Source: an uncultured bacterium (lineage in GTDB: Bacteria > Verrucomicrobiota > Lentisphaeria > Victivallales > UBA1829). From it: a stretch of 64,000 nucleotides of DNA. A model generated the notes under the pieces. That model searched no databases, was not told where the DNA came from, and saw only the letters and a list, made by a program, of their open reading frames with translations. The stretch is taken from positions 174,482-238,481 of the forward strand of contig CACYZF010000010.1 of NCBI GenBank assembly GCA_902778895.1, given 5' to 3'. Below are positions 1 through 64,000 of the stretch, one piece after another. Each line of letters starts with the position of its first letter. Position 1 is the first letter of the stretch. Position numbers and translations under genes: made by a program.

Positions 1-2
1 GC

Positions 3-608
3 TCCGCCGCCGGAAAGGTCATCGAGATCGTCGGTCTGCGCCGTGGCGAAATGATGAAGATGGAACAGCACGGTTCGCGCCAGCTCCTCGAGTTCATGAT
101 CCCCACGCGCGGCATCATCGGCCTCCGCAGCAAGGTCATGACCGCCACCGCCGGCGAAGCCATCATCTCCCACCGCTTCGACCACTACGAGCCCATGAAG
201 GGCGACGTACCGAGCCGCACCAACGGCGTGATGGTCAGCATGGGACGAGGCAAAGCCGAAGCCTACGCCATCGACGCCCTCCAGCTCCGCGGCACGTTCT
301 TCATCGACCCCGGCGTGGAGACCTACGAAGGCATGATCGTCGGCTCCCACTGCACCGACGACGACCTGGAGGTCAACCTCCAGAAGGCGAAGAAGCTCAC
401 CAACATGCGCGCCGCCGGTTCCGACCGCAACCTCAAGATCGCGCCCGCCGCGAAGCTCTCCCTCGAGGAAGCCCTCGAATACATTGAGGACGACGAGTAC
501 GTCGAAGTGACCCCGCTCAATATCCGCCTCCGCAAGAAATACCTGACCTCGCTCGAACGCCGCCGCATCCGCGGCAGGATGCTGAAGGGCGAAGGCGCCG
601 ACGAGTAA
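3..608 (+). CDS. typA: Translational GTPase TypA/BipA, C-terminal part (5'-truncated by window edge)
   Basis: Frame open from position 3; motifs EFMIPTRGIIGLR, YEGMIVG, KKLTNMRAAGSD, LSLEEALEYIEDDEYVEVTP are diagnostic of the BipA C-terminus. Confidence 0.95.
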   Translation, partial: SAAGKVIEIVGLRRGEMMKMEQHGSRQLLEFMIPTRGIIGLRSKVMTATAGEAIISHRFDHYEPMKGDVPSRTNGVMVSMGRGKAEAYAIDALQLRGTFFIDPGVETYEGMIVGSHCTDDDLEVNLQKAKKLTNMRAAGSDRNLKIAPAAKLSLEEALEYIEDDEYVEVTPLNIRLRKKYLTSLERRRIRGRMLKGEGADE

Positions 609-665
609 GCCGGAGAAGCCAGCCGGACGCGATTCCGTTTCAGCCGACACGACGAAGACAGCCCC

Positions 666-2672
666 ATGATCGACTTCCAGAACGTCACCAAGCTCCTGGG
701 CGGCAAGGCCATCCTCGACAACGCCTCGTTCCGCATCAACCGCGGCGAGCGCGTCGGCATGGTCGGGCCGAACGGCACGGGCAAGACCACCGTCTTCAGC
801 ATGATCCTCGGCGAGCTCCCGCCCGACAAAGGCGAGATCCTGATCCCGGAACGCCTCCGCATCGGCATCCTCCGCCAGCAGATCGACCTCTCCGACAAGA
901 CCGAGGACGTCCTCTCCTACGTCGCCGCCACGGGCGAACTCCCGCACATTCAGGCGCGCCTCGCGGAGGTCGAACGCGCCCTTGAGACCGATCCCGCCAA
1001 CCGCCAACTCCTCGACGAGTTCGGCCACCTGCAGACCACCTACGAACACCTCGGCGGATACGATTCCGGGCACCGCGCCGAAGCCGCGCTCGCTGGGCTC
1101 GGATTCGACGAGGAAGTCTTCCACAATCCGCTGAACTCATTTTCCGGCGGCTGGCAGATGCGCGCGTCCATGGCGCGCGTCCTGCTCTCCGAACCGGACA
1201 TCCTGCTCCTCGACGAACCCTCGAACTACCTCGACATCCCCGCCGTGGAATGGCTTCAGCGCCGTCTGCGCGGCTACACCGGCACGCTCCTCCTCATCTC
1301 CCACGACCGATTCCTGCTCAACTCCCTCACGGACGTCACGATCGAGATCAACGGCGGCAAGGCGACGCGCTATTCCGGCAACTACAGCAAGTACGTGGTC
1401 GAACGAGAAACGCGCTCCGCACTCGCCGAGGCCGCCCGCAAGAACACCGAGAAGCGCCGCGACAAGCTGAAGGAAAACATCGAGCGGTTCCGCTACAAGG
1501 CGAGCAAGGCCGCCCAGGTCCAGATGTGGATCAAGATGCTCGACAGGATCGAGGCCGAGGAGCTGCCCGAACAGCTTCACTTCCAGGGGCGCATCCGCAT
1601 CCCCGAGCCGCCCCGCTGCGGCGCCGAGGTCTGCGCCGTCGAAAACGTCTCGCATTCCTACGACGGCGCGCGCTTCGTCTTCCGCGACGTCTCGTTCACG
1701 GTCAACAACGGCGACAAGCTCGGCATCGTGGGCTACAACGGCATGGGCAAGACCACCCTGCTCCGCATCATCGCCGGCACCCTCGCCCCGACTTCCGGCC
1801 GCGCCCGCCTCGGGCACAACGTCGTGATCGGCTACCAGGCGCAGGAATTCGCCGAACTCCTCCCCGCCGAGGAGGCCGCGTACGACGTCGTGAAGCATGC
1901 CGCCCCCGGCGACACCCCTCCCTCGCGCATCCGTGAAATCCTCGGCGCGTTCGGGTTCTCCGGCGACGACGCCATGAAACAGTGCAAGGTACTGTCCGGC
2001 GGCGAGAAGATCCGCCTCTGCTTCGCGCGCATCTTCGTAAACCCGCCGAACCTGCTCATCCTCGACGAACCGACCACGCACCTCGACATCGCCGCGCGCG
2101 AGGCCCTGCAGGACGCCATCATGAACTACAAGGGCACGGTCTGCTTCGTCAGCCACGACCTCGAATTCATCCGCGGTACCGCCACCACCATCCTAGAAAT
2201 GCGCCATGACCGCGTGAAACGTTTCTTCGGCAACTTCGACTACTACAAGGAAAAGCTCGCCGAGGAGGAAGCCGGATCCTCATCGAACGCAACCCAGCAG
2301 GTGAAAGTGAGTTCCGCGCAGGCCGCATCGAATTCCGGTTCCGCCGGGTCTTCTCAAGCTCAACCCCAGCCGCAGGCCGTCGGCAAGGACCGTCGCCGCG
2401 AAAAGGCCGCGAAACGCAACGCCCTGCTCCCCGAAAAACGCCGCATCGAACGCGGCCTGGCGAAGTGCGAGAAGATCATCGAGGACGCCGAAAACGAGAA
2501 GGCGGAGATCGACAAACAGCTCATGGAAGCCACCCCGCAGACCGATTTCGCCGCCCTCCAGAAACGCCGCAAGGCTCTCGACTACGACATCGCCGAGGCC
2601 ACCGTCGAATGGGAACGCCTCGCCTCCGAACACGAAGAATTCATGAAGAAATACAACGACGACGCGGACTAA
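666..2672 (+). CDS. ABC-F family ATPase (YheS/Uup-like) with C-terminal coiled coil
   Basis: Two ABC domains (GPNGTGKTT, FSGGWQMR, LLLDEPSNYLD; GYNGMGKTT, LSGGEKIR, LILDEPTTHLD), no TM segments, low-complexity linker then helical tail. Confidence 0.93.
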   Translation: MIDFQNVTKLLGGKAILDNASFRINRGERVGMVGPNGTGKTTVFSMILGELPPDKGEILIPERLRIGILRQQIDLSDKTEDVLSYVAATGELPHIQARLAEVERALETDPANRQLLDEFGHLQTTYEHLGGYDSGHRAEAALAGLGFDEEVFHNPLNSFSGGWQMRASMARVLLSEPDILLLDEPSNYLDIPAVEWLQRRLRGYTGTLLLISHDRFLLNSLTDVTIEINGGKATRYSGNYSKYVVERETRSALAEAARKNTEKRRDKLKENIERFRYKASKAAQVQMWIKMLDRIEAEELPEQLHFQGRIRIPEPPRCGAEVCAVENVSHSYDGARFVFRDVSFTVNNGDKLGIVGYNGMGKTTLLRIIAGTLAPTSGRARLGHNVVIGYQAQEFAELLPAEEAAYDVVKHAAPGDTPPSRIREILGAFGFSGDDAMKQCKVLSGGEKIRLCFARIFVNPPNLLILDEPTTHLDIAAREALQDAIMNYKGTVCFVSHDLEFIRGTATTILEMRHDRVKRFFGNFDYYKEKLAEEEAGSSSNATQQVKVSSAQAASNSGSAGSSQAQPQPQAVGKDRRREKAAKRNALLPEKRRIERGLAKCEKIIEDAENEKAEIDKQLMEATPQTDFAALQKRRKALDYDIAEATVEWERLASEHEEFMKKYNDDAD

Positions 2673-2737
2673 ACCGTTTTTCAGTCGCCGCCCGTCGCCA
2701 CCGCTCTCTCCCAGTATCCCGCCACGCCCACACAAAT

Positions 2738-2882
2738 CTCCGCCGTTCGCGCCCCGCGGTCAGTGAAACAAGCTCCTTCCCAAATCAAAAAAACTCCGCC
2801 ATTCGCGCCTCCGCGGTAATAAAAACATGTCGAGCGCAAGCGAGCTTACCGAGGCGCGCAAATGCGCGCCCCCGGCGAAGCC
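2738..2882 (-). repeat. Repeat family 1, copy 1 (hairpin block plus two TTACCGCGRGRCGCGAAYGGCRGAG-like units)
   Basis: Reverse complement reads GGCTTCGCCGGGGGCGCGCATTTGCGCGCCTCGGTAAGCTCGCTTGCGCTCG..TTACCGCGGAGGCGCGAATGGCGGAG..TGACCGCGGGGCGCGAACGGCGGAG, which aligns with copies at 5135-5533 and 8487-8685. Confidence 0.8.
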
Positions 2883-2887
2883 AGATT

Positions 2888-3334
2888 CTATCTTTTGTTA
2901 TGATCTCTTAAAACAACTATCTTATCCAACCTGTTTTTGAATTTCTCGTCTTCATATTTATCCTTATGTAAGAATGCGGTTTTCTTTCCATTTTTGATAT
3001 AGTTGTTTCCCCTGGCTATGACCTCATCTTTAGTGAGGACATACATCGTGGGATTACTAGATGGACTTTTTTCGTCTGGCAAAACAACTATAATCCAATA
3101 ATCCCCCATGATTTTTTCTTTCTCTTTTCCGACAGAAATATGTACAGGTTTAGACAAGGTCTTGACTTGAAACCCTAAATAATCTTTCCCGTCCGGCGAA
3201 TACGCGATAATATCAATGCCTTTTGCATTCCTGGAAGTCGGCATGACATTCCATCCCAACAGCGAAAGCTGATAGCAGACATAGAACATTCCGACATTGC
3301 CGACAATCTGTTTATCTGTTTTCTTTTCAGACAT
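2888..3334 (-). CDS. Putative PD-(D/E)XK-fold endonuclease, 148 aa
   Basis: Pattern G-x-x-G..V..L..LGW (VGNVGMFYVCYQLSLLGWNV), N-x-x-G-I-D-I-I (NAKGIDII) and F-Q-V-K-T matches the restriction-like nuclease core; AT-rich; strong RBS TAGGAGG. Confidence 0.65.
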   Translation of the reverse strand: MSEKKTDKQIVGNVGMFYVCYQLSLLGWNVMPTSRNAKGIDIIAYSPDGKDYLGFQVKTLSKPVHISVGKEKEKIMGDYWIIVVLPDEKSPSSNPTMYVLTKDEVIARGNNYIKNGKKTAFLHKDKYEDEKFKNRLDKIVVLRDHNKR

Positions 3335-3379
3335 ATCAATTCCTCCTAAGTTGTTTTGTTTTTTATGAGGTTATTCCTC

Positions 3380-4714
3380 TCAATGTTTCAATATACATTC
3401 CTGATCTGAATTATTTTTTTTCTCGCTTTCTTTTTTATCTACCAGATATGCAATACCAAAAACAGCAAACAAAACGCCGATCATGATAAACCCAATACCC
3501 CACAATAACTTCTCAGCGTAAATACAACATGTCCCAACGGCAAACAAAACAGCTGTCAGACAAGCACCAATACATATCATCTTTCTCCTTTTCCTTTTTT
3601 GTTCTGCCTTTGCCCTTTCTTTTTCTTCTTCTCGTTTTCTTTGTTCCTCCTCTTCATATTCCTTTTGTTTGTTTTTTAAAACTTGAGTTGCCAGTTCAGC
3701 GTCAGGGTTATCAATATTTCCCATTAACTGAAGAGCGGTATCAAAACAATCATTGTTCTCTTGGACGTATTCGAGACAATGTTTGCAAAAGATTTTAAAA
3801 ACCTCAGGAGATGGTCCAGCAGGGGTGACATTTTCCCAATCTTTATGTCTCATAGTTCTTCCGTCAAGTTTATAAAATGAGAAAAGAAGAAATTGCAGTT
3901 GGGAAACGGATTCGATTAGACCATTCCGGGTAAAATTACTCCAAAACCATTTGACATTTTCGACGGACTCCTGAAATCTTTCAATGCTCTTCTGTAAAAA
4001 AACAGAATTCTCTATGGTTAATTCCGGCATTTCATCTGTTATTACTTTTATTTCATCAAGCAATATTTTCGCCCTATGGAAATCATCAAATGTTTGAAGA
4101 GTCTGAAGGGCATTATAAGGCTCTGCCTGTTTCTTTAAATCGCAGAATTTAAGATAAAGCATCCATTCCTTAGAATAGTCTCGCGATATAACTTTCTGCT
4201 CTTTTTCCAGAGTCTTTTTTACTTTAGTATATAGTTTCCGATATTGCAAATCTTCTATAGTATCTTGGGAAATCTTTTCAAAATCCACATTAACTTCATT
4301 GAATAGTCGTATTTTTGCTATGACCGTTTCTTGTGTCTCCAGTTCCTCAAGTCTACACGATATGTCATACAGCTTGAATTGTTGTTGCTTCGTAAACTCT
4401 TTTGCTTCTTTTTCCTTTCTGGCCAGTTCCTTCATTTCCGCTCTGTGGCGGTCATTTGCTTCTTTTTCTGCCTTTGCCATTTCTTCCAATTTCGCTCTAT
4501 GACGATCATTCGCTTCTTTTTCCGCCTTTGCTATTTCCTTCATTTGTGCACGATGAAGGTCGTTTGCTTCCCGGTCAAGTTTCGCTTGTCTTGCCTGTTC
4601 TTTTTTTGCTTGGGCGGCTTCTTCCGCAGCTTTAGCGCTACGGGCTAAAGCGGCATTCCGATTGTGTTTCTGCATGTAGTCCACGAAATCGAATTCGTTT
4701 TTCTTTGAACTCAT
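3380..4714 (-). CDS. Hypothetical coiled-coil protein with three 18-aa repeats and two C-terminal TM helices, 444 aa
   Basis: Long AT-rich ORF; RBS CGAGGT; EANDxHRAxxxExAxxEK x3; hydrophobic MICIGACLTAVLFAVGTCCIYA and LLWGIGFIMIGVLFAVFGIAYLV near the C-terminus. Confidence 0.8.
   Translation of the reverse strand: MSSKKNEFDFVDYMQKHNRNAALARSAKAAEEAAQAKKEQARQAKLDREANDLHRAQMKEIAKAEKEANDRHRAKLEEMAKAEKEANDRHRAEMKELARKEKEAKEFTKQQQFKLYDISCRLEELETQETVIAKIRLFNEVNVDFEKISQDTIEDLQYRKLYTKVKKTLEKEQKVISRDYSKEWMLYLKFCDLKKQAEPYNALQTLQTFDDFHRAKILLDEIKVITDEMPELTIENSVFLQKSIERFQESVENVKWFWSNFTRNGLIESVSQLQFLLFSFYKLDGRTMRHKDWENVTPAGPSPEVFKIFCKHCLEYVQENNDCFDTALQLMGNIDNPDAELATQVLKNKQKEYEEEEQRKREEEKERAKAEQKRKRRKMICIGACLTAVLFAVGTCCIYAEKLLWGIGFIMIGVLFAVFGIAYLVDKKESEKKNNSDQECILKH
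4409..4570 (-). repeat. Three 54-bp coding tandem repeats (18 aa)
   Basis: EANDLHRAQMKEIAKAEK / EANDRHRAKLEEMAKAEK / EANDRHRAEMKELARKEK. Confidence 0.85.
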
Positions 4715-4990
4715 CTTTTACCTCGCTATGTTCTTTGTGGTAAGAAGTACGAACTTGTACACGAGGTAACAGCCAAGCAATTAGGTAAAGTCTGGTCAAA
4801 ACTTGACGGCTGAACACAAAAAAAGCCGGACGCTTCCCCATGCGAGTACACGAGGGTCCGACCAAGAACCCGATCCCGAGACGACAGAGAAACGCCCAGC
4901 AGAAACGGAGATACAATGCTCCTGCTGGTATTTCGTGTTCGGGATCAAAAGATTGTTTGCAAACTTGGTCGGTTTTCGTGTACTTTTGAT
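4715..4990 (-). promoter_or_regulatory. Structured 5' leader (candidate cis-regulatory RNA switch) of the 444-aa gene
   Basis: 4964-4983 is complementary to 4846-4866; inner stems 4939-4946/4872-4879 and 4922-4928/4896-4902; alternative stem 4885-4899/4826-4840 followed by U7; anti-SD 4762-4769 is perfectly complementary to the SD region 4718-4725. Confidence 0.6.
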
Positions 4991-5134
4991 TGAAATACGG
5001 TTGAAATGAGCTTGAAATCAGATTCCCGTTGGTCAGGAAAGCGATTCCAAAACACAATTTACACGTTATCGGAGAAAAATCAAATTCTTTTTCTGCTTTT
5101 TTTAGTAAAATTCTCCCTTTGAGGGTAAAATGAA

Positions 5135-5235
5135 GGACGCGTTCGCGTCCCGCTTCGCTGGGGGCGGCTACGCCGCCTCGGTAGCCTCGCTCACGCTCGG
5201 CGACAGGTTCAATTTACCGCGAGACGCGTGCGGCA
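5135..5235 (+). repeat. Repeat family 1, copy 2
   Basis: GGACGCGTTCGCGTCC-CGCTTCGCTGGGGGCGGCTACGCCGCCTCGGTAGCCTCGCTCACGCTCGGCGACAGGTTCAATTTACCGCGAGACGCGTGCGGCA; 5151-5235 matches 5328-5412 at 82/85 nt. Confidence 0.9.
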
Positions 5236-5324
5236 TACGCTTTTTGGGCACAGAGAAACACAAAACCATATTGCAACTACTTTCAATTAAGTTTCAACAT
5301 CAAGAACGGGCTGTGTAATCAGGA

Positions 5325-5533
5325 GGACGCTTCGCTGGGGGCGGCTATGCCGCCTCGGTGGCTTCGCTCACGCTCGGCGACAGGTTCAATTTACCGCGAG
5401 ACGCGTGCGGCAAAGTTATCAGGATGAGGGTGGGGATGCCATCTTTCTTTACCGCGAGACGCGAACGGCAGAGTTTTTTTGGATAAGGCAAGGGGAACCT
5501 TCTCTTCTTTACCGCGAGGCGCGAACGACATTC
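5325..5533 (+). repeat. Repeat family 1, copy 3 plus two extra TTACCGCGAGRCGCGAACG units (5449, 5509) at ~60-nt period
   Basis: Near-identical to copy 2, followed by TTACCGCGAGACGCGAACGGCAGAG and TTACCGCGAGGCGCGAACGACA with similar inter-unit sequence. Confidence 0.9.
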
Positions 5534-5778
5534 GTTTTTGTATTTTGCAGATCATCGAATCAGCAAAAACCTAACGTTAGCTTTTTCCTATATTGATTAG
5601 CAGACTGAGGGCGGTGTCCTGCGTTCGTGACCAACGGCGTCAGTCAGCAAGGTCTAGATTTTATTTGAAAAGGGGGATGTTTTTTCCGGTTATGGATTTG
5701 AATTTCGGGTTCGGTGTGCTATTGTAAACGTATCCCTTCCTATCCTCTTCCACTCCAGGCACGATTAAGGAGTCCAGC

Positions 5779-6894
5779 ATGCCCGAGAAAATCTATTTCT
5801 GCAACTTCCGCACGAAAATGTACGGCGCGCCCCTGCCCGACAAACTCCACAACCTCATGGCGAAGGCCGGATTCGAGACGCTCGACCTGCGCGACAAGTT
5901 CGTCGCGATCAAAATGCACTTCGGCGAGCTCGGCAACCTGGCGTTCCTGCGCCCGAACTACGCGAAGGTCGTGGCCGATTTCGTGAAGCAGCGCGGCGGA
6001 AAACCGTTCCTGACCGATTGCAACACGCTGTACCCGGGCTACCGCAAGAACGCGCTGGAGCACCTCGAAACCGCCGACCTCAACGGATTCGGCCCGCTCA
6101 CCACGGGCTGCCACGTGATCATCGGCGACGGGCTGAAGGGCAACGACGAGGTCGAACTCCCCGTCCCGAACGGCGTCCACTTCAAGACAGCGAAGATCGG
6201 CCGCGCCATCTCCGACGCGGACGTGATCATCACGCTGAACCATTTCAAGGGCCACGAGCTGACCGGCATGGGTGGCGCGATCAAGAACCTCGCCATGGGC
6301 TGCGCCTCGCGCGCGGGCAAAATGGCGATGCACAGCGACGGCAAGGCGGAACTCGACCAAGACCTCTGCATCGGCTGCAAAATGTGCTTCAGGCAGTGCG
6401 CGAACAATGCCCTGCACTTCGACGCCGCCAGCAAGAAGATGTCGCTCGACCGCGAAGCCTGCGCCGGATGCGGCCGCTGCCTGAGCGTGTGCCCCGTCGA
6501 CGCCATCCACGCATCGATGGCGAAGGCCACCGAGCCCCTCGACGAGAAAATGGCCGAATACGCCGCCGCCGTCGTGAACGGCAAACCGAGCTTCCACATC
6601 AGCCTCATCTGCGACGTCTCGCCGAACTGCGACTGCCATTCGGAAAACGACGCACCCATCATCCCGGACATCGGCATGCTCGCCGGATTCGACCCCGTCG
6701 CGCTCGACGTGGCGTGCTGCGACCTCTGCAACAAGATGCCGCGCATACAGGGCTCCTGGATGGACGAGTGCGAGCACGGAAACGACGTCTTCAACGACGC
6801 GCACGACAATACCCGCTGGCGCGTCACCGTGGACCACGCCGTGAAGATCGGATTCGGCACCGACCAGTACGAGCTGATCGACCTCGACAAGTAA
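5779..6894 (+). CDS. DUF362-domain Fe-S protein with 2[4Fe-4S] ferredoxin insert
   Basis: AIKMHFGELGN, TDCNTLY, HFKGHELTGMGGAIKNLAMGCAS; CIGCKMCFRQC and CAGCGRCLSVCP; DVSPNCDC; DPVALD. Confidence 0.88.
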   Translation: MPEKIYFCNFRTKMYGAPLPDKLHNLMAKAGFETLDLRDKFVAIKMHFGELGNLAFLRPNYAKVVADFVKQRGGKPFLTDCNTLYPGYRKNALEHLETADLNGFGPLTTGCHVIIGDGLKGNDEVELPVPNGVHFKTAKIGRAISDADVIITLNHFKGHELTGMGGAIKNLAMGCASRAGKMAMHSDGKAELDQDLCIGCKMCFRQCANNALHFDAASKKMSLDREACAGCGRCLSVCPVDAIHASMAKATEPLDEKMAEYAAAVVNGKPSFHISLICDVSPNCDCHSENDAPIIPDIGMLAGFDPVALDVACCDLCNKMPRIQGSWMDECEHGNDVFNDAHDNTRWRVTVDHAVKIGFGTDQYELIDLDK

Positions 6895-7081
6895 TACTGG
6901 CTTTTTCCTCAAGAATTACCCCGCCCGGTGTTTTTTCTGCTCCGTGCGGGCTTTTTTTTTGCTCAAGAACATATTCTTTCCAAGATATGGCGAGGAGTTT
7001 TTGAACTCCAATACGCACAAAGCATACAGACAAATGTCAGTTGAAAGCCGTTTTTTCTTCCTCTTTTTTTTCTTTTGAAGA

Positions 7082-7110
7082 TTGACTGTTTGCATGACAC
7101 GCGATATAAT
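7082..7110 (+). promoter_or_regulatory. sigma70-type promoter of the DUF2971 gene
   Basis: TTGACT-17 nt-TATAAT, about 55 nt upstream of ATG with RBS GAGGT. Confidence 0.7.
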
Positions 7111-7163
7111 AACAATGAAATAAACATAAATCTTTTTCTCCATCCCCGTACAATGAGGTAAAC

Positions 7164-8399
7164 ATGAACATCAATGACACCAACTTCAAATCGTTTCTTT
7201 CCGTCACTTCAAAAGAGAATCTTCTTCACTTTCTGACCAGCCGCAGACACCCGTTTTATCATCACTTCACGAATTTTTCCACACTCGAAAAAAAGCTGAA
7301 AGGCAAATCGTGGGTATTTACCCCGAGCAAAAGCAAAAATGATTACCACGAATACGATTCCAAAAGTGATCGGACTATCCGGGATAATATTTTGTCGACG
7401 TCCTTTTCCTGGGGAGACGAAGACAATATGGCAATGTGGTCAATGTATTGTGTTCCGAGGGAAGACGCGGTAAGGATCACTTTCAACGAACAAGCAATGG
7501 AGCGATGGCTTCAGGTTTTACAGCAAAAAATGGCAAAACCTTGCGACACAGTCTCTCAATGGTTTCAGACATGGGATCGGACCGAAGCGTATCAGGATGG
7601 TCCCGTTCCCGCGCCAGAGAAAACGATGGGGGCAGTCTTCCTGCATGATATCGTTTACTTCCTGGGATATCAAAACGACAGCCCAGAAAACAAACTGTGC
7701 TGGGGTGGCATAGAACAGCCAGCTCAGGACAACATGCTGGTCAATGATATTCGTTATATCCGTGAAATGACCGGTTTTGTCAAAAACAGCGCTTGGAGCT
7801 ATGAACAGGAATCAAGGCTGTCCATTTATTTCAATCGCAAGCCGGAACAATCGTATTTGCTTGAGTTCGAGGAAGAAGACTGGGAATATATCCTGTGCAA
7901 TTCGCAGATATCGTTCGGCCCCTGGACACCTCTTTTCCGTTTTGAGGAAAGAAAAAGAGAAGTATTGGGCTGGATCAAAAATCCGAAAACAAGAGAGCAT
8001 TTCAGTTGCAATATAATGTTGAGAAATAGTTTCTTTTCAGCAAGGGTAAAGATGAGCGATAACAAATATGTAAGATCTCCACGAAAGAAAATCCTGTATT
8101 TATTGGATGAAACAATACGCCATGCAAACGTTTATCGTTGCGACAGAGAAATGATTCCGGACGGGGGCAGAGCTCAGTTTATCCGCGAAATGCAGCTGCT
8201 GGTCTTTCAAATTGACAACTACAACCAGTATTTCCTTTCAAAAAGGAAAGATCCGTCCAACAAAAAACCATGCAAGAAAGTCGTCACTCTGGTTTCTGAA
8301 TTCATCGAAAAACTGGAATCAAATAGAGATGATCTTGGATATCTATACCCGACTGAAGTCATTGACGAGTTAAAGACTACCTATCTTCAAAACGAATGA
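7164..8399 (+). CDS. DUF2971-like (ADP-ribosyltransferase-fold) protein with extra C-terminal region
   Basis: YHHFT, KNDYHE, TSFS...DNMAMWSMY...VRITF, IVY, K-x-x-A-W-S-Y-E-Q-E-S-R motifs typical of DUF2971; AT-rich. Confidence 0.72.
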   Translation: MNINDTNFKSFLSVTSKENLLHFLTSRRHPFYHHFTNFSTLEKKLKGKSWVFTPSKSKNDYHEYDSKSDRTIRDNILSTSFSWGDEDNMAMWSMYCVPREDAVRITFNEQAMERWLQVLQQKMAKPCDTVSQWFQTWDRTEAYQDGPVPAPEKTMGAVFLHDIVYFLGYQNDSPENKLCWGGIEQPAQDNMLVNDIRYIREMTGFVKNSAWSYEQESRLSIYFNRKPEQSYLLEFEEEDWEYILCNSQISFGPWTPLFRFEERKREVLGWIKNPKTREHFSCNIMLRNSFFSARVKMSDNKYVRSPRKKILYLLDETIRHANVYRCDREMIPDGGRAQFIREMQLLVFQIDNYNQYFLSKRKDPSNKKPCKKVVTLVSEFIEKLESNRDDLGYLYPTEVIDELKTTYLQNE

Positions 8400-8486
8400 A
8401 GAATGCCGATCATCAGTTCATACTCCTGCGGAAAATCACGGGGCAAAACATCCCTGCATGCAAACATATCAGGAAGATGAACTTGC

Positions 8487-8564
8487 CGCTTTGCTGGGGG
8501 CGGCTACGCCGCCTCGGTGAACTCGTTTCCACGAGTTCGACTGATTACTTGAACGCGAGACGCG
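8487..8564 (+). repeat. Repeat family 1, copy 4
   Basis: CGCTTTGCTGGGGGCGGCTACGCCGCCTCGGTG...TGAACGCGAGACGCG; first 32 nt nearly identical to copy 2. Confidence 0.85.
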
Positions 8565-8588
8565 ACAAACGTAGTAATAGCAGATAAT

Positions 8589-8685
8589 CTCTGCTGGGCG
8601 CGGCTCGCGGTCAAGCAACCTGATGCCGAACTTGTGCGAGGCTACCGAGGCCCGCGAATGCGGGCCCCTCGGACGCAGCGCGTCC
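8589..8685 (-). repeat. Repeat family 1, copy 5 (inverted relative to copy 4)
   Basis: Reverse complement GGACGCGCTGCGTCCGAGGGGCCCGCATTCGCGGGCCTCGGTAGCCTCGCACAAGTTCGGCATCAGGTTGCTTGACCGCGAGCCGCGCCCAGCAGAG is colinear with copy 2. Confidence 0.85.
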
Positions 8686-8702
8686 AGCCCGCAAGATCCT
8701 AT

Positions 8703-10094
8703 CTATTTCATTTCTTTCAGGAGATCGGCGGCATAGGAATCGCCCTGGGCGGCGGCCTTTTCCAGCCACTTCCGCGCCTCGACTGCATCCTTTTTCACGC
8801 CTTCGCCGTGAAGGTACAGATACCCAAGATTGCGCTGTGCGGCGAAATCGCCAAGCTCCGCCGCTTTCCTGAACCATTCCGCGGCCTGCTCCATGTCCCG
8901 GTCGACACGCACGATCGTGGGCCAAAACCATGGCGTCTCCGACGGCTCGCAATAAGCCATACCGAGCGCCCGCATCGCACGCGCATCCCCCTGATCAGCC
9001 GCCTTCCGATACCATTCGACCGACTCTTTCCATTTCTCAAGCTTTTCCTGATCGACCGGAAGGCTGAATTTAACATTTCCATATCCGCATTCCAGCAACA
9101 GACCGAGGCAGAACTGCGCGTCCGCGTCTCCCTGTTCCGCGTATTTCCGGAATATCTTCTCGGCTTTTTTCATACGAATGCCTCTATGTCCCCAGGAGTC
9201 CGCATACATGAATGCCAAACGGAATTCGAGATCGCGTCTCTGCGTCTGCTCCACGGCTGCCTCCAGCCATCTTTCGGCGCTGGCGCGGCTCTTTCTGACC
9301 CCGGCACCCTCGTAATAACATTGGCTGAGCCGAAGCTGCGCGTCGACGTCGGCGTTCTGCGCGGCTTCCATCACCCCATCGAAAACGAACTCATCCATTC
9401 CTTCCGGGAACGGTTTCACGGCCACTTTCAAAGCCGCATCCGTGCCCGGTTCCGTCAAGAGCCCTTTCTCCTTCAGTTCGTCATCCGAAAGCTCGCCCAG
9501 GTCTTCCACCAGGTCCGGGTCCAGAATCATTTCGGTGCTGTATCGCCCGGCCCCCTGCCAGCAAGGATGCGTTTCTCCGGCGGGATATTCGAACGGCGTA
9601 AGATGAGAGCGGAAATCATCGCCGAAACACACATATACTTCCTTCCCTGCCAGAGGGCCATTCAAGACCGTGGCATAAATGCTTGCACCGTTCTCGAATT
9701 CCCAGAATAAATATCTGTTAGTCCGGAACAGCGTCCCCGGCGCAAGCAAGTAAGAAACAGATTCCCCTTTGGACGATGTCCCGTCGGAATAATACCCGCG
9801 CCTGACTAAAGACCGATAATACTCCTGTTCGTGCCGACGCCCTTCGTCCGCACCTCGCGCCTGCGTCAGGAAAAACGTGTCGTCTATCTCCTTCAGATAC
9901 AGCATGGGCTCCCGGTCCGACGGACAGAAAGTATCAGGCTCCACCTCGCCGTAATCCTTCATCAAATAAACGTGATGACCCTGATATGCTTCGCCGGGCA
10001 AGGACTTGGCCCAATAGCACGACGACGCGAAAAACGACAATAGCAGGAGCATGCCAGTCAGCAGAAACATGGGCAGACGGGATTTGAATTTCAT
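8703..10094 (-). CDS. Sel1-repeat putative lipoprotein
   Basis: Start moved to MKFKSRL (RBS AAGGA); signal peptide ending FASSC; repeats such as AEQGDADAQFCLG, WYRKAADQGDARAMRALG, WFRKAAELGDFAAQRNLGYLY. Confidence 0.85.
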   Translation of the reverse strand: MKFKSRLPMFLLTGMLLLLSFFASSCYWAKSLPGEAYQGHHVYLMKDYGEVEPDTFCPSDREPMLYLKEIDDTFFLTQARGADEGRRHEQEYYRSLVRRGYYSDGTSSKGESVSYLLAPGTLFRTNRYLFWEFENGASIYATVLNGPLAGKEVYVCFGDDFRSHLTPFEYPAGETHPCWQGAGRYSTEMILDPDLVEDLGELSDDELKEKGLLTEPGTDAALKVAVKPFPEGMDEFVFDGVMEAAQNADVDAQLRLSQCYYEGAGVRKSRASAERWLEAAVEQTQRRDLEFRLAFMYADSWGHRGIRMKKAEKIFRKYAEQGDADAQFCLGLLLECGYGNVKFSLPVDQEKLEKWKESVEWYRKAADQGDARAMRALGMAYCEPSETPWFWPTIVRVDRDMEQAAEWFRKAAELGDFAAQRNLGYLYLHGEGVKKDAVEARKWLEKAAAQGDSYAADLLKEMK

Positions 10095-10168
10095 CGTATT
10101 GCATCCTTCTTTTGCCGTTCTGCGAGGGCGGGATATCTCGTTTACGCATGCCCCCTCTGCAAATATAC

Positions 10169-10504
10169 TCAAAGCTCTTTCAGAATTTCCTGTAGATGCT
10201 GTTTCAACGGAGCCAAATCGTTCCGGTAAGCATCCCACATGTATTCCGGGCGGGGCCTTACATAATCATGAATCAGGATGTTTCTCATCCCGATGATGTC
10301 GCCCCAGGGGATTTCCGGGTGTTTTGCCTAAAGCGCATCGGAAACCCTGTTGGCGGCTTCCCCGAGGATCGCGAAGTTGAAGGACATGGCATCCAGCAGA
10401 AGCCTTGATTGAAAGAATTCCTCTTTGGAAACGTCTTTCATCGCGTCCTCAATGCGGGCGATGCCCTGAATCATGTGTTCGATCCTGTCACGGTCACTTG
10501 TCAT
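10169..10504 (-). pseudogene. hepT: HepT/DUF86 HEPN ribonuclease toxin interrupted by an in-frame TAG at 10328-10330
   Basis: MTSDRDRIEHMI...[38 protein letters not shown]...QEILKEL*; the RNxxxH-D-Y motif lies after the stop; ATGA overlap with upstream MNT. Confidence 0.85.
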
Positions 10505-10794
10505 AACAGGACCATATCCTTCCTTACATTGGCCGCGAAGGCGTCTTCGGTCAGAGAATCTTCCGGAATCAGGTCGACTTTGCATCCGAGAAGCTTTTGC
10601 AGGTCGTATTGCAGCCCGCCGAGGTCGAACAGGGAAGAATGCGGCTGAAACTCGGCAATGAAATCGACGTCACTGTCGGGCGTCTCCTCCATCCGGGCGC
10701 AGGAACCGAACACATAGACCTTGCCGGCCTTGTGCTTTCTGGCGATCGCATAAATCTCGCTCCTCAAACTCCGGATTCTGTCGAGCTGGCACAT
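10501..10794 (-). CDS. mntA: MNT (minimal nucleotidyltransferase) antitoxin
   Basis: VYVFGSCARMEETPDSDVDF (GS-x10-DxD), LLGCKVDLI; 97 aa; coupled to the HEPN gene. Confidence 0.9.
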   Translation of the reverse strand: MCQLDRIRSLRSEIYAIARKHKAGKVYVFGSCARMEETPDSDVDFIAEFQPHSSLFDLGGLQYDLQKLLGCKVDLIPEDSLTEDAFAANVRKDMVLL

Positions 10795-10882
10795 TGTTTT
10801 TCTCCTGATTAAGAAGAATTCTTTCGATTCATTATCTATAATTTACGACCGGAACAGGAAAAAGTCAAATCGGTTTCCGAAC

Positions 10883-10923
10883 AAAAATGAAGGGGCCGGA
10901 ATCCTCAACAGAGTTCCGGCCCC
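10883..10923 (-). terminator. Intrinsic terminator after pnp
   Basis: Minus strand GGGGCCGGAACTC-loop-GAGGATTCCGGCCCC followed by TTCATTTTT. Confidence 0.7.
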
Positions 10924-10924
10924 G

Positions 10925-10971
10925 TGAGGGCAAGCCCTCAACTGCAATAGTGCGCGGCTACGCTCGCGCAC
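10925..10971 (-). repeat. Repeat family 2 double-hairpin element (3' of pnp)
   Basis: GTGCGCG-AGCGTAGC-CGCGCAC TATTGCA GTTGAGGGCTTGCCCTCA. Confidence 0.75.
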
Positions 10972-10983
10972 AACAAATCTGGC

Positions 10984-13104
10984 TTAATTCTTCTTGCCGT
11001 CGAGCTCTTCGAGGGCGGCCTTGCGGCTGAGACGGATCTTGCCGCTACGGTCGATGTCGACAACCTTCACGCTCACGACGTCGCCTTCCTTGCAGATGTC
11101 GGTAACGTTCGCGACGCGGTAGTTCGCCATCTCGGAGATGTGGAGCAGGCCGTCCTGGCCGGGCAGGATCTCGACGAACGCGCCGAAGTCCTTGACGGTC
11201 TTGACGACGCCGCGGTAGATCTTGCCGATCTCGGCCTCGGCGGTGTAGAACTGGATCTTGCGCTTGACCTCTTCGAGGACGTCCTTGTTCGCGGCGAGGA
11301 TGCTGACGGAGCCGTCGTCCGCGATGTCGACCTGCGACTGCGTGGACTCGGTGATTTCCTTGATGTTCTTGCCGCCGGTGCCGATGAGGGCGCCGATCTT
11401 GTCCGGGTTGATGTGGATGACTTCCATCTGCGGGGCGCGCGGGCTGACCTCGGGACGCGGCGCGGCGATGCAGTCGCGGACGACCTTGTGGATCTCGGCG
11501 CGCGCGGCCTTGTTCTGCTGCATGGCGCGGGCGAGCGTGGCGATCGGGATGCCGGGGAGCTTCAGGTCGAGCTGGAATCCGGTGATGCCTTCCTCGGTGC
11601 CGCAGACCTTGAAGTCCATGTCGCCGAAGTGGTCTTCCGCGCCGATGATGTCGGTGAGGAGAAGTTCCTTGCCGGTGTCGTCGGTCACGAGGCCGCAGGA
11701 GATGCCCACGACCGGGGACTTGATCGGCACGCCTGCGTCCATCAGGGCGAGCGTGGCGCCGCAGACGGATGCCATGGAGGTGGAGCCGTTCGACGCCATG
11801 ATCTCGGAGACGCAGCGGACGGTGTACGGGAAGTCCTTCGGCACGACCTGCGCGACGGAGCGTTCGGCGAGGTTGCCGTGTCCGATCTCGCGGCGGCCGG
11901 GGCCGGCGATGCGGCCGGTTTCGCCCGTGCTGTAGTTCGGGAAGTTGTAGTGCAGGTAGAATCTCTTGACGTTGGTGCCGCCGTAGATTCTGTCGGATTC
12001 CTGGGCGTCCTTCGGGCCGCCGAGGGTGGCGATCACGAGCGCCTGGGTCTCGCCGCGCTGGAAGAGCGCGCTGCCGTGGACGACGGGGAGCACGCCGACT
12101 TCGGCGGAGAGCGGGCGGATCTGGGTCACGCCGCGGCCGTCGGGGCGGTAGCCCTTCTCGAGGATGGCCTTGCGGATGGTGGCGCGGACGTACTTGTCGA
12201 ACGCCATGCCGAGGTAGAAGTTGAAATCCTCTTCGCCGTAGGCTTCGAGGTACTGTTCCTTCAGCTGTTCGGCGCAGAGTTCCTTCAGGGCGGAGAGACC
12301 TTTTTCACGGTCTTCCTTGCCGGGGACGAGGCACGCGGCCTCGATCTTGTCGGAAATGAGCGCGATCATGGCGGCGTTGAAGTCTTCCGGGACGAGATGG
12401 AGCGTGGGCTCCTTCTTCGGACGGCCGACCTTGGCGGCGAGCTCGAGCTGGGCTTCGCACTGCTTCTTCACGATCTCGTTGGCGAAGATCATGGCCTTTT
12501 CGAGCGTTTCCTCGGAGCATTCCTTCGCCTCGCCCTCGATCATGATGACCTTGTCCGGCAGGCCGGCGTAAACGAGCTCGAGCGTGCTCTTTTCCATTTC
12601 CTGGATCGTCGGGTTCGCGATGAACTGGCCGTCAATGCAGCCGACGCGGACGGCGCCGATCGGGCCGCGGAACGGCAGGTCGGAGAGCACGAGCGCGGTG
12701 GACGCGCCGAGCATGGAGAGCACGTCGCCCTCGTTCACGCCGTCGGCGGAGAGCAGCAGTCCGCAGACCTGGACTTCATCGAAGAAGCCTTCGGGGAAGA
12801 GCGGGCGGATCGGGCGGTCGGCCATGCGGCAGATCAGGATCTCCTTGTCGCTGGGACGGCCTTCGCGCTTGATGTAGCCGCCGGGGAACTTGCCGGCCGC
12901 GGAATACTTCTCGCGGTAGTCGACCTGCAGCGGGAAGAAGTCCTGGCCTTTCTTGGCCTCGCCGGAGCAGGCGGCGGAGAAGACGATGGTGTCGCCCTGA
13001 CGGACCGTGCAGGAGCCGTTGGCGAGGTGAGCGAGCTTACCGGCTGCCAGCGTGAGGTCGCGGCCCGGTCCGATGTTGATTTTGACTGAAATCTCTTCCA
13101 GCAT
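10984..13104 (-). CDS. pnp: Polyribonucleotide nucleotidyltransferase (PNPase)
   Basis: [52 protein letters not shown] (IGTGGKNIK) and S1 domains. Confidence 0.98.
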
Positions 13105-13137
13105 ATGGTACCTCCTTGAGGTGGTTTGTTGCCTCAG

Positions 13138-13298
13138 GAGCCTGCATGTCCCCGAATGGATTATCGGTCTGGTTGCCCGCGTGGAACCGCGGTATCAGCC
13201 TCCGCACCCGGACTGGATCGCTGTCCATGTCGGGAGCTGATAACGTCAATTCCACACCGGCCGCCGGAGAAAGGTGCATCCATTCAGTTTCAGGGCTC
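13138..13298 (-). promoter_or_regulatory. Long irregular stem-loop in the rpsO-pnp intergenic region (pnp leader or independent ncRNA)
   Basis: Nested complementary segments 13138-44/13291-98, 13154-61/13278-85, 13181-86/13250-55, 13193-99/13236-42, 13207-17/13224-34. Confidence 0.6.
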
Positions 13299-13509
13299 GC
13301 GGTCGCTTCGTTTTCACGGAGCAGGTGAGCGTGGCTCCTGTCGGCGGGTTTGGATTGGTTGTCTGCCTCGCTTCAGCTGAAAAACAGCCGGTTTGATGTG
13401 CGCGGCAAACGTTTCGGTTAAGGGTTATAATACACAAAATGGCCGCATCCCCGAGTTCAGCCCGGGAACGCAACCATTTGCGTGTGTCGATTCAAAGAGC
13501 AGCGTGCTG

Positions 13510-13779
13510 TCACTTCTGGCCGCGGATACCGAGTTCGGCGGCGAGGGAGAGATAGCGCTCGTGGTTCTCTTTGGAAAGGTACTTCAGCAGGCGTTTGCGG
13601 CGGTTGACCATGGCCATGAGGCCGAAGCGGGAGCTGTTGTCCTTCTTGTGAGAACGCATGTGGTCGGTGAGTTCGGCGATCTTGGTGCTGAGCACGGCAA
13701 TCTGAACCTCGGGGGATCCGACATCGCCCTCGTGGCGGGCGTATTTCTGCATGATCGCGGTTTTAGTTTCTTTTTCCAT
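13510..13779 (-). CDS. rpsO: 30S ribosomal protein S15
   Basis: DVGSPEVQIAVLS, HKKDNSSRFGL, RRKRLLKYL; canonical rpsO-pnp synteny. Confidence 0.98.
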   Translation of the reverse strand: MEKETKTAIMQKYARHEGDVGSPEVQIAVLSTKIAELTDHMRSHKKDNSSRFGLMAMVNRRKRLLKYLSKENHERYLSLAAELGIRGQK

Positions 13780-13937
13780 TGAATTCCATTCCTGTTTCGG
13801 GGATTAAAACGAATTTTATCCTTTTAAGATACATGCCTTTTCGGAAAATGCAAGCGCGATTCGCTTTTTTTTGCCATTTTTCATCCGTCCGGGCGCGTCC
13901 CACGGCTGCCCCGGAACGAAATATTTCCGCTTCCCGC

Positions 13938-13966
13938 TTGCATCGGCCCGCCTCGCGTGGTATATT
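13938..13966 (+). promoter_or_regulatory. sigma70-type promoter of gpmI
   Basis: TTGCAT-17 nt-TATATT with TG extended -10. Confidence 0.6.
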
Positions 13967-14048
13967 AATAGGTTATGATTCTTTCAACCAAAAACGAACG
14001 CGTCCGCCGCGAAAGAACGGCGGCGCACCAACCTTCAGGAGTTTTCCC

Positions 14049-15698
<1,650 letters not shown>

Positions 15699-15797
15699 TT
15701 TAACATAAATCCCGGAGCGGACGCGGCGGCTTCCCCCTCCCGTCTCCGCTCCGGCTCCAATCTTTTTCTGTTCAAACCAGTTCCGGCATCTCCCCCC

Positions 15798-16811
15798 ATG
15801 CGTTCCCTCATTCTGATCGACTCCTACGCGCAGATCTTCCGCGGATACTTCGCGGTCCGCGTGCTCACGTCCCACGACGGCACGCCGACCAACGCGGTCT
15901 TCGCGATGGCGAAGTTCCTGCTCAAACTCCACGCCGACTACCCCGTCGACGCGTTCGACGGCGCGTTCGTCTTCGACCTCGGGAAACCCGCGCACAGGCT
16001 GGAGCTCGCCCCGGACTACAAGGCGAACCGTCCGCCCGCGCCGCCCGACCTGAACGCGCAGGTCCCGATCATTCGCGACCTGATCCGGGCGTTCGGCTGG
16101 CCGCTCTTCGAACAGCAGGCGTGGGAGGCGGACGACCTCATTTCCGCGCTCGCGAACGCGTTTTCCGAACGCGAAATCCGCATCATCTCGGCGGACAAGG
16201 ACCTCGCCCAGCTCGTCAACGGCCGCGTCGCCATGCTCGTTCCCTCCCGCACCGGGACCGGATTCGAACTGCGCGACGAAGCCGCCGTGCTCGAAAAGTT
16301 CGGCGTGCCGCCGTCCGGCATCATCGACTACCTCGCGCTCGTCGGCGACACGGCCGACAACATCCCCGGCATCGAAGGCGTCGGCCCGAAGACCGCCGCG
16401 AAGCTCATTTCCGAATGCGGCTCCATCGACGCCATCCTCGCGAATCCCGCCGCCGTCGCCAGCGAAAACCTCCGGCGCAAGCTCGTGGACGGCGCGGAAC
16501 ACCTCCGCAAAAACCAGGCTCTGGTCCGCCTGCTGCACGAACCTCCGGAGGGCGCATCCTGGTCCGACGCCATGCTCGAACGCACCGCGCCGGATTTCCG
16601 CCGCATCCGCGAGCTTGCCGTCAAACTGGATTTGAACAGCGTCATCCGCGACCTCGACAAAATCGCGCCGGAAAGCGCGTTCGAGGTTGCGTCCGGGGAT
16701 TCCGACGACCTCTTCTCCGCCGCAGCCGCCGCAAAACCGGAACCTGCTCCCGCCGCCGGAAAAGCCCCGGAGAAAAAGCCCGCGTCCGATCAAATGGAGT
16801 TCGATTTCTGA
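15798..16811 (+). CDS. Stand-alone 5'-3' exonuclease / flap endonuclease (PolA N-terminal domain family)
   Basis: LILIDSYAQIFRGYFA, PTNAV, YKANRP, WEADDLI, SADKDLAQL, LVGDTADNIPGIEGVGPKTA; no polymerase domain. Confidence 0.9.
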   Translation: MRSLILIDSYAQIFRGYFAVRVLTSHDGTPTNAVFAMAKFLLKLHADYPVDAFDGAFVFDLGKPAHRLELAPDYKANRPPAPPDLNAQVPIIRDLIRAFGWPLFEQQAWEADDLISALANAFSEREIRIISADKDLAQLVNGRVAMLVPSRTGTGFELRDEAAVLEKFGVPPSGIIDYLALVGDTADNIPGIEGVGPKTAAKLISECGSIDAILANPAAVASENLRRKLVDGAEHLRKNQALVRLLHEPPEGASWSDAMLERTAPDFRRIRELAVKLDLNSVIRDLDKIAPESAFEVASGDSDDLFSAAAAAKPEPAPAAGKAPEKKPASDQMEFDF

Positions 16812-16812
16812 C

Positions 16813-17508
16813 ATGAATACCATCCGCGAACATCTCGAATCCGTACGGGAGCAGATCGCCGCCGCCGAAAGCGCGGCCGGACGCCCCGCGGGCTCCGTCC
16901 GTCTCCTCGCCGTGTCCAAGACCTTCCCCGCCGAAGACGTCGCCGAGGCGTTCGCGTGCGGCCAGACGTGTTTCGGCGAGAACCGCGTGCAGGAACTCGC
17001 CTCGAAGGTCCCCGCCCTGCCCGGCACGATCGAATGGCATCTGATCGGCTCGCTCCAGTCGAACAAGGCCGCGAAGGCCGCCGCGCTCGCGAGCTGGATC
17101 CACTCCGTCGACTCCGAAAAACTCGTACGGAAGATCTCCGCCGCAGCGGATTCGCTCGGAAAAACCGTCAACATCCTGTTCGAGGTCAATTCCGGCGAGG
17201 AGAACAAGACCGGATTCCGTTCCGCCGACGACCTCCGTGCCTCGCTGGAGGCCGCGCTCGCGCTCCCCGGTATTCAGGTCCGCGGCCTGATGACCATGGC
17301 TCCGCTCGGGTCCGACGAAACGACGCTGCACCGCGTGTTCGCCTCGCTCCGCGCGCAACGTGACGCGCTCGAACAGGAATTCGGCGTCAAGTTGCCCGAA
17401 CTCTCCATGGGCATGAGCGGCGACTTCCGCGAAGCCATTGCCGAGGGCGCGACCATCGTCCGCATCGGCACCGCCATCTTCGGCGGGAGGCAAAGCCTCC
17501 TGAAGTAG
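16813..17508 (+). CDS. yggS: PLP homeostasis protein YggS
   Basis: LLAVSKT, FGENRVQE, WHLIGSLQSNK, GLMTM, LSMGMSGDF, GATIVRIGTAIFG. Confidence 0.96.
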   Translation: MNTIREHLESVREQIAAAESAAGRPAGSVRLLAVSKTFPAEDVAEAFACGQTCFGENRVQELASKVPALPGTIEWHLIGSLQSNKAAKAAALASWIHSVDSEKLVRKISAAADSLGKTVNILFEVNSGEENKTGFRSADDLRASLEAALALPGIQVRGLMTMAPLGSDETTLHRVFASLRAQRDALEQEFGVKLPELSMGMSGDFREAIAEGATIVRIGTAIFGGRQSLLK

Positions 17509-17576
17509 TGCTCTCAGCTTCGCTTGAGCACGTGTTCTCGCGCAGCAGAACACTTCTTCAGCACCGCCTGCGGTGC
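17486..17576. repeat. Back-to-back pair of repeat family 2 elements overlapping the yggS stop
   Basis: Minus copy 17486-17531: GTGCTCA-AGCGAAGC-TGAGAGCAC TACTTCA GGAGGCTTTGCCTCC; plus copy 17532-17576: GTGTTCT-CGCGCAGC-AGAACAC TTCTTCA GCACCGCCTGCGGTGC. Confidence 0.7.
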
Positions 17577-17621
17577 CCGCGCACTGAGAGCAAATCAATT
17601 TCGCCTCTCATAGTTTTCCGT

Positions 17622-17650
17622 TTGCATTTTCGCGTCATGCGTGGTATAAT
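17622..17650 (+). promoter_or_regulatory. sigma70-type promoter
   Basis: TTGCAT-17 nt-TATAAT with TG extended -10. Confidence 0.7.
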
Positions 17651-17710
17651 ATGGGAAAAAAAACATCGTTCGAACTTTTTTTTCTGCAACATCGGAAAGG
17701 GCCTGAAACC

Positions 17711-18670
17711 ATGCCGAACACGAAACGAAACATCTTCCTCGCGGCCGTCGCGGGACTGCTGACCGTCGCGGCGCTCACCGGGTGCAGGCATGACGTGTAC
17801 AATTCCGACGGGGAATGGGTAAACGTGCCGATCTCCCCGATCAGCATTGAGCCGGCTTTGCTGCCATGGTTAGAAGATGAGATTACCACTTACGGCCTTG
17901 CAATCGGGGTTGGATCCGAGAATATAGATTCGTATGGACTTTTCGTTCAGTTGGCAAACTACTTCGCTGGTAAAAACTACGGTCTGACGTGCGGTTTGGT
18001 AAACGGTTTTACGGAGCCGTATTTGGATCCCGATTGGCCGCGATCCGGCCGCGCGGAGCGAACGGATTTTTACGGGATTGCAGTCGGCGCCCTCAATCAG
18101 CCGTATGTCTATCACAAGGGGTACGGCACGCAGAACGGCATTTCCATCCATGCGATCGATTTCATGAGCGACACGAACGGGTTTTCCGTCGAAGCGCTTG
18201 GTGGAGAAAAATATTTTAAAGGAGTTGACATCTGCGCTTGCAGACTTGGCATATCCAAGGAGGGAGCCGGACTTCAGCTGGTCGGACTGGATCTGTCATT
18301 TGGGCTCGGGAAATACGAAATAACCGGCTGCCAGATCGGAGGATTCCTGAGCTCCGCCGTTCATGGCGCGCAGATCGGGGCGCTCACGTACAATTTATAC
18401 GATCCGAGTATAGCACTCAAGAGTAATCATTGGAAGCTCATCCGGGGATGCCTGAATTTAGGCGTCCTGAATCTCCAATTGAAGGAGGGGGTTCAGGTTG
18501 GGGCGGTCAATCATACCTCGGACGGAAATCCGGTTCAGATCGGGCTGTTCAACACCACATCGGAGGGAAGCCCATTCCAAATCGGTCTGCTGAACTACAA
18601 CAAAAACGGATTCCTCCCCGTGTTCCCGTTCTTCAATTACAGCGTCAAAAAAGACGCTCCCGAACACTGA
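17711..18670 (+). CDS. Lipoprotein with GxQIGxxN surface repeats (LA_2272-like)
   Basis: Signal peptide and lipobox LTGC; GCQIGG, GAQIGA, GVQVGAVN, PVQIGLFN, PFQIGLLN, terminal NGFLPVFPFFN. Confidence 0.75.
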   Translation: MPNTKRNIFLAAVAGLLTVAALTGCRHDVYNSDGEWVNVPISPISIEPALLPWLEDEITTYGLAIGVGSENIDSYGLFVQLANYFAGKNYGLTCGLVNGFTEPYLDPDWPRSGRAERTDFYGIAVGALNQPYVYHKGYGTQNGISIHAIDFMSDTNGFSVEALGGEKYFKGVDICACRLGISKEGAGLQLVGLDLSFGLGKYEITGCQIGGFLSSAVHGAQIGALTYNLYDPSIALKSNHWKLIRGCLNLGVLNLQLKEGVQVGAVNHTSDGNPVQIGLFNTTSEGSPFQIGLLNYNKNGFLPVFPFFNYSVKKDAPEH

Positions 18671-18708
18671 CGCGAACGGCATAAGCTCTTTTCCCCCTTA
18701 ATGCAAAA

Positions 18709-18751
18709 CGGGCTGCCCGATTCTCCTCGGACAGCCCGATCTATTTTTTTT
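18709..18751 (+). terminator. Intrinsic terminator between convergent genes
   Basis: CGGGCTGCCCGA-TTCTCC-TCGGACAGCCCG then T-run. Confidence 0.65.
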
Positions 18752-18763
18752 GACTTGTCTTCC

Positions 18764-18809
18764 GTGCCCGAGCGGAGCCGGGCACTACCCAAGTGGAGGC
18801 TCCGCCTCC
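18764..18809 (+). repeat. Repeat family 2 element abutting the ankyrin-gene stop codon
   Basis: GTGCCCG-AGCGGAGC-CGGGCAC TACCCAA GTGGAGGCTCCGCCTCC. Confidence 0.78.
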
Positions 18810-21083
18810 TTATTTTTTGAGCTTGGCGGAGAGGAGCGCCTTGATCTCGTCGTTCGCGGCGGCGTCCACGATTTTCTGCGTGACCTTCACGTTCATGGCG
18901 AGCAGACGCTTGACCATGTCAACGTTTCCGGCGCGCGCGGCAAGCAGGACCGGGGTCTCGCCCGCCTTGTTCGGGAGGTCTTCCTTGACGCTGTAGTACA
19001 GGAGTTTGCGCACGGTCTCGTCGTCGGCGGTCGCGGCGCAGAGATGCAGCACGCTGTTGCCGTCCTTGTCGACGCCGTTCACGTTCGGCATCTTGTCGGC
19101 GAGGAACTTCACGATCTCGGGGTATTTCGCTCCGGCGATGAGGACGGTGGTGCCGTCGTTCGCGGTGGCGGCGAAGTTGGCTTTCTTGCTCACGAGGAAT
19201 TTCACGAGCGCGACGTTTCCGCTGAAGGCTGCGCAATGGAGCGGGGTGATGCCGCCCTTATCGGCGAGGTTGATCTCCGCCTTCTTTTCAAGCAGGAAAT
19301 TCACGGTGGAAGCCTTGCCGCGTTCGGCGGCGTAGAAGATCGGCGTGCGGCCGTTCTCGGCGATAGCGTTCACGTCCGCGCCGGCCTGGACCAGGTCCTT
19401 CACCATATCGAGGTTGCCGCGGGCGGCGGCCTGATGCAGCGGGGTGAGCCCGGCTTTCGTAGCGACGGTCGGATCCGCGCCGTATGTCACAAGGCTCTTC
19501 ACCATTTCATACGTGCCCATGCGTGCGGCGTCGTACAGCGGGGTCGCGCCGGACTTTTCGATCTGGGTGCGCGCGGTGCAGGCACGGACCTTCAGCAGGT
19601 AGGTGACGATCGATTCCTGTTTCTTCAGGACGGCGCAGTGGAGCAGCGACATGCCGGAATTATCCACGGCGTTCGGGTCGACCTTGCTCTTCCCGGCGCT
19701 GTCGAGGTTGCTCAGGATGGTGAAATTGCCGTTTTCGACGCAGTAGAACGCGGGCGTGCGGCCCTTCTCGTCCTTGCCGTTGACGTCGGCGCCTTCCTCG
19801 ATCATCCGGAACGCGTTTTCCCAGTCCTTTTCCTTCAGGTATCCGAACATCTCCTTGTTGAGCTTGGCGACGCGTTTCGCTTCCGCACGGGCGGCGGCGT
19901 TCGCTTCGTACTCGGCTCGGAGCTGGGCGATCTTCGCCTCGCGGTTCTTCACCGCCTCTTCGCGCATCTGGACGCGCTTCTCGCGTTCCTCGTCGTCAAT
20001 GCCTTCCTCGTCCGGATCGGGCGTTTCCTCAAGCGGGACCATTGCCTCGAAATCGGGCGGGACATCCTCCTCGTCCTCCGCTTTTTCGCCAGCCTTTTCT
20101 CCGGCTTCGCCGCCTTCCAGCGCGCCCTCCGCGGCGGCCATTCCGGCCTGGATGGCTTCGAGGATGGAGTCTTCGGAGATATTGAAGGTGATCACGGCGT
20201 CGTTGCCCTTGGTCTCGACATTCAGTTTTTCGAAGATCTTGGCGGCTTCGTTCGCGTTCTCCTCTTCGCCTTCCGTCGGGGTCAGCAGCAGCTTCACCGC
20301 TTCGAACTGGTCCACGAACTCACCGCGCGCCTTGGCGTCGTTGAACCGGGCGGTCAGGAAGAGGTCGATGGAGTTGTCCGCGCCGGACGCGATGCGGAAG
20401 ATGAAGCTCTTCATTTCTTCCGACTGGGACAGAAGCCCCTTGATCTGTTCAAGCTGGTCGTCCAGCCCCTCCGGGCCAGCCCCGCCGGCAAGGAATTTCA
20501 GGAAGCCCTCGCGGTCGATGGCGAGCGCGAAAATGGAGTCCTCGGCCTTCAGGGAGCGCACCAGCGCGGACGGGGCCTCGACTTCGGGGAGGAGCGCCGG
20601 TTTCGCGTCCATGTCATCGGTGAGGACGGCCTGGACATGGTCCTTGGAAACGATCATCAGGAAGAAGTGAGAGGAATTCTCCTCGTCCTTGATCTCGTAG
20701 ACTTCCGCGCCGTCGAATTCGACTTTCGCGGCAGTGTAATGCTCGTTCTCCGTCACAATTGACTTGAACTCATCGGACTTGCCGTTCGTGTTGGCGATCA
20801 GTCCGGCGCGGTGGTCCGCGGTGACGAAAACGACGAACTGCGCTTTCATGTCGTCCGCCTCGATCCCGGCGGATTTGAGCATCTCATTCACGTCGACGTC
20901 GAAGGCTTTCAGGATGGAGCCGAACGCAGGCGAGGCGAACAGGGTCTCGATATTCAGGTACAGCGCGCCCGCGACGTCCGACGGCACATAGGTGGTAACG
21001 GGTTCCACGCAGAACGCGGGTATCGAAGCAATCGCGAGAGCCAGGGAGACGGCTGCCGATTTGAAAGCAAGCTTGATGTTCAT
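18810..21083 (-). CDS. Secreted ankyrin-repeat protein (signal peptide, unknown N-terminal domain, acidic linker, ~9 ankyrin repeats)
   Basis: GRTPAFYC, GMSLLHCA, GATPLYDAA, GLTPLHQAA, GRTPIFYAA, GITPLHCAA, GNSVLHLCA, GETPVLLAA. Confidence 0.9.
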   Translation of the reverse strand: MNIKLAFKSAAVSLALAIASIPAFCVEPVTTYVPSDVAGALYLNIETLFASPAFGSILKAFDVDVNEMLKSAGIEADDMKAQFVVFVTADHRAGLIANTNGKSDEFKSIVTENEHYTAAKVEFDGAEVYEIKDEENSSHFFLMIVSKDHVQAVLTDDMDAKPALLPEVEAPSALVRSLKAEDSIFALAIDREGFLKFLAGGAGPEGLDDQLEQIKGLLSQSEEMKSFIFRIASGADNSIDLFLTARFNDAKARGEFVDQFEAVKLLLTPTEGEEENANEAAKIFEKLNVETKGNDAVITFNISEDSILEAIQAGMAAAEGALEGGEAGEKAGEKAEDEEDVPPDFEAMVPLEETPDPDEEGIDDEEREKRVQMREEAVKNREAKIAQLRAEYEANAAARAEAKRVAKLNKEMFGYLKEKDWENAFRMIEEGADVNGKDEKGRTPAFYCVENGNFTILSNLDSAGKSKVDPNAVDNSGMSLLHCAVLKKQESIVTYLLKVRACTARTQIEKSGATPLYDAARMGTYEMVKSLVTYGADPTVATKAGLTPLHQAAARGNLDMVKDLVQAGADVNAIAENGRTPIFYAAERGKASTVNFLLEKKAEINLADKGGITPLHCAAFSGNVALVKFLVSKKANFAATANDGTTVLIAGAKYPEIVKFLADKMPNVNGVDKDGNSVLHLCAATADDETVRKLLYYSVKEDLPNKAGETPVLLAARAGNVDMVKRLLAMNVKVTQKIVDAAANDEIKALLSAKLKK

Positions 21084-21480
21084 GGTATCGGTCTTTCTTT
21101 GGCTTGAGGTTAATCGTTTTCAGGGGGGACGAACACGCACGGCCGCACGGGCGCGGCGCAAAAAAAACGCGCGTGTCTTTACTGGTATTATACAGCGGAA
21201 ACGCGAAAAAAGCAAGCCCGAACGCCGAAAAAAACGTTTTTTCGCCGAAAAAAACGCATTCCGCGGCATTTCAGGCGGGGTGTTCCTCCGTGGATTCAGC
21301 ATGTGACGCGTGCCGGACCGAAGAAGAAAAGCCGTAGTCCTTCCCGCGCACACACGCATTCCCTCATTTTCCGCGTTTTCGTCCGCTTTCGATTTGACTT
21401 TTTCAGCAAACAGGCTATCTTTAATTCAATATGCATTTTTCGTGGGAAAAGAACAACGACGCGAAACAAGGAGTCTCTCA

Positions 21481-21795
21481 ATGGAGCAGTCCGCCTTCGT
21501 CATGAAGCTGAAACCCGGCGTGATTGAGGAATACAAACGCCGTCACGACGAGATCTGGCCCGAAGTCCTGAAAGCGCACACACTCGCCGGCATCCGCGAT
21601 TACTCCATCTTCTACGACCCGGAGACGCTGATGCTCTTCGCCGTGCGCCGCCTGACCGACGGCGAGACCACGGAGACGCTGAAGGAGGAAGCCTGCATCC
21701 GAAAATGGTGGGACTACAACGCCGACCTCATGGAGTGCAAGCCGGACAACGAGCCGTGTTCGCGCCCGCTTCGCCTCGTGTTCCACATGGACTGA
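21481..21795 (+). CDS. rhaM: L-rhamnose mutarotase
   Basis: AFVMKLKPG..EEYKRRHDEIWPE, GIRDYSIF, KWWDYNADLM, VFHMD; RBS AAGGAG. Confidence 0.92.
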   Translation: MEQSAFVMKLKPGVIEEYKRRHDEIWPEVLKAHTLAGIRDYSIFYDPETLMLFAVRRLTDGETTETLKEEACIRKWWDYNADLMECKPDNEPCSRPLRLVFHMD

Positions 21796-25197
<3,402 letters not shown>

Positions 25198-25220
25198 GCA
25201 TCCCTCCATCAAAAGACACG

Positions 25221-25256
25221 CCGGGAGCGTCCCGTTCGGGATGCTTCCGGTTTTTT
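25221..25256 (+). terminator. Intrinsic terminator after GH2
   Basis: CCGGGAGCGTCCCG-TT-CGGGATGCTTCCGG then T6. Confidence 0.75.
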
Positions 25257-25278
25257 CGTGTTCAAACGAAAACTGAAC

Positions 25279-27111
25279 TCACTTCCGGCGGGGCTTACTG
25301 CTGCCTCTCTGCCCGCCATGCTGTCCGCCGCGTTTCTCCCACCCGTTTTTCCGGTCGTTTCGCGGGCGTTTTCCTTCGTTATTACTGCCGCAGTGTGAGG
25401 GTCCGGCGTCGCGGTCGCGCCGGAGCATATCGCGCTGTCCGCGGCGTTCGGCGAGGCCCTTGTTGACCTGGATCGGCTGTCCGTCGGGCGTGGTCTCGGC
25501 GCAGTACATGGCGCAGCCCATGGTCATGGCAAGCGGGATGAAGTCCTGCACCTGCTTCGGGCTCCAGTGGTATTTCGCGAGGTAGGAATCGACCACGCGC
25601 ATGTGGCGCTCCGTGCAGCCGGGGAAGTTCGAGATGAAGTACGGGATCATGAACTGCTTCTTCCCGGTCGCGGCGTTCACGCGGTCGAAAATATCCTTGA
25701 ACTTGTCGAACACGCCCGCCTGTCCCTTCCGCATCAGGCGCAACACCTCGCCGTCGAGGTGTTCCGGCGCGACGCTGAGCTGGCCGCCCACGTGGTCGCG
25801 TATGATCTTTTCGGTCAGGCGTGGCTGGATCAGCGCGAGGTCGAGGCGGATGCCGGAGTTGATGAAAACGTGCTTCACGCCGGGGATGCGCTTGATGCGG
25901 TCGAGCAGGTCCATGAGCGGCTTCTCGTCCGCGTGATAGTTCGGGCAGATCGAGGGGAAGAGGCACGAGATGCGGCGGCACTTTTTGCATTTTTCCGGGT
26001 CGAACGGCCCGTGTCCGTAGATGTTGCCCGCCGCGCCGCCGATGTCGCTGATCGTGCCGTGGAAATACGGCTGTTTCGCGAGCTTTTCGATGCCGCGGAC
26101 GATGCTTTCCGGCGACCTCGAAACGAGGTGGTGGTTCTGATGCGACACGAGCCCGCAGAACGCGCATCCGCCGGGGCAGCCGCGCACCACGGGCACGGAG
26201 TCGCGGATCACGTCCCACGCCGGGATGCGCTCCTGGTAGCTCCAGTGCGGCAGGCCGGTGAACGGCAGTTCGCAGACATGGTCGAATTCGGCGGTGGTCA
26301 TCGGCGGGCGCGGCGGCTCGACCAGCAGGATGCGGCCGCGCGTCCGCTGGACCAGGCGACGACCGTTCCACGGGTTCATCTCCGCCTCGACGGTCTTCGT
26401 CTGGCGCATGATGGCATCCTTTTCGGCGGCGACCTCCTCGCAGGACGGCAGCACGACGCACGAATCGTCCGGCGTGAAGGCTTCGCTCTCGCGTCCGCCG
26501 AGGTAACGGCACGTGCCGCGGATGCCGTCGAGCGGCTGATTGTTTTTGATGCGTTCGAATACCTCAAGCATGGTGAGCTCGCCCATGCCGTAACACAACA
26601 GATCGGCTTTCGCGTCCACCAGCACGGAGGGACGCATCTTGTCCTGCCAGTAGTCGTAATGCGCCACGCGCCGCAGGCTCGCCTCGACGCCGCCCAGGAT
26701 CACGGGCAGCCCCGGGAACGCCTGCCGGACAAGCTGGCTGTAGACCACCGACGCGTGCGGCGGACACAGCCCCGTCTTCCCGCCCGGCGAATACATATCC
26801 TCGTGGCGCAGGCGGCGGCCCGCCGTGTAGAGCTTCACCATGGAGTCCATATTGCCGCTCGCCACGCCGCACCCGAGCAGAGGCCGCCCGAACGTCTTCA
26901 CGCTCTCGGGATCCTTCCAGTCCGGCTGCGCCACGATCCCCACGCGGTATCCGGCATCCAGCAGCACGCGCGCGATGAGCGGCGGACCGAACGTCGGATG
27001 GTCCACGTACGCGTCGCCGGTCACGATCAGGATGTCGATGGCATCCCAGCCGCGCGCCTCCATTTCCGCACGGGTCATCGGGACGAATGCTGTGAGTTCT
27101 TCACGGGTCAT
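25279..27111 (-). CDS. ygiQ: YgiQ family radical SAM protein
   Basis: TGDAYVDHP, AQPDW, GNMDSMV, GGVEASLRRVAHYDYW, RGCPGGCAFC, VAPEH, QVQDFIP; start MTREEL after AGGAG-like context. Confidence 0.92.
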   Translation of the reverse strand: MTREELTAFVPMTRAEMEARGWDAIDILIVTGDAYVDHPTFGPPLIARVLLDAGYRVGIVAQPDWKDPESVKTFGRPLLGCGVASGNMDSMVKLYTAGRRLRHEDMYSPGGKTGLCPPHASVVYSQLVRQAFPGLPVILGGVEASLRRVAHYDYWQDKMRPSVLVDAKADLLCYGMGELTMLEVFERIKNNQPLDGIRGTCRYLGGRESEAFTPDDSCVVLPSCEEVAAEKDAIMRQTKTVEAEMNPWNGRRLVQRTRGRILLVEPPRPPMTTAEFDHVCELPFTGLPHWSYQERIPAWDVIRDSVPVVRGCPGGCAFCGLVSHQNHHLVSRSPESIVRGIEKLAKQPYFHGTISDIGGAAGNIYGHGPFDPEKCKKCRRISCLFPSICPNYHADEKPLMDLLDRIKRIPGVKHVFINSGIRLDLALIQPRLTEKIIRDHVGGQLSVAPEHLDGEVLRLMRKGQAGVFDKFKDIFDRVNAATGKKQFMIPYFISNFPGCTERHMRVVDSYLAKYHWSPKQVQDFIPLAMTMGCAMYCAETTPDGQPIQVNKGLAERRGQRDMLRRDRDAGPSHCGSNNEGKRPRNDRKNGWEKRGGQHGGQRGSSKPRRK

Positions 27112-27373
27112 GGTCTTCGTTTCAGGAGAAGGACGACAGTTTATGATCGGGGTTCGGTTCGGACAGATAGCTTTTTCATAAAAATATACAGCCGAAACGT
27201 CAAATTGCAATCCCTTCGGCAGGAAAGCGCCGCGTCTTCGCGTCCGGACGTTCTTTCTTTTGAAAAAATATGGTTTGGAAGCCCTCTTTTTCCGGTTCCG
27301 GGGTTGCCTTTTTCCCGAATACGGTGTATTTTATTTGTTTGATATGAATTTTTCCACCTGAAAGGTATTCACT

Positions 27374-28171
27374 ATGCTGACACTTCTGATCTCCCTGATC
27401 ACTTCTCTGCTCGTCGGCGCCGTATCCTACCGCGGCCTGCCGACTTCCGCCGTCGTCGTCATGATGATCGCGGTCTTCCTCATCGTCCACATCATCATCT
27501 CGCTGCTTCTGCGCGTGCAGTCGAAGAAGATCAACGAGAAACTCCAGGCGCTGATGCTGGAGATCCAGCAGAAGATCCAGGGCATGCAGAACCGCATGAT
27601 GCACCGTCCCACGGGCAGCCCGAAACAGATGATGCAGATCCTGGAGCGCGAACAGCAGGCCGGGCTCGACCGTATGATCGAGGCGCTCGACCTGTACAAA
27701 CCGCTGTTCAAGTGGAGTTTCCTCATGAAGCGCCAGGTCAACACCATGAAGATGGCGTTCCTGTTCCAGCAGAAGAAGTTCGACGAGGTCGACGCGCTGC
27801 TCCCGAAGTGCATGTTCCTCGATCCTCAGAGCGTGACGATCAAGCTCGTCCGCATGTACAGAAACAACGATCCGAAGCTCGACAAGTTCTTCAAGACCCG
27901 CGTGCACCGGTTCAAGGGCGACAACGCCGTCATCCCGTACGCCGCGTATTCGTGGATGCTCGTGAAGCAGGACCGCGTGGAGGACGCCATCGCCGCGCTC
28001 ACCGACGCCCGCAAGCAGACCTCGAACGAGGTGCTGGAGAAGAACCGCGAATTCCTGCTGAACGGCAAGGTCAAGCAGTTCTCCAACGCCCCGCTCGCCG
28101 AAGCCTGGTATGCCCTCATGCTGGAGGAACCGAAGATGCCCCGCATCCAGCAGAACGTCCGCTACCGCTGA
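27374..28171 (+). CDS. Hypothetical membrane protein (2 N-terminal TM helices, helical/TPR-like body)
   Basis: Hydrophobic N-terminus, host-like codon usage, first gene of an apparent operon. Confidence 0.75.
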   Translation: MLTLLISLITSLLVGAVSYRGLPTSAVVVMMIAVFLIVHIIISLLLRVQSKKINEKLQALMLEIQQKIQGMQNRMMHRPTGSPKQMMQILEREQQAGLDRMIEALDLYKPLFKWSFLMKRQVNTMKMAFLFQQKKFDEVDALLPKCMFLDPQSVTIKLVRMYRNNDPKLDKFFKTRVHRFKGDNAVIPYAAYSWMLVKQDRVEDAIAALTDARKQTSNEVLEKNREFLLNGKVKQFSNAPLAEAWYALMLEEPKMPRIQQNVRYR

Positions 28172-28237
28172 CCGTCCGGCGCGCTCCGGATTCGACAAGC
28201 TCGAACTCGCAAAGTATTCCGACCGCGGGAGGCCGAC

Positions 28238-28681
28238 ATGGAAGACATCGAATGGAAAGACTCGCTCCTCCGGATCCTGGAAAAGGATTCCCGGTACGAC
28301 GCCCATGCCTACATCTTCATGAACAACGCCGTCTCCTACACCGTGAACAAGCTCTCCAAGCAGGGACGTCCGCTCGGCACGCGCCATGTGAGCGGCGCCC
28401 AGCTCATTCAGGGCATGCTCGAATACGCGGTCAGCACCTACATGTTTCTTGCGCCGGACATGCTCCGCTACTGGAACCTCCTCAGCGGACGCGACGCCGG
28501 CAACATCGTTTACAACCTCATCGAGGAAGGCGTGCTCTCCGCCGGCCCGAACGACCGCATCGAGGACTTCGACTGCGTGCCCGACCTGATCTACGTCACA
28601 CAGGAGATCGTGCGCCGCAGCTTCGGCAGCCGTCCCGCGCCGGCGTCCGATCCCGGCCCGCTTCCGGTCATCGACGTCTGA
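28238..28681 (+). CDS. Minf_1886-like PVC-restricted protein
   Basis: KDSRYDAHAYIF, RHVSGAQLI, W..DAGNIVYNLIE.G.L, DRIEDF pattern. Confidence 0.75.
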   Translation: MEDIEWKDSLLRILEKDSRYDAHAYIFMNNAVSYTVNKLSKQGRPLGTRHVSGAQLIQGMLEYAVSTYMFLAPDMLRYWNLLSGRDAGNIVYNLIEEGVLSAGPNDRIEDFDCVPDLIYVTQEIVRRSFGSRPAPASDPGPLPVIDV

Positions 28682-28720
28682 TCCGCGCGGCCGCCCTCCC
28701 CGGAAACGGGAGATCTTTCC

Positions 28721-31288
28721 ATGCCTGAAACCGCCCTGCCCCTGCTCGACCTCGTCCGCGAACACCGCCTCGCCAACGGCATCCGCGTTTTCCTCTGCCC
28801 CATGCCCGGCGTCCGCACGGTCAGCTGCAACGTCTGCGTGAACACCGGCAGCGCGTTCGAGGACGCCGACCTCGGCAGCGGCCTGTCGCATTTCCTCGAG
28901 CACATGATGTTCAACGGCACGAAAAGCTATCCTGGCGGCTCGGAGATCGCCGACCGCGTGAACGCCCTCGGCGGAAACCTGAACGCGTTCACCAGCCAGG
29001 ACCAGACCTTCTACTACATCAACCTCCCCGCCGCGAACGCCGTCGAGGGCGTCCGCATGCTCGCGTCCATGATGCGCGAACCGCTCTTCCCCGAGGACGA
29101 ATTCGCCCGCGAGAAGGACGTGATCCTGAACGAAAGCCGCATGCGCCTGGACAATCCCCGCCTCGCCGTCTACGAGAACATGCTCGGCGAACTCTTCCGC
29201 GGCAGTCCGTACCGCGTGCCGATCATCGGCTACGACCATATGCTCAAGTCCGTCACGCGCGAGCAGATGGCGGCGTACCACCGCAGACGCTACACGCCCG
29301 AACGCATGACGTTCTTCATCGCCGGGCGGTTCGACGCGGACGCCGTGCTCGCGGAACTCCGCGCGAAGCTCGAAGACTGGCAGACCGATTCCTTCGACGA
29401 CACCGTCCCCGCGCGCCCGTTCAGGCGTTCCGGCCGCCACACGGCCGAACTGACATGGAAGGACTCACTGGCGTATCTGGCGTTCGGCTGGCAGCTGCAC
29501 GACCTCGACGCGCGCGCAAACGCAGCGCTGCGCGTACTGGCGTTCCTGCTCGACGACGACTCCGGGCGCGTCTACCGCGCCATGCATATCGAAAATGAGC
29601 TGATTTCGAGCTCGTGGGCGGATTATCTGATGTTCCAGGACGGTCAGGGATTCTTCTTCACGGCGTTCGAGGGCGATCCCGCGAAGCTCGACGCGATGCA
29701 GGCGGGGTTCCTCGACGTGCTCAACGATTTCAAAAAGCATCCCGTCACGAAACGCGAGATCGAACGCGCCCGCGCCGCCGTCGAATGCGAGATCCTCAGC
29801 CGATTCGAAACCCCGTCCGGGTTCGCCGCGCTGCTCTCCGGCGCGGTCCGCATCAACGGCAGCTGCGACCTCCAGTCTATGCTGCGCGACCTCGACGCCG
29901 TCACGCCGGACGACGTGATGGAAATCCTCGGCGCGATGCTCTCGCCCGACGACGTCACCTGCGTCCGCATGGCCCCCGCGGATGAGGCAAAGAAGGCCGC
30001 CAAGAAGAAGGCCGCGCCCGCCCTGCCCCGTCCGGTCGTCGAGACCGCGAAATCCGGCCAGACCGTACTGCTCCTGGAGGACCGTTCGCGGACGATGGCG
30101 GAGATCACGCTCGTGCTGCCCTGCGCGGCGGCGTTCGAGTCCGCCCCGGAAAGCCTCTTCTCGCGCCTCGTTTCCGAGACGCTTTTCTGCGGCGCGGGGG
30201 CATATGATGAGGTGAAGCTGAACGAATATCTCGCCGACTATGCCATTGAAGCCGACTGCACCGCGGGCAACAATTCCATGTTCCTCTCGCTTCAATTCCC
30301 GCTCAGGAGCTTCCGCCGAGCCGTCAGAATCGCCGCGCTCCTCGCAGGCGATCCGAAGTTCCCCGCCGATGCCGTCGAACGCGAAAAAGTGAACTTGATC
30401 CGCGAGATCGAGAGCTCGCTGCTCCAGCCCGACACGGTCGCGTTCGCGCGCCTGAAGGAACACCTTTTCGGCGCGGCGCATCCCTACGGACGCAGCCCGG
30501 AAGCCTCGCTCGCCGCGCTCAAAAAAGCATCGGCCTCGAAGCTGAAGGATTTCTACCTCAAACGTGTGCTCGCCGCGCCGTCCGCGTGTCTGGCGTTTTC
30601 CGGTGCGATCACACAGAAACAGGCCCGCGAAGCCGCACAGGAGATCTTCTCCGCCGGACGCTGGACCGCGTTCGCACCGAAACGCCCCGCGCCGCCCGCG
30701 ATGAACAAGCCCGCCGAACTCGAATTCGCGCTGGAACAGCGCAAGCAGGCGGTCGTGACCTGCGGATTCCGTTCGTGCGGCGTGGAGACCGCCGATCCCG
30801 CCTGGGACCTGGTGCTGAACGCCGAGAACGGCATGTCGGCGAAGCTTTTCAAGAAGGTGCGCGGCGAAAATGGCCTCGCGTACTGGACCGGATTCGTGCG
30901 CATGTACGGATTCGGCGCCGGAGTGTCGGCGTTCGCCGCCTCGACCGCGGACGAAAACGCGCGGGAAGTGCGCGGGTTGCTCCTCGACGAATTCCGCCGC
31001 CTCGCCTCGTCCGGGCTTGACAAAGATGAGTTCGACAGCGCCCTCGCGGCACAGAAATACGCGTTCGACGCCGCGCCGTCCGGATCTCTCGCGAAACAGT
31101 CCGCGCTCGAACAGTTCCTGACCGGGGACGCGCTTCAGCCATGGACACGCCGCGAACAGCTCGACAAGCTCACGCGGGCGGAAACAAACCGCCGCATAAA
31201 ACGCGACCTGAAGGGCGTGAAACCGTCCACGCTGATCGCGTATGCAAACGGGATTCCGACGGGCAAAAAAGCCGCGAAAAAGGCGTAA
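28721..31288 (+). CDS. M16 family zinc peptidase (two fused halves)
   Basis: LANGIRV, GS.FE...GLSHFLEHMMFNGT (inverted HxxEH), NAFTS, YTPERM; second half lacks the motif. Confidence 0.9.
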   Translation: MPETALPLLDLVREHRLANGIRVFLCPMPGVRTVSCNVCVNTGSAFEDADLGSGLSHFLEHMMFNGTKSYPGGSEIADRVNALGGNLNAFTSQDQTFYYINLPAANAVEGVRMLASMMREPLFPEDEFAREKDVILNESRMRLDNPRLAVYENMLGELFRGSPYRVPIIGYDHMLKSVTREQMAAYHRRRYTPERMTFFIAGRFDADAVLAELRAKLEDWQTDSFDDTVPARPFRRSGRHTAELTWKDSLAYLAFGWQLHDLDARANAALRVLAFLLDDDSGRVYRAMHIENELISSSWADYLMFQDGQGFFFTAFEGDPAKLDAMQAGFLDVLNDFKKHPVTKREIERARAAVECEILSRFETPSGFAALLSGAVRINGSCDLQSMLRDLDAVTPDDVMEILGAMLSPDDVTCVRMAPADEAKKAAKKKAAPALPRPVVETAKSGQTVLLLEDRSRTMAEITLVLPCAAAFESAPESLFSRLVSETLFCGAGAYDEVKLNEYLADYAIEADCTAGNNSMFLSLQFPLRSFRRAVRIAALLAGDPKFPADAVEREKVNLIREIESSLLQPDTVAFARLKEHLFGAAHPYGRSPEASLAALKKASASKLKDFYLKRVLAAPSACLAFSGAITQKQAREAAQEIFSAGRWTAFAPKRPAPPAMNKPAELEFALEQRKQAVVTCGFRSCGVETADPAWDLVLNAENGMSAKLFKKVRGENGLAYWTGFVRMYGFGAGVSAFAASTADENAREVRGLLLDEFRRLASSGLDKDEFDSALAAQKYAFDAAPSGSLAKQSALEQFLTGDALQPWTRREQLDKLTRAETNRRIKRDLKGVKPSTLIAYANGIPTGKKAAKKA

Positions 31289-31478
31289 ATCCGCCCCTTT
31301 TTCCCCGTCCGCGCCCCCTTTGCGGAAAAAAACTCAAAAAAAGTCAAAAAAAAGGCCGGACTTCATTTGAAATATCGGCTTTTTGCCTTACAATATATGG
31401 TGATGTTCTTTTTCGGGACATCAACCGCTACTACGTATTTTGAAATTCAAATAACTTTTTCCGGAGGTTTCACCCGTC

Positions 31479-32762
31479 ATGAATGCCAAGTTACGCATCG
31501 TCATCCCCGCGTCCGCCGCGGTCGCCACAATTCTCCTCACAGCCTGCGCCGACAAGCCCATCCGCGTCCCCGGCGGCACGTTCGTCGAAGAGCCCTACAC
31601 GGGTGAGACCACCACGAAAACCCACACCGTCATCTCCAACGGCGAAGAAATCACCGACACCGAGGTCATCTTCATCGACGACGAAGTCCCGGTCGGCCCG
31701 GTCGAAGACAAACCGCAGGCAGGCCAGCAGGGCGGCGACGCCTCCGCACAGCAGGGCGGCACAACCGAACTCCAGCCCGTCGAACAGGATCAGCAGCAGA
31801 CCGCGAAAAGCAACGCCCCCGAAGGCTCCGTGGAATACAAGGTAGTGAAGGGCGACACCCTGTGGGGCATCGGCATGGTCTACGGCGTTTCCGTGGCCCG
31901 CCTCGCCGAAATCAACGGCATCGACGAAAAGGCTCCGCTCAAGGTCGGCCAGGTCCTCATGATCCCGCCGGACGCCAAGAACGCCGTCGGCAAGCCCGTC
32001 GAGAAGAAACAGGAGAAGAAGCAGGAAACAAAACCCGCGACCACCTCCACCGCGACCACGACGAAGCCCGCCACAGCCACAAAGGCGCAGCCCGTCACGA
32101 AAGACGGGGAAACCCTCTACGTCGTGAAGAGCGGCGACAACCTCAGCATGATCGCGTACCGCCACCACGTGAAGCTCGCCGACCTCGTCGCGGCGAACAA
32201 GATCGATCCGAAGGCCACGCTCCGCGTCGGCCAGACGCTTGTCATCCCGGCCGCCGGCGCCAAGGCCGCTTCCACCACGAAGACCGCCACGACCACCACG
32301 AAGACGGATTCCGGCACGAAGACCGCGACCACCACGAAGACCGATTCCGGCACGAAGACCGCCGCCACCACGTCCGCCACGACGAAGACCGATTCCGGCA
32401 CGAAGACCGCGACCACCACGCCCGCCACACCCGCCACGACGACGAAGGGCGGCGAAGGCACGGGCGGGGTCGTCGAACCCATCGGCGGCTCCATGAGCGG
32501 CTCCGCGTCCGCCTCAACCTCGACGCCCGCGGCGACCACCACCACGAAGCCAACGGCAAGCTCCGCTTCCTCCGGTCTCGCGTCCGTCTCCGCGCTTGAC
32601 GACGCCGACGTCATCTCCGTACAGATCGACTCCGAGTCCACGCTCGAAGAAGTCGCGAACATCCACGACCGCAACCTCGAAGACCTGATCCGCCTGAACC
32701 CCGAGTTCAAGTCCGGACAGAAGATCCCCGCCGGAACGGCCGTCAAAATGCCGCTTTTCTGA
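31479..32762 (+). CDS. LysM peptidoglycan-binding lipoprotein with Thr/Lys-rich linker
   Basis: Lipobox LTAC; YKVVKGDTLWGI, YVVKSGDNLSMIA, third degenerate LysM at the C-terminus. Confidence 0.9.
   Translation: MNAKLRIVIPASAAVATILLTACADKPIRVPGGTFVEEPYTGETTTKTHTVISNGEEITDTEVIFIDDEVPVGPVEDKPQAGQQGGDASAQQGGTTELQPVEQDQQQTAKSNAPEGSVEYKVVKGDTLWGIGMVYGVSVARLAEINGIDEKAPLKVGQVLMIPPDAKNAVGKPVEKKQEKKQETKPATTSTATTTKPATATKAQPVTKDGETLYVVKSGDNLSMIAYRHHVKLADLVAANKIDPKATLRVGQTLVIPAAGAKAASTTKTATTTTKTDSGTKTATTTKTDSGTKTAATTSATTKTDSGTKTATTTPATPATTTKGGEGTGGVVEPIGGSMSGSASASTSTPAATTTTKPTASSASSGLASVSALDDADVISVQIDSESTLEEVANIHDRNLEDLIRLNPEFKSGQKIPAGTAVKMPLF
32275..32420 (+). repeat. Coding tandem repeats (TTKTDSGTKTA x3)
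   Basis: ACGAAGACSGATTCCGGCACGAAGACCGC recurs three times. Confidence 0.8.
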
Positions 32763-32781
32763 GCGCAGGCCTCACGAATCC

Positions 32782-32816
32782 GCGATCCGCAAAATCTTTT
32801 GCGGGTCGCTTTTTTT
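32782..32816 (+). terminator. Intrinsic terminator after the LysM gene
   Basis: GCGATCCGCAAAA-TC-TTTTGCGGGTCGC then T7. Confidence 0.75.
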
Positions 32817-32827
32817 AAGACTGTTTC

Positions 32828-34438
32828 ATGGCTGTCCCTCAAAACCGTTCACCCGTCCCGGCGCACTGGCGGATCCTTTTCGCCACGGCGCTTGTGCTGG
32901 CATTCATGTTCGGCGGACTGCTGTTCGTGCGAAAGGACGCCGTGCCGCCGCGTGACGGCGCGGACAACGCCATGGACGCCCGGCTCCGGTTGCAAACCGC
33001 CGCCGTCGCATTCTCCTCCGGTAAGCTCGCACCGCGCGTGCTGATCCTGACCGACTGGCCGGAATTCTACCAGAAAAAAGACGCCCCGCACCCGGAATTC
33101 CGGTTCTTTCAGGGAAACGGCAAACATGAGGACGAAGCCTCTCCGGAAGTCTATTCCCCTCATGCCGACCTCGTCGTGATCGCACCGGCATCGGTCCCGG
33201 AATTCGGCCTCGGCGGCCCGGGAAATGTTTTCACCCAGTTCCGGAACATTCATTCCTATGATCGCTTTCAACGCACGTTCAGGATGAAGAAACCCGATCC
33301 CGACGCCGGTACGCTGGAACGCGCAGTGAAGAACAACGGAGCGGTTGTATCCAAATTCGACATCGTTCTGCTGGACTGCGCGTTCCCGGACCGTCTCTTC
33401 TCCCGGAAATCCCTGCTCTGGTCCTCCTCGTTCTTCAACATGATGAAAGAGGACGCCATGAACTCCGGCGGGGTCTTCGCGGTCGTCCTGCCGCCGGATC
33501 AGCCTGAGGTTTCCGCCTGCATCCTCGCGTTCCTGCGCCGTTCGTTCGGCAACGCGGGCGCGTTCTGCTTCGGGGACCGCGTGATCCTCGCATCCGGCCT
33601 GAACGCCGAACCGGTCTTCGAGCTGGACAAACTGAGCGCCACGGCGGAACTCGCCGGATACTACGACGGCGGAAGCATCCCGGACAACGCCATCGGGCTG
33701 GTGCTGGAGGAGGATTACTCCGACTCGATCCCCGCCGGGCTGCTGGAAACCGCCCACGATATCGCGATCCCCGGCGTCTTCACATCGTTCCGTGCCGTCT
33801 TCGCCCGCGCGAAGTACGGGGCACAAGTAAAACGGTTCCTGCCGGACGGCTTCCCCGTTCAGACGATCTGCGCCTGGATCCTGGGGATCCTCCTCGCCGT
33901 CTACCCGTTCCTGCGCTACTTCATCTCGTGGAAGCCCGTCCATAAGCAGGCGTTCCGCGCGTTCGAAGACATGTTCTACCTCACGGGCGTGCTCTCGCTG
34001 TTCATGCTGTTCCTCCATGAAAAGATCAGGATCGACGGCATATCGCTGCTGCTGTACCTTGTCATCATGGTATTGCTCTGGTATGACGAAGACTGGAAAT
34101 GGAGCGAGAAATGGATCAAGGCCGTCGTGGAGAACCCCTTCGGGCGCTTCCTCATGTATCTGCTGGCGGCAGTTCTGTTCGGACTCGCGTTCTTCCGGGA
34201 TTTTTCCGATCCGAGGGTCCTCAGCGCGAACGCTTTCTTCGCCGTGTTCTTCGCGGTCTGGCCGCTGCGCGCCCGCATGAAGGAGCCGGTCCAGCCCGGC
34301 CCGGCGATCCCGCTTGCATACGTGATCGGCGTGGCGGCTTCGCTGGCGCTGTTCGCCGTGAGCCTGTGCTTCCCGCTCGGCCCGGTCGTGTTCGCGGCGG
34401 TCGTCTGCGTGTACCGCCTCATCCTGCTGGACTGCTGA
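32828..34438 (+). CDS. Membrane protein with degenerate spermidine-synthase-like domain and ~7 C-terminal TM helices
   Basis: KFDIVLLDCAFP...LWSSSFF...MNSGGVFAV resembles the aminopropyltransferase/SAM fold; no glycine-rich loop. Confidence 0.55.
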   Translation: MAVPQNRSPVPAHWRILFATALVLAFMFGGLLFVRKDAVPPRDGADNAMDARLRLQTAAVAFSSGKLAPRVLILTDWPEFYQKKDAPHPEFRFFQGNGKHEDEASPEVYSPHADLVVIAPASVPEFGLGGPGNVFTQFRNIHSYDRFQRTFRMKKPDPDAGTLERAVKNNGAVVSKFDIVLLDCAFPDRLFSRKSLLWSSSFFNMMKEDAMNSGGVFAVVLPPDQPEVSACILAFLRRSFGNAGAFCFGDRVILASGLNAEPVFELDKLSATAELAGYYDGGSIPDNAIGLVLEEDYSDSIPAGLLETAHDIAIPGVFTSFRAVFARAKYGAQVKRFLPDGFPVQTICAWILGILLAVYPFLRYFISWKPVHKQAFRAFEDMFYLTGVLSLFMLFLHEKIRIDGISLLLYLVIMVLLWYDEDWKWSEKWIKAVVENPFGRFLMYLLAAVLFGLAFFRDFSDPRVLSANAFFAVFFAVWPLRARMKEPVQPGPAIPLAYVIGVAASLALFAVSLCFPLGPVVFAAVVCVYRLILLDC

Positions 34439-34445
34439 ACGACCT

Positions 34446-35069
34446 CTACTTGCGCCCGGCGGCGCACAGCCAGCGGTGTTCCGGCTCGAGCTCGACCGTC
34501 ACGTCGGCAAATCCCGCCTCGGTCATCAGTCCGCGCAGCTCGTCCAAGTCTGGGCAGCGCATCTTCAGATGCTCCACGATCGCACGCTGGCGTTCGTTCA
34601 TCATGCCGCCGACCATCTCCAGCGCGGTCATGAACCACCCGCCCGGCGCGAGCACGCGCCGAATCTCCTTCAATCCGGCGATCTGGTCCGGCCAGAAATA
34701 CAGGCTCTCGACCGAAAACACCGTGTCAAATTCACCATCCCCGAACGGCAGGTCCGGCACGCCGCACAGGAGAAACCGCATCCGCCCGGACTTTACCAGC
34801 GCTTCGTTCAGCGCCGTCGCCGTCTCGACCGCGAGGGGGGAGATATCGCATCCGGTCAGCACGGCCTCCGGGCATCGCTCCGCCAGTTCGCGCAGCGCCG
34901 CACCCGCGCCGCACCCCACGTCCAGCACGGACCGGCCGACGGGGATATGCGCGAAACCCCACGCCCGAAGCGGGCCGTGTTCGCGGTTCATGCGGAGGAT
35001 CATGTCGCGGCCCGCGGCGCCCGCGGGGCATCCTGCCGTTTCGACGTTCGAAAAATCCGGTTCGGTCAT
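34446..35069 (-). CDS. Class I SAM-dependent methyltransferase
   Basis: VLDVGCGAG, GCDIS, LPFGDGEFDTV, ESLYFWPD, EIRRVLAPGG. Confidence 0.9.
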   Translation of the reverse strand: MTEPDFSNVETAGCPAGAAGRDMILRMNREHGPLRAWGFAHIPVGRSVLDVGCGAGAALRELAERCPEAVLTGCDISPLAVETATALNEALVKSGRMRFLLCGVPDLPFGDGEFDTVFSVESLYFWPDQIAGLKEIRRVLAPGGWFMTALEMVGGMMNERQRAIVEHLKMRCPDLDELRGLMTEAGFADVTVELEPEHRWLCAAGRK

Positions 35070-35273
35070 ATCGTACGGTCCTTGTCGGTTGAATTTGAGT
35101 TCGGAGAGCAAATAAGATAGAACCTGACGGTGCGGAATTCAAGAGCGGAAGCGGAAAAAACGTGTTTTTGGCGTGTTTTTTCGGAATCGCGTTTGAAAAT
35201 GCCGGAATTTGTGCTATCTTTTATGGATATATTTTTGTACGCGAACCAAATCCAACAATCATGGAGAACCACA

Positions 35274-35381
35274 ATGGGAAGACAGTATAACAAGCACGAG
35301 AAACAGGCCCGCCGCAAACAGTACCTCAAGCGCGTCAAACTCCGCGTCAAAGAGGCGATCAAGGCCGCCAAGAAGAAATAA
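35274..35381 (+). CDS. Small basic protein, 35 aa (MGRQYNKHEKQARRKQYLKRVKLRVKEAIKAAKKK)
   Basis: RBS GGAG, upstream TTGAAA..TATCTT promoter-like site, codon usage like highly expressed genes, directly upstream of lpxA. Confidence 0.7.
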   Translation: MGRQYNKHEKQARRKQYLKRVKLRVKEAIKAAKKK

Positions 35382-35413
35382 TCCGAGTTCAATTTCCAAC
35401 CGGATGACCTGAC

Positions 35414-36214
35414 ATGGCGCAGATCCACCAGACCGCCATCATCGGAAACGACGTCGAGCTTGCCGACTCCGTTTTCGTCGGCCCGTACTGCATCATCGAA
35501 GACCACGTGAAGATCGGCGAGAATACCCGCCTGATCGCGCAGTGCCACATCTACTCGAACACCACCATCGGCGCGGGCAACACCATTTTCCCGTTCGCCT
35601 CGCTCGGCGGCGCGCCCAACGACATCAGCTACGACCCGTCCCAGGGTGATTCCTTCACCCGGATCGGCGACGACAACATCATCCGCGAGGGCGTGTCCAT
35701 TCACCGCGGCGCGCATCCCGGCACGGAGACGGTCGTCGGAAGCCACGGCTTCTTCATGGGCAACGCCCACATGGCGCACAACACCGTGATCGGAGACCAC
35801 GTCATCATGGCGCTCGGCGCGCTTGCCGCGGGCTACGTCCAGATCGGCGACCGCGCATTCATCTCCGGCAACGTCTGCATCCACCAGTTCGTCCGCGTGG
35901 GACGCTACGCCATGATCTCCGGCGGTTCCGCCATTTCCATGGACCTGCCGCCCTTCATGATCGGCGACGGCCGCAACGGCGGCGTCCGCAGCTTCAACAA
36001 GGTCGCCCTGGAGCGCGCCGGATACTCCAAGGAGGACATCCGCACGATCCACAAGATGTACGACATCGCGTTCCGCCGCGGCCTCAACATGAAGAACGCG
36101 CTGGAAGAAATCGAAACCACCCTGCCCCAGATTCCGGAAGTCAAGGAATTCGTCGAATTCGTGCGCTCCGCGAAACGGGGCGTCCTGAGCGGGGGCAGCA
36201 CCCGCCGCGCATAA
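35414..36214 (+). CDS. lpxA: UDP-N-acetylglucosamine O-acyltransferase
   Basis: IHQTAII, hexapeptide repeats, IGDDNIIREGVSIHRG, AHMAHN, IHQFVRVG, DLPPF. Confidence 0.93.
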   Translation: MAQIHQTAIIGNDVELADSVFVGPYCIIEDHVKIGENTRLIAQCHIYSNTTIGAGNTIFPFASLGGAPNDISYDPSQGDSFTRIGDDNIIREGVSIHRGAHPGTETVVGSHGFFMGNAHMAHNTVIGDHVIMALGALAAGYVQIGDRAFISGNVCIHQFVRVGRYAMISGGSAISMDLPPFMIGDGRNGGVRSFNKVALERAGYSKEDIRTIHKMYDIAFRRGLNMKNALEEIETTLPQIPEVKEFVEFVRSAKRGVLSGGSTRRA

Positions 36215-36404
36215 ATCAATCGAACGTCCGGCGGGCTTTCCCCGCCGCCGACGCGAAAGAAACGGCACGTATCGCAAATCTGTGATGCGTGCCGCGACTG
36301 TTTTTAAATCCCGGAAATGTACAGCTTCCGACTTGTAAAATTAGGAAGAGTGTAGTATATTCTGACTACAAACAGGAACCAACGATCAGAAAGGCTTCAC
36401 GATC

Positions 36405-38063
36405 GTGAAAAATAAAGCGGACAATCAGGTAAAATCTCCGGCGGAGGACAGCGCGCCGCGCGACTCGCTCATCGACAGGATCAGGCCGTTCATTCTGGTC
36501 TTTCTGCTGGTGCTCCTGCCCATCGCGCTGTTTCACGCGTTCAAGGAGTACATGTACGTCTGCCGGATTCCGGCGGGGACCAAGGTCGTCGACAAGTCCA
36601 TGGTCCGTCAGCGTTCGCGTCTGGGGGAATACCTTTACAGTTCGGGGTTCATCAAAAAATGGAACTGCGAATGGATCGTCCCGTATCTTGATTATCGGCA
36701 TTATGTCATCCCGGACGGCGTGGAGGAGATCAGAGACGGGGCGTTTTTTCAATGCGATAATCTCCGCAGCGTCCGTATCTCCGGTAGCGTGAAGAGGATC
36801 GGCTTCGAGGCGTTCTCATCGTGCTACAAGCTGGAGGAGATCGTCATCCCGGGCAGCGTGAAGACGATCGGCAACAGAGCGTTCTCAAGTAATCCCGGCC
36901 TGAGGGCGATCGTCATCCGGGACGGCGTGGAGACGATCGGTCCCGGCGCATTCTCGATCTGCGTGAACCTGACCTCCGTCCGCATCCCGGACAGCGTTCG
37001 GGAGATCGGGAAAACGGCGTTCCAGGATGACAGAGCCCTGCGTCATGTGGACATTTCCGACAAGGTGCAAAAGATCGAAGATGGAGCGTTCAGCGACTGC
37101 ACCGCCCTGAAGGAAATACGGCTCCCCGCCGGGATCGCCGGAACGGGACCGGGCTTGGGCAATAGGGTGTTCACAAGATGCACCGCCCTGCAGAAAGTCA
37201 CGCTCCCGGAGGGCATCCGTGCGATCGGGGAATCGGCATTTCAGGATTGTTCCGCCCTGTGCGAAATCAACATCCCGGACAGCGTGACCTCGATCGGCCC
37301 GCTCGCGTTCCAGGGCTGCAGCAGCCTGCCGCCCGTTACGCTCGGCAAACAGGTCACGGACATCGGCGGCGGAGCGTTCGCCGGGACCGGCTGCCGCCTC
37401 ACTGTGCCGGACGACCACCCGACGATCCGGCTCGAGGACGGGATTCTTTATTCAAAGGACCATTCCGAGCTCATTTCCTGCGTTTCCGTGCCGGACGGCC
37501 CGTGCATTGTGGCTCCGGGGACGTCGATCATCCGGCAGGGCGCGTTTTACGGCTGCAAGAACCTGACGGAAATCCGTCTGCCGGAGGGGCTGGAGACCAT
37601 TCCCGACAACGCGTTCCGGTACTGCACCGGGCTGAAGCGCATCAAACTGCCGGACTCCCTGAAAAAAATCGGCTACAGGGCGTTTTACGCCTGCTTCGAG
37701 CTGGAGGAGATCGCGATCCCGCCGAACGTGACGGAAGTAGGGGATGGCGCGTTCATCGAGTGCAGAAGCCTGAAACGCGCCTCGCTTTCGGCGAAAATGG
37801 GCAGGATCCCGAAGGAAATGTTCTCCCACTGCCGAAGCATGACGGAGGTCGTGATCCCGGAGGGCATCACAAAGATCGATGATTTAGCGTTTGGACACTG
37901 CGCCGCTTTGAAACACGTTGCATTCCCGGACAGCCTGGAAACCATCTCCCCGGGCGCTTTCCCTTATCCGAACTTTCTCAATTCCCTGGATCAGGAAACC
38001 AAGGAACGGATCGATCAACTGACCCCGAAGCCGCCTCCGGGTACTCGGCGCATGCGGGAATGA
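36405..38063 (+). CDS. BspA-type leucine-rich repeat (LRR_5) membrane-anchored protein
   Basis: N-terminal TM; many IPxSVxxIGxxAFxxCxxL repeats; DGILYSKD insert. Confidence 0.92.
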   Translation: MKNKADNQVKSPAEDSAPRDSLIDRIRPFILVFLLVLLPIALFHAFKEYMYVCRIPAGTKVVDKSMVRQRSRLGEYLYSSGFIKKWNCEWIVPYLDYRHYVIPDGVEEIRDGAFFQCDNLRSVRISGSVKRIGFEAFSSCYKLEEIVIPGSVKTIGNRAFSSNPGLRAIVIRDGVETIGPGAFSICVNLTSVRIPDSVREIGKTAFQDDRALRHVDISDKVQKIEDGAFSDCTALKEIRLPAGIAGTGPGLGNRVFTRCTALQKVTLPEGIRAIGESAFQDCSALCEINIPDSVTSIGPLAFQGCSSLPPVTLGKQVTDIGGGAFAGTGCRLTVPDDHPTIRLEDGILYSKDHSELISCVSVPDGPCIVAPGTSIIRQGAFYGCKNLTEIRLPEGLETIPDNAFRYCTGLKRIKLPDSLKKIGYRAFYACFELEEIAIPPNVTEVGDGAFIECRSLKRASLSAKMGRIPKEMFSHCRSMTEVVIPEGITKIDDLAFGHCAALKHVAFPDSLETISPGAFPYPNFLNSLDQETKERIDQLTPKPPPGTRRMRE

Positions 38064-38088
38064 GCGGTATCCACCTTCCCTGCCGTAC

Positions 38089-39057
38089 TCATTCAAATAT
38101 AGCGGGGAACATGGCGATAAACAGCATGATCAGCAAAGCGGAGTAAATGAAGCAGGGGATGAGATAGATCATGCTGATATTACGGACGATCCTGAACCCG
38201 TGCGTCCTGCGGAAATCGGGCGCATAAAGTGCCGCCAGCGTAATAATGAACCACAAAATCTCAAGGAACGGATAGAAGATAAAGAAGACTACCTGACCGG
38301 CCGTTCTGTCGGCGATGCTGGCCAAAAAAACAATTCCCCATCGGACCACAAGTTCATGGAGAAGAATCAGGACGATCATAGCCTTCAGCGTCTGCCGTAT
38401 GGACTGGTTCCGGAGCGGCCATCTCCGGACACGATGCCGGAGTCTCAGCAGGGCGACAATGGAATAAATGCCGAAGAGGCTGAAAAAGCCGTACAGGATA
38501 TAAACCGGCGCCTCGATCCCGTCTTTTCTCGGCTCCGTCGCCATATCCTCGACGGCGCCTTTCAGACATTCCGTTTTCATCTCCCGGATGGTATCCTCGT
38601 CTCCCCGTTCCAGCATCGCCTCCAGTTTGTCCATGTCCAGCCCGGTTCCCAACGTCATGTTCTGCCGTTCGTTCCCCGTTCTGATCCATTCCAGGGCTTT
38701 TTCCTTGCTTGCCTCGACGCCGTCGCCGGTCGCATAGCGGAGCGCGAGCACATACGGCGCGTCTTCATGTCTCTGGTCGGCGGCTATGCGGAACCATTTC
38801 ATGGATTCCGCATCGTTTTTCCCGACGCCGTCGTCCTGCCAATAGCAGACGCCGAGGTTGAACTGAGCCACCCGGGATTCGTATGGATCGCTGCTTTTCG
38901 CGGCTTTGGCGAAGTATTTCACCGCCGCCCGATAGTCTTTCTCCCTGTAGGCGGCCCGCCCTTTTTCCAGATCGCTCTTGCATCCGGTGAAAAAAGCCAC
39001 GCTCAAACAAACGGCGGCGAGGAGAAAAAACAATCCGCGGACGATTCGTGACGACAT
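38089..39057 (-). CDS. Sel1-repeat lipoprotein with C-terminal TM helices
   Basis: Lipobox FFTGC; AQFNLGVCYWQDDGV, WFRIAADQ, LALRYATGDGV; four hydrophobic segments at the C-terminus. Confidence 0.8.
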   Translation of the reverse strand: MSSRIVRGLFFLLAAVCLSVAFFTGCKSDLEKGRAAYREKDYRAAVKYFAKAAKSSDPYESRVAQFNLGVCYWQDDGVGKNDAESMKWFRIAADQRHEDAPYVLALRYATGDGVEASKEKALEWIRTGNERQNMTLGTGLDMDKLEAMLERGDEDTIREMKTECLKGAVEDMATEPRKDGIEAPVYILYGFFSLFGIYSIVALLRLRHRVRRWPLRNQSIRQTLKAMIVLILLHELVVRWGIVFLASIADRTAGQVVFFIFYPFLEILWFIITLAALYAPDFRRTHGFRIVRNISMIYLIPCFIYSALLIMLFIAMFPAIFE

Positions 39058-39168
39058 GGTTCGATTCCTTTTGGGTATAGCTGAAAGATGGAAGGATCCG
39101 TGAGGTTATAAGAATAATACACCCGTTTACGCAAAAATGCAAGCGAAAAAGAGAAAACGGCGCAAAAC

Positions 39169-39204
39169 AGGTCTTATAGGACATATAGGACTTATAGGTC
39201 TTAT
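39169..39204. repeat. Four tandem 9-bp units AGGWCWTAT
   Basis: AGGTCTTAT AGGACATAT AGGACTTAT AGGTCTTAT. Confidence 0.8.
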
Positions 39205-39226
39205 GTTCTTGAAAAATTGAAGAAGC

Positions 39227-39889
39227 TCAGAACTGGAATTCGCCCTGGACGGTGTCGGGCGGGTTCAGGATGGAGCGGACGGGCTCGAACGTCTTCCGGT
39301 GGAGCGGGCACGGGCCGTATTTGCGGATGAGGTCCGTGTGGAGTCTGGTGCAGTAGCCCTTGTGGACCTCGAACCGATACTGCGGATACTGTTTCGCCGC
39401 CTCGAACATGAAGAGGTCGCGGGAGGTCTTGGCGAGGATGCTCGCGGCGGCGATGCTGGCGGACTTCGCGTCGCCCTTCACGATGTTTTCCGAGGGGACG
39501 GGCAGTCCCTGCACCGGATTGCCGTCGACGAGCACGAAATCGGCGGGACGCGGCAGCCCCAGGACGGCGCGGCGCATGGCAAGCCAGGTGGCGCGCAGGA
39601 TGTCCGTGCGGTCGATCTCGTCCTGATCGACCATGGCGACCGCCGTGAGCGCGGAGGGTTCGGCGAGGATCGCCTCGCGCAGCTCCATGCGCTGTTTGTG
39701 CGTGAGCTGCTTGGAGTCGTTGACTCCGGCGGGGATGCGGCTCCGGTCAGTGAAAATGACCGCCGCGGCGCAGACCGGTCCGGCGCAGCAGCCGCGCCCG
39801 GCCTCGTCGACCCCGGCGATAAAAGAAAACTCCCCGTCCCACTTGAGCTCGTGGACGAGGAGTTCGGAATTTCCGGGAAGATAATCCAT
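39227..39889 (-). CDS. rnhB: Ribonuclease HII
   Basis: AGVDEAGRG, NDSKQL, LVDGN, KGDAKSASIAAASILAK, HKGY, HRKTF. Confidence 0.97.
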   Translation of the reverse strand: MDYLPGNSELLVHELKWDGEFSFIAGVDEAGRGCCAGPVCAAAVIFTDRSRIPAGVNDSKQLTHKQRMELREAILAEPSALTAVAMVDQDEIDRTDILRATWLAMRRAVLGLPRPADFVLVDGNPVQGLPVPSENIVKGDAKSASIAAASILAKTSRDLFMFEAAKQYPQYRFEVHKGYCTRLHTDLIRKYGPCPLHRKTFEPVRSILNPPDTVQGEFQF

Positions 39890-39895
39890 GCAGGA

Positions 39896-40273
39896 TTACT
39901 TCGCGGCTTCGGCGGACGCCGCGGGTCCGAAGTACTTTTTCTCTTTGACGCGGGCGGCTTTGCCGATCTTCTCGCGCAGGTAGTAGAGTTTCGCGCGGCG
40001 GACATGGCCGTGACGCTCCACGGTGATCGCGTCGATGCGCGGGCTGTGGATCGGGAACACGCGTTCCACGCCGTAGCCGTTCTGGAAGCGGCGGACGGTG
40101 AACGTTTCGCGGATGCCGGAATTCTTGCGGGCGATGACGACGCCGGTGAAATTCTGGATGCGTTCGGTGGTGCCTTCAATGATCTTGGTGGAAACCTTGA
40201 CGGTGTCCCCGATATTGAAGTCAGGCACAGAAGCCTTGCACTGCGCCTTTTCGATCTTGTCAATGATGCTCAT
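39896..40273 (-). CDS. rplS: 50S ribosomal protein L19
   Basis: [43 protein letters not shown]; RBS GGAGGT. Confidence 0.98.
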
Positions 40274-40291
40274 GGTTGTTACCTCCATATG

Positions 40292-40975
40292 TTAATTTTT
40301 GTCGTTGATCAGGTCCGGACGGACAAGCAGCGTCGTGTTCGTGGATTCGGCGCGGCGCCACTGTCCGATTCTGGCATGATCGCCGGACAGAAGCACGTCC
40401 GGGACTCTCATGCCTTGAAATTCGACGGGCTGGGTGTACTGCGGATACTCGAGCAGGCCGTTCTCGAACGACTCCTGCACGGCGGATTCATCGTCGCCGA
40501 GCACGCCCGGCAGCAGCCGGACGATCGCGTCGGCCATGACCATGGCCGCCAGGTTGCCGTTCGTGAGGATGTAGTCCCCGATGGACAGCTCCATGTCGAC
40601 CAGCAGGTCGCGGACGCGCTGATCGACGCCTTCGTAGTGTCCGCAGATGAAGATCAGGTGCTGTTCGCCGGAGAGCGCGTGGGCCGTCTTCTGCGTGAAG
40701 CGCCCGCCCGCGGGTCCGGTCAGGATGACCTTCGTCCCGTCCTGTTTCAAAGAACTCACCGCTTCGAAAAGCGGTTCCACTTTCATCAGCATCCCGGGTC
40801 CGCCGCCGAACGGTTTGTCGTCGACGGTCTTTCTCCGGTCGTGCGTAAAATCGCGCAGGTCGATCGCACGGATCTCGACCTTGTTTTCCCGCATGGCCCG
40901 GCCGGTGATGCTGCTCGCCAGCGGGCCGAAGAATATCTCGGGAAACAGTGTGATGATGTCGATCCGCAGCGCCAC
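40292..40975 (-). CDS. trmD: tRNA (guanine37-N1)-methyltransferase
   Basis: IITLFPE, VDDKPFGGGPGM, CGHYEGVDQR, SIGDYILTNG, LLEYPQYT, LLSGDHA; probable GTG start. Confidence 0.97.
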   Translation of the reverse strand: MALRIDIITLFPEIFFGPLASSITGRAMRENKVEIRAIDLRDFTHDRRKTVDDKPFGGGPGMLMKVEPLFEAVSSLKQDGTKVILTGPAGGRFTQKTAHALSGEQHLIFICGHYEGVDQRVRDLLVDMELSIGDYILTNGNLAAMVMADAIVRLLPGVLGDDESAVQESFENGLLEYPQYTQPVEFQGMRVPDVLLSGDHARIGQWRRAESTNTTLLVRPDLINDKN

Positions 40976-40976
40976 G

Positions 40977-41342
40977 TCAGGCTCCTGCCGCCTCGACCTC
41001 ATCGTCCAGGACCTCGACGCTCACGCGGCCTTTCGTGCGTCCGGCTGCGCCGGAGACGAGAGCGCGAAGCGCCATGATCGTTTTACCGCTTTTGCCGATG
41101 ATCTTGCCCCGGTCGCCCGGACGGCACGTGATCTGGATCACGTTTCCGTTCTCGGCGGAAGCCGTGCGGACCTTCACTTCGTCGGGGTAGTCCACGAGCT
41201 TCTTCGAGATGTACAGCACGAAATCTTCGAGGTTCTGCTGCGAAGACGGATCGGCGGTCGTTCTGGCTGCCGGCGCGGAGGGTTTGGCTTCCGCCTCTTC
41301 CTTGCTGCCGAACAGTTTGCCGAAAATATCAAAAATAGACAC
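40977..41342 (-). CDS. khpA: KH-domain RNA-binding protein KhpA with N-terminal extension
   Basis: LVDYPDEV, DRGKIIGKSGKTIMALR; position downstream of rpsP; probable GTG start. Confidence 0.88.
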   Translation of the reverse strand: MSIFDIFGKLFGSKEEAEAKPSAPAARTTADPSSQQNLEDFVLYISKKLVDYPDEVKVRTASAENGNVIQITCRPGDRGKIIGKSGKTIMALRALVSGAAGRTKGRVSVEVLDDEVEAAGA

Positions 41343-41378
41343 GGCCAGTCTCCCGTATTGCACGGGCGGAGGTCAGAC

Positions 41379-41684
41379 TTACGCCTTTTCCTCGCCCTTC
41401 TTGAACGTCTTCTTCTTCGTGTAGGGATCGGGCTGACCGTACTGCTTGGACTTGCCGGCTTTCGCGCGGTCGTAGATGTCCTTCACGGTCTCGCTCATGA
41501 TCGCGCCGTTGCCGACCCAGTATTCGAGGCGGGCGACGTCGAGTTTCTCATCGCTGCGGCGGGGATCGTAGTAGCCAAGTTCTTCCAGCATGCGGCCGTC
41601 GCGCTGCGCACGGATGTCGCAGACAACGATACGGAAGCTGATCCAGTTCTTTCCGCCAGTTCGTTTCAGTCTGATCTTTACCAT
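41379..41684 (-). CDS. rpsP: 30S ribosomal protein S16
   Basis: MVKIRLKRTG, FRIVV.D.R..RDG..LEELGYYDP, YWVGNGA. Confidence 0.98.
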   Translation of the reverse strand: MVKIRLKRTGGKNWISFRIVVCDIRAQRDGRMLEELGYYDPRRSDEKLDVARLEYWVGNGAIMSETVKDIYDRAKAGKSKQYGQPDPYTKKKTFKKGEEKA

Positions 41685-41893
41685 AACGGTTTTTCCTTTG
41701 TCTTTACCAGTGGGTTCGACTGCGTCGTTCGACGCTCACGCTTTGTTCGCTTACCGCACTGCGCGTGACTCAGTGCGATATAAAAGTCAATTAATATACA
41801 GCCTCTTCCCGCTTTTTTCAAATCATTTTCCCCATTTCTTTCAGCCTTTTTTGCGATTTTCCGCGTTCCAACGGCATCAAGCCGTCAGAACCA

Positions 41894-41940
41894 GGAGGAC
41901 AAGTCCTCCACTGATGCAGTGTCCGGCTACGCTCGGACAC
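41894..41940 (-). repeat. Repeat family 2 element (3' of the chromate transporter pair)
   Basis: Reverse complement GTGTCCG-AGCGTAGC-CGGACAC TGCATCA GTGGAGGACTTGTCCTCC; last 18 nt identical to 57501-57518. Confidence 0.82.
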
Positions 41941-41958
41941 GGGGCTGTTACAGCATCT

Positions 41959-42567
41959 TTAGAACCACGCGGAAAGAATCGCGCCCGCGGCGGCCGCACC
42001 GAGCAGGAGCGCAGTCGTCGGCAGCTTCGTTTTCAGCATCAGCACGACCGTGACGCCGCAGATCAGGATGCCCGCCGGGGAGAACGTGAAGCCTTCGGGC
42101 AGGACGGGGCGTTCGAGCTTGAACAGCGCGCCGAATGACTCCCACGGGATCGTCTGCGTAAAGACCGACATCCCGAGGAAGATTGTCACGGCGAACATGA
42201 TCAGCGCCACAGCAGCGAGGCGCGTCCCCTTCAGCATGCCTTTCACGAGGAACGTTTCCTTCCAGCGGTTGATACCCGCCGCCGCGGAGCACCCGATCAG
42301 GATCGTCGGCACGATCAGCCCCAGCGACGCCGCCAGCGCCCCGAAGAATCCTTCGTTCACATATCCGACGTACGTCGCGGTGTTCAGGCCGACCGGCCCG
42401 GGCGTAACCTGCGCAACGGAGCACAGATTGCCGAATTCGCTCATCGTGAGCACCTGTTCCTTGTCGACGTACTCCGCCGTAAGCAGCGGAATCAGCATGT
42501 AGCCGCCGCCGAAACACAGCACGGAAAATTTGCAGAACTGGAGGAAGAGGACGATGCAGTGGTTCAT
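41959..42567 (-). CDS. chrA: Short-chain chromate transporter (CHR), second subunit
   Basis: FGGGYMLIP, AQVTPGPVGLNTATYVGY. Confidence 0.9.
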   Translation of the reverse strand: MNHCIVLFLQFCKFSVLCFGGGYMLIPLLTAEYVDKEQVLTMSEFGNLCSVAQVTPGPVGLNTATYVGYVNEGFFGALAASLGLIVPTILIGCSAAAGINRWKETFLVKGMLKGTRLAAVALIMFAVTIFLGMSVFTQTIPWESFGALFKLERPVLPEGFTFSPAGILICGVTVVLMLKTKLPTTALLLGAAAAGAILSAWF

Positions 42568-43211
42568 TTGCCGCCCTCCTCATGTTCAGGAATATTCGAG
42601 GTCGTTTCCGAGTTTTTTGAAGCGTCCGCGGCCTGTTCCGCCTGCGCCAGACGGCGCGTCTGCCACCACACGTAGCACCAGCCGAACGGAATCGCGGCGA
42701 GGATCAGCAATGCGGGGCTCACCTTCATGATCGCGAGCACGAAGAAGACGAACACCACGGCGTATTCCAGCCTCGTCTTCACGGTCCGGCGGAACATCCG
42801 GCATCCGGTGACGAGGATCATGCCGGTCACGGCCGCGCGGATCCCGGCGAACACGCCGAGCAGATAGCGGTTTTTCGGGTCCAAATGGGGGAAGAACGAC
42901 GCGATGATGAGGATGACCGTGAAGGGCGGCGTGACGGCTCCCGCGGCGGCGGCGATCGCGCCCGGCACGCCGGCGATCTTCATGCCGATGTACACGGCGG
43001 AATTGATCGCGATAATGCCGGGGACCGTCTGCGTGAGCGCGGTCATATCCAGCAGTTCCTCGCGCGTCAGGAGTTTGTATTTGTTAACGAATATCTCCTC
43101 GATGACGGGCAGCATGGCGAGGCCGCCGCCGACCACGAGCGCGGTGATGCGGAAAAACGAGCAGTAGAGCAGCAGGAGACGTCTGGCCCTGGACAGCGTC
43201 TGTATCTCCAT
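42564..43211 (-). CDS. chrA: Short-chain chromate transporter (CHR), first subunit
   Basis: VGGGLAMLP, TQTVPGIIAINSAVYIG; ATGA overlap with partner. Confidence 0.9.
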   Translation of the reverse strand: MEIQTLSRARRLLLLYCSFFRITALVVGGGLAMLPVIEEIFVNKYKLLTREELLDMTALTQTVPGIIAINSAVYIGMKIAGVPGAIAAAAGAVTPPFTVILIIASFFPHLDPKNRYLLGVFAGIRAAVTGMILVTGCRMFRRTVKTRLEYAVVFVFFVLAIMKVSPALLILAAIPFGWCYVWWQTRRLAQAEQAADASKNSETTSNIPEHEEGGK

Positions 43212-43230
43212 GCCTGCCCCCTCCCCCGCC

Positions 43231-44016
43231 TCAGAGCTTCACGCCGAACAGGCGTTCCGCGTTCTTATAGAAGATCTTCTCGAACTGGTCTTCCGTCAGG
43301 TCCAGCGTGCGCGCCTCGGCGATGCCGTCGCGGTGGGACAGCGCGGGATAGTCCGTTGCCCAGAGCACGCGGTCGACGCCGTGCGCCAGGATCATGCGCT
43401 TCACCTCGTGCGGCGGGAGCTTGAAGAACGTGCTGGAGGTATCGAACCAGACGTCGCGACCGACGAGGTGCTTCCAGGACTCGTCCCACACGCTGTAGCC
43501 GCCCATGTGCGCCGCGATGATGTTCTTGAGGTGCGGGAAATGGTCCATCATGTTCGCGAGGCGTTTCGGCGAGGAATAATCGCTCTTGGCGTCGCCGACG
43601 TGGAACAGGATCGGCATGTCCGGCGGGATCAGCTCGTACAGGCGCATCATGCGCGGTTCGTCGATGTAGAGCTTCTGGAAATCCGGATGGAATTTCAGTC
43701 CGGTGAGCCCGATCTCCTTCATGCGCGCGAGCTCACCCTTGAGGTCCGCGTAGTCAGGGTGGAGCGAGCCGAGGCAGATGACCTTCGGACCGAGTAGCGA
43801 CGCGAGGTAGTTGTTGAGGTTCCGCACCTGGTCGGGACGCGTGGCGGAGGCGAGGAACACCGCCTTGTCGATATGGGCGTCCTCCAGCGATTCGTGCAGA
43901 TCGGCGACCGTGCCGGTCCTGCGCCAGGGTTCGTGATAGTACGATTCGAGGGAAGCGACGACCTTCGGGGCGACGCTGTCGGGGAACACATGGCAATGGA
44001 CGTCGAAGTATTTCAC
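43231..44016 (-). CDS. Amidohydrolase family (Amidohydro_2) metal-dependent hydrolase
   Basis: DVHCH, GLKFHPDFQ, LFHVG, AAHMGG, WFDTS, LWATDYP. Confidence 0.9.
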   Translation of the reverse strand: MKYFDVHCHVFPDSVAPKVVASLESYYHEPWRRTGTVADLHESLEDAHIDKAVFLASATRPDQVRNLNNYLASLLGPKVICLGSLHPDYADLKGELARMKEIGLTGLKFHPDFQKLYIDEPRMMRLYELIPPDMPILFHVGDAKSDYSSPKRLANMMDHFPHLKNIIAAHMGGYSVWDESWKHLVGRDVWFDTSSTFFKLPPHEVKRMILAHGVDRVLWATDYPALSHRDGIAEARTLDLTEDQFEKIFYKNAERLFGVKL

Positions 44017-44051
44017 GGCACTCTCCAGGACAAGGCATCCGGATACAAAAA

Positions 44052-44127
44052 TGGCATCCCCAACGGGATTCGAACCCGTGTTACCAGGATGAAAACCTGG
44101 TGTCCTAGGCCTCTAGACGATAGGGAC
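44052..44127 (-). tRNA. tRNA-Glu (anticodon TTC)
   Basis: GTCCCTATCGTCTAGAGGCCTAGGACACCAGGTTTTCATCCTGGTAACACGGGTTCGAATCCCGTTGGGGATGCCA; cloverleaf, TTC anticodon, encoded CCA. Confidence 0.97.
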
Positions 44128-44218
44128 GCACGCTTAGAAAAAAAGTATGTATTTAAAATAGCATGCCGAACGGATTTTTCAAGCGGGAAACGCGTTTTTT
44201 TCCGATTTTTCCGGTTTT

Positions 44219-44794
44219 TCACGCGGGATTGTTCGTTTCCGCTTCGTGATGATGCTTCGCCTGGACGCGTGTTCTGAGCATGGCGAGGCGTTTTTTGCGG
44301 CGTTTTTCCGCACGGATGCGGTAGGCGACGACCATCCTCTTAACAACGATATAGGTAATCGGAGTCAGGACGGCGGCCATGATCGCGCCGCCGACGAAGA
44401 ATGCGATCGTCAGGTCGCCCGCAAGACTCTTTGCAGCATCAACGAACTCGGAAAAGTCCGACGCATGCACAATCTCCTTGAGTTTTTCCTTGATGTCCCC
44501 GTAGGAAAGATCGAGTCCGATCAGCTTCGCGCCTGCATAGCACTGCACGGGATAGATGAAGAACACCGTGATCTGGTTCGTGATGAACGTGCCGAGAACG
44601 GCGCCGATCTTGCTGCCCTTCAGCAGGAAGGCCGCCGGAATGGAGCAAACGAGCTGGCCGCCGATGGGGATGAGGCAACCGAAGAACATGCCGATGCTCC
44701 AGCCGCGCGCGATGTACTCGGGCGATGCCTTTTCGCGGACGATCTTCAGATAGAATTTCCTCCACTTCTTTTTGAACCACTGACCGGTGCTCAT
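44219..44794 (-). CDS. DUF2062 family membrane protein
   Basis: SPEYIARGWSIGMFFGCLIP, GTFITNQIT..FIY pattern. Confidence 0.82.
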   Translation of the reverse strand: MSTGQWFKKKWRKFYLKIVREKASPEYIARGWSIGMFFGCLIPIGGQLVCSIPAAFLLKGSKIGAVLGTFITNQITVFFIYPVQCYAGAKLIGLDLSYGDIKEKLKEIVHASDFSEFVDAAKSLAGDLTIAFFVGGAIMAAVLTPITYIVVKRMVVAYRIRAEKRRKKRLAMLRTRVQAKHHHEAETNNPA

Positions 44795-44816
44795 CCCGAA
44801 ACCATCCTTCTCCGAA

Positions 44817-47399
44817 TCAAATATTGATATAGAACTTCCGCATTTCGGGGGCGCGCTGGGCGATATTGACGAGGTGGTCGCCGATGCGCTCAAGCTCCCA
44901 GAGCATTTCGATGAAGATCACGCTGGCGTCGACGGCGCATTCGCCCTTGTTGCGGCGTTCCACATGGACCTGCTCGTACTGCTTGGCGAGCTCGTTGATC
45001 TCACGTTCGTTGGCCTCGGCGTCGCTGGCGACGTGCGCGGCCTCCTGCTGCTGTTCGCGGGCCTGTTCGGCCATCATGGCCTTGATGTTCTTTTCGTATT
45101 TATGCGCGAGCTTGTTCAGCTTGCGTTCGCCCTCGATCGCGGACCGGATGCCCGCCTCGTTTTCCTCGTTTTTGTGCGAAAGCGCGAGTTTGACGTTCTC
45201 CGCCTGCGAAGAAAGGAGTTCCCAGAGGGAATTGAGGTTGTCCTGCGCGACGTCGGAAAGCTTGGTGTCGACCTTGGAGAGACGCTTCGTGAGGCGCATG
45301 ATGTTCGCCGTATGGTCGGCGATGCGTTCGGCGTCGTTGGTGCAGTGCATGAGCAGCGGGATCAGGTTGGACTGAGGATTGGAGAGGTGCTGCCGCGTGA
45401 TCTGCACGAGGTAGTTCGTGATGTCGGACTGCATCTTGTCGACCTGCTGTTCGTCGGCCTCCAGCTGTTCGAACTCGGTCTCGTCGACATGCGCCGCGCG
45501 GAAATGATGGTTGACCGCGCGGTCGATCATGCTCCAGGAGAGTTCGACCATCTTGCGGATCTCGATGATGGACTGTTCGATAGCCATGGCGGGCGTGCGG
45601 AGGAGCAGAGGTTCGAGCGTGCGCGTGCTGACCGGCTTGGTCTTGTCGCCGGGGATGATCGTTTCGCAGAGGTGCGCGAACGGCTTCAGCATGGGCATGA
45701 TGGCGAGGACCGTAAGAACGTTGAAGATCGTGTGCGCCATGGCGATGTGGCGTTCCAGATTCTGCGGCACGGCGGCGAACGCGTCACCCGGCGTGATGGC
45801 GTTCACGATGTACAGGAAGAAAGGCGTTCTACCCTCGCCGACGGGGATATAAAGCAGCACGACCATCAGGACCGCGCCGAAGAAGTTGAAGAGGAAGTGC
45901 GCGAGCGCGGCCTGTTTCGCCACGCGGTTGGCCGTGATTGAGGCCAAGCAGGCGTTGATCGTGGTGCCGATGTTCGTGCCGATCAGGAGCGGGACGGCGG
46001 TGTAGAAATTGACGAGCCCGGCGGCGGACAGCGCCAGGATAATGCCGATGACCGCGGCGCTGGCGCTGACCAGGAACACGGCGACCATGCCGATGCCGAT
46101 CGCGCCGAGGATCGGCAAGAGCGGCATGAACCCGTCGGGCGTCTTCGGCGCGCAGTCGATCAGGGAGAAGAGATGGAGGAAGGACGGGAACGTGCCGAGG
46201 ATGCTCATCTGTGTGCTCATCATGCTCATGCCGAAGAAGAGCATGCCGAACCCGAAGACCGCGTTGCCCCAGCCCTGCAGGTTGCGTTTCTTGGTGAACG
46301 TCATCAGGACGAAGCCGATCGCGATGGCAGGCAGAGACAGGCCGCTGAGATTGAACGAGATCAGCTGCGCGGTCATGGTCGTGCCGATGTTCGCGCCGAA
46401 GATAATGCCGATGGCCTGAACCAGATTCAGCAGACCGGCGTTGATGAAGCCGAGAACCATGATGGTCGTGGCGGCGCTGGACTGGATGACCGCTGTGACG
46501 AATGCGCCGGCGATCACGCCCAGGACCGAATTCTTCGAGAAGAACTGGAGCACCTGCTGCATCTTCTCGCCCGCGATGTTCTGGAGGCCGCGGCTCAGGC
46601 GCAGCATGCCGAAGATCAGGAACGCGATGCCGCCGACCATGCTCATGCAGACGGAGAACATGTCGATGCCAAGCATGCGTGCGTCAAGCGCACGGATGTA
46701 GATGTTGTGCGCCGGGTCCGCGACTTCGATCGAGAAATGATATTCGCCGGTCTCGCCGCCGAGGCGGACGAACGTCTGCGCCAAACCGTTTTTATTGGTC
46801 CTGGCTTCGGGCGTGAGGACCATGGGCTGGGATTTGCTGCGCGGAGCGGACTTGACGCTGAAATAGACGGGAGCGTTCTCGACGGGATTGCCGTCCGCGT
46901 CGACGACCTTGATCACGAGCGGTTCGCCCATGACCTCGTTCGTCACTCCCTGCCGTTCGGCGTTTTCGATCTTCGCGCCGACGATCATGCGGACCCGGAC
47001 GAATTTGTCCGGATCGTTCAGCGGCGTAATCCTAACGTAGTTGTCGCCGACTTTGTGGCCGGCCCGGATCTTCGCGCGGACCACGCCGACGACGTCGGTC
47101 TCCTCCGAAATTTGCATGATCTCAAGATCGGACCCTTCGTCAGGTTCGAACTTCACCGGTTCCCCGGCAAGAAGGCGCTGTTTGCCCGAACCGGAGGAAT
47201 CATCGTCCGTCACCCCGCGCACTTCAACTCGCACATCCCGCTCGAATTCCTCTCCGGGAATGGTGCTTTGGTCGGTGCCGTAGACAACGTCGAGACGGCC
47301 GATCTTGTGAGAACCTTCGGATGAGCCGTCGCACGCGGAGAAAACCGCAATCAGAACACACGACAGCAGAAGCGAAACGATACCGGATGCAAATCTCAT
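44817..47399 (-). CDS. Na+/Pi cotransporter (PNaS) with PhoU-like C-terminus and N-terminal lipoprotein/Ig-like extension
   Basis: TAVIQSSAATT, GANIGTT, GTNIGTT, DAERIADH, LERIGDH; N-terminal FSAC lipobox and VVDADGNPVENAPVYF..RTNKNGLA. Confidence 0.9.
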   Translation of the reverse strand: MRFASGIVSLLLSCVLIAVFSACDGSSEGSHKIGRLDVVYGTDQSTIPGEEFERDVRVEVRGVTDDDSSGSGKQRLLAGEPVKFEPDEGSDLEIMQISEETDVVGVVRAKIRAGHKVGDNYVRITPLNDPDKFVRVRMIVGAKIENAERQGVTNEVMGEPLVIKVVDADGNPVENAPVYFSVKSAPRSKSQPMVLTPEARTNKNGLAQTFVRLGGETGEYHFSIEVADPAHNIYIRALDARMLGIDMFSVCMSMVGGIAFLIFGMLRLSRGLQNIAGEKMQQVLQFFSKNSVLGVIAGAFVTAVIQSSAATTIMVLGFINAGLLNLVQAIGIIFGANIGTTMTAQLISFNLSGLSLPAIAIGFVLMTFTKKRNLQGWGNAVFGFGMLFFGMSMMSTQMSILGTFPSFLHLFSLIDCAPKTPDGFMPLLPILGAIGIGMVAVFLVSASAAVIGIILALSAAGLVNFYTAVPLLIGTNIGTTINACLASITANRVAKQAALAHFLFNFFGAVLMVVLLYIPVGEGRTPFFLYIVNAITPGDAFAAVPQNLERHIAMAHTIFNVLTVLAIMPMLKPFAHLCETIIPGDKTKPVSTRTLEPLLLRTPAMAIEQSIIEIRKMVELSWSMIDRAVNHHFRAAHVDETEFEQLEADEQQVDKMQSDITNYLVQITRQHLSNPQSNLIPLLMHCTNDAERIADHTANIMRLTKRLSKVDTKLSDVAQDNLNSLWELLSSQAENVKLALSHKNEENEAGIRSAIEGERKLNKLAHKYEKNIKAMMAEQAREQQQEAAHVASDAEANEREINELAKQYEQVHVERRNKGECAVDASVIFIEMLWELERIGDHLVNIAQRAPEMRKFYINI

Positions 47400-47653
47400 A
47401 TAGGACCTTCAGCTGGATTGAATTTTCAAATAATATAACACTCTTTATGGCAAAAATCAAGTATCGACTTGAAAATGGAAGATAGAAGTATTATATTATT
47501 TTTGATTATGGTTCTTCCGTCCGGCACAGCTCAGTTTCCGAACGGGACAGAAGAACCGTATTCACCCGCCTGTCAGAGAGGCCGTTTTGAAAACGTCCGT
47601 TTGTGAACACGCGGGAACAAAAACTCTTTCGCAGCAAAGGAAATGTCCGTGTT

Positions 47654-49732
47654 ATGGGAACACTGAAAAATTTATTGGCCAATATCATCTATCCGCTGGC
47701 GGCGTTCGCCGTCTCCCTGATCCTGACCCGCATCTGCATCGCAGTGCTGCCGCACATGGGTTACATGGATATCCCGAAAGGCAGACATATTCACAAGAAA
47801 CCTGTTCCGCGCGCGGGCGGCATCGGATTCATCATTGCATTCTGGTTCTCCATCATGCTCTATGCGACGAAGCTCTGCGGCGGAGACTTTTCGAAACTTG
47901 CGGACCAGAACGTCGGCCAGTTCCTCATCGCGATGGCGGGCCCATCCGTCATCCTCTTCTTCACCGGGCTATACGACGACCGGTTCAACATGCCGAGCGT
48001 GATCAAGCTCATGCTCCACATTGCAGCGGGCGTCACGCTGTATTTTCTGGGCGGCGGCATCCGCTCGATCTTCGATTACACGCTTCCCTGGTATTTCTCG
48101 CTGGCCGTAACGGTCTGCTGGACGATCGGCATCGTGAACGCATTCAACCTGATCGACGGTCTGGACGGTCTCGCCGCCGGTCTGGCGTCCATTTCCTCCA
48201 TCTGCATCGCCGTATGGATCCTGATCAGCGGCGGAAATCTGCCCATGGTGATCCTGCTCTTCACATTCTGCGGAGCCTGCCTCGGCTTCCTGGTGTTCAA
48301 CTTCTCCCCGGCGCGCATTTTCATGGGCGACACGGGCAGCATGTTCCTCGGCCTTTTCTTCGCCATGACAAGCATGGACCAGTGTTCGCGTCCCGCCGTC
48401 ACGGTCGCTGCACTGCTGGTCCCGCTGGTCGCCATCGGCGTACCGATCTTCGACGTAATCCTGGCGATCTGGCGTCGCAGCGTAAGACGGTTCGGGATTC
48501 ACATGCTGAAGGAAAACCTCGACGACGCCGAAGCGGTGACCGAACTGGAACACGGCATCGACGCCACCGGCCGGATCGAGATCAAATCCGTGATCCAAAA
48601 CGAGAACGGCGTGATGGACGCCGATCAGGACCATCTGCACCACAGACTCCTGCGCGAATCCCATAACAAAACCAGCCGCGCCGTCCTGCTGATGTATGCG
48701 ATCTCGGTCATCTTCTCGCTCGGGGCCATCGCGCTGACGTTCATCGGACGGAGCATGCCCGCGCTCGCGTTCCTGCTTGTCATCATCGGCGTGTTCTTTA
48801 CGCTCCGCCTCGCGAACATCGAACTCCTGGCCTCCATGAGCGTGGTGACACAGGGGGTCCGGTTCCCGAGAAAATCATTTGTCCTCACCGCCGCGCATCC
48901 GCTGATCGACTTTTTCATGGTGGCGGCCTCGTTTTTCCTGATTTATGCGCTCCTGCAAAAGCCGGTCCGGGCGACCTACAACATCTACATATTCCTGATC
49001 CTGGTCGTGCCGTACTTCCTGGTCCTCATCTTCTCCGGCATCTACCGCACGTACTGGCTCCGCGCAGGCATCGACCGCTATTTCCGTCTGATAAAACTCC
49101 TTGTCCTGGCCGCGTGCATCTCCTTCATCCTCCTGAATATCTTTGCCATGAAGGGCTGGGTTCTCGGAGGCATCTCGAAGCGCATGGTGATGATCATTTT
49201 CCTGCTTCAGACATCTTTCACGTTCGCTTCCATCATCGCCGAGCGGTTCCTGCTTCACTTCTTCGAATCTTTCGCCATCAGGTCCTACTACCTGAAAAAC
49301 TCGCCGGAAGCCAGCCAGCACAACACCATTATCTACGGCGGCGGTCTGGGCTGCCGCATGTACATCAACAACCTGTACAGCAGCCGCCACCTCTCCTGCC
49401 CGTTCCACATCCTCGGCATCGTGGACGAGGATCCGTCGCTCCAGAAACTGAACGTCTACGGATTCCGCGTGCTCGGCACCAGCGACGATCTGGAGGACCT
49501 GTACAAGAAGAAACCCTTCGATACCATCGTGCTCACTACGGTGAACATCACCGAAAAATCCATCGACAGGGTTCGCGCGTTCGCCCGTGCTCACAACGTC
49601 CGGGTAACGATGTTCCTGTCGCAGGAATACCCTGCCGATCTGGATTTCTTCAACATACTGCAGAGCAAGGCGATCAATCCTATCGAGAAGGATGAACCGG
49701 AGGATCAGGAAGATCCCGGACTCGGATTATGA
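47654..49732 (+). CDS. WecA/MraY-family (GT4) polyprenyl-phosphate HexNAc-1-P transferase fused to a TM + Rossmann (CapD N-terminal-like) module
   Basis: RHIHKKPVPRAGG, GLYDD, NAFNLIDGLDGLA, FNFSPARIFMGDTGS, ADQDHLHHRL; C-terminal TIIYGGG..ILGIVDED..GFRVLG. Confidence 0.88.
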   Translation: MGTLKNLLANIIYPLAAFAVSLILTRICIAVLPHMGYMDIPKGRHIHKKPVPRAGGIGFIIAFWFSIMLYATKLCGGDFSKLADQNVGQFLIAMAGPSVILFFTGLYDDRFNMPSVIKLMLHIAAGVTLYFLGGGIRSIFDYTLPWYFSLAVTVCWTIGIVNAFNLIDGLDGLAAGLASISSICIAVWILISGGNLPMVILLFTFCGACLGFLVFNFSPARIFMGDTGSMFLGLFFAMTSMDQCSRPAVTVAALLVPLVAIGVPIFDVILAIWRRSVRRFGIHMLKENLDDAEAVTELEHGIDATGRIEIKSVIQNENGVMDADQDHLHHRLLRESHNKTSRAVLLMYAISVIFSLGAIALTFIGRSMPALAFLLVIIGVFFTLRLANIELLASMSVVTQGVRFPRKSFVLTAAHPLIDFFMVAASFFLIYALLQKPVRATYNIYIFLILVVPYFLVLIFSGIYRTYWLRAGIDRYFRLIKLLVLAACISFILLNIFAMKGWVLGGISKRMVMIIFLLQTSFTFASIIAERFLLHFFESFAIRSYYLKNSPEASQHNTIIYGGGLGCRMYINNLYSSRHLSCPFHILGIVDEDPSLQKLNVYGFRVLGTSDDLEDLYKKKPFDTIVLTTVNITEKSIDRVRAFARAHNVRVTMFLSQEYPADLDFFNILQSKAINPIEKDEPEDQEDPGLGL

Positions 49733-50904
49733 CGTTTCACGAAATCGGAGAGAACCTGGAGCAGTATTTCATTGAGATCATCCAGGAGAAACGCCGCGGA
49801 TCCTTCGACCGCGTCACCTACGGTTTTCTGTTCATGGCCTCGCGCTTCTACCGCCGCGCCGTCCAGTTCCGCCTGTGGCTCTACGAAAACCGCGTGATCC
49901 GCAACCACTCCATCGGCTGTCTGGTCGTCAGCATCGGCAACCTCACTTGCGGCGGCACGGGCAAGACCCCGGTCGTCGAGATCTTCGCAAAAACGCTGAG
50001 CCGGAAGGGCCGCCGCGTCGCCGTCCTGAGCCGAGGATACCGCAGCCGCGACAACCGCTCGTTCCTGGAAAAACTCCGCGGCAAATTCACCTCGCGCCGC
50101 ATGGTCATCCCGCCGCGCGTCGTCTCCGACGGCAACAACCTGCTCCTGAACTCGCTTTCCGCGGGCGACGAGCCGTACATGCTCGCGACGAACCTGAAGG
50201 ACGTGGTCGTGCTGGTCGACAAGGACCGCGTGAAATCCGGCCTCTACGCCATCGAGGAATACCACACCGACACGCTCATCCTCGACGACGGGTTCCAGTA
50301 CCTCGGCCTGCGTCCGCACCTGAACATCCTGCTCGTCGACTCCACCTGCCCCTTCGGAAACCATCACGTCCTCCCGCGCGGACTCCTCCGCGAGCCGATC
50401 AAGAACATCCGCCGCGCCGACTACATCTTCCTCACGAAATCCGACGCGTCGCCCCGTCTGCGCCACCTGAAGGATTTCATGCGCCGCCACAACCGCCACG
50501 CCGAAATCATCGAGTGCTGCCACCGCCCGAAATACCTGGAGGACGTGTTCGACCGCGGCGTCCGGTTCCCGCTCAATATGCTCAACGGACTGAAGATTGC
50601 CTCGCTCTCCGCCATCGCGAATCCCGCCAGCTTCAACGCATTCCTGACCCAGCACGGCGGCGAAATCGTGCTCGAACGCCATTTCGCCGACCATCACCGC
50701 TACAGCCAGCAGGAAATGATCGACTTCGTGAACAGCGCAAAGGCCGCCGGAGCCGAGTACATCCTCACCACGGAAAAGGACGCGGTCCGCATGCCGCGCC
50801 TCGACCGCCGCGACCTCCCGTTCCTCTTCCTCCGCATCGAGATTGACATCCTCAGCGGACAGGAAAACTTCGACCAGTGCATCACGCGCATCTGCTTCCT
50901 GTGA
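49729..50904 (+). CDS. lpxK: Tetraacyldisaccharide 4'-kinase
   Basis: VSIGNLTCGGTGKTP, LSRGY, GDEP, ILDDGFQ, LPRGLLREP, FADHH, TTEKDAV. Confidence 0.96.
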   Translation: MTFHEIGENLEQYFIEIIQEKRRGSFDRVTYGFLFMASRFYRRAVQFRLWLYENRVIRNHSIGCLVVSIGNLTCGGTGKTPVVEIFAKTLSRKGRRVAVLSRGYRSRDNRSFLEKLRGKFTSRRMVIPPRVVSDGNNLLLNSLSAGDEPYMLATNLKDVVVLVDKDRVKSGLYAIEEYHTDTLILDDGFQYLGLRPHLNILLVDSTCPFGNHHVLPRGLLREPIKNIRRADYIFLTKSDASPRLRHLKDFMRRHNRHAEIIECCHRPKYLEDVFDRGVRFPLNMLNGLKIASLSAIANPASFNAFLTQHGGEIVLERHFADHHRYSQQEMIDFVNSAKAAGAEYILTTEKDAVRMPRLDRRDLPFLFLRIEIDILSGQENFDQCITRICFL

Positions 50905-51094
50905 GGAGGCGGCAAGCACATCAAAAAAAGCTTCCGGCAACTGAAAAAAGCGGTTTCCTCCGATTTCTTTTCTATTTCTAAAAAGAAACTGCTTGATTTT
51001 TTAGAAAAAACCTTTATATTAAGTGTTTATCTTTTCACAATCGACATAAAAAGACACGCTAGAAAACGAAAAACAACTCCAGAAAGGATTTCGC

Positions 51095-53848
51095 ATGAAG
51101 AAATCTTCCGCGAAAAAGTACGTCTACCTGTTCGGAAAAGGCATGAGCGACGGCGACGCTTCCATGAATGAACTGCTCGGCGGCAAAGGCGCCAATCTCG
51201 CCGAAATGGCCAAGCTCGGCCTCCCGGTCCCTGCCGGATTCACCATCACCACCGAATGCTGCGTCGATTATTTCGCGAACGGACAGAAGAACCCCGCCGG
51301 CCTCGACGCCCAGATCAAGACTGCTCTCGCAAAAGTCGAAAAGGTCATGAAGATGACCTACGGCGACAAGGACAATCCGCTGCTCGTCTCCTGCCGTTCC
51401 GGCGCCCGCAAATCCATGCCCGGCATGATGGAAACCGTCCTGAACGTCGGTCTCGCCACCAGCACGATCCCCGGCCTCGTGAAGCGCACGGGCGGCAATG
51501 AACGCTTCGTCTACGACGCCTACCGCCGCCTCATCATGATGTACTCCGACGTCGTCATGGAAAAGGCCGAAGGCATCGAACCCGCCGAAGGCTGCGCCAT
51601 CCGCAAGCAGCTCGACGCCATGCTCGACGACCTGAAGAAAGCCAAAGGTTACAAGACCGATACCGACCTCACCGTCGCCGACCTGAAGAAGCTCTGCAAG
51701 GACTTCAAAGTCCGCATCAAGAAAGTCCTCAAGCGCGAATTCCCCGACGACCCCATGCTTCAGCTCCAGGGCGCGATCGGCGCCGTCTTCAAGAGCTGGA
51801 ACGGCAAGAAGGCCGTCTCCTACCGCCGCATCGAGGGCATTCCGGACGACTGGGGCACCGCCGTCAACGTCCAGAGCATGGTCTTCGGCAACATGGGCGA
51901 CACCTCCGCCACCGGCGTCGCGTTCACCCGTGACCCCGCCACCGGCGACAACAAGTTCTACGGCGAATGGCTCATCAACGCCCAGGGCGAAGACGTCGTC
52001 GCCGGCACCCGCACCCCGTTCCCGCTGAACAAAGAGACCAAGAACGAGCAGAACAAGCACCTGGCCTCCATGGAAGAGATGCTCCCGAAGACCTACAAGG
52101 AGCTCGTCGGCATCCGCAACAAGCTCGAACGCCACTACCATGACATGCTCGACATCGAGTTCACCATCCAGGACAAGCAGCTCTTCATGCTCCAGTGCCG
52201 CGTCGGCAAGCGCACCGGCACCGCCGCCCTCAACATGGCGATGGACATGCTCAAGGAAAAGCTCATCGACGAGAAGACCGCCGTCATGCGCGTCGCTCCT
52301 GCCCAGCTCGACGAACTCCTCCACCCGATCCTCGACCAGAAGGCCGAAAAGGCCGCCAAGGTCATCGTGAAGGGCCTCCCCGCCGGTCCCGGCGGCGCGG
52401 TCGGACGCATCGTCTTCAACTCCGAAGACGCCATGGCCTGCCACAAGAAGAAACTCGCCTGCATCATGGTCCGTGAAGAGACCAATCCGGAAGACGTCGA
52501 CGGCATGCGCGCCGCCACCGGCATCCTGACCGCCCGCGGCGGCATGACCAGCCACGCGGCCCTCGTCTGCCGCGGCTGGGGCAAGTGCTGCATCGTCGGC
52601 GCGGCCGACATCCAGGTCGACGAGGTCAAGAAGACCCTCAAGATCGGCAAGCAGACGTTCAAGGAAGGCGACATGCTCAGTCTGAACGGCACCCGCGGCT
52701 ATGTGTACGCCGGCGCGCTGAAGACCGTCGATTCCAGCGAGAACGAACAGCTCAGGAAGTTCATGAAGCTTGTCGATAAGTTCAAAAAGCTCGGCGTCCG
52801 CGCCAATGCCGACACCGCTGAAGATGCCGCCAAGGCCCGCGCGTTCGGCGCCGAGGGCATCGGCCTCTTCCGTACCGAGCACATGTTCTACGGCGGCAAC
52901 GAGAAGCCGCTCTTCGCCCTCCGCAAGATGATCCTCAGCAGCACGCCCGAAGAACGCGTCAAAGCGCTCAACGAGCTCTTCCCCTACGTCAAGAAGGACG
53001 TTCTCGCCACCCTGAAGGCCATGGAAGGCCTCCCGGTGACCATCCGCTTCCTCGATCCGCCGCTGCACGAGTTCGTGCCGCACACGAAGGAACAGCAGCT
53101 TGAGCTCGCCAAGTCCATCGGCATCTCCCATGCGGAATTCCTGAAGCGCGCCGACGCTCTGAAGGAAAGCAACCCGATGATGGGTCACCGCGGCGTCCGC
53201 CTCGGCATCACCTATCCCGAGATCACCGCCATGCAGGCCCGCGCCATCTTCGAGGCCGCTTCCGAGATCATGCTCAAGGACAAGAAGCCCTGCCACGTCG
53301 AAATGATGATCCCCGTGACCTGCGATCCGAACGAACTCAAGGACCAGAAGAAGATCATCGAAAAGGTCGCCGCGGAAGTCGCGAAGAAGAACAAGATCAA
53401 AAAGTTCGACTACATGGTCGGCACCATGATCGAGATCCCGCGCGCCGCCATCCTCGCCGGAAAGATGGCCGAGGAAGCCGAATTCTTCTCCTTCGGCACA
53501 AACGACCTCACCCAGATGACGTTCGGTTTCTCCCGCGACGACATCGGTGGCTTCATCAACGAATACCTCAGCAAGGACATCATCCCCGCCGATCCCTTCC
53601 AGACCATCGACCGTGACGGCGTCGGCTGGATGATCCGTCACGCCGTTGAGGCCGGACGCGCCACGCGCAAAAACCTGAAGGCCGGCATCTGCGGCGAACA
53701 GGGCGGCGAACCGAAGTCCGTGGAATTCTGCCACGAAGTCGGCCTGTCCTACGTCTCCTGCAGCACCTACCGCGTGCCCATCGCACGCCTGGCCGCCGCG
53801 CAGGCCGCCATCAAGTCCGATGCCGCCAAAAAGACGAAACGGAAATAA
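51095..53848 (+). CDS. ppdK: Pyruvate, phosphate dikinase
   Basis: LGGKGANLAEM, RSGARKSMPGMM, GGMTSHAA, GIGLFRTEHMF, SFGTNDLTQ, GICGE. Confidence 0.98.
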   Translation: MKKSSAKKYVYLFGKGMSDGDASMNELLGGKGANLAEMAKLGLPVPAGFTITTECCVDYFANGQKNPAGLDAQIKTALAKVEKVMKMTYGDKDNPLLVSCRSGARKSMPGMMETVLNVGLATSTIPGLVKRTGGNERFVYDAYRRLIMMYSDVVMEKAEGIEPAEGCAIRKQLDAMLDDLKKAKGYKTDTDLTVADLKKLCKDFKVRIKKVLKREFPDDPMLQLQGAIGAVFKSWNGKKAVSYRRIEGIPDDWGTAVNVQSMVFGNMGDTSATGVAFTRDPATGDNKFYGEWLINAQGEDVVAGTRTPFPLNKETKNEQNKHLASMEEMLPKTYKELVGIRNKLERHYHDMLDIEFTIQDKQLFMLQCRVGKRTGTAALNMAMDMLKEKLIDEKTAVMRVAPAQLDELLHPILDQKAEKAAKVIVKGLPAGPGGAVGRIVFNSEDAMACHKKKLACIMVREETNPEDVDGMRAATGILTARGGMTSHAALVCRGWGKCCIVGAADIQVDEVKKTLKIGKQTFKEGDMLSLNGTRGYVYAGALKTVDSSENEQLRKFMKLVDKFKKLGVRANADTAEDAAKARAFGAEGIGLFRTEHMFYGGNEKPLFALRKMILSSTPEERVKALNELFPYVKKDVLATLKAMEGLPVTIRFLDPPLHEFVPHTKEQQLELAKSIGISHAEFLKRADALKESNPMMGHRGVRLGITYPEITAMQARAIFEAASEIMLKDKKPCHVEMMIPVTCDPNELKDQKKIIEKVAAEVAKKNKIKKFDYMVGTMIEIPRAAILAGKMAEEAEFFSFGTNDLTQMTFGFSRDDIGGFINEYLSKDIIPADPFQTIDRDGVGWMIRHAVEAGRATRKNLKAGICGEQGGEPKSVEFCHEVGLSYVSCSTYRVPIARLAAAQAAIKSDAAKKTKRK

Positions 53849-53868
53849 TTCCATTCCTTCGGCTTTAC

Positions 53869-53899
53869 CGGGGTGTCCGTTCTGCGGGCACCCCGTTTT
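53869..53899 (+). terminator. Intrinsic terminator after ppdK
   Basis: CGGGGTGTCCG-TTCTG-CGGGCACCCCG TTTT. Confidence 0.7.
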
Positions 53900-53944
53900 C
53901 ATCTCACCCCTCCCCCAAAAAACCACTGACATTTGTTTCAGACC

Positions 53945-54835
53945 ATGCAGTTCTCCGGCCATCCCGTTTCCTTCTTCTATCCCTGGCGCTTCGTTTCCCG
54001 CGAACTTTACCGGTCCGTCATGGTCGATTTCAGCGACCACGGTGCGGAAAATCTCGTGATCGTGCAGGAATGGATGGAGCGCATCCTCTCGGACCATGTG
54101 TTTTATCTGGATCTGCTGGAGATGGTCCGCGACGCCGGGATGAGACTGTTCGAGGTGCACGCGCCGAACGGTCCGCACTGGGACCTCTCGTGCGTGTTCG
54201 AAGGGCGGCGCGGCCCGATGATCGAAGGGCATAAACGCGCGTTGTGCTACGCCGCGGAGAGCGGATGCCGCACGTACACGATCCACATCGGCGCGGGGCA
54301 GTACAACCGGTTCCGCATACCGATCCCGAAACTCCGCGAGGCCGCGCTCCGCACGCTCGACGAACTCGTCCCTCACGCGGAAAAGCTCGGGGTCGTGATC
54401 GCAGTGGAAAACAGTTTCGAGCCGCCGAACACGCCCGACGAAGTGCTGTTCCTGCTAGAACACTTCAACTCGCCCGCGCTCGGCTGCTGCTACGACGCCG
54501 GGCACGCGAACGTCATGTCGCCCGCTCCCGGCAAACGCCAGGAGCTTTACTGTTCCGTGATGAAGGAGATCTGGGACGGTAACGTGGTCGAATACCCGGA
54601 TGCGCTCGGCAGGCTCGCGCCGCACGTCGTGACCGCGCACCTGCACGACAACGACGGCTACCGCGATGCCCACGCCCTGCCCGGATCAGGCTCGGTCGAC
54701 TGGCCCGTCATCCTCGCAAAACTCGCAGCCTGCCCGAGGCTGATATCCGTGCAGTCCGAGGTACATTGCGACCGCGCGGAAAACGAGGTCACGTCCGGTC
54801 GCATCTGCCGGAAATTCGCGGAGCTTTTCCGCTGA
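53945..54835 (+). CDS. Sugar phosphate isomerase/epimerase (xylose-isomerase-like TIM barrel)
   Basis: EVHAP, TIHIG, IAVEN, CYDAGHA, HLHDNDG..DAH..PGSGSVDW. Confidence 0.85.
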   Translation: MQFSGHPVSFFYPWRFVSRELYRSVMVDFSDHGAENLVIVQEWMERILSDHVFYLDLLEMVRDAGMRLFEVHAPNGPHWDLSCVFEGRRGPMIEGHKRALCYAAESGCRTYTIHIGAGQYNRFRIPIPKLREAALRTLDELVPHAEKLGVVIAVENSFEPPNTPDEVLFLLEHFNSPALGCCYDAGHANVMSPAPGKRQELYCSVMKEIWDGNVVEYPDALGRLAPHVVTAHLHDNDGYRDAHALPGSGSVDWPVILAKLAACPRLISVQSEVHCDRAENEVTSGRICRKFAELFR

Positions 54836-54856
54836 CGTGCCGTCTGTCGGGAGGGA

Positions 54857-55786
54857 TCAGAACCAGTTCCAGCAGCAGATGCCAGCGAGAACGGTGTAGC
54901 CGGAAAGCATCATCAGCGGCGTGTCCATGGAGTGAGGCGCAAACGCCTCGGCGAACGTCATCAGCGGCGGGAGGATGACCAGCGCGGCGACGAACTGGCG
55001 CGCGGTGTCGAATTCGCCGTGGAAGATGAAGATCGCGATCAGCGTGGTGAAGAACACGCACGCGCTGCCTTCGTAGGAACGCGTGTAGCTGCGTTTGAAA
55101 TTCCAGGCCGGGACCGTGTATTTGTGCTTGCCGAAATACTTTCCGATGGGCTCGGCGAGACCGTCGCCGATGCTCACCGCCAGCACGATGATCATGACCA
55201 GATACGGTTCGTGCAGGGTGTTCTCGAAGAGGTTCTGGAAGATCACGCTCAGCAGCAGGCCGGGGAGCAGGTTGCCGAGGATGATCCATTTCAGCGTGTG
55301 CGGACGGTCTTCGGGGCGGTCCATGGAGTTGAACTGGAGCATGAAGAACCGGCAGTTCTCGCGCAGCGGCTTGATGAGCAGCAGGAAGGTCAGCATCACG
55401 AAGAGCGTTTCCCACAGGTGCGGCAGCAGACCTTCGTGCTTGCCGAAGGGATTGATGAGCGGAGCGAGGTAGGCGGCGAAATGCTGGAGCTTGCGCGTGT
55501 AGTTCACTTTGAACTTGGTCGGACGCGTGTAGATGATGTAGCCTTTTTCGTCCGTGGCGCAGTACTTCCGGCAGATGAGGCCGCCGATCAGAGAAACGGC
55601 TCCGACGACGATGATCTTGGTGAGGCCGAACGCGAAGAAATCACGGTCGATGATGCCCTTACTGTCGTACCAGAGGGTATAAACGGTCAGAGCGATAAGA
55701 GCATAGATCCACATGAAAAGGAAAGCAAGGTCGAACGTCTTGGTCCATGGGGCATCATAGGTTCCGTATTCTTTTTCGGTGCTCAT
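54857..55786 (-). CDS. CTP-dependent polyprenol/phytol/diacylglycerol kinase-like membrane protein
   Basis: YTRKLQHF, IGDGLAEPIGKYFGKH, RSYEGS, AEAF..DTP; about 9 TM segments; start at MSTEKEY after AAGGAG. Confidence 0.75.
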   Translation of the reverse strand: MSTEKEYGTYDAPWTKTFDLAFLFMWIYALIALTVYTLWYDSKGIIDRDFFAFGLTKIIVVGAVSLIGGLICRKYCATDEKGYIIYTRPTKFKVNYTRKLQHFAAYLAPLINPFGKHEGLLPHLWETLFVMLTFLLLIKPLRENCRFFMLQFNSMDRPEDRPHTLKWIILGNLLPGLLLSVIFQNLFENTLHEPYLVMIIVLAVSIGDGLAEPIGKYFGKHKYTVPAWNFKRSYTRSYEGSACVFFTTLIAIFIFHGEFDTARQFVAALVILPPLMTFAEAFAPHSMDTPLMMLSGYTVLAGICCWNWF

Positions 55787-56083
55787 GAAAAAACTCCTTC
55801 GATTTCTTTGCCCGCGAGCGGGATCTTTTGCCGATTCAATATTAGCGATACAATAACACGGGAAGAAAGAAAAATCAAGGCGGTATTCCATCTTTTTCCG
55901 GCTTTTCCGAAAAAAACGGAACGGTAATGAATGATTCAACGGAAAGAAGCGGTTCTTTTTTTCACTCTTTGCTTTTTTTTTCGCTTTTTTTCGCTTTTCG
56001 GCTTGACTTTTCCTCAAATCGGGGAAACAGTATGTTGAAACAAATCTTCCATTGTCCCCCGTTCAACAGAAAGGATTCCGCGA

Positions 56084-57412
56084 ATGAAAAAAACGTACGT
56101 GCTCGATACGAACGTCATCCTCCACAGCGCACAGTCGCTCAATGCGTTTGAGGACAACGAAGTCGTCATCCCCATGACCGTGATCGAGGAACTCGACAAG
56201 TTCAAACGCAATCAGGATGAACTCGGTCGCAACACCCGTCAGGCGATCCGCCAGATCGACGCGCTCCGTCAGAAGGGCTCGCTCGCGAAGGGCGTCAAGC
56301 TCGACAATTCCCTGAATCCCCGCAAGTGCGGCAGCCTCCGCGTCATGATCAGCGAGGGGCGTCTCTCCGGCAGCTCCGACATGAACGTGCCCGACAACCG
56401 CATCCTGAACGTGGCAAAGATGCTGATGGAGAAGGAAAAGCATCCTGTGATCTTCATCACCAAGGACCTGAACCTGCGCCTGAAAGCCGATGCGCTCGGC
56501 ATCCCCGTGGAGGATTTCGAGTGCGAGCAGGTCAACAGCGACGAACTCTACAGCGGCCTCCTCACGCTCCCCGCCGACGCCGCCCTCATGGACCAGTTCC
56601 ACCGCGACGGCTTCCTTGAAATCCCGAAAGGCGTCACGCTCTATCCGAACGAATTCGTGATGTTCGCGGACAAGCTGAACGATCACCACACCACCGTCGG
56701 CTGGTGCCGCCACGGCCGCATCGAGGTGCTCCCGAACGGAGCGGGCGAACACGTCGGCGGCATCACCCCACGCAGCCTCGAGCAGCGCATGGCGCTGATG
56801 CTCCTCACCGATCCCGAAATCCAGGTCGTTTCCCTGGTCGGCCAGGCCGGCAGCGGCAAGACCCTCCTCGCGCTCGCCGCCGCCGTCGAACAGGCCATCA
56901 ACAACAACCTGTACGAACGCATCCTCGTGAGCCGTCCGATCGTGCCGATGGGCAAGGACATCGGCTATATGCCCGGCGGCAAGGACGAAAAACTCTCCGT
57001 CTGGATGCAGCCCATCTACGACAACCTCGAATTCCTCCTGCAGAACGGGGGCAAGAAGGACCAGCAGACCGTACGCCGCCGCCTCGACGACATGCGCCGC
57101 TACCATCAGCTCGAGCTCGAAGCCCTCACCTACATCCGCGGCCGCAGCATCCCGCGCCAGTTCATCATCGTGGACGAGGCGCAGAACCTGACGCCGCACG
57201 AGGTCAAAACGATCGTCAGCCGCGCAGGCATGGGCTCGAAAATGATCCTCACCGGCGACCCCGCCCAGATCGACAATCCCTATCTGGACGCCTCTAGCAA
57301 CGGCCTCTCCTACCTCGTCGAGCATTTCAAGAGCATCGATCTGCACGGACACATCACGCTGAGGAAGAGCGAACGCAGTCCGCTGGCCGCGGCCGCCGCA
57401 GAACACCTCTAA
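56084..57412 (+). CDS. PhoH2/YlaK-type protein (PIN domain + PhoH ATPase)
   Basis: YVLDTNV, VIEELD, DNRIL, TKDLNLR; GQAGSGKT, YIRGRS, DEAQNLT, GDPAQID, ERS. Confidence 0.93.
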   Translation: MKKTYVLDTNVILHSAQSLNAFEDNEVVIPMTVIEELDKFKRNQDELGRNTRQAIRQIDALRQKGSLAKGVKLDNSLNPRKCGSLRVMISEGRLSGSSDMNVPDNRILNVAKMLMEKEKHPVIFITKDLNLRLKADALGIPVEDFECEQVNSDELYSGLLTLPADAALMDQFHRDGFLEIPKGVTLYPNEFVMFADKLNDHHTTVGWCRHGRIEVLPNGAGEHVGGITPRSLEQRMALMLLTDPEIQVVSLVGQAGSGKTLLALAAAVEQAINNNLYERILVSRPIVPMGKDIGYMPGGKDEKLSVWMQPIYDNLEFLLQNGGKKDQQTVRRRLDDMRRYHQLELEALTYIRGRSIPRQFIIVDEAQNLTPHEVKTIVSRAGMGSKMILTGDPAQIDNPYLDASSNGLSYLVEHFKSIDLHGHITLRKSERSPLAAAAAEHL

Positions 57413-57426
57413 TTTCTATTTACCCC

Positions 57427-57518
57427 GTGCGCGAGCGTCAGTCGTGCACTGCTTTAACACCGCTTGCGGTGTGCCGGAGCGTCAGCCCGGCACTTCCCAT
57501 GTGGAGGACTTGTCCTCC
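57427..57518 (+). repeat. Two tandem repeat family 2 elements (3' of the PhoH gene)
   Basis: GTGCGCG-AGCGTCAGT-CGTGCAC TGCTTTA ACACCGCTTGCGGTGT and GTGCCGG-AGCGTCAGC-CCGGCAC TTCCCAT GTGGAGGACTTGTCCTCC. Confidence 0.82.
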
Positions 57519-57543
57519 CCGCTTGCGGTCCTACGTTAAGTAT

Positions 57544-57573
57544 AGCCCCTCCGGTTCGCCGGAGGGGCTTTTT
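57544..57573 (+). terminator. Intrinsic terminator
   Basis: AGCCCCTCCGG-TTCG-CCGGAGGGGCT TTTT. Confidence 0.85.
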
Positions 57574-57687
57574 CGTCAAAAAAGTATATCTTTTTTTCCA
57601 AAAAGCGATTTGCATTCCGAAAAAAACGTGTATATTAGAGAAGAATCTAAATTTTCTTCCTCATATCTCAACAAAGAAAGGCTCGAT

Positions 57688-59466
57688 ATGACTACCATGA
57701 TGAAAACGCTTTGCGCCAGTGCAATTTTCGCTACGGCCGCCGCGGCGTCCGCGGATTTCCATGACTGGGCCAAAGCCCCGCCGATGGGCTGGAACAGCTG
57801 GGACTGCTTCGGCACCACCATCACCGACGAAATCGCCAGAGCGCAGGCCGACGCGCAGGAAAAATACCTGAAGGACGCAGGCTGGCAGTACTTCGTGGTC
57901 GACATCCAGTGGTACGAAGGCGGTTCCCAGGGACACGGCTACAGACGCGACGCCGTCCTCACCATGGATGAGTTCGGCCGCCTGCTCCCCGCCCCCAACA
58001 AGTTCCCGTCCTCCGTCGACGGCAAGGGCTTCAAGCCGCTCGCGGACTACGTCCATGCGAAGGGCCTCAAGTTCGGCATCCACCTCATGCGCGGCATCCC
58101 GAAGCAGGCCGTCCGGCAGAACACCCCCGTCAAGGGCACGAACTACCGCGCCCAGGACATCGCGAACACACGCAGCACCTGCGCGTGGAATCCCGACATG
58201 TACGGCGTCGACATGAACAAGCCCGGCGCGCAGGAGTACTACGACTCCGTCTTCGAGCTCTACGCCTCCTGGGGCATCGACTTCATCAAGGTCGACGACA
58301 TCTCCCGTCCCTACGACCGCGTCCAGCAGCTCGAGATCGAGGCCATGCGCAAGGCCATCGACAAGACCGGCCGCCCGATCGTCTTCAGCCTCTCCCCCGG
58401 CGACACCCCTGTCGCGAAGGGCGCCCACGTGAACCAGTACGCCAACATGTGGCGCGTCTCTGACGACTTCTGGGACCGCTGGAGCCCGCTCTACGGCATG
58501 TTCGGCCGCCTCGACAAGTGGACTCCGTACCGCATCGAGGGCGCATACCCCGATGCCGACATGCTCCCCTTCGGCATCATCGAATTCCGCCGTCCCACCC
58601 GCTTCACCCATGACGAACAGGTCACGGTCATGTCCCTCTGGTGCATCGCGCGTTCCCCGCTCATGCTCGGCGCCGACATGACCAAGATGGACGACTGGAC
58701 CGTCAAGCTCCTCACGAACAAGGAGGTCCTGGCCGTCAACCAGAACAGCACGAACAACCGCCAGATCTCGAACAGGGGCGACCTCATCGTCTGGGCCGCC
58801 GACATCCCCGGCAGCAAGGACAAGTACGTCGCCCTCTTCAACGCCTCCACCCCCGGCAGCCGCGACGTCGATTTCCTGAAGGCCAAGTACCACAGCATCC
58901 GCATCGGCGGCGACGGCGAACGCGAAGCCGACATCAAGGCCAACATCGGCGGCTCCAAGGCGTTCGCGCTCGCGGTCACCGACGGCGGCGACTCCATGAA
59001 CTACGACCACGCCGCCTGGCTGAACCCCGTTCTCTCCGGCCCCGCCGGAACCAAGAAGCTCACCGAGCTCAAATGGAAGAGCGCTACGCAGGGCTGGGGC
59101 GAAACCCGCGTCGGACAGACCTCCGACGGACGCCGCATCGATGGCATCGGCACCCACGCCGTCTCCGTCATCATCTACGACCGGCCCGAAGGCTACGACA
59201 CCGTCACCGCGCGCGGCGTGCTCGCCGACAACTGCGAGGACCGCGGCGGCACGGTCGAATTCCTCGTCCTCACCGACGAAGCGTTCGGCGCGGAGGCGAA
59301 GGACGAAGCCGAAGTCGCCGTGAACTTCTCCGACATCGGCATCGGCAAACGCGCACGCGTCCGCGACCTCTGGGCGAACAAGGATCTCGGCACGTTCGAC
59401 GATTCGTTCTCCCAGGTCATCAAATGCCACGCCTCCGGCCTCTACAGGATCAGCCCCGTGGAGTAA
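57688..59466 (+). CDS. GH27 alpha-galactosidase-family glycosidase with inserted NPCBM-like module
   Basis: Signal peptide; PPMGWNSW, VVDIQW, GLKFGIH, WGIDFIKVDD, WRVSDD, PDADMLP; VTDGGD..NYDHA.W and GIGTHA. Confidence 0.9.
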   Translation: MTTMMKTLCASAIFATAAAASADFHDWAKAPPMGWNSWDCFGTTITDEIARAQADAQEKYLKDAGWQYFVVDIQWYEGGSQGHGYRRDAVLTMDEFGRLLPAPNKFPSSVDGKGFKPLADYVHAKGLKFGIHLMRGIPKQAVRQNTPVKGTNYRAQDIANTRSTCAWNPDMYGVDMNKPGAQEYYDSVFELYASWGIDFIKVDDISRPYDRVQQLEIEAMRKAIDKTGRPIVFSLSPGDTPVAKGAHVNQYANMWRVSDDFWDRWSPLYGMFGRLDKWTPYRIEGAYPDADMLPFGIIEFRRPTRFTHDEQVTVMSLWCIARSPLMLGADMTKMDDWTVKLLTNKEVLAVNQNSTNNRQISNRGDLIVWAADIPGSKDKYVALFNASTPGSRDVDFLKAKYHSIRIGGDGEREADIKANIGGSKAFALAVTDGGDSMNYDHAAWLNPVLSGPAGTKKLTELKWKSATQGWGETRVGQTSDGRRIDGIGTHAVSVIIYDRPEGYDTVTARGVLADNCEDRGGTVEFLVLTDEAFGAEAKDEAEVAVNFSDIGIGKRARVRDLWANKDLGTFDDSFSQVIKCHASGLYRISPVE

Positions 59467-59490
59467 GATTAAAAGCACGGCATTCATCAT

Positions 59491-59535
59491 GTGCGCTCGC
59501 GTAAGCAGCGCACTGTAACAGCACTGCTTGCAGTG
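59491..59535 (+). repeat. Repeat family 2 element (3' of GH27)
   Basis: GTGCGCT-CGCGTAAGC-AGCGCAC TGTAACA GCACTGCTTGCAGTG. Confidence 0.75.
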
Positions 59536-59569
59536 GCCGCCGGATTCGATCGTCCGGCGGTCTTTTTTT
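59535..59569 (+). terminator. Intrinsic terminator after GH27
   Basis: GGCCGCCGGA-TTCGATCG-TCCGGCGGTC then T7. Confidence 0.8.
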
Positions 59570-59686
59570 GTTTTGGCCCCTATCGTTTTTTTAAAAAAAG
59601 CTCATGCAAAAATGGATTGTAATTTTTCAAAAAAAAAAAACATCATCATTTTTTCAGAAAAAAAAAGAATAAAACCAAAAAATCGC

Positions 59687-59715
59687 TTGCATTTTTGAAA
59701 AGCGGGTGCTATCGT
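59687..59715 (+). promoter_or_regulatory. sigma70-type promoter of the giant surface-protein gene
   Basis: TTGCAT-17 nt-TATCGT with TG; A-tracts upstream. Confidence 0.5.
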
Positions 59716-59767
59716 ATGCGTGTTTTCGACTTTTATACTTTCTAAAGCTTTACCCAAGGAGCCAACC

Positions 59768-62700
59768 GTGAGTACAACCACAATCTATGCAGGAGAGGTC
59801 AGTTCCGGCCTCGTCGCCGACTACTCGAACACCATCATCGTGTCAGGCGGCACCGCCGTCGACACCACCATTGACTATGGGGCGATGAGCGTATTCATTG
59901 CCGGCGCCCAGGTCAGCAACACCATCATGAGCGGCGGTACGCTGTATGCGTCCGCCGGCCGCGTCGAAAATACCACGATGGGAGACGGAGCCTATTTCAG
60001 CGCCATGTACAGCGTGGATATCAACGGCACCACTGTGAACAGCGGCGGTACCGGCGTCTTCCGCGCCAGTTCGGTCAATAATACGGTCGTGAATTCCGGC
60101 GGCAGGATCGACATCTACGGCGGCACCGTTACAAACACGACCGTCAATCAGGGCAGCATGTCCCTCGCGAACAGCAACGCCGCCGCGTACAACACCTTCA
60201 TCACTGGATCGGGCTATTACACCGTGCTGCAGGTCCAAAACAGCGCCACGATCACCGGCACTACGGTAGAATCGAGCGCTTATCTGAGACTGTCCTACGG
60301 CGCAGTGGCGAACGATACGATTCTGAACAGAGGTGGCAATCTCATCGTCTCCAACGGCGCCACGGCGGCCAATACCACGATCAACGAGGGCGGGTCCATG
60401 TCGATCGAAGGCGGCAACGCGGACCTCGTCACGGTGAACTCCGGCGGCTGGCTCAGTGCGGGTTACTCCTGGAACGGCGCAACTGACACCGCCAGCGCCA
60501 CGCGCGTCACGGAAAATGGCGGCGCGGTCTACATCGGATCCGGCTCCTCCTATGACTACGAATACGATGAAGAGGCCGGCCAGTACGTCTACCATTACAC
60601 CTACTTCGACTTCCCCGTTGAATTCACCACCAACACGTTCAGCGGACTGGTCTACTCGGGCTACCGCGGGGGCACGGTCCACTCCGGCACCACCGCCGTC
60701 GACATCACCGCCATCGTGGGGGGACTGACCGTCTATTCGGGCGGCAAAGTCAGCGGCTACAATGTTACGCCCTATACGCACGAAGCAGTACAGACGTCCT
60801 GGATCTATTCCAGCAGCTACAATGAAGAAACGAGCTCCTGGGACTATACCAGCAGCCCCGTCGTCAGCAACGTCGAAGTCACCGAGCTCGGCGTCCTGAC
60901 CGTCTCCAGCGGCGGCATCGTCACCGGGCTCGTCGCCGAGGCGCTTCCGGGATTCGAAGACAACGGGACTTATCTCAATTTCCAGATCGCCCGCGACACC
61001 GAGATCACCGGCACGATCGACGGGACCGCCTTCGAGATGAAGAACGGCGCCCTCTCCAACGCTTCCCTGAAAAATGCCAAGCTGACGTACATGAGCGGCG
61101 CGCTCGCGCAGAACGTGACCCAGATCAACGGCAGCGCATCCTTCCTGTCCGCCTCGTACGCCGGGAATCTGAACTTCAGCGGCGGCAGGGTGACCTTCAG
61201 CCGCGGCGCGGCCGCCGACGGCGTCAGGACCTTCGTCGTCCCCTACACCTACACCTCGTACGGCATGGGGGACAGCGACGGCGAATCGGTGGAGACTCTG
61301 ATCGAGACCTCCAGCGGAGCCAGCGTGTACACCCTCTTCGGAGCCACGGTCACCAACCTTGACATGGATTCCGTCTCCTACCTCAACATGGAGGTCGCGC
61401 CCTTCACTGTCCTGCAGGGCACGTCCGGCGGCCAGACCATTGACCTGAAGAACGGTTATTTCGGGGACGCCTCCCTTGGCAATACCTACGTCAAGGTGCT
61501 CGGCCCCTCGTCCTACGTCGACGAGATCACCCAAACGACCGTCAACGTTTCCGCCGGCACCGTGGGCAACCTCATCGCCAACATGCACGCGATCGTCGAT
61601 GTCAGCAGCGGAGCCGCCGCTCTGAACATGACAGAAAACGGCGGCGCGGTCTTCGTCGCATGGGACTATGAGGACGACGTTCCGGCCGCAACCGCCACGT
61701 TCACCTCGAACACCTTCTCCTACGATGATCTGAGAGGAGAAGTCACCGTCCACAAGAACACGATCGCCCAGGACAATATCCTCTACGAAGGCACTCTGAA
61801 CGTGTACAGCGGCGGCATCGTGAACAATTTCTACACCGCCGCCAAGGACATGGGCATGATCAACGCCTATTTCACCAGCGGCGCGATCGTCTCGAACTTC
61901 GACATGGTCCGTTACGCCCAGCTGCCGTACCACCCCGGGGAAGCCGAATTCGACAGCGGAGTGAGCGCTACACAACTCAGGCTCACCGACTATAACGGCC
62001 TCTCGCTGAACGTCGACGCCACCACCGTCATCACCAACGCATCGCTCGACAACGTCCCGTTCTCCGTCGAGAACGGCGTCCTCTCCGGTTTCTACGCCAA
62101 CGGCGAAGGCTGGTTCTCCGACTACGTCACGGTCACCGACGGCGGACGGATGATCGACTCCTACATCAACGCCTGGGGACAGGTCACTTTGGAAGAGGGA
62201 GCGTCCGCGAACAACGTCACGTTCGCAAACAACTACATCTACGTCCAATCCGGCTGCTTGCTCGAAAATGCCACGATCGGCCTTCCGCCGGAGACGATCG
62301 AGGAGGACGGAGGCACCTACACGAACTACAACAGCGCCACTGTCTACGTTGGCAAGGGCGGCGTGGTCCGCGATTTCACGGTGAATGAATTCAGCGATGT
62401 CTATGTTTCCAGCGGCGGCAAACTCACAGGAACGATGCGTTTCGACGGCACCGCCCAGGTCAACGTATACAGCAACGCGGTCGTCGAGTTCGACCTCACG
62501 GCGAAGGATGCGCTCTCCCAGGCGCGCGTCGACAACCTCACCGCGGTCGACATGAACCGCTATGCCAGATACGACATCGTGGTCGACGCGCAACAGGCCG
62601 CGGGCAGCTACGTCCTGGCCGACTACTATCATTCCGACTACGAGACAACATACAACCTGGTCAGCGTCTCCGGGACCACCTACGGCTACTTCTACGGCAC

Positions 62701-64000
62701 CGAGGTATATGAAGTTCCAGGCGATCCATCCACCGCAGTGTTCGGGTACGGGTTCCACAGAATTGCCGAGACGCTGCCCTTCGGCTTCAAGCTCGACAGC
62801 GTCCATGTGGAAGTGGAGGGAGAGGAAGGCGCCTATACGGAACAGCTCGTCCTCACGATCGACTCCACATACTCGCCCGTCGCCTGGCTGGCGGCCCCGA
62901 CCATCACGGCCAGCAATATCAAGTTCACGAACCAGGACGTCGTGCTGACCGCGACCGCCGAAAAGGCCGACGTGGAGTACAGCCTCGACGGCACGACCTG
63001 GCAGGCATACGCAGACGGCCTCACGGTCTCCGGAAACGGCAAGTATTACTTCCGCGCCGTCGACAGGACCATCGTCTCCGACGTCGCGACCTTCACCGTT
63101 AGCAACATCGACAAGGTCGCCCCGACCGTCGCGACCAACCTGAGCGTCGCATACGACGAAGAATCGAACGTGATCCTGAGCTGGAAAGACGCCACCGACG
63201 ATTTCTCCGGCGTCGCGGGCTTCCAAGTCTCCTTCTGGCAGGACGGCGGAGAGGCCCTTGTCAGAAACAACGCCGGGACGAACCTCACTGTTGACGGACT
63301 CGCGGACGGCACCTGGCACTGGGCACTTCAGACCATCGACTACGCCGGAAATGCCTCCGAAGTCGTTATGGGGCAGGATTTCGTGGTCAGCGGCAGCACC
63401 GTCGGCCCGACTCCGCCGCCCCCGACCCCGACCTATGTCGCGAAGAGCGACATCGACGGCAACGGCATCTCCGACGTGATGTTCCAGTACACCGGAGGCC
63501 AGGGCCAGATCGGATTCTGGATGAACGGCACAAGCGAATGGCAGAGCACGATGTCGACCCACTGGCCGGTCGATGCATGGCAGGTCCTCGGCGCGTACGA
63601 CATGAACGCCAACGGCAAGGCGGATACCGTGCTCGTCGGCAATATCGTCATGCCGGTCGGCGAAATCGATCTCCCCATGTACGCGGTCGGCTACTACACC
63701 GATTCCGTTGACCAGGATGAGAACTGGAACAACATCAGCTACCTCGGCAATCCGAGCCTCAGCGTCTGGGTGAACGAGGTCGGCAACCTGACCGGAAACG
63801 CCGGAAAGAACTCCATTGTCTGGCATTCAACCGATCTGGGCGTCCTCGGCGCATGGACCGACGGGACCGACAACTGGGTCAGCCTCGGCATCGGGTACAA
63901 GGACGACTGGACCATGGCCGGCTGCGGCGACTTCAATGGCGACGGAAAGGACAGCGTCCTGATGTCCTTCATGGGCGCGGCATACTACACCGTTGATATC
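59768..64000 (+). CDS. Giant AIDA-repeat (beta-helix) surface/secreted protein with Ig/FN3-like domains and C-terminal FG-GAP-like region; 3'-truncated, absent from the ORF track
   Basis: GTG start after AAGGAG; frame reads VSTTTIYAGEVSSG..TTVNSGG repeats..VSNIDKVAP..PTPPPPTPTYVAKSDIDGNGISDVMFQ..GDFNGDGKDSVLMS to the window end (1411 codons, no stop reported in this frame). Confidence 0.9.
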   Translation, partial: MSTTTIYAGEVSSGLVADYSNTIIVSGGTAVDTTIDYGAMSVFIAGAQVSNTIMSGGTLYASAGRVENTTMGDGAYFSAMYSVDINGTTVNSGGTGVFRASSVNNTVVNSGGRIDIYGGTVTNTTVNQGSMSLANSNAAAYNTFITGSGYYTVLQVQNSATITGTTVESSAYLRLSYGAVANDTILNRGGNLIVSNGATAANTTINEGGSMSIEGGNADLVTVNSGGWLSAGYSWNGATDTASATRVTENGGAVYIGSGSSYDYEYDEEAGQYVYHYTYFDFPVEFTTNTFSGLVYSGYRGGTVHSGTTAVDITAIVGGLTVYSGGKVSGYNVTPYTHEAVQTSWIYSSSYNEETSSWDYTSSPVVSNVEVTELGVLTVSSGGIVTGLVAEALPGFEDNGTYLNFQIARDTEITGTIDGTAFEMKNGALSNASLKNAKLTYMSGALAQNVTQINGSASFLSASYAGNLNFSGGRVTFSRGAAADGVRTFVVPYTYTSYGMGDSDGESVETLIETSSGASVYTLFGATVTNLDMDSVSYLNMEVAPFTVLQGTSGGQTIDLKNGYFGDASLGNTYVKVLGPSSYVDEITQTTVNVSAGTVGNLIANMHAIVDVSSGAAALNMTENGGAVFVAWDYEDDVPAATATFTSNTFSYDDLRGEVTVHKNTIAQDNILYEGTLNVYSGGIVNNFYTAAKDMGMINAYFTSGAIVSNFDMVRYAQLPYHPGEAEFDSGVSATQLRLTDYNGLSLNVDATTVITNASLDNVPFSVENGVLSGFYANGEGWFSDYVTVTDGGRMIDSYINAWGQVTLEEGASANNVTFANNYIYVQSGCLLENATIGLPPETIEEDGGTYTNYNSATVYVGKGGVVRDFTVNEFSDVYVSSGGKLTGTMRFDGTAQVNVYSNAVVEFDLTAKDALSQARVDNLTAVDMNRYARYDIVVDAQQAAGSYVLADYYHSDYETTYNLVSVSGTTYGYFYGTEVYEVPGDPSTAVFGYGFHRIAETLPFGFKLDSVHVEVEGEEGAYTEQLVLTIDSTYSPVAWLAAPTITASNIKFTNQDVVLTATAEKADVEYSLDGTTWQAYADGLTVSGNGKYYFRAVDRTIVSDVATFTVSNIDKVAPTVATNLSVAYDEESNVILSWKDATDDFSGVAGFQVSFWQDGGEALVRNNAGTNLTVDGLADGTWHWALQTIDYAGNASEVVMGQDFVVSGSTVGPTPPPPTPTYVAKSDIDGNGISDVMFQYTGGQGQIGFWMNGTSEWQSTMSTHWPVDAWQVLGAYDMNANGKADTVLVGNIVMPVGEIDLPMYAVGYYTDSVDQDENWNNISYLGNPSLSVWVNEVGNLTGNAGKNSIVWHSTDLGVLGAWTDGTDNWVSLGIGYKDDWTMAGCGDFNGDGKDSVLMSFMGAAYYTVDI

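Follow-up and report, generated by a model that had tools for sequence, protein, structure and literature searches.

A genus-specific structured repeat that may mark both edges of accessory-gene expression units in a rumen Victivallales bacterium

Structured sites between bacterial genes have been described in several forms. In E. coli, REP and BIME elements serve as terminators and mRNA stabilisers, and in integrons a structured, sequence-variable attC site follows promoterless or variable cargo, which is driven by the promoter of the platform. In Neisseria, dRS3, a 20-bp unit bounded by 6-bp terminal inverted repeats, is targeted by a phage integrase, and intergenic mosaic arrays have been proposed, in the cited portion of the source, to promote recombination with incoming DNA (PMC3898611). 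The Correia element of the same genus is described as one MITE that carries terminal inverted repeats of its own (part of PMC2649163), and pdif sites, in the parts of two reports used here, are 28-bp XerC/XerD sites on plasmids (PMC6449649, PMC13141974).

How does a further intergenic repeat, found in a rumen Victivallales bacterium (assembly G000), compare with these? The window, that is, the whole stretch of DNA analysed, is 64,000 nucleotides long, and the first-pass annotation had noticed in it five copies of a multi-hairpin repeat together with extra 3′ units. This observation is confirmed: the repeat, called rep hereafter, is real and about 110 nt long, nhmmer and alignment place the five copies and the extra units where they had been seen, and all five copies align colinearly. 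The rep is best read as a genus-specific, structure-constrained intergenic repeat marking both edges of small accessory-gene expression units. The features concerned are as follows.

2732..2772 (-): extra rep 3′ unit (reverse complement of TTACCGCGRGNCGCGAAYGGC), the leftmost; partial nhmmer match, model positions 72-112
2783..2896 (-): rep copy 1, type L, with H3 and a T-run at its end (nhmmer)
2888..3334 (-): cargo ORF, 148 aa, GC 0.38, without family match (Pfam, PADLOC, NCBIfam)
3380..4714 (-): cargo ORF, 444 aa, GC 0.38 (ORF list, profile search)
4715..4812 (-): variable part of the 5′ leader (sequence reading)
4813..5055 (-): conserved structured leader RNA ("MOD") in cargo direction (model R1; G000:C10:179294-179536, -)
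5056..5083 (-): predicted sigma-70-like promoter of leader and cargo (conserved hexamers)
5133..5248 (+): rep copy 2, type R, abutting the promoter, antisense to the cargo (nhmmer)
5305..5427 (+): rep copy 3, in tandem, 177 nt after copy 2 (nhmmer, direct repeats)
5442..5539 (+): two extra rep 3′ units, a T-run after each (nhmmer)
7164..8399 (+): low-GC ORF, 411 aa, DUF2971 match weak and below cutoff (profile search)
8472..8588 (+): rep copy 4, sense, 3′ of the 411-aa ORF (nhmmer)
8579..8689 (-): rep copy 5, sense, 3′ of a Sel1-repeat gene (8703-10238, -) (nhmmer)
18668..18684 (+): orphan 3′-unit remnant (TGACGCGAACGGCATAA) of the rep, on the right border of a further variable slot

Copy 1 follows the cargo operon immediately on its 3′ side, in sense orientation, and is of type L, which has no H0 hairpin, while copy 2 is of type R, with the H0 hairpin GGACGCG-TTC-GCGTCC; in copy 4 the H2 hairpin is perfect (GAACTCGT/ACGAGTTC), and the two extra units on the right are at 5442-5486(+) and 5502-5539(+). 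The distances of 5, 87 and 17 nt first given between copies and the stops of the ORFs at 2888-3334(-), 7164-8399(+) and 8703-10238(-) are correct, the inverted repeat blocks around the AT-rich module were found again by repeat search, flanking 2888-4714, and copies 4 and 5 do stand tail to tail (8472-8588(+) and 8579-8689(-)). The label "nuclease" for the ORF at 2888-3334 has to be dropped, with no family found in Pfam, PADLOC or NCBIfam. The 444-aa ORF has a repeat-rich N-terminal part with three 54-nt tandem repeats, a weak TolA-like match below cutoff at residues 24-127, and a hydrophobic C-terminal part weakly similar to DUF2207_C. In a contig of another metagenome run (X6), 743 other letters stand in place of segment 6895-8712 (joint 6894->8713). 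As for the orphan remnant, genome G010 carries an entire rep-bounded cassette where it sits; its bare 11-mer is so frequent in coding DNA (100 matches against about 18 expected from composition) that only its syntenic position gives it meaning.

In the whole 3.24-Mb assembly, 35 full copies in 25 clusters (nhmmer, E<=1e-8 defining a full copy) are found, with 12 weaker partial matches besides, and a strict two-block pattern has 17 matches against 0 for the reversed control pattern, so that the family is far beyond chance. The strict pattern is confined to one genus, 12 of 59 family genomes being positive. No known RNA or repeat family matches the rep. Six singleton copies are sense-oriented 3′ of a gene, and several loci lie at contig ends. 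The arrays are recent tandem duplications of a unit of about 145 nt, up to seven copies and on one side only, and the number of strict matches per genome ranges from 0 to 17, copy number and arrangement varying by species. Such a picture would also be expected of a selfish or neutral repeat without any role in cassettes, which builds up wherever insertion is tolerated or favoured, in the AT-rich and non-essential intergenic DNA of island edges, and whose hairpins reflect only its own mode of copying. The surroundings of the copies bear on this. The enrichment beside low-GC DNA suspected earlier is there: 16 of the 25 clusters have a 1-kb flank whose GC is below 0.48, and among 939 intergenic gaps the share is 12.8% (binomial p = 3e-9); the other nine clusters, genome-wide, have no such flank, as the selfish repeat would allow. 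What it does not account for is the strict rule of orientation, by which the low-GC DNA lies on the rep's inner 5′ side in 14 of the 16; nor that reps begin 5-17 nt past stop codons. At nine loci of G000 the order is the same, a rep on the minus strand, 0.07-3.7 kb of cargo and a rep on the plus strand, the 3′ unit pointing outward, with a GC of 0.42-0.55 between the reps and 0.46-0.65 in the flanking DNA. The cargo enclosed by reps is diverse and partly related to defence, including a type II/IIG-like methyltransferase with specificity subunit, Mrr, a SIR2-like PDC-S21 protein, a PD-(D/E)XK protein and TM2/zinc-ribbon proteins.

Structure also speaks against a merely selfish repeat. As had been claimed, the inner stem changes while pairing is kept: 52 of 80 distinct copies, taken from several genomes, form a perfect stem of 7 bp or more, and compensatory variants of the central stem are GGGGCGGC/GCCGCCTC, GGGGCGCGC/GCGCGCCTC, GGGGCTCGC/GCGAGCCTC, GGGGCCCGC/GCGGGCCTC and GGGGCGCAC/GTGCGCCTC. 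A compensatory change separates the orthologous copies of genomes G001 and G008, and copy 1 matches the copies at the same site in these two genomes with an identity of 0.89-0.92 despite different cargo. Furthermore, at 24 of 30 loci of the genus a rep stands directly after the leader in the same orientation, abutting the promoter. It is therefore unlikely that the rep is a selfish repeat and nothing more.

The promoter and leader at 4813-5083 were absent from the first-pass annotation; they are part of the unit, and this explains the asymmetry of its two ends. The leader RNA, previously undescribed and without Rfam match, heads many of the cassettes and is present in 43 of the 59 family genomes (model R1). 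It is about 240 nt long with eight helices, sits between the cargo and the right-hand reps, and ends with GCGUCCGGC-U7 (A-run 4818-4824 on the plus strand). Its covariation is strong, with 96.3% of cells paired and changes on both sides in 35 of 52 pairs, and none of 500 shuffles is as high. Of the two strands, the minus strand gives the better fold and the larger number of G-U pairs; the leader is probably transcribed on the cargo strand. In the variable part behind it, 4715..4812, an anti-SD (UUACCUCG) may pair with an SD (CGAGGUAA) ahead of the 444-aa ORF. The putative sigma-70-like promoter at 5056..5083 has a -35 box TTGATT (5083-5078), a spacer of 16 nt and a -10 box TAAATT (5061-5056); it scores 8/12 and so falls below the listing level of a simple scan. 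The hexamers are conserved from one leader copy to another and the spacer is not, and comparable boxes stand upstream of those R1 matches in other genera that were read. Four of the eight leaders in G000 have no reps, and at six leader-headed units sampled in other genera no flanking inverted repeats were found, so the unit does not depend on the rep to work, a point that also suits the selfish repeat.

How might such a unit operate? A full one, in cargo direction, consists of one to seven antisense reps, a predicted sigma-70-like promoter, a structured leader RNA of about 240 nt ending in a U-run, about 100 nt of variable leader with one to three low-GC cargo genes, and one sense rep. The H3 hairpin and T-run of a rep would stop transcripts leaving the unit, and in the promoter-side reps the H0 hairpin with the T-run of the other strand would stop incoming ones. 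The conserved leader and reps, present at many sites, would serve as portable homology arms, so that cargo, with or without leader, could be exchanged between sites and lineages via homologous recombination while the reps stay behind. That the reps are REP/BIME/NIME-like boundary elements, probably terminator-insulators, with the leader as homology arms for cassette swapping, has in our judgement about an even chance of being right. Terminator-like sites are present at both ends of the rep (in copy 2 at 5151-5134 on the minus and 5226-5240 on the plus strand). Several observations count against the boundary-element reading: no RNA run was found to contain the stretch; terminator-like sites in a simple scan are near the shuffle rate (11, where the shuffles average 7.4 with sd 2.8); only about a third of copies show a clear T-run behind H3, judged from the alignment by eye and not formally counted; the folding energy of the whole rep is unremarkable (z = -0.8 to -2.8, five of eight copies weaker than -1); and leader units without reps exist. 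Homology arms with 75-90% identity are, moreover, poor substrates for RecA-type recombination.

Cargo turnover among related species is observed at the ABC-F, MscS-like, YggS-like and C16 sites. At the ABC-F interval, homology in G001 and G008 stops exactly at the inner edge of the rep, and by identity the reps go with the site (0.89-0.92), not with the cargo (0.78-0.79). At the MscS-like site they follow neither, which counts against boundary elements, and in genome G013 this site is empty and has no reps, so that reps must spread to new sites by means outside the homology-arm model. Are the cassettes then moved by a dedicated recombinase acting in trans, of the Xer/integron kind or an HUH enzyme on folded single strands, with the rep, or just the 3′ unit or conserved inner edge of it, as the site? 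The exact break at ABC-F would suit this, as would reps that remain in place like attachment sites while cargo changes, their strictly inverted order, the conservation of structure over sequence in H1 and H2, and the position of the most invariant blocks at the cargo-side edges (GCTTCGCTGGGGG for the 5′ end of the rep, GGGGAAGCGTCCGGCTTTTTT for the 3′ end of the leader). Earlier events could have left the extra 3′ units behind as scars, and the YggS-like site has an orphan half unit broken in the H3 loop; against this, its motif by itself is common in coding DNA. Yet no recombinase gene adjoins any rep cluster in G000, an assembly 94% complete: none of its eight tyrosine-recombinase matches does, the sole Y1/HUH match is a truncated IS200-like remnant away from the reps with no intact gene found, and RAYT, IS110 and TnpB were not found. 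The rep consensus has no attC-type RYYYAAC/GTTRRRY cores. Identity breakpoints also vary: one is at about 3200 inside a cargo gene (the ORF at 2888-3334 is 52-69% identical to its G010 copy over 2900-3199, the 3′ two-thirds, and 95-99% from 3200), another at about 4700-4800 at the leader edge, and a third, in contig C1, falls within the promoter part at about 35600. Since they are not fixed, homologous recombination fits better than a site-specific reaction, and a dedicated recombinase seems rather doubtful. The integron-like interpretation first put forward is partly supported by these sequences, in that reps edge variable cargo and cargo differs at orthologous sites; the dedicated recombinase and fixed breakpoints that should go with it were not found.

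That the reps are instead long terminal inverted repeats of a non-autonomous cargo transposon, of the MITE or mobile-insertion-cassette type with its transposase elsewhere, is very improbable, even with inverted reps of constant outer end at nine loci, a near-empty head-to-head doublet (C6:250988-251270), loci at contig ends and the empty G013 site, which places both reps on the extra DNA, because in both of the two cases examined of the same cargo at different rep-bounded sites the cargo is 85-98% identical and the flanking reps only 0.75-0.83, the background level, so that reps do not travel with cargo, no target-site duplication is visible at readable junctions, the genome has only two rve matches and two DDE_Tnp_1 fragments, none beside a rep motif, and one-sided arrays of up to seven copies are atypical of terminal inverted repeats.

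Taking the reps as boundary elements, then, rep-edged places in this bacterium look like chromosomal slots for the exchange of accessory and defence genes. Among known systems, neisserial dRS3/RS arrays and minimal mobile elements are likewise lineage-specific modular intergenic repeat arrays beside variable genes, with differing whole-gene cassettes between the same conserved genes across strains, but the rep is a unit of about 110 nt with three to four hairpins and no known enzyme, and many of its units add a conserved promoter and structured leader RNA (compared with the cited sections of PMC3898611). REP/BIME and REPIN-RAYT elements, as far as the sections used describe them, are also extragenic, GC-rich, hairpin-forming and lineage-specific, often 3′ of genes, single or in arrays; the rep differs in being no short palindrome or two-REP doublet, in having tens of copies and not hundreds, in its tight tie to low-GC cargo edges and in that no RAYT gene was found in the assembly (PMC3116915, PMC3337134). 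By tandem duplication of the 145-nt unit, rep arrays resemble BIME/NIME arrays. Integrons share the structured variable site after the cargo, the change of cargo on a fixed platform and the platform promoter, but rep sites lack the attC cores and an intI beside the platform, bracket cargo in inverted and not direct order, and have variable breakpoints. Acinetobacter pdif modules are, in the portions cited, equally discrete accessory modules with inverted bracketing sites, shuffled between locations and without a recombinase inside, but on plasmids, while rep units are chromosomal (PMC6449649, PMC13141974). Correia elements, in the part of the source used, are intergenic, about 100-150 bp, carry inverted repeats and affect neighbouring expression, as the rep may do; two reps, in contrast, enclose kilobases of cargo, and the rep itself creates no promoter (PMC2649163). 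Lastly, the leader RNA recalls the leaders of NusG paralogs (LoaP/RfaH/UpxY), which according to the cited sections are shared structured 5′ leaders followed by an intrinsic terminator ahead of long or accessory operons (PMC12691694). In four genomes a leader copy has a NusG paralog gene just downstream of it; the presence of extra NusG genes does not go with that of the leader (at least two matches in 13 of 43 leader-positive and 3 of 16 leader-negative genomes). The LoaP element, as described there, is a small UNCG hairpin, whereas the leader RNA is about 240 nt with eight helices (PMC12691694, in part).

A profile built from the five repeat copies of the window and run, after one iteration, on the whole genome (GCA_902778895.1, here G000; 3.24 Mb in 20 contigs, GC 0.58, 94% complete) gave 35 matches at E<=1e-8 and 12 weaker partial ones, the latter mostly being the 3' unit of the repeat, TTACCGCGAGNCGCGAAYGGC. 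The first-pass annotation had described five colinear copies in the window; a colinear alignment was indeed obtained, all copies lie at the places claimed, the distances to the stop codons of the neighboring genes are correct, and the observation as a whole could be both confirmed and extended. The stretch itself is present in bovine and goat gut metagenome runs, and for 2600-5800 no RNA run was among those listed.

Repeat copies (profile matches), loose repeat units and leader module in the window
2732-2772, minus strand: loose 3' unit of the repeat
2783-2896, minus strand: repeat copy 1
4813-5055, minus strand: structured leader RNA
5056-5083, minus strand: putative promoter of the leader
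5133-5248, plus strand: repeat copy 2
5305-5427, plus strand: repeat copy 3
5442-5486, plus strand: loose 3' unit
5502-5539, plus strand: loose 3' unit
8472-8588, plus strand: repeat copy 4
8579-8689, minus strand: repeat copy 5

Modules of the repeat, in order
First: hairpin H0, optional, GGACGC-N3-4-GCGTCC, in most cases after a run rich in purines or in A
Second: block CGCTTCGCT
Third: hairpin H1, GGGG, a variable inner stem and CCTC
Fourth: hairpin H2, perfect in one subfamily (GAACTCGT/ACGAGTTC, GAACTTGC/GCAAGTTC, CGTGC/GCACG), imperfect in the commonest
Fifth: T-rich linker
Sixth: hairpin H3 (ACCGCGAGNCGCG..CGG), often followed by a T-run

How far is this repeat a structured element? The earlier claim that its inner stem changes with pairing kept holds well: of the 80 distinct copies compared across several genomes, 52 have an H1 that pairs perfectly over 7 bp or more, with five main compensatory versions; these versions of H1, and those of H2, recur in the 88 strict-pattern matches listed, and a compensatory change separates the orthologous repeats downstream of the ABC-F gene in two related genomes, G001 and G008. 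On the other side, total folding energy is near that of shuffled sequences (z = -0.77 to -2.78, with five of eight copies weaker than -1) and RNAalifold on a MAFFT alignment found only a CGCG mini-hairpin, and both outcomes are evidence against a strong structural reading. RNAalifold sees no more than this mini-hairpin because the lengths of H1 and H2 differ between repeat subfamilies, and therefore the hairpins were counted by script. No gathering-score match to Rfam was obtained for the repeat, the only such match in the window being a tRNA; at E<=10 over 2600-5700, the best hits overlapping the repeat were Xoo1 (20.8 bits, threshold 70) and sX12 (20.6 bits, threshold 106).

The repeats form intergenic arrays of one to seven tandem copies together with loose 3' units. 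An array of seven in another relative (G012:C79, 1817-2900 of locus L051) has a unit of about 145 nt, and its spacer carries the repeated motif TGAAAC-N5-6-TGAAACTAGTTGCAA. The G000 repeats at C1:35725-35840 and C16:3587-3694 are 0.90 identical while other compared pairs reach 0.69-0.83, a possible sign of gene conversion or of a recent intragenomic copying event.

In G000, the 35 copies fall into 25 clusters, all between long ORFs. A 1-kb flank with GC below 0.48 accompanies 16 of the 25 clusters and only 12.8% of 939 intergenic gaps (binomial p = 3e-9, a value limited by the dependence among clusters, as two of them can border a single islet); the same low GC is seen in 7.3% of all 1-kb windows of the genome. 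The low-GC DNA lies on the 5' side of the repeat in 14 of these 16 clusters. Nine loci share one layout, namely a minus-strand repeat, then 0.07-3.7 kb at GC 0.42-0.55, then at least one plus-strand repeat, with the 3' unit facing outward in all nine. Six singleton repeats are located just 3' of a gene in sense orientation, a rule to which the clusters at C4:142.9k, C6:358.5k and C8:246.9k are exceptions. Hairpin elements of a second kind, the GTGCTTG..CAAGCAC type, of which one begins with GCTTCGCT, occur at window 17509-17593 and in G000 at C3 about 75440-75480, C17 about 6200-6250 and C8 about 246790-246830; they adjoin some of the repeats and also the left edge of the slot next to a YggS-like gene. 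Another dispersed repeat, at 10573-10886, is matched at 74-86% by G000 C3:17350-17567 and by sequences of several relatives.

The genes in the bracketed loci are mutually unrelated, and no recombinase is among them. The window cargo consists of 148-aa and 444-aa proteins without solid family; other brackets hold a PD-(D/E)XK protein with a Sel1-repeat protein, a type II/IIG-like methyltransferase with a specificity subunit, TM2/zinc-ribbon membrane proteins, an MmeI C-terminal fragment, and an AIDA/RTX-repeat protein, and Mrr with a SIR2-like PDC-S21 protein lies beside a repeat doublet. Within the ORF of the 444-aa protein, three 54-nt tandem repeats at 4398-4570 encode an 18-residue protein repeat.

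It is to be noted that the unit described in the first pass, repeats plus cargo, was seen correctly while the conserved module between the cargo and the right-hand repeats was missed. BLAST of the window against relatives shows that 4806-5130 is dispersed, with eight full copies in G000 and up to nine in relatives of its genus, and in 24 of 30 loci of the genus the module is directly followed by one to seven repeats in the same orientation.

Leader module copies in G000
Window 4813-5083, minus strand: copy including the putative promoter
C9:2810-3052: leader copy
C16:3271-3512: leader copy
C1:35404-35650: leader copy
C1:163595-163841: leader copy
C1:172542-172786: leader copy
C1:184705-184950: leader copy
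C4:262094-262339: leader copy

On the cargo strand the module carries conserved hexamers, TTGAYW and a TAAATT-like one, 16-17 nt apart with a variable spacer, and downstream of them a structured segment ending in GCGUCCGGC-U7, the U-run of which lies at window 4818-4824. The RNA is about 240 nt long with eight helices. A small RNA on the plus strand was rejected, since the minus strand, which is that of the cargo, has the better consensus energy (-126.9 vs. -111.4), more G-U cells (366 vs. 146) and the putative promoter; the mean single-sequence energies are -101.8 and -88.3 kcal/mol, respectively. A covariance model of the RNA matches over its full length in 43 of the 59 family genomes, spread over 10 of the 12 genera, at one to eight copies per genome. 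When 34 distinct sequences were compared across several genera, pairing held in 96.3% of cells, and changes on both sides were present in 35 of the 52 pairs; none of 500 shuffles reaches any of five measures, and slid alignments pair only 32-48%. For 4813-5055 there was no Rfam match even at E<=10. The leader RNA is thus a well-supported candidate for a new class of cis-regulatory RNA, and it is the most novel element found here.

What does this RNA precede? At 12 leader loci of other genera, an ORF of at least 80 aa follows on the same strand in nine, and promoter-like boxes lie upstream at the loci read. The downstream genes are diverse, including WYL, Hsp70-like, glycosyltransferase and epimerase genes, a radical SAM/SPASM enzyme, Tad pilus parts, MscS and NusG paralogs. 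At loci L088-L099, a second conserved hairpin, GCTGGATTTCGCAGC...GTGAAATCGGC, is located 0-60 nt past the RNA, with a T-run after it in some; this second hairpin of other genera may be an expression platform. We read the module as a shared promoter with a 5' leader, probably a riboswitch-like attenuator or an antitermination element. In G000 itself, two UpxY/RfaH/LoaP-like genes at C1:185341-187363 (742-2764 of locus L102), below family cut-offs, follow one leader copy, and by coordinates NusG paralogs also stand directly downstream of the leader at G010:C135:25173-26634, G175:C32:31209-31391 and G191:C229:4566-4808. This linkage is thus seen in four genomes, which belong to three genera, and UpxY, RfaH and LoaP are the best NCBIfam matches, all below cut-off. 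Of the 43 genomes with the leader, 13 have at least two NusG matches, as do 3 of the 16 without it; since this co-occurrence shows no clear association and the linkage is a local one, recruitment of a NusG paralog by the leader may be taken only as a lead.

At orthologous sites, the cargo turns over. Next to the ABC-F gene, six genomes (G000, G001, G002, G008, G010 and G014) keep the order ABC-F, minus-strand repeat, cargo, leader and plus-strand repeat, with cargo that is partly or wholly different among them, and G003, G004, G011 and G013 have other neighbors there. Homology of G001 and G008 to G000 ends exactly at the inner edge of the repeat. The window cargo recurs in G010 between other genes, at the YggS-like site (first same-cargo pair), where a different gene stands in G000 and no more than 17 nt of a repeat 3' unit are left. 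Beside an MscS-like gene, G000 and G014 share one cassette, repeats enclose different cargo in G011 and G008, G007 and G002 have other DNA, and G013 has only about 290 nt with no repeat, that is, an empty site. The MscS-like cassette of G000 sits in G012 where G000 holds its C16 cassette (second pair). Whole-gene cassettes that differ between genomes while the conserved genes around them stay the same are found at four sites, ABC-F, MscS-like, YggS-like and C16. In a contig of one metagenome run, 743 other letters replace 6895-8712, a segment comprising the DUF2971-like ORF and repeat copies 4 and 5, between the DUF362 and Sel1 genes. Neither empty-site junctions nor the circular junctions suggested earlier were seen in the short contigs of four DNA metagenome runs over window 1-12000, where the remaining contig joints are cross-matches between repeat copies.

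What, then, moves? In the first pair (G000 and G010:C52, locus L064), a tract of about 1.5 kb, at about 3200-4720, is 95-100% identical, more than the 93-96% of the core genes, and 2900-3199, the 3' two-thirds of the 148-aa ORF, drops to 52-69%, a step which suggests recent exchange together with a polymorphic C-terminus; the leader core is at 73-81% and the repeats are at 0.78-0.79. In the second pair (G000 and G012), identity is 80-93% over cargo and leader core and 0.75-0.83 over the repeats. In both of the two pairs with the same cargo at different sites, the cargo is at 85-98% and the repeats are at 0.75-0.83, the background level; as the similarity of the cargo greatly exceeds that of the repeats beside it, the repeats are not carried with it. 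Across species at the ABC-F site, repeats of the same site are 0.89-0.92 identical and the leader 88-92%; at the MscS-like site, the repeats have no same-site resemblance. From the identity profiles of the pairs, exchange tracts end variously within a cargo gene, at the leader-cargo edge or in the promoter part. The conserved leader and repeats are the only sequence common to all slots.

Judged from sequence comparison, this pattern fits recombination between boundaries that are conserved, and homologous recombination is the simplest form of it; the variable identity breakpoints agree with homologous recombination acting alone, without proving it. Recombination between boundaries does not account for a spread of the repeat to sites still lacking it, of which the empty one of G013 is an example. 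A site-specific activity might instead act at the inner edges next to the cargo, as the most invariant blocks lie exactly there. Enzymes for such an activity were sought in G000 as PF01797, PF00589, rve, DDE_Tnp_1, IS110 and TnpB. The single PF01797 match is a truncated 75-aa C-terminal part of an IS200/IS605-type TnpA (C7:16862-17068; 1528-1755 of locus L015), followed by a hairpin, with no repeat nearby, and it is the only trace of a Y1 transposase in the assembly. Eight PF00589 tyrosine recombinases are present, two of them Xer-sized, and none of the eight lies beside a repeat cluster, the closest being 13.6 kb away on C16; the neighborhood to HUH or tyrosine-recombinase genes that the first-pass annotation had proposed to look for is thus not seen in G000. 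There are two rve matches and two DDE_Tnp_1 fragments, near which the 3'-unit motif of the repeat was not found, and IS110 and TnpB are absent from this 94% complete assembly. A transposon with terminal inverted repeats is argued against, the repeats being left behind and the tract ends variable; no target-site duplication was seen at the G010/G000 YggS-like or the G000/G013 MscS-like junctions, whose DNA is not alignable base by base. Window 4700-5540 had no match in plasmid and phage collections. An invertible segment is rejected, as the unit has one orientation in all six genomes having it at the ABC-F site.

As for the function of the repeat itself, a simple scan gave terminator-like sites in copy 2 at 5226-5240 (plus) and 5151-5134 (minus), the total number of such sites being near the shuffle mean; H3 with a T-run is on the sense strand, and the opposite strand has H0 with a T-run, immediately upstream of the putative leader promoter. 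Repeats without H0 (type L) lie 5-17 nt past cargo stop codons and end in H3 and a T-run, and over all copies a T-run follows H3 in a part only. The repeat might serve as a terminator-insulator that would seal the expression unit on both sides, a weak prediction as the terminator-like sites are not clearly above shuffles.

The strict repeat pattern (two blocks with a true gap of 51-53 nt), run on 59 genomes of the family, is confined to the genus of G000, in 12 genomes (11 of 14 relatives, all but G004, G005 and G006, and G000, which has the highest count, 17), and was found in none of 44 genomes in 11 other genera; BLAST against 12 genomes of other families gave no repeat among the matches listed. 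No inverted repeats flank the leader unit in six of six loci of other genera. Since the repeat is limited to one genus and the leader units sampled elsewhere have no inverted repeats, it is, on present distribution, a young addition to a leader-headed unit that is older and found family-wide. A literature search on intergenic repeats of Victivallales found nothing relevant, and no wider claim is made.

A broader picture, which we regard as rather unlikely in its entirety, is that Victivallaceae possess "docking slots" made of a promoter and the leader RNA of about 240 nt, closed in this genus by repeats whose inner edges are crossover points. A putative recombination activity would act at these invariant inner edges, in an integron-like manner without an adjacent integrase, and defense and surface genes would be fed into a common RNA-controlled expression platform. 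If this were true, a rumen lineage would exchange defense and accessory genes without visible integrases or transposases, through cassette boundaries that are standard and recognizable from sequence alone. The multi-copy leader RNA, which heads accessory operons of widely differing content across 10 of the 12 genera, could be searched directly for its ligand or partner, and the repeat and leader signatures together would make a simple finder of variable slots and new defense genes in Victivallales bins.

How do these elements compare with known systems? The interpretation given in the first pass, a cassette-like system of gene acquisition, has partial support. Integron attC sites have RYYYAAC...GTTRRRY cores, whereas reading the consensus of 35 copies finds none at the repeat ends, as the first pass had stated; integrons keep intI by attI and Pc with cassettes in direct order, whereas the repeats have no adjacent PF00589 gene and bracket in inverted orientation. 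Both attC sites and Correia elements have single traits in common with the repeat and differ in those that define them; pdif modules, which have 28-bp XerC-spacer-XerD sites at both ends, likewise have single traits in common with it and probably differ in the defining ones. In MITEs and mobile insertion cassettes, terminal inverted repeats travel with the cargo, which the repeats do not in two of two pairs, and a MITE has a partner transposase with repeat-matching ends, of which there is none among the families searched in G000. REP/REPIN elements are 20-40-nt imperfect palindromes, typically an inverted doublet forming one long hairpin, with a cognate single-copy RAYT (PF01797) usually flanked by the repeat, whereas our repeat has about 110 nt and separate hairpins H0-H3, and G000 has only the truncated remnant with no repeat nearby; being likewise extragenic and lineage-restricted, REP/BIME/REPIN elements are nevertheless close. 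For the leader RNA, the LoaP/RfaH leader-plus-terminator is the nearest working model (PMC12691694). Nearest to the repeat stand the NIME/dRS3 arrays of Neisseria together with the minimal mobile elements (PMC3898611), likewise modular repeat arrays in intergenic DNA and whole-gene cassettes that vary between constant flanking genes, and beside these the repeat is a new, genus-specific variant of intergenic structured repeats tied to swappable accessory cassettes.
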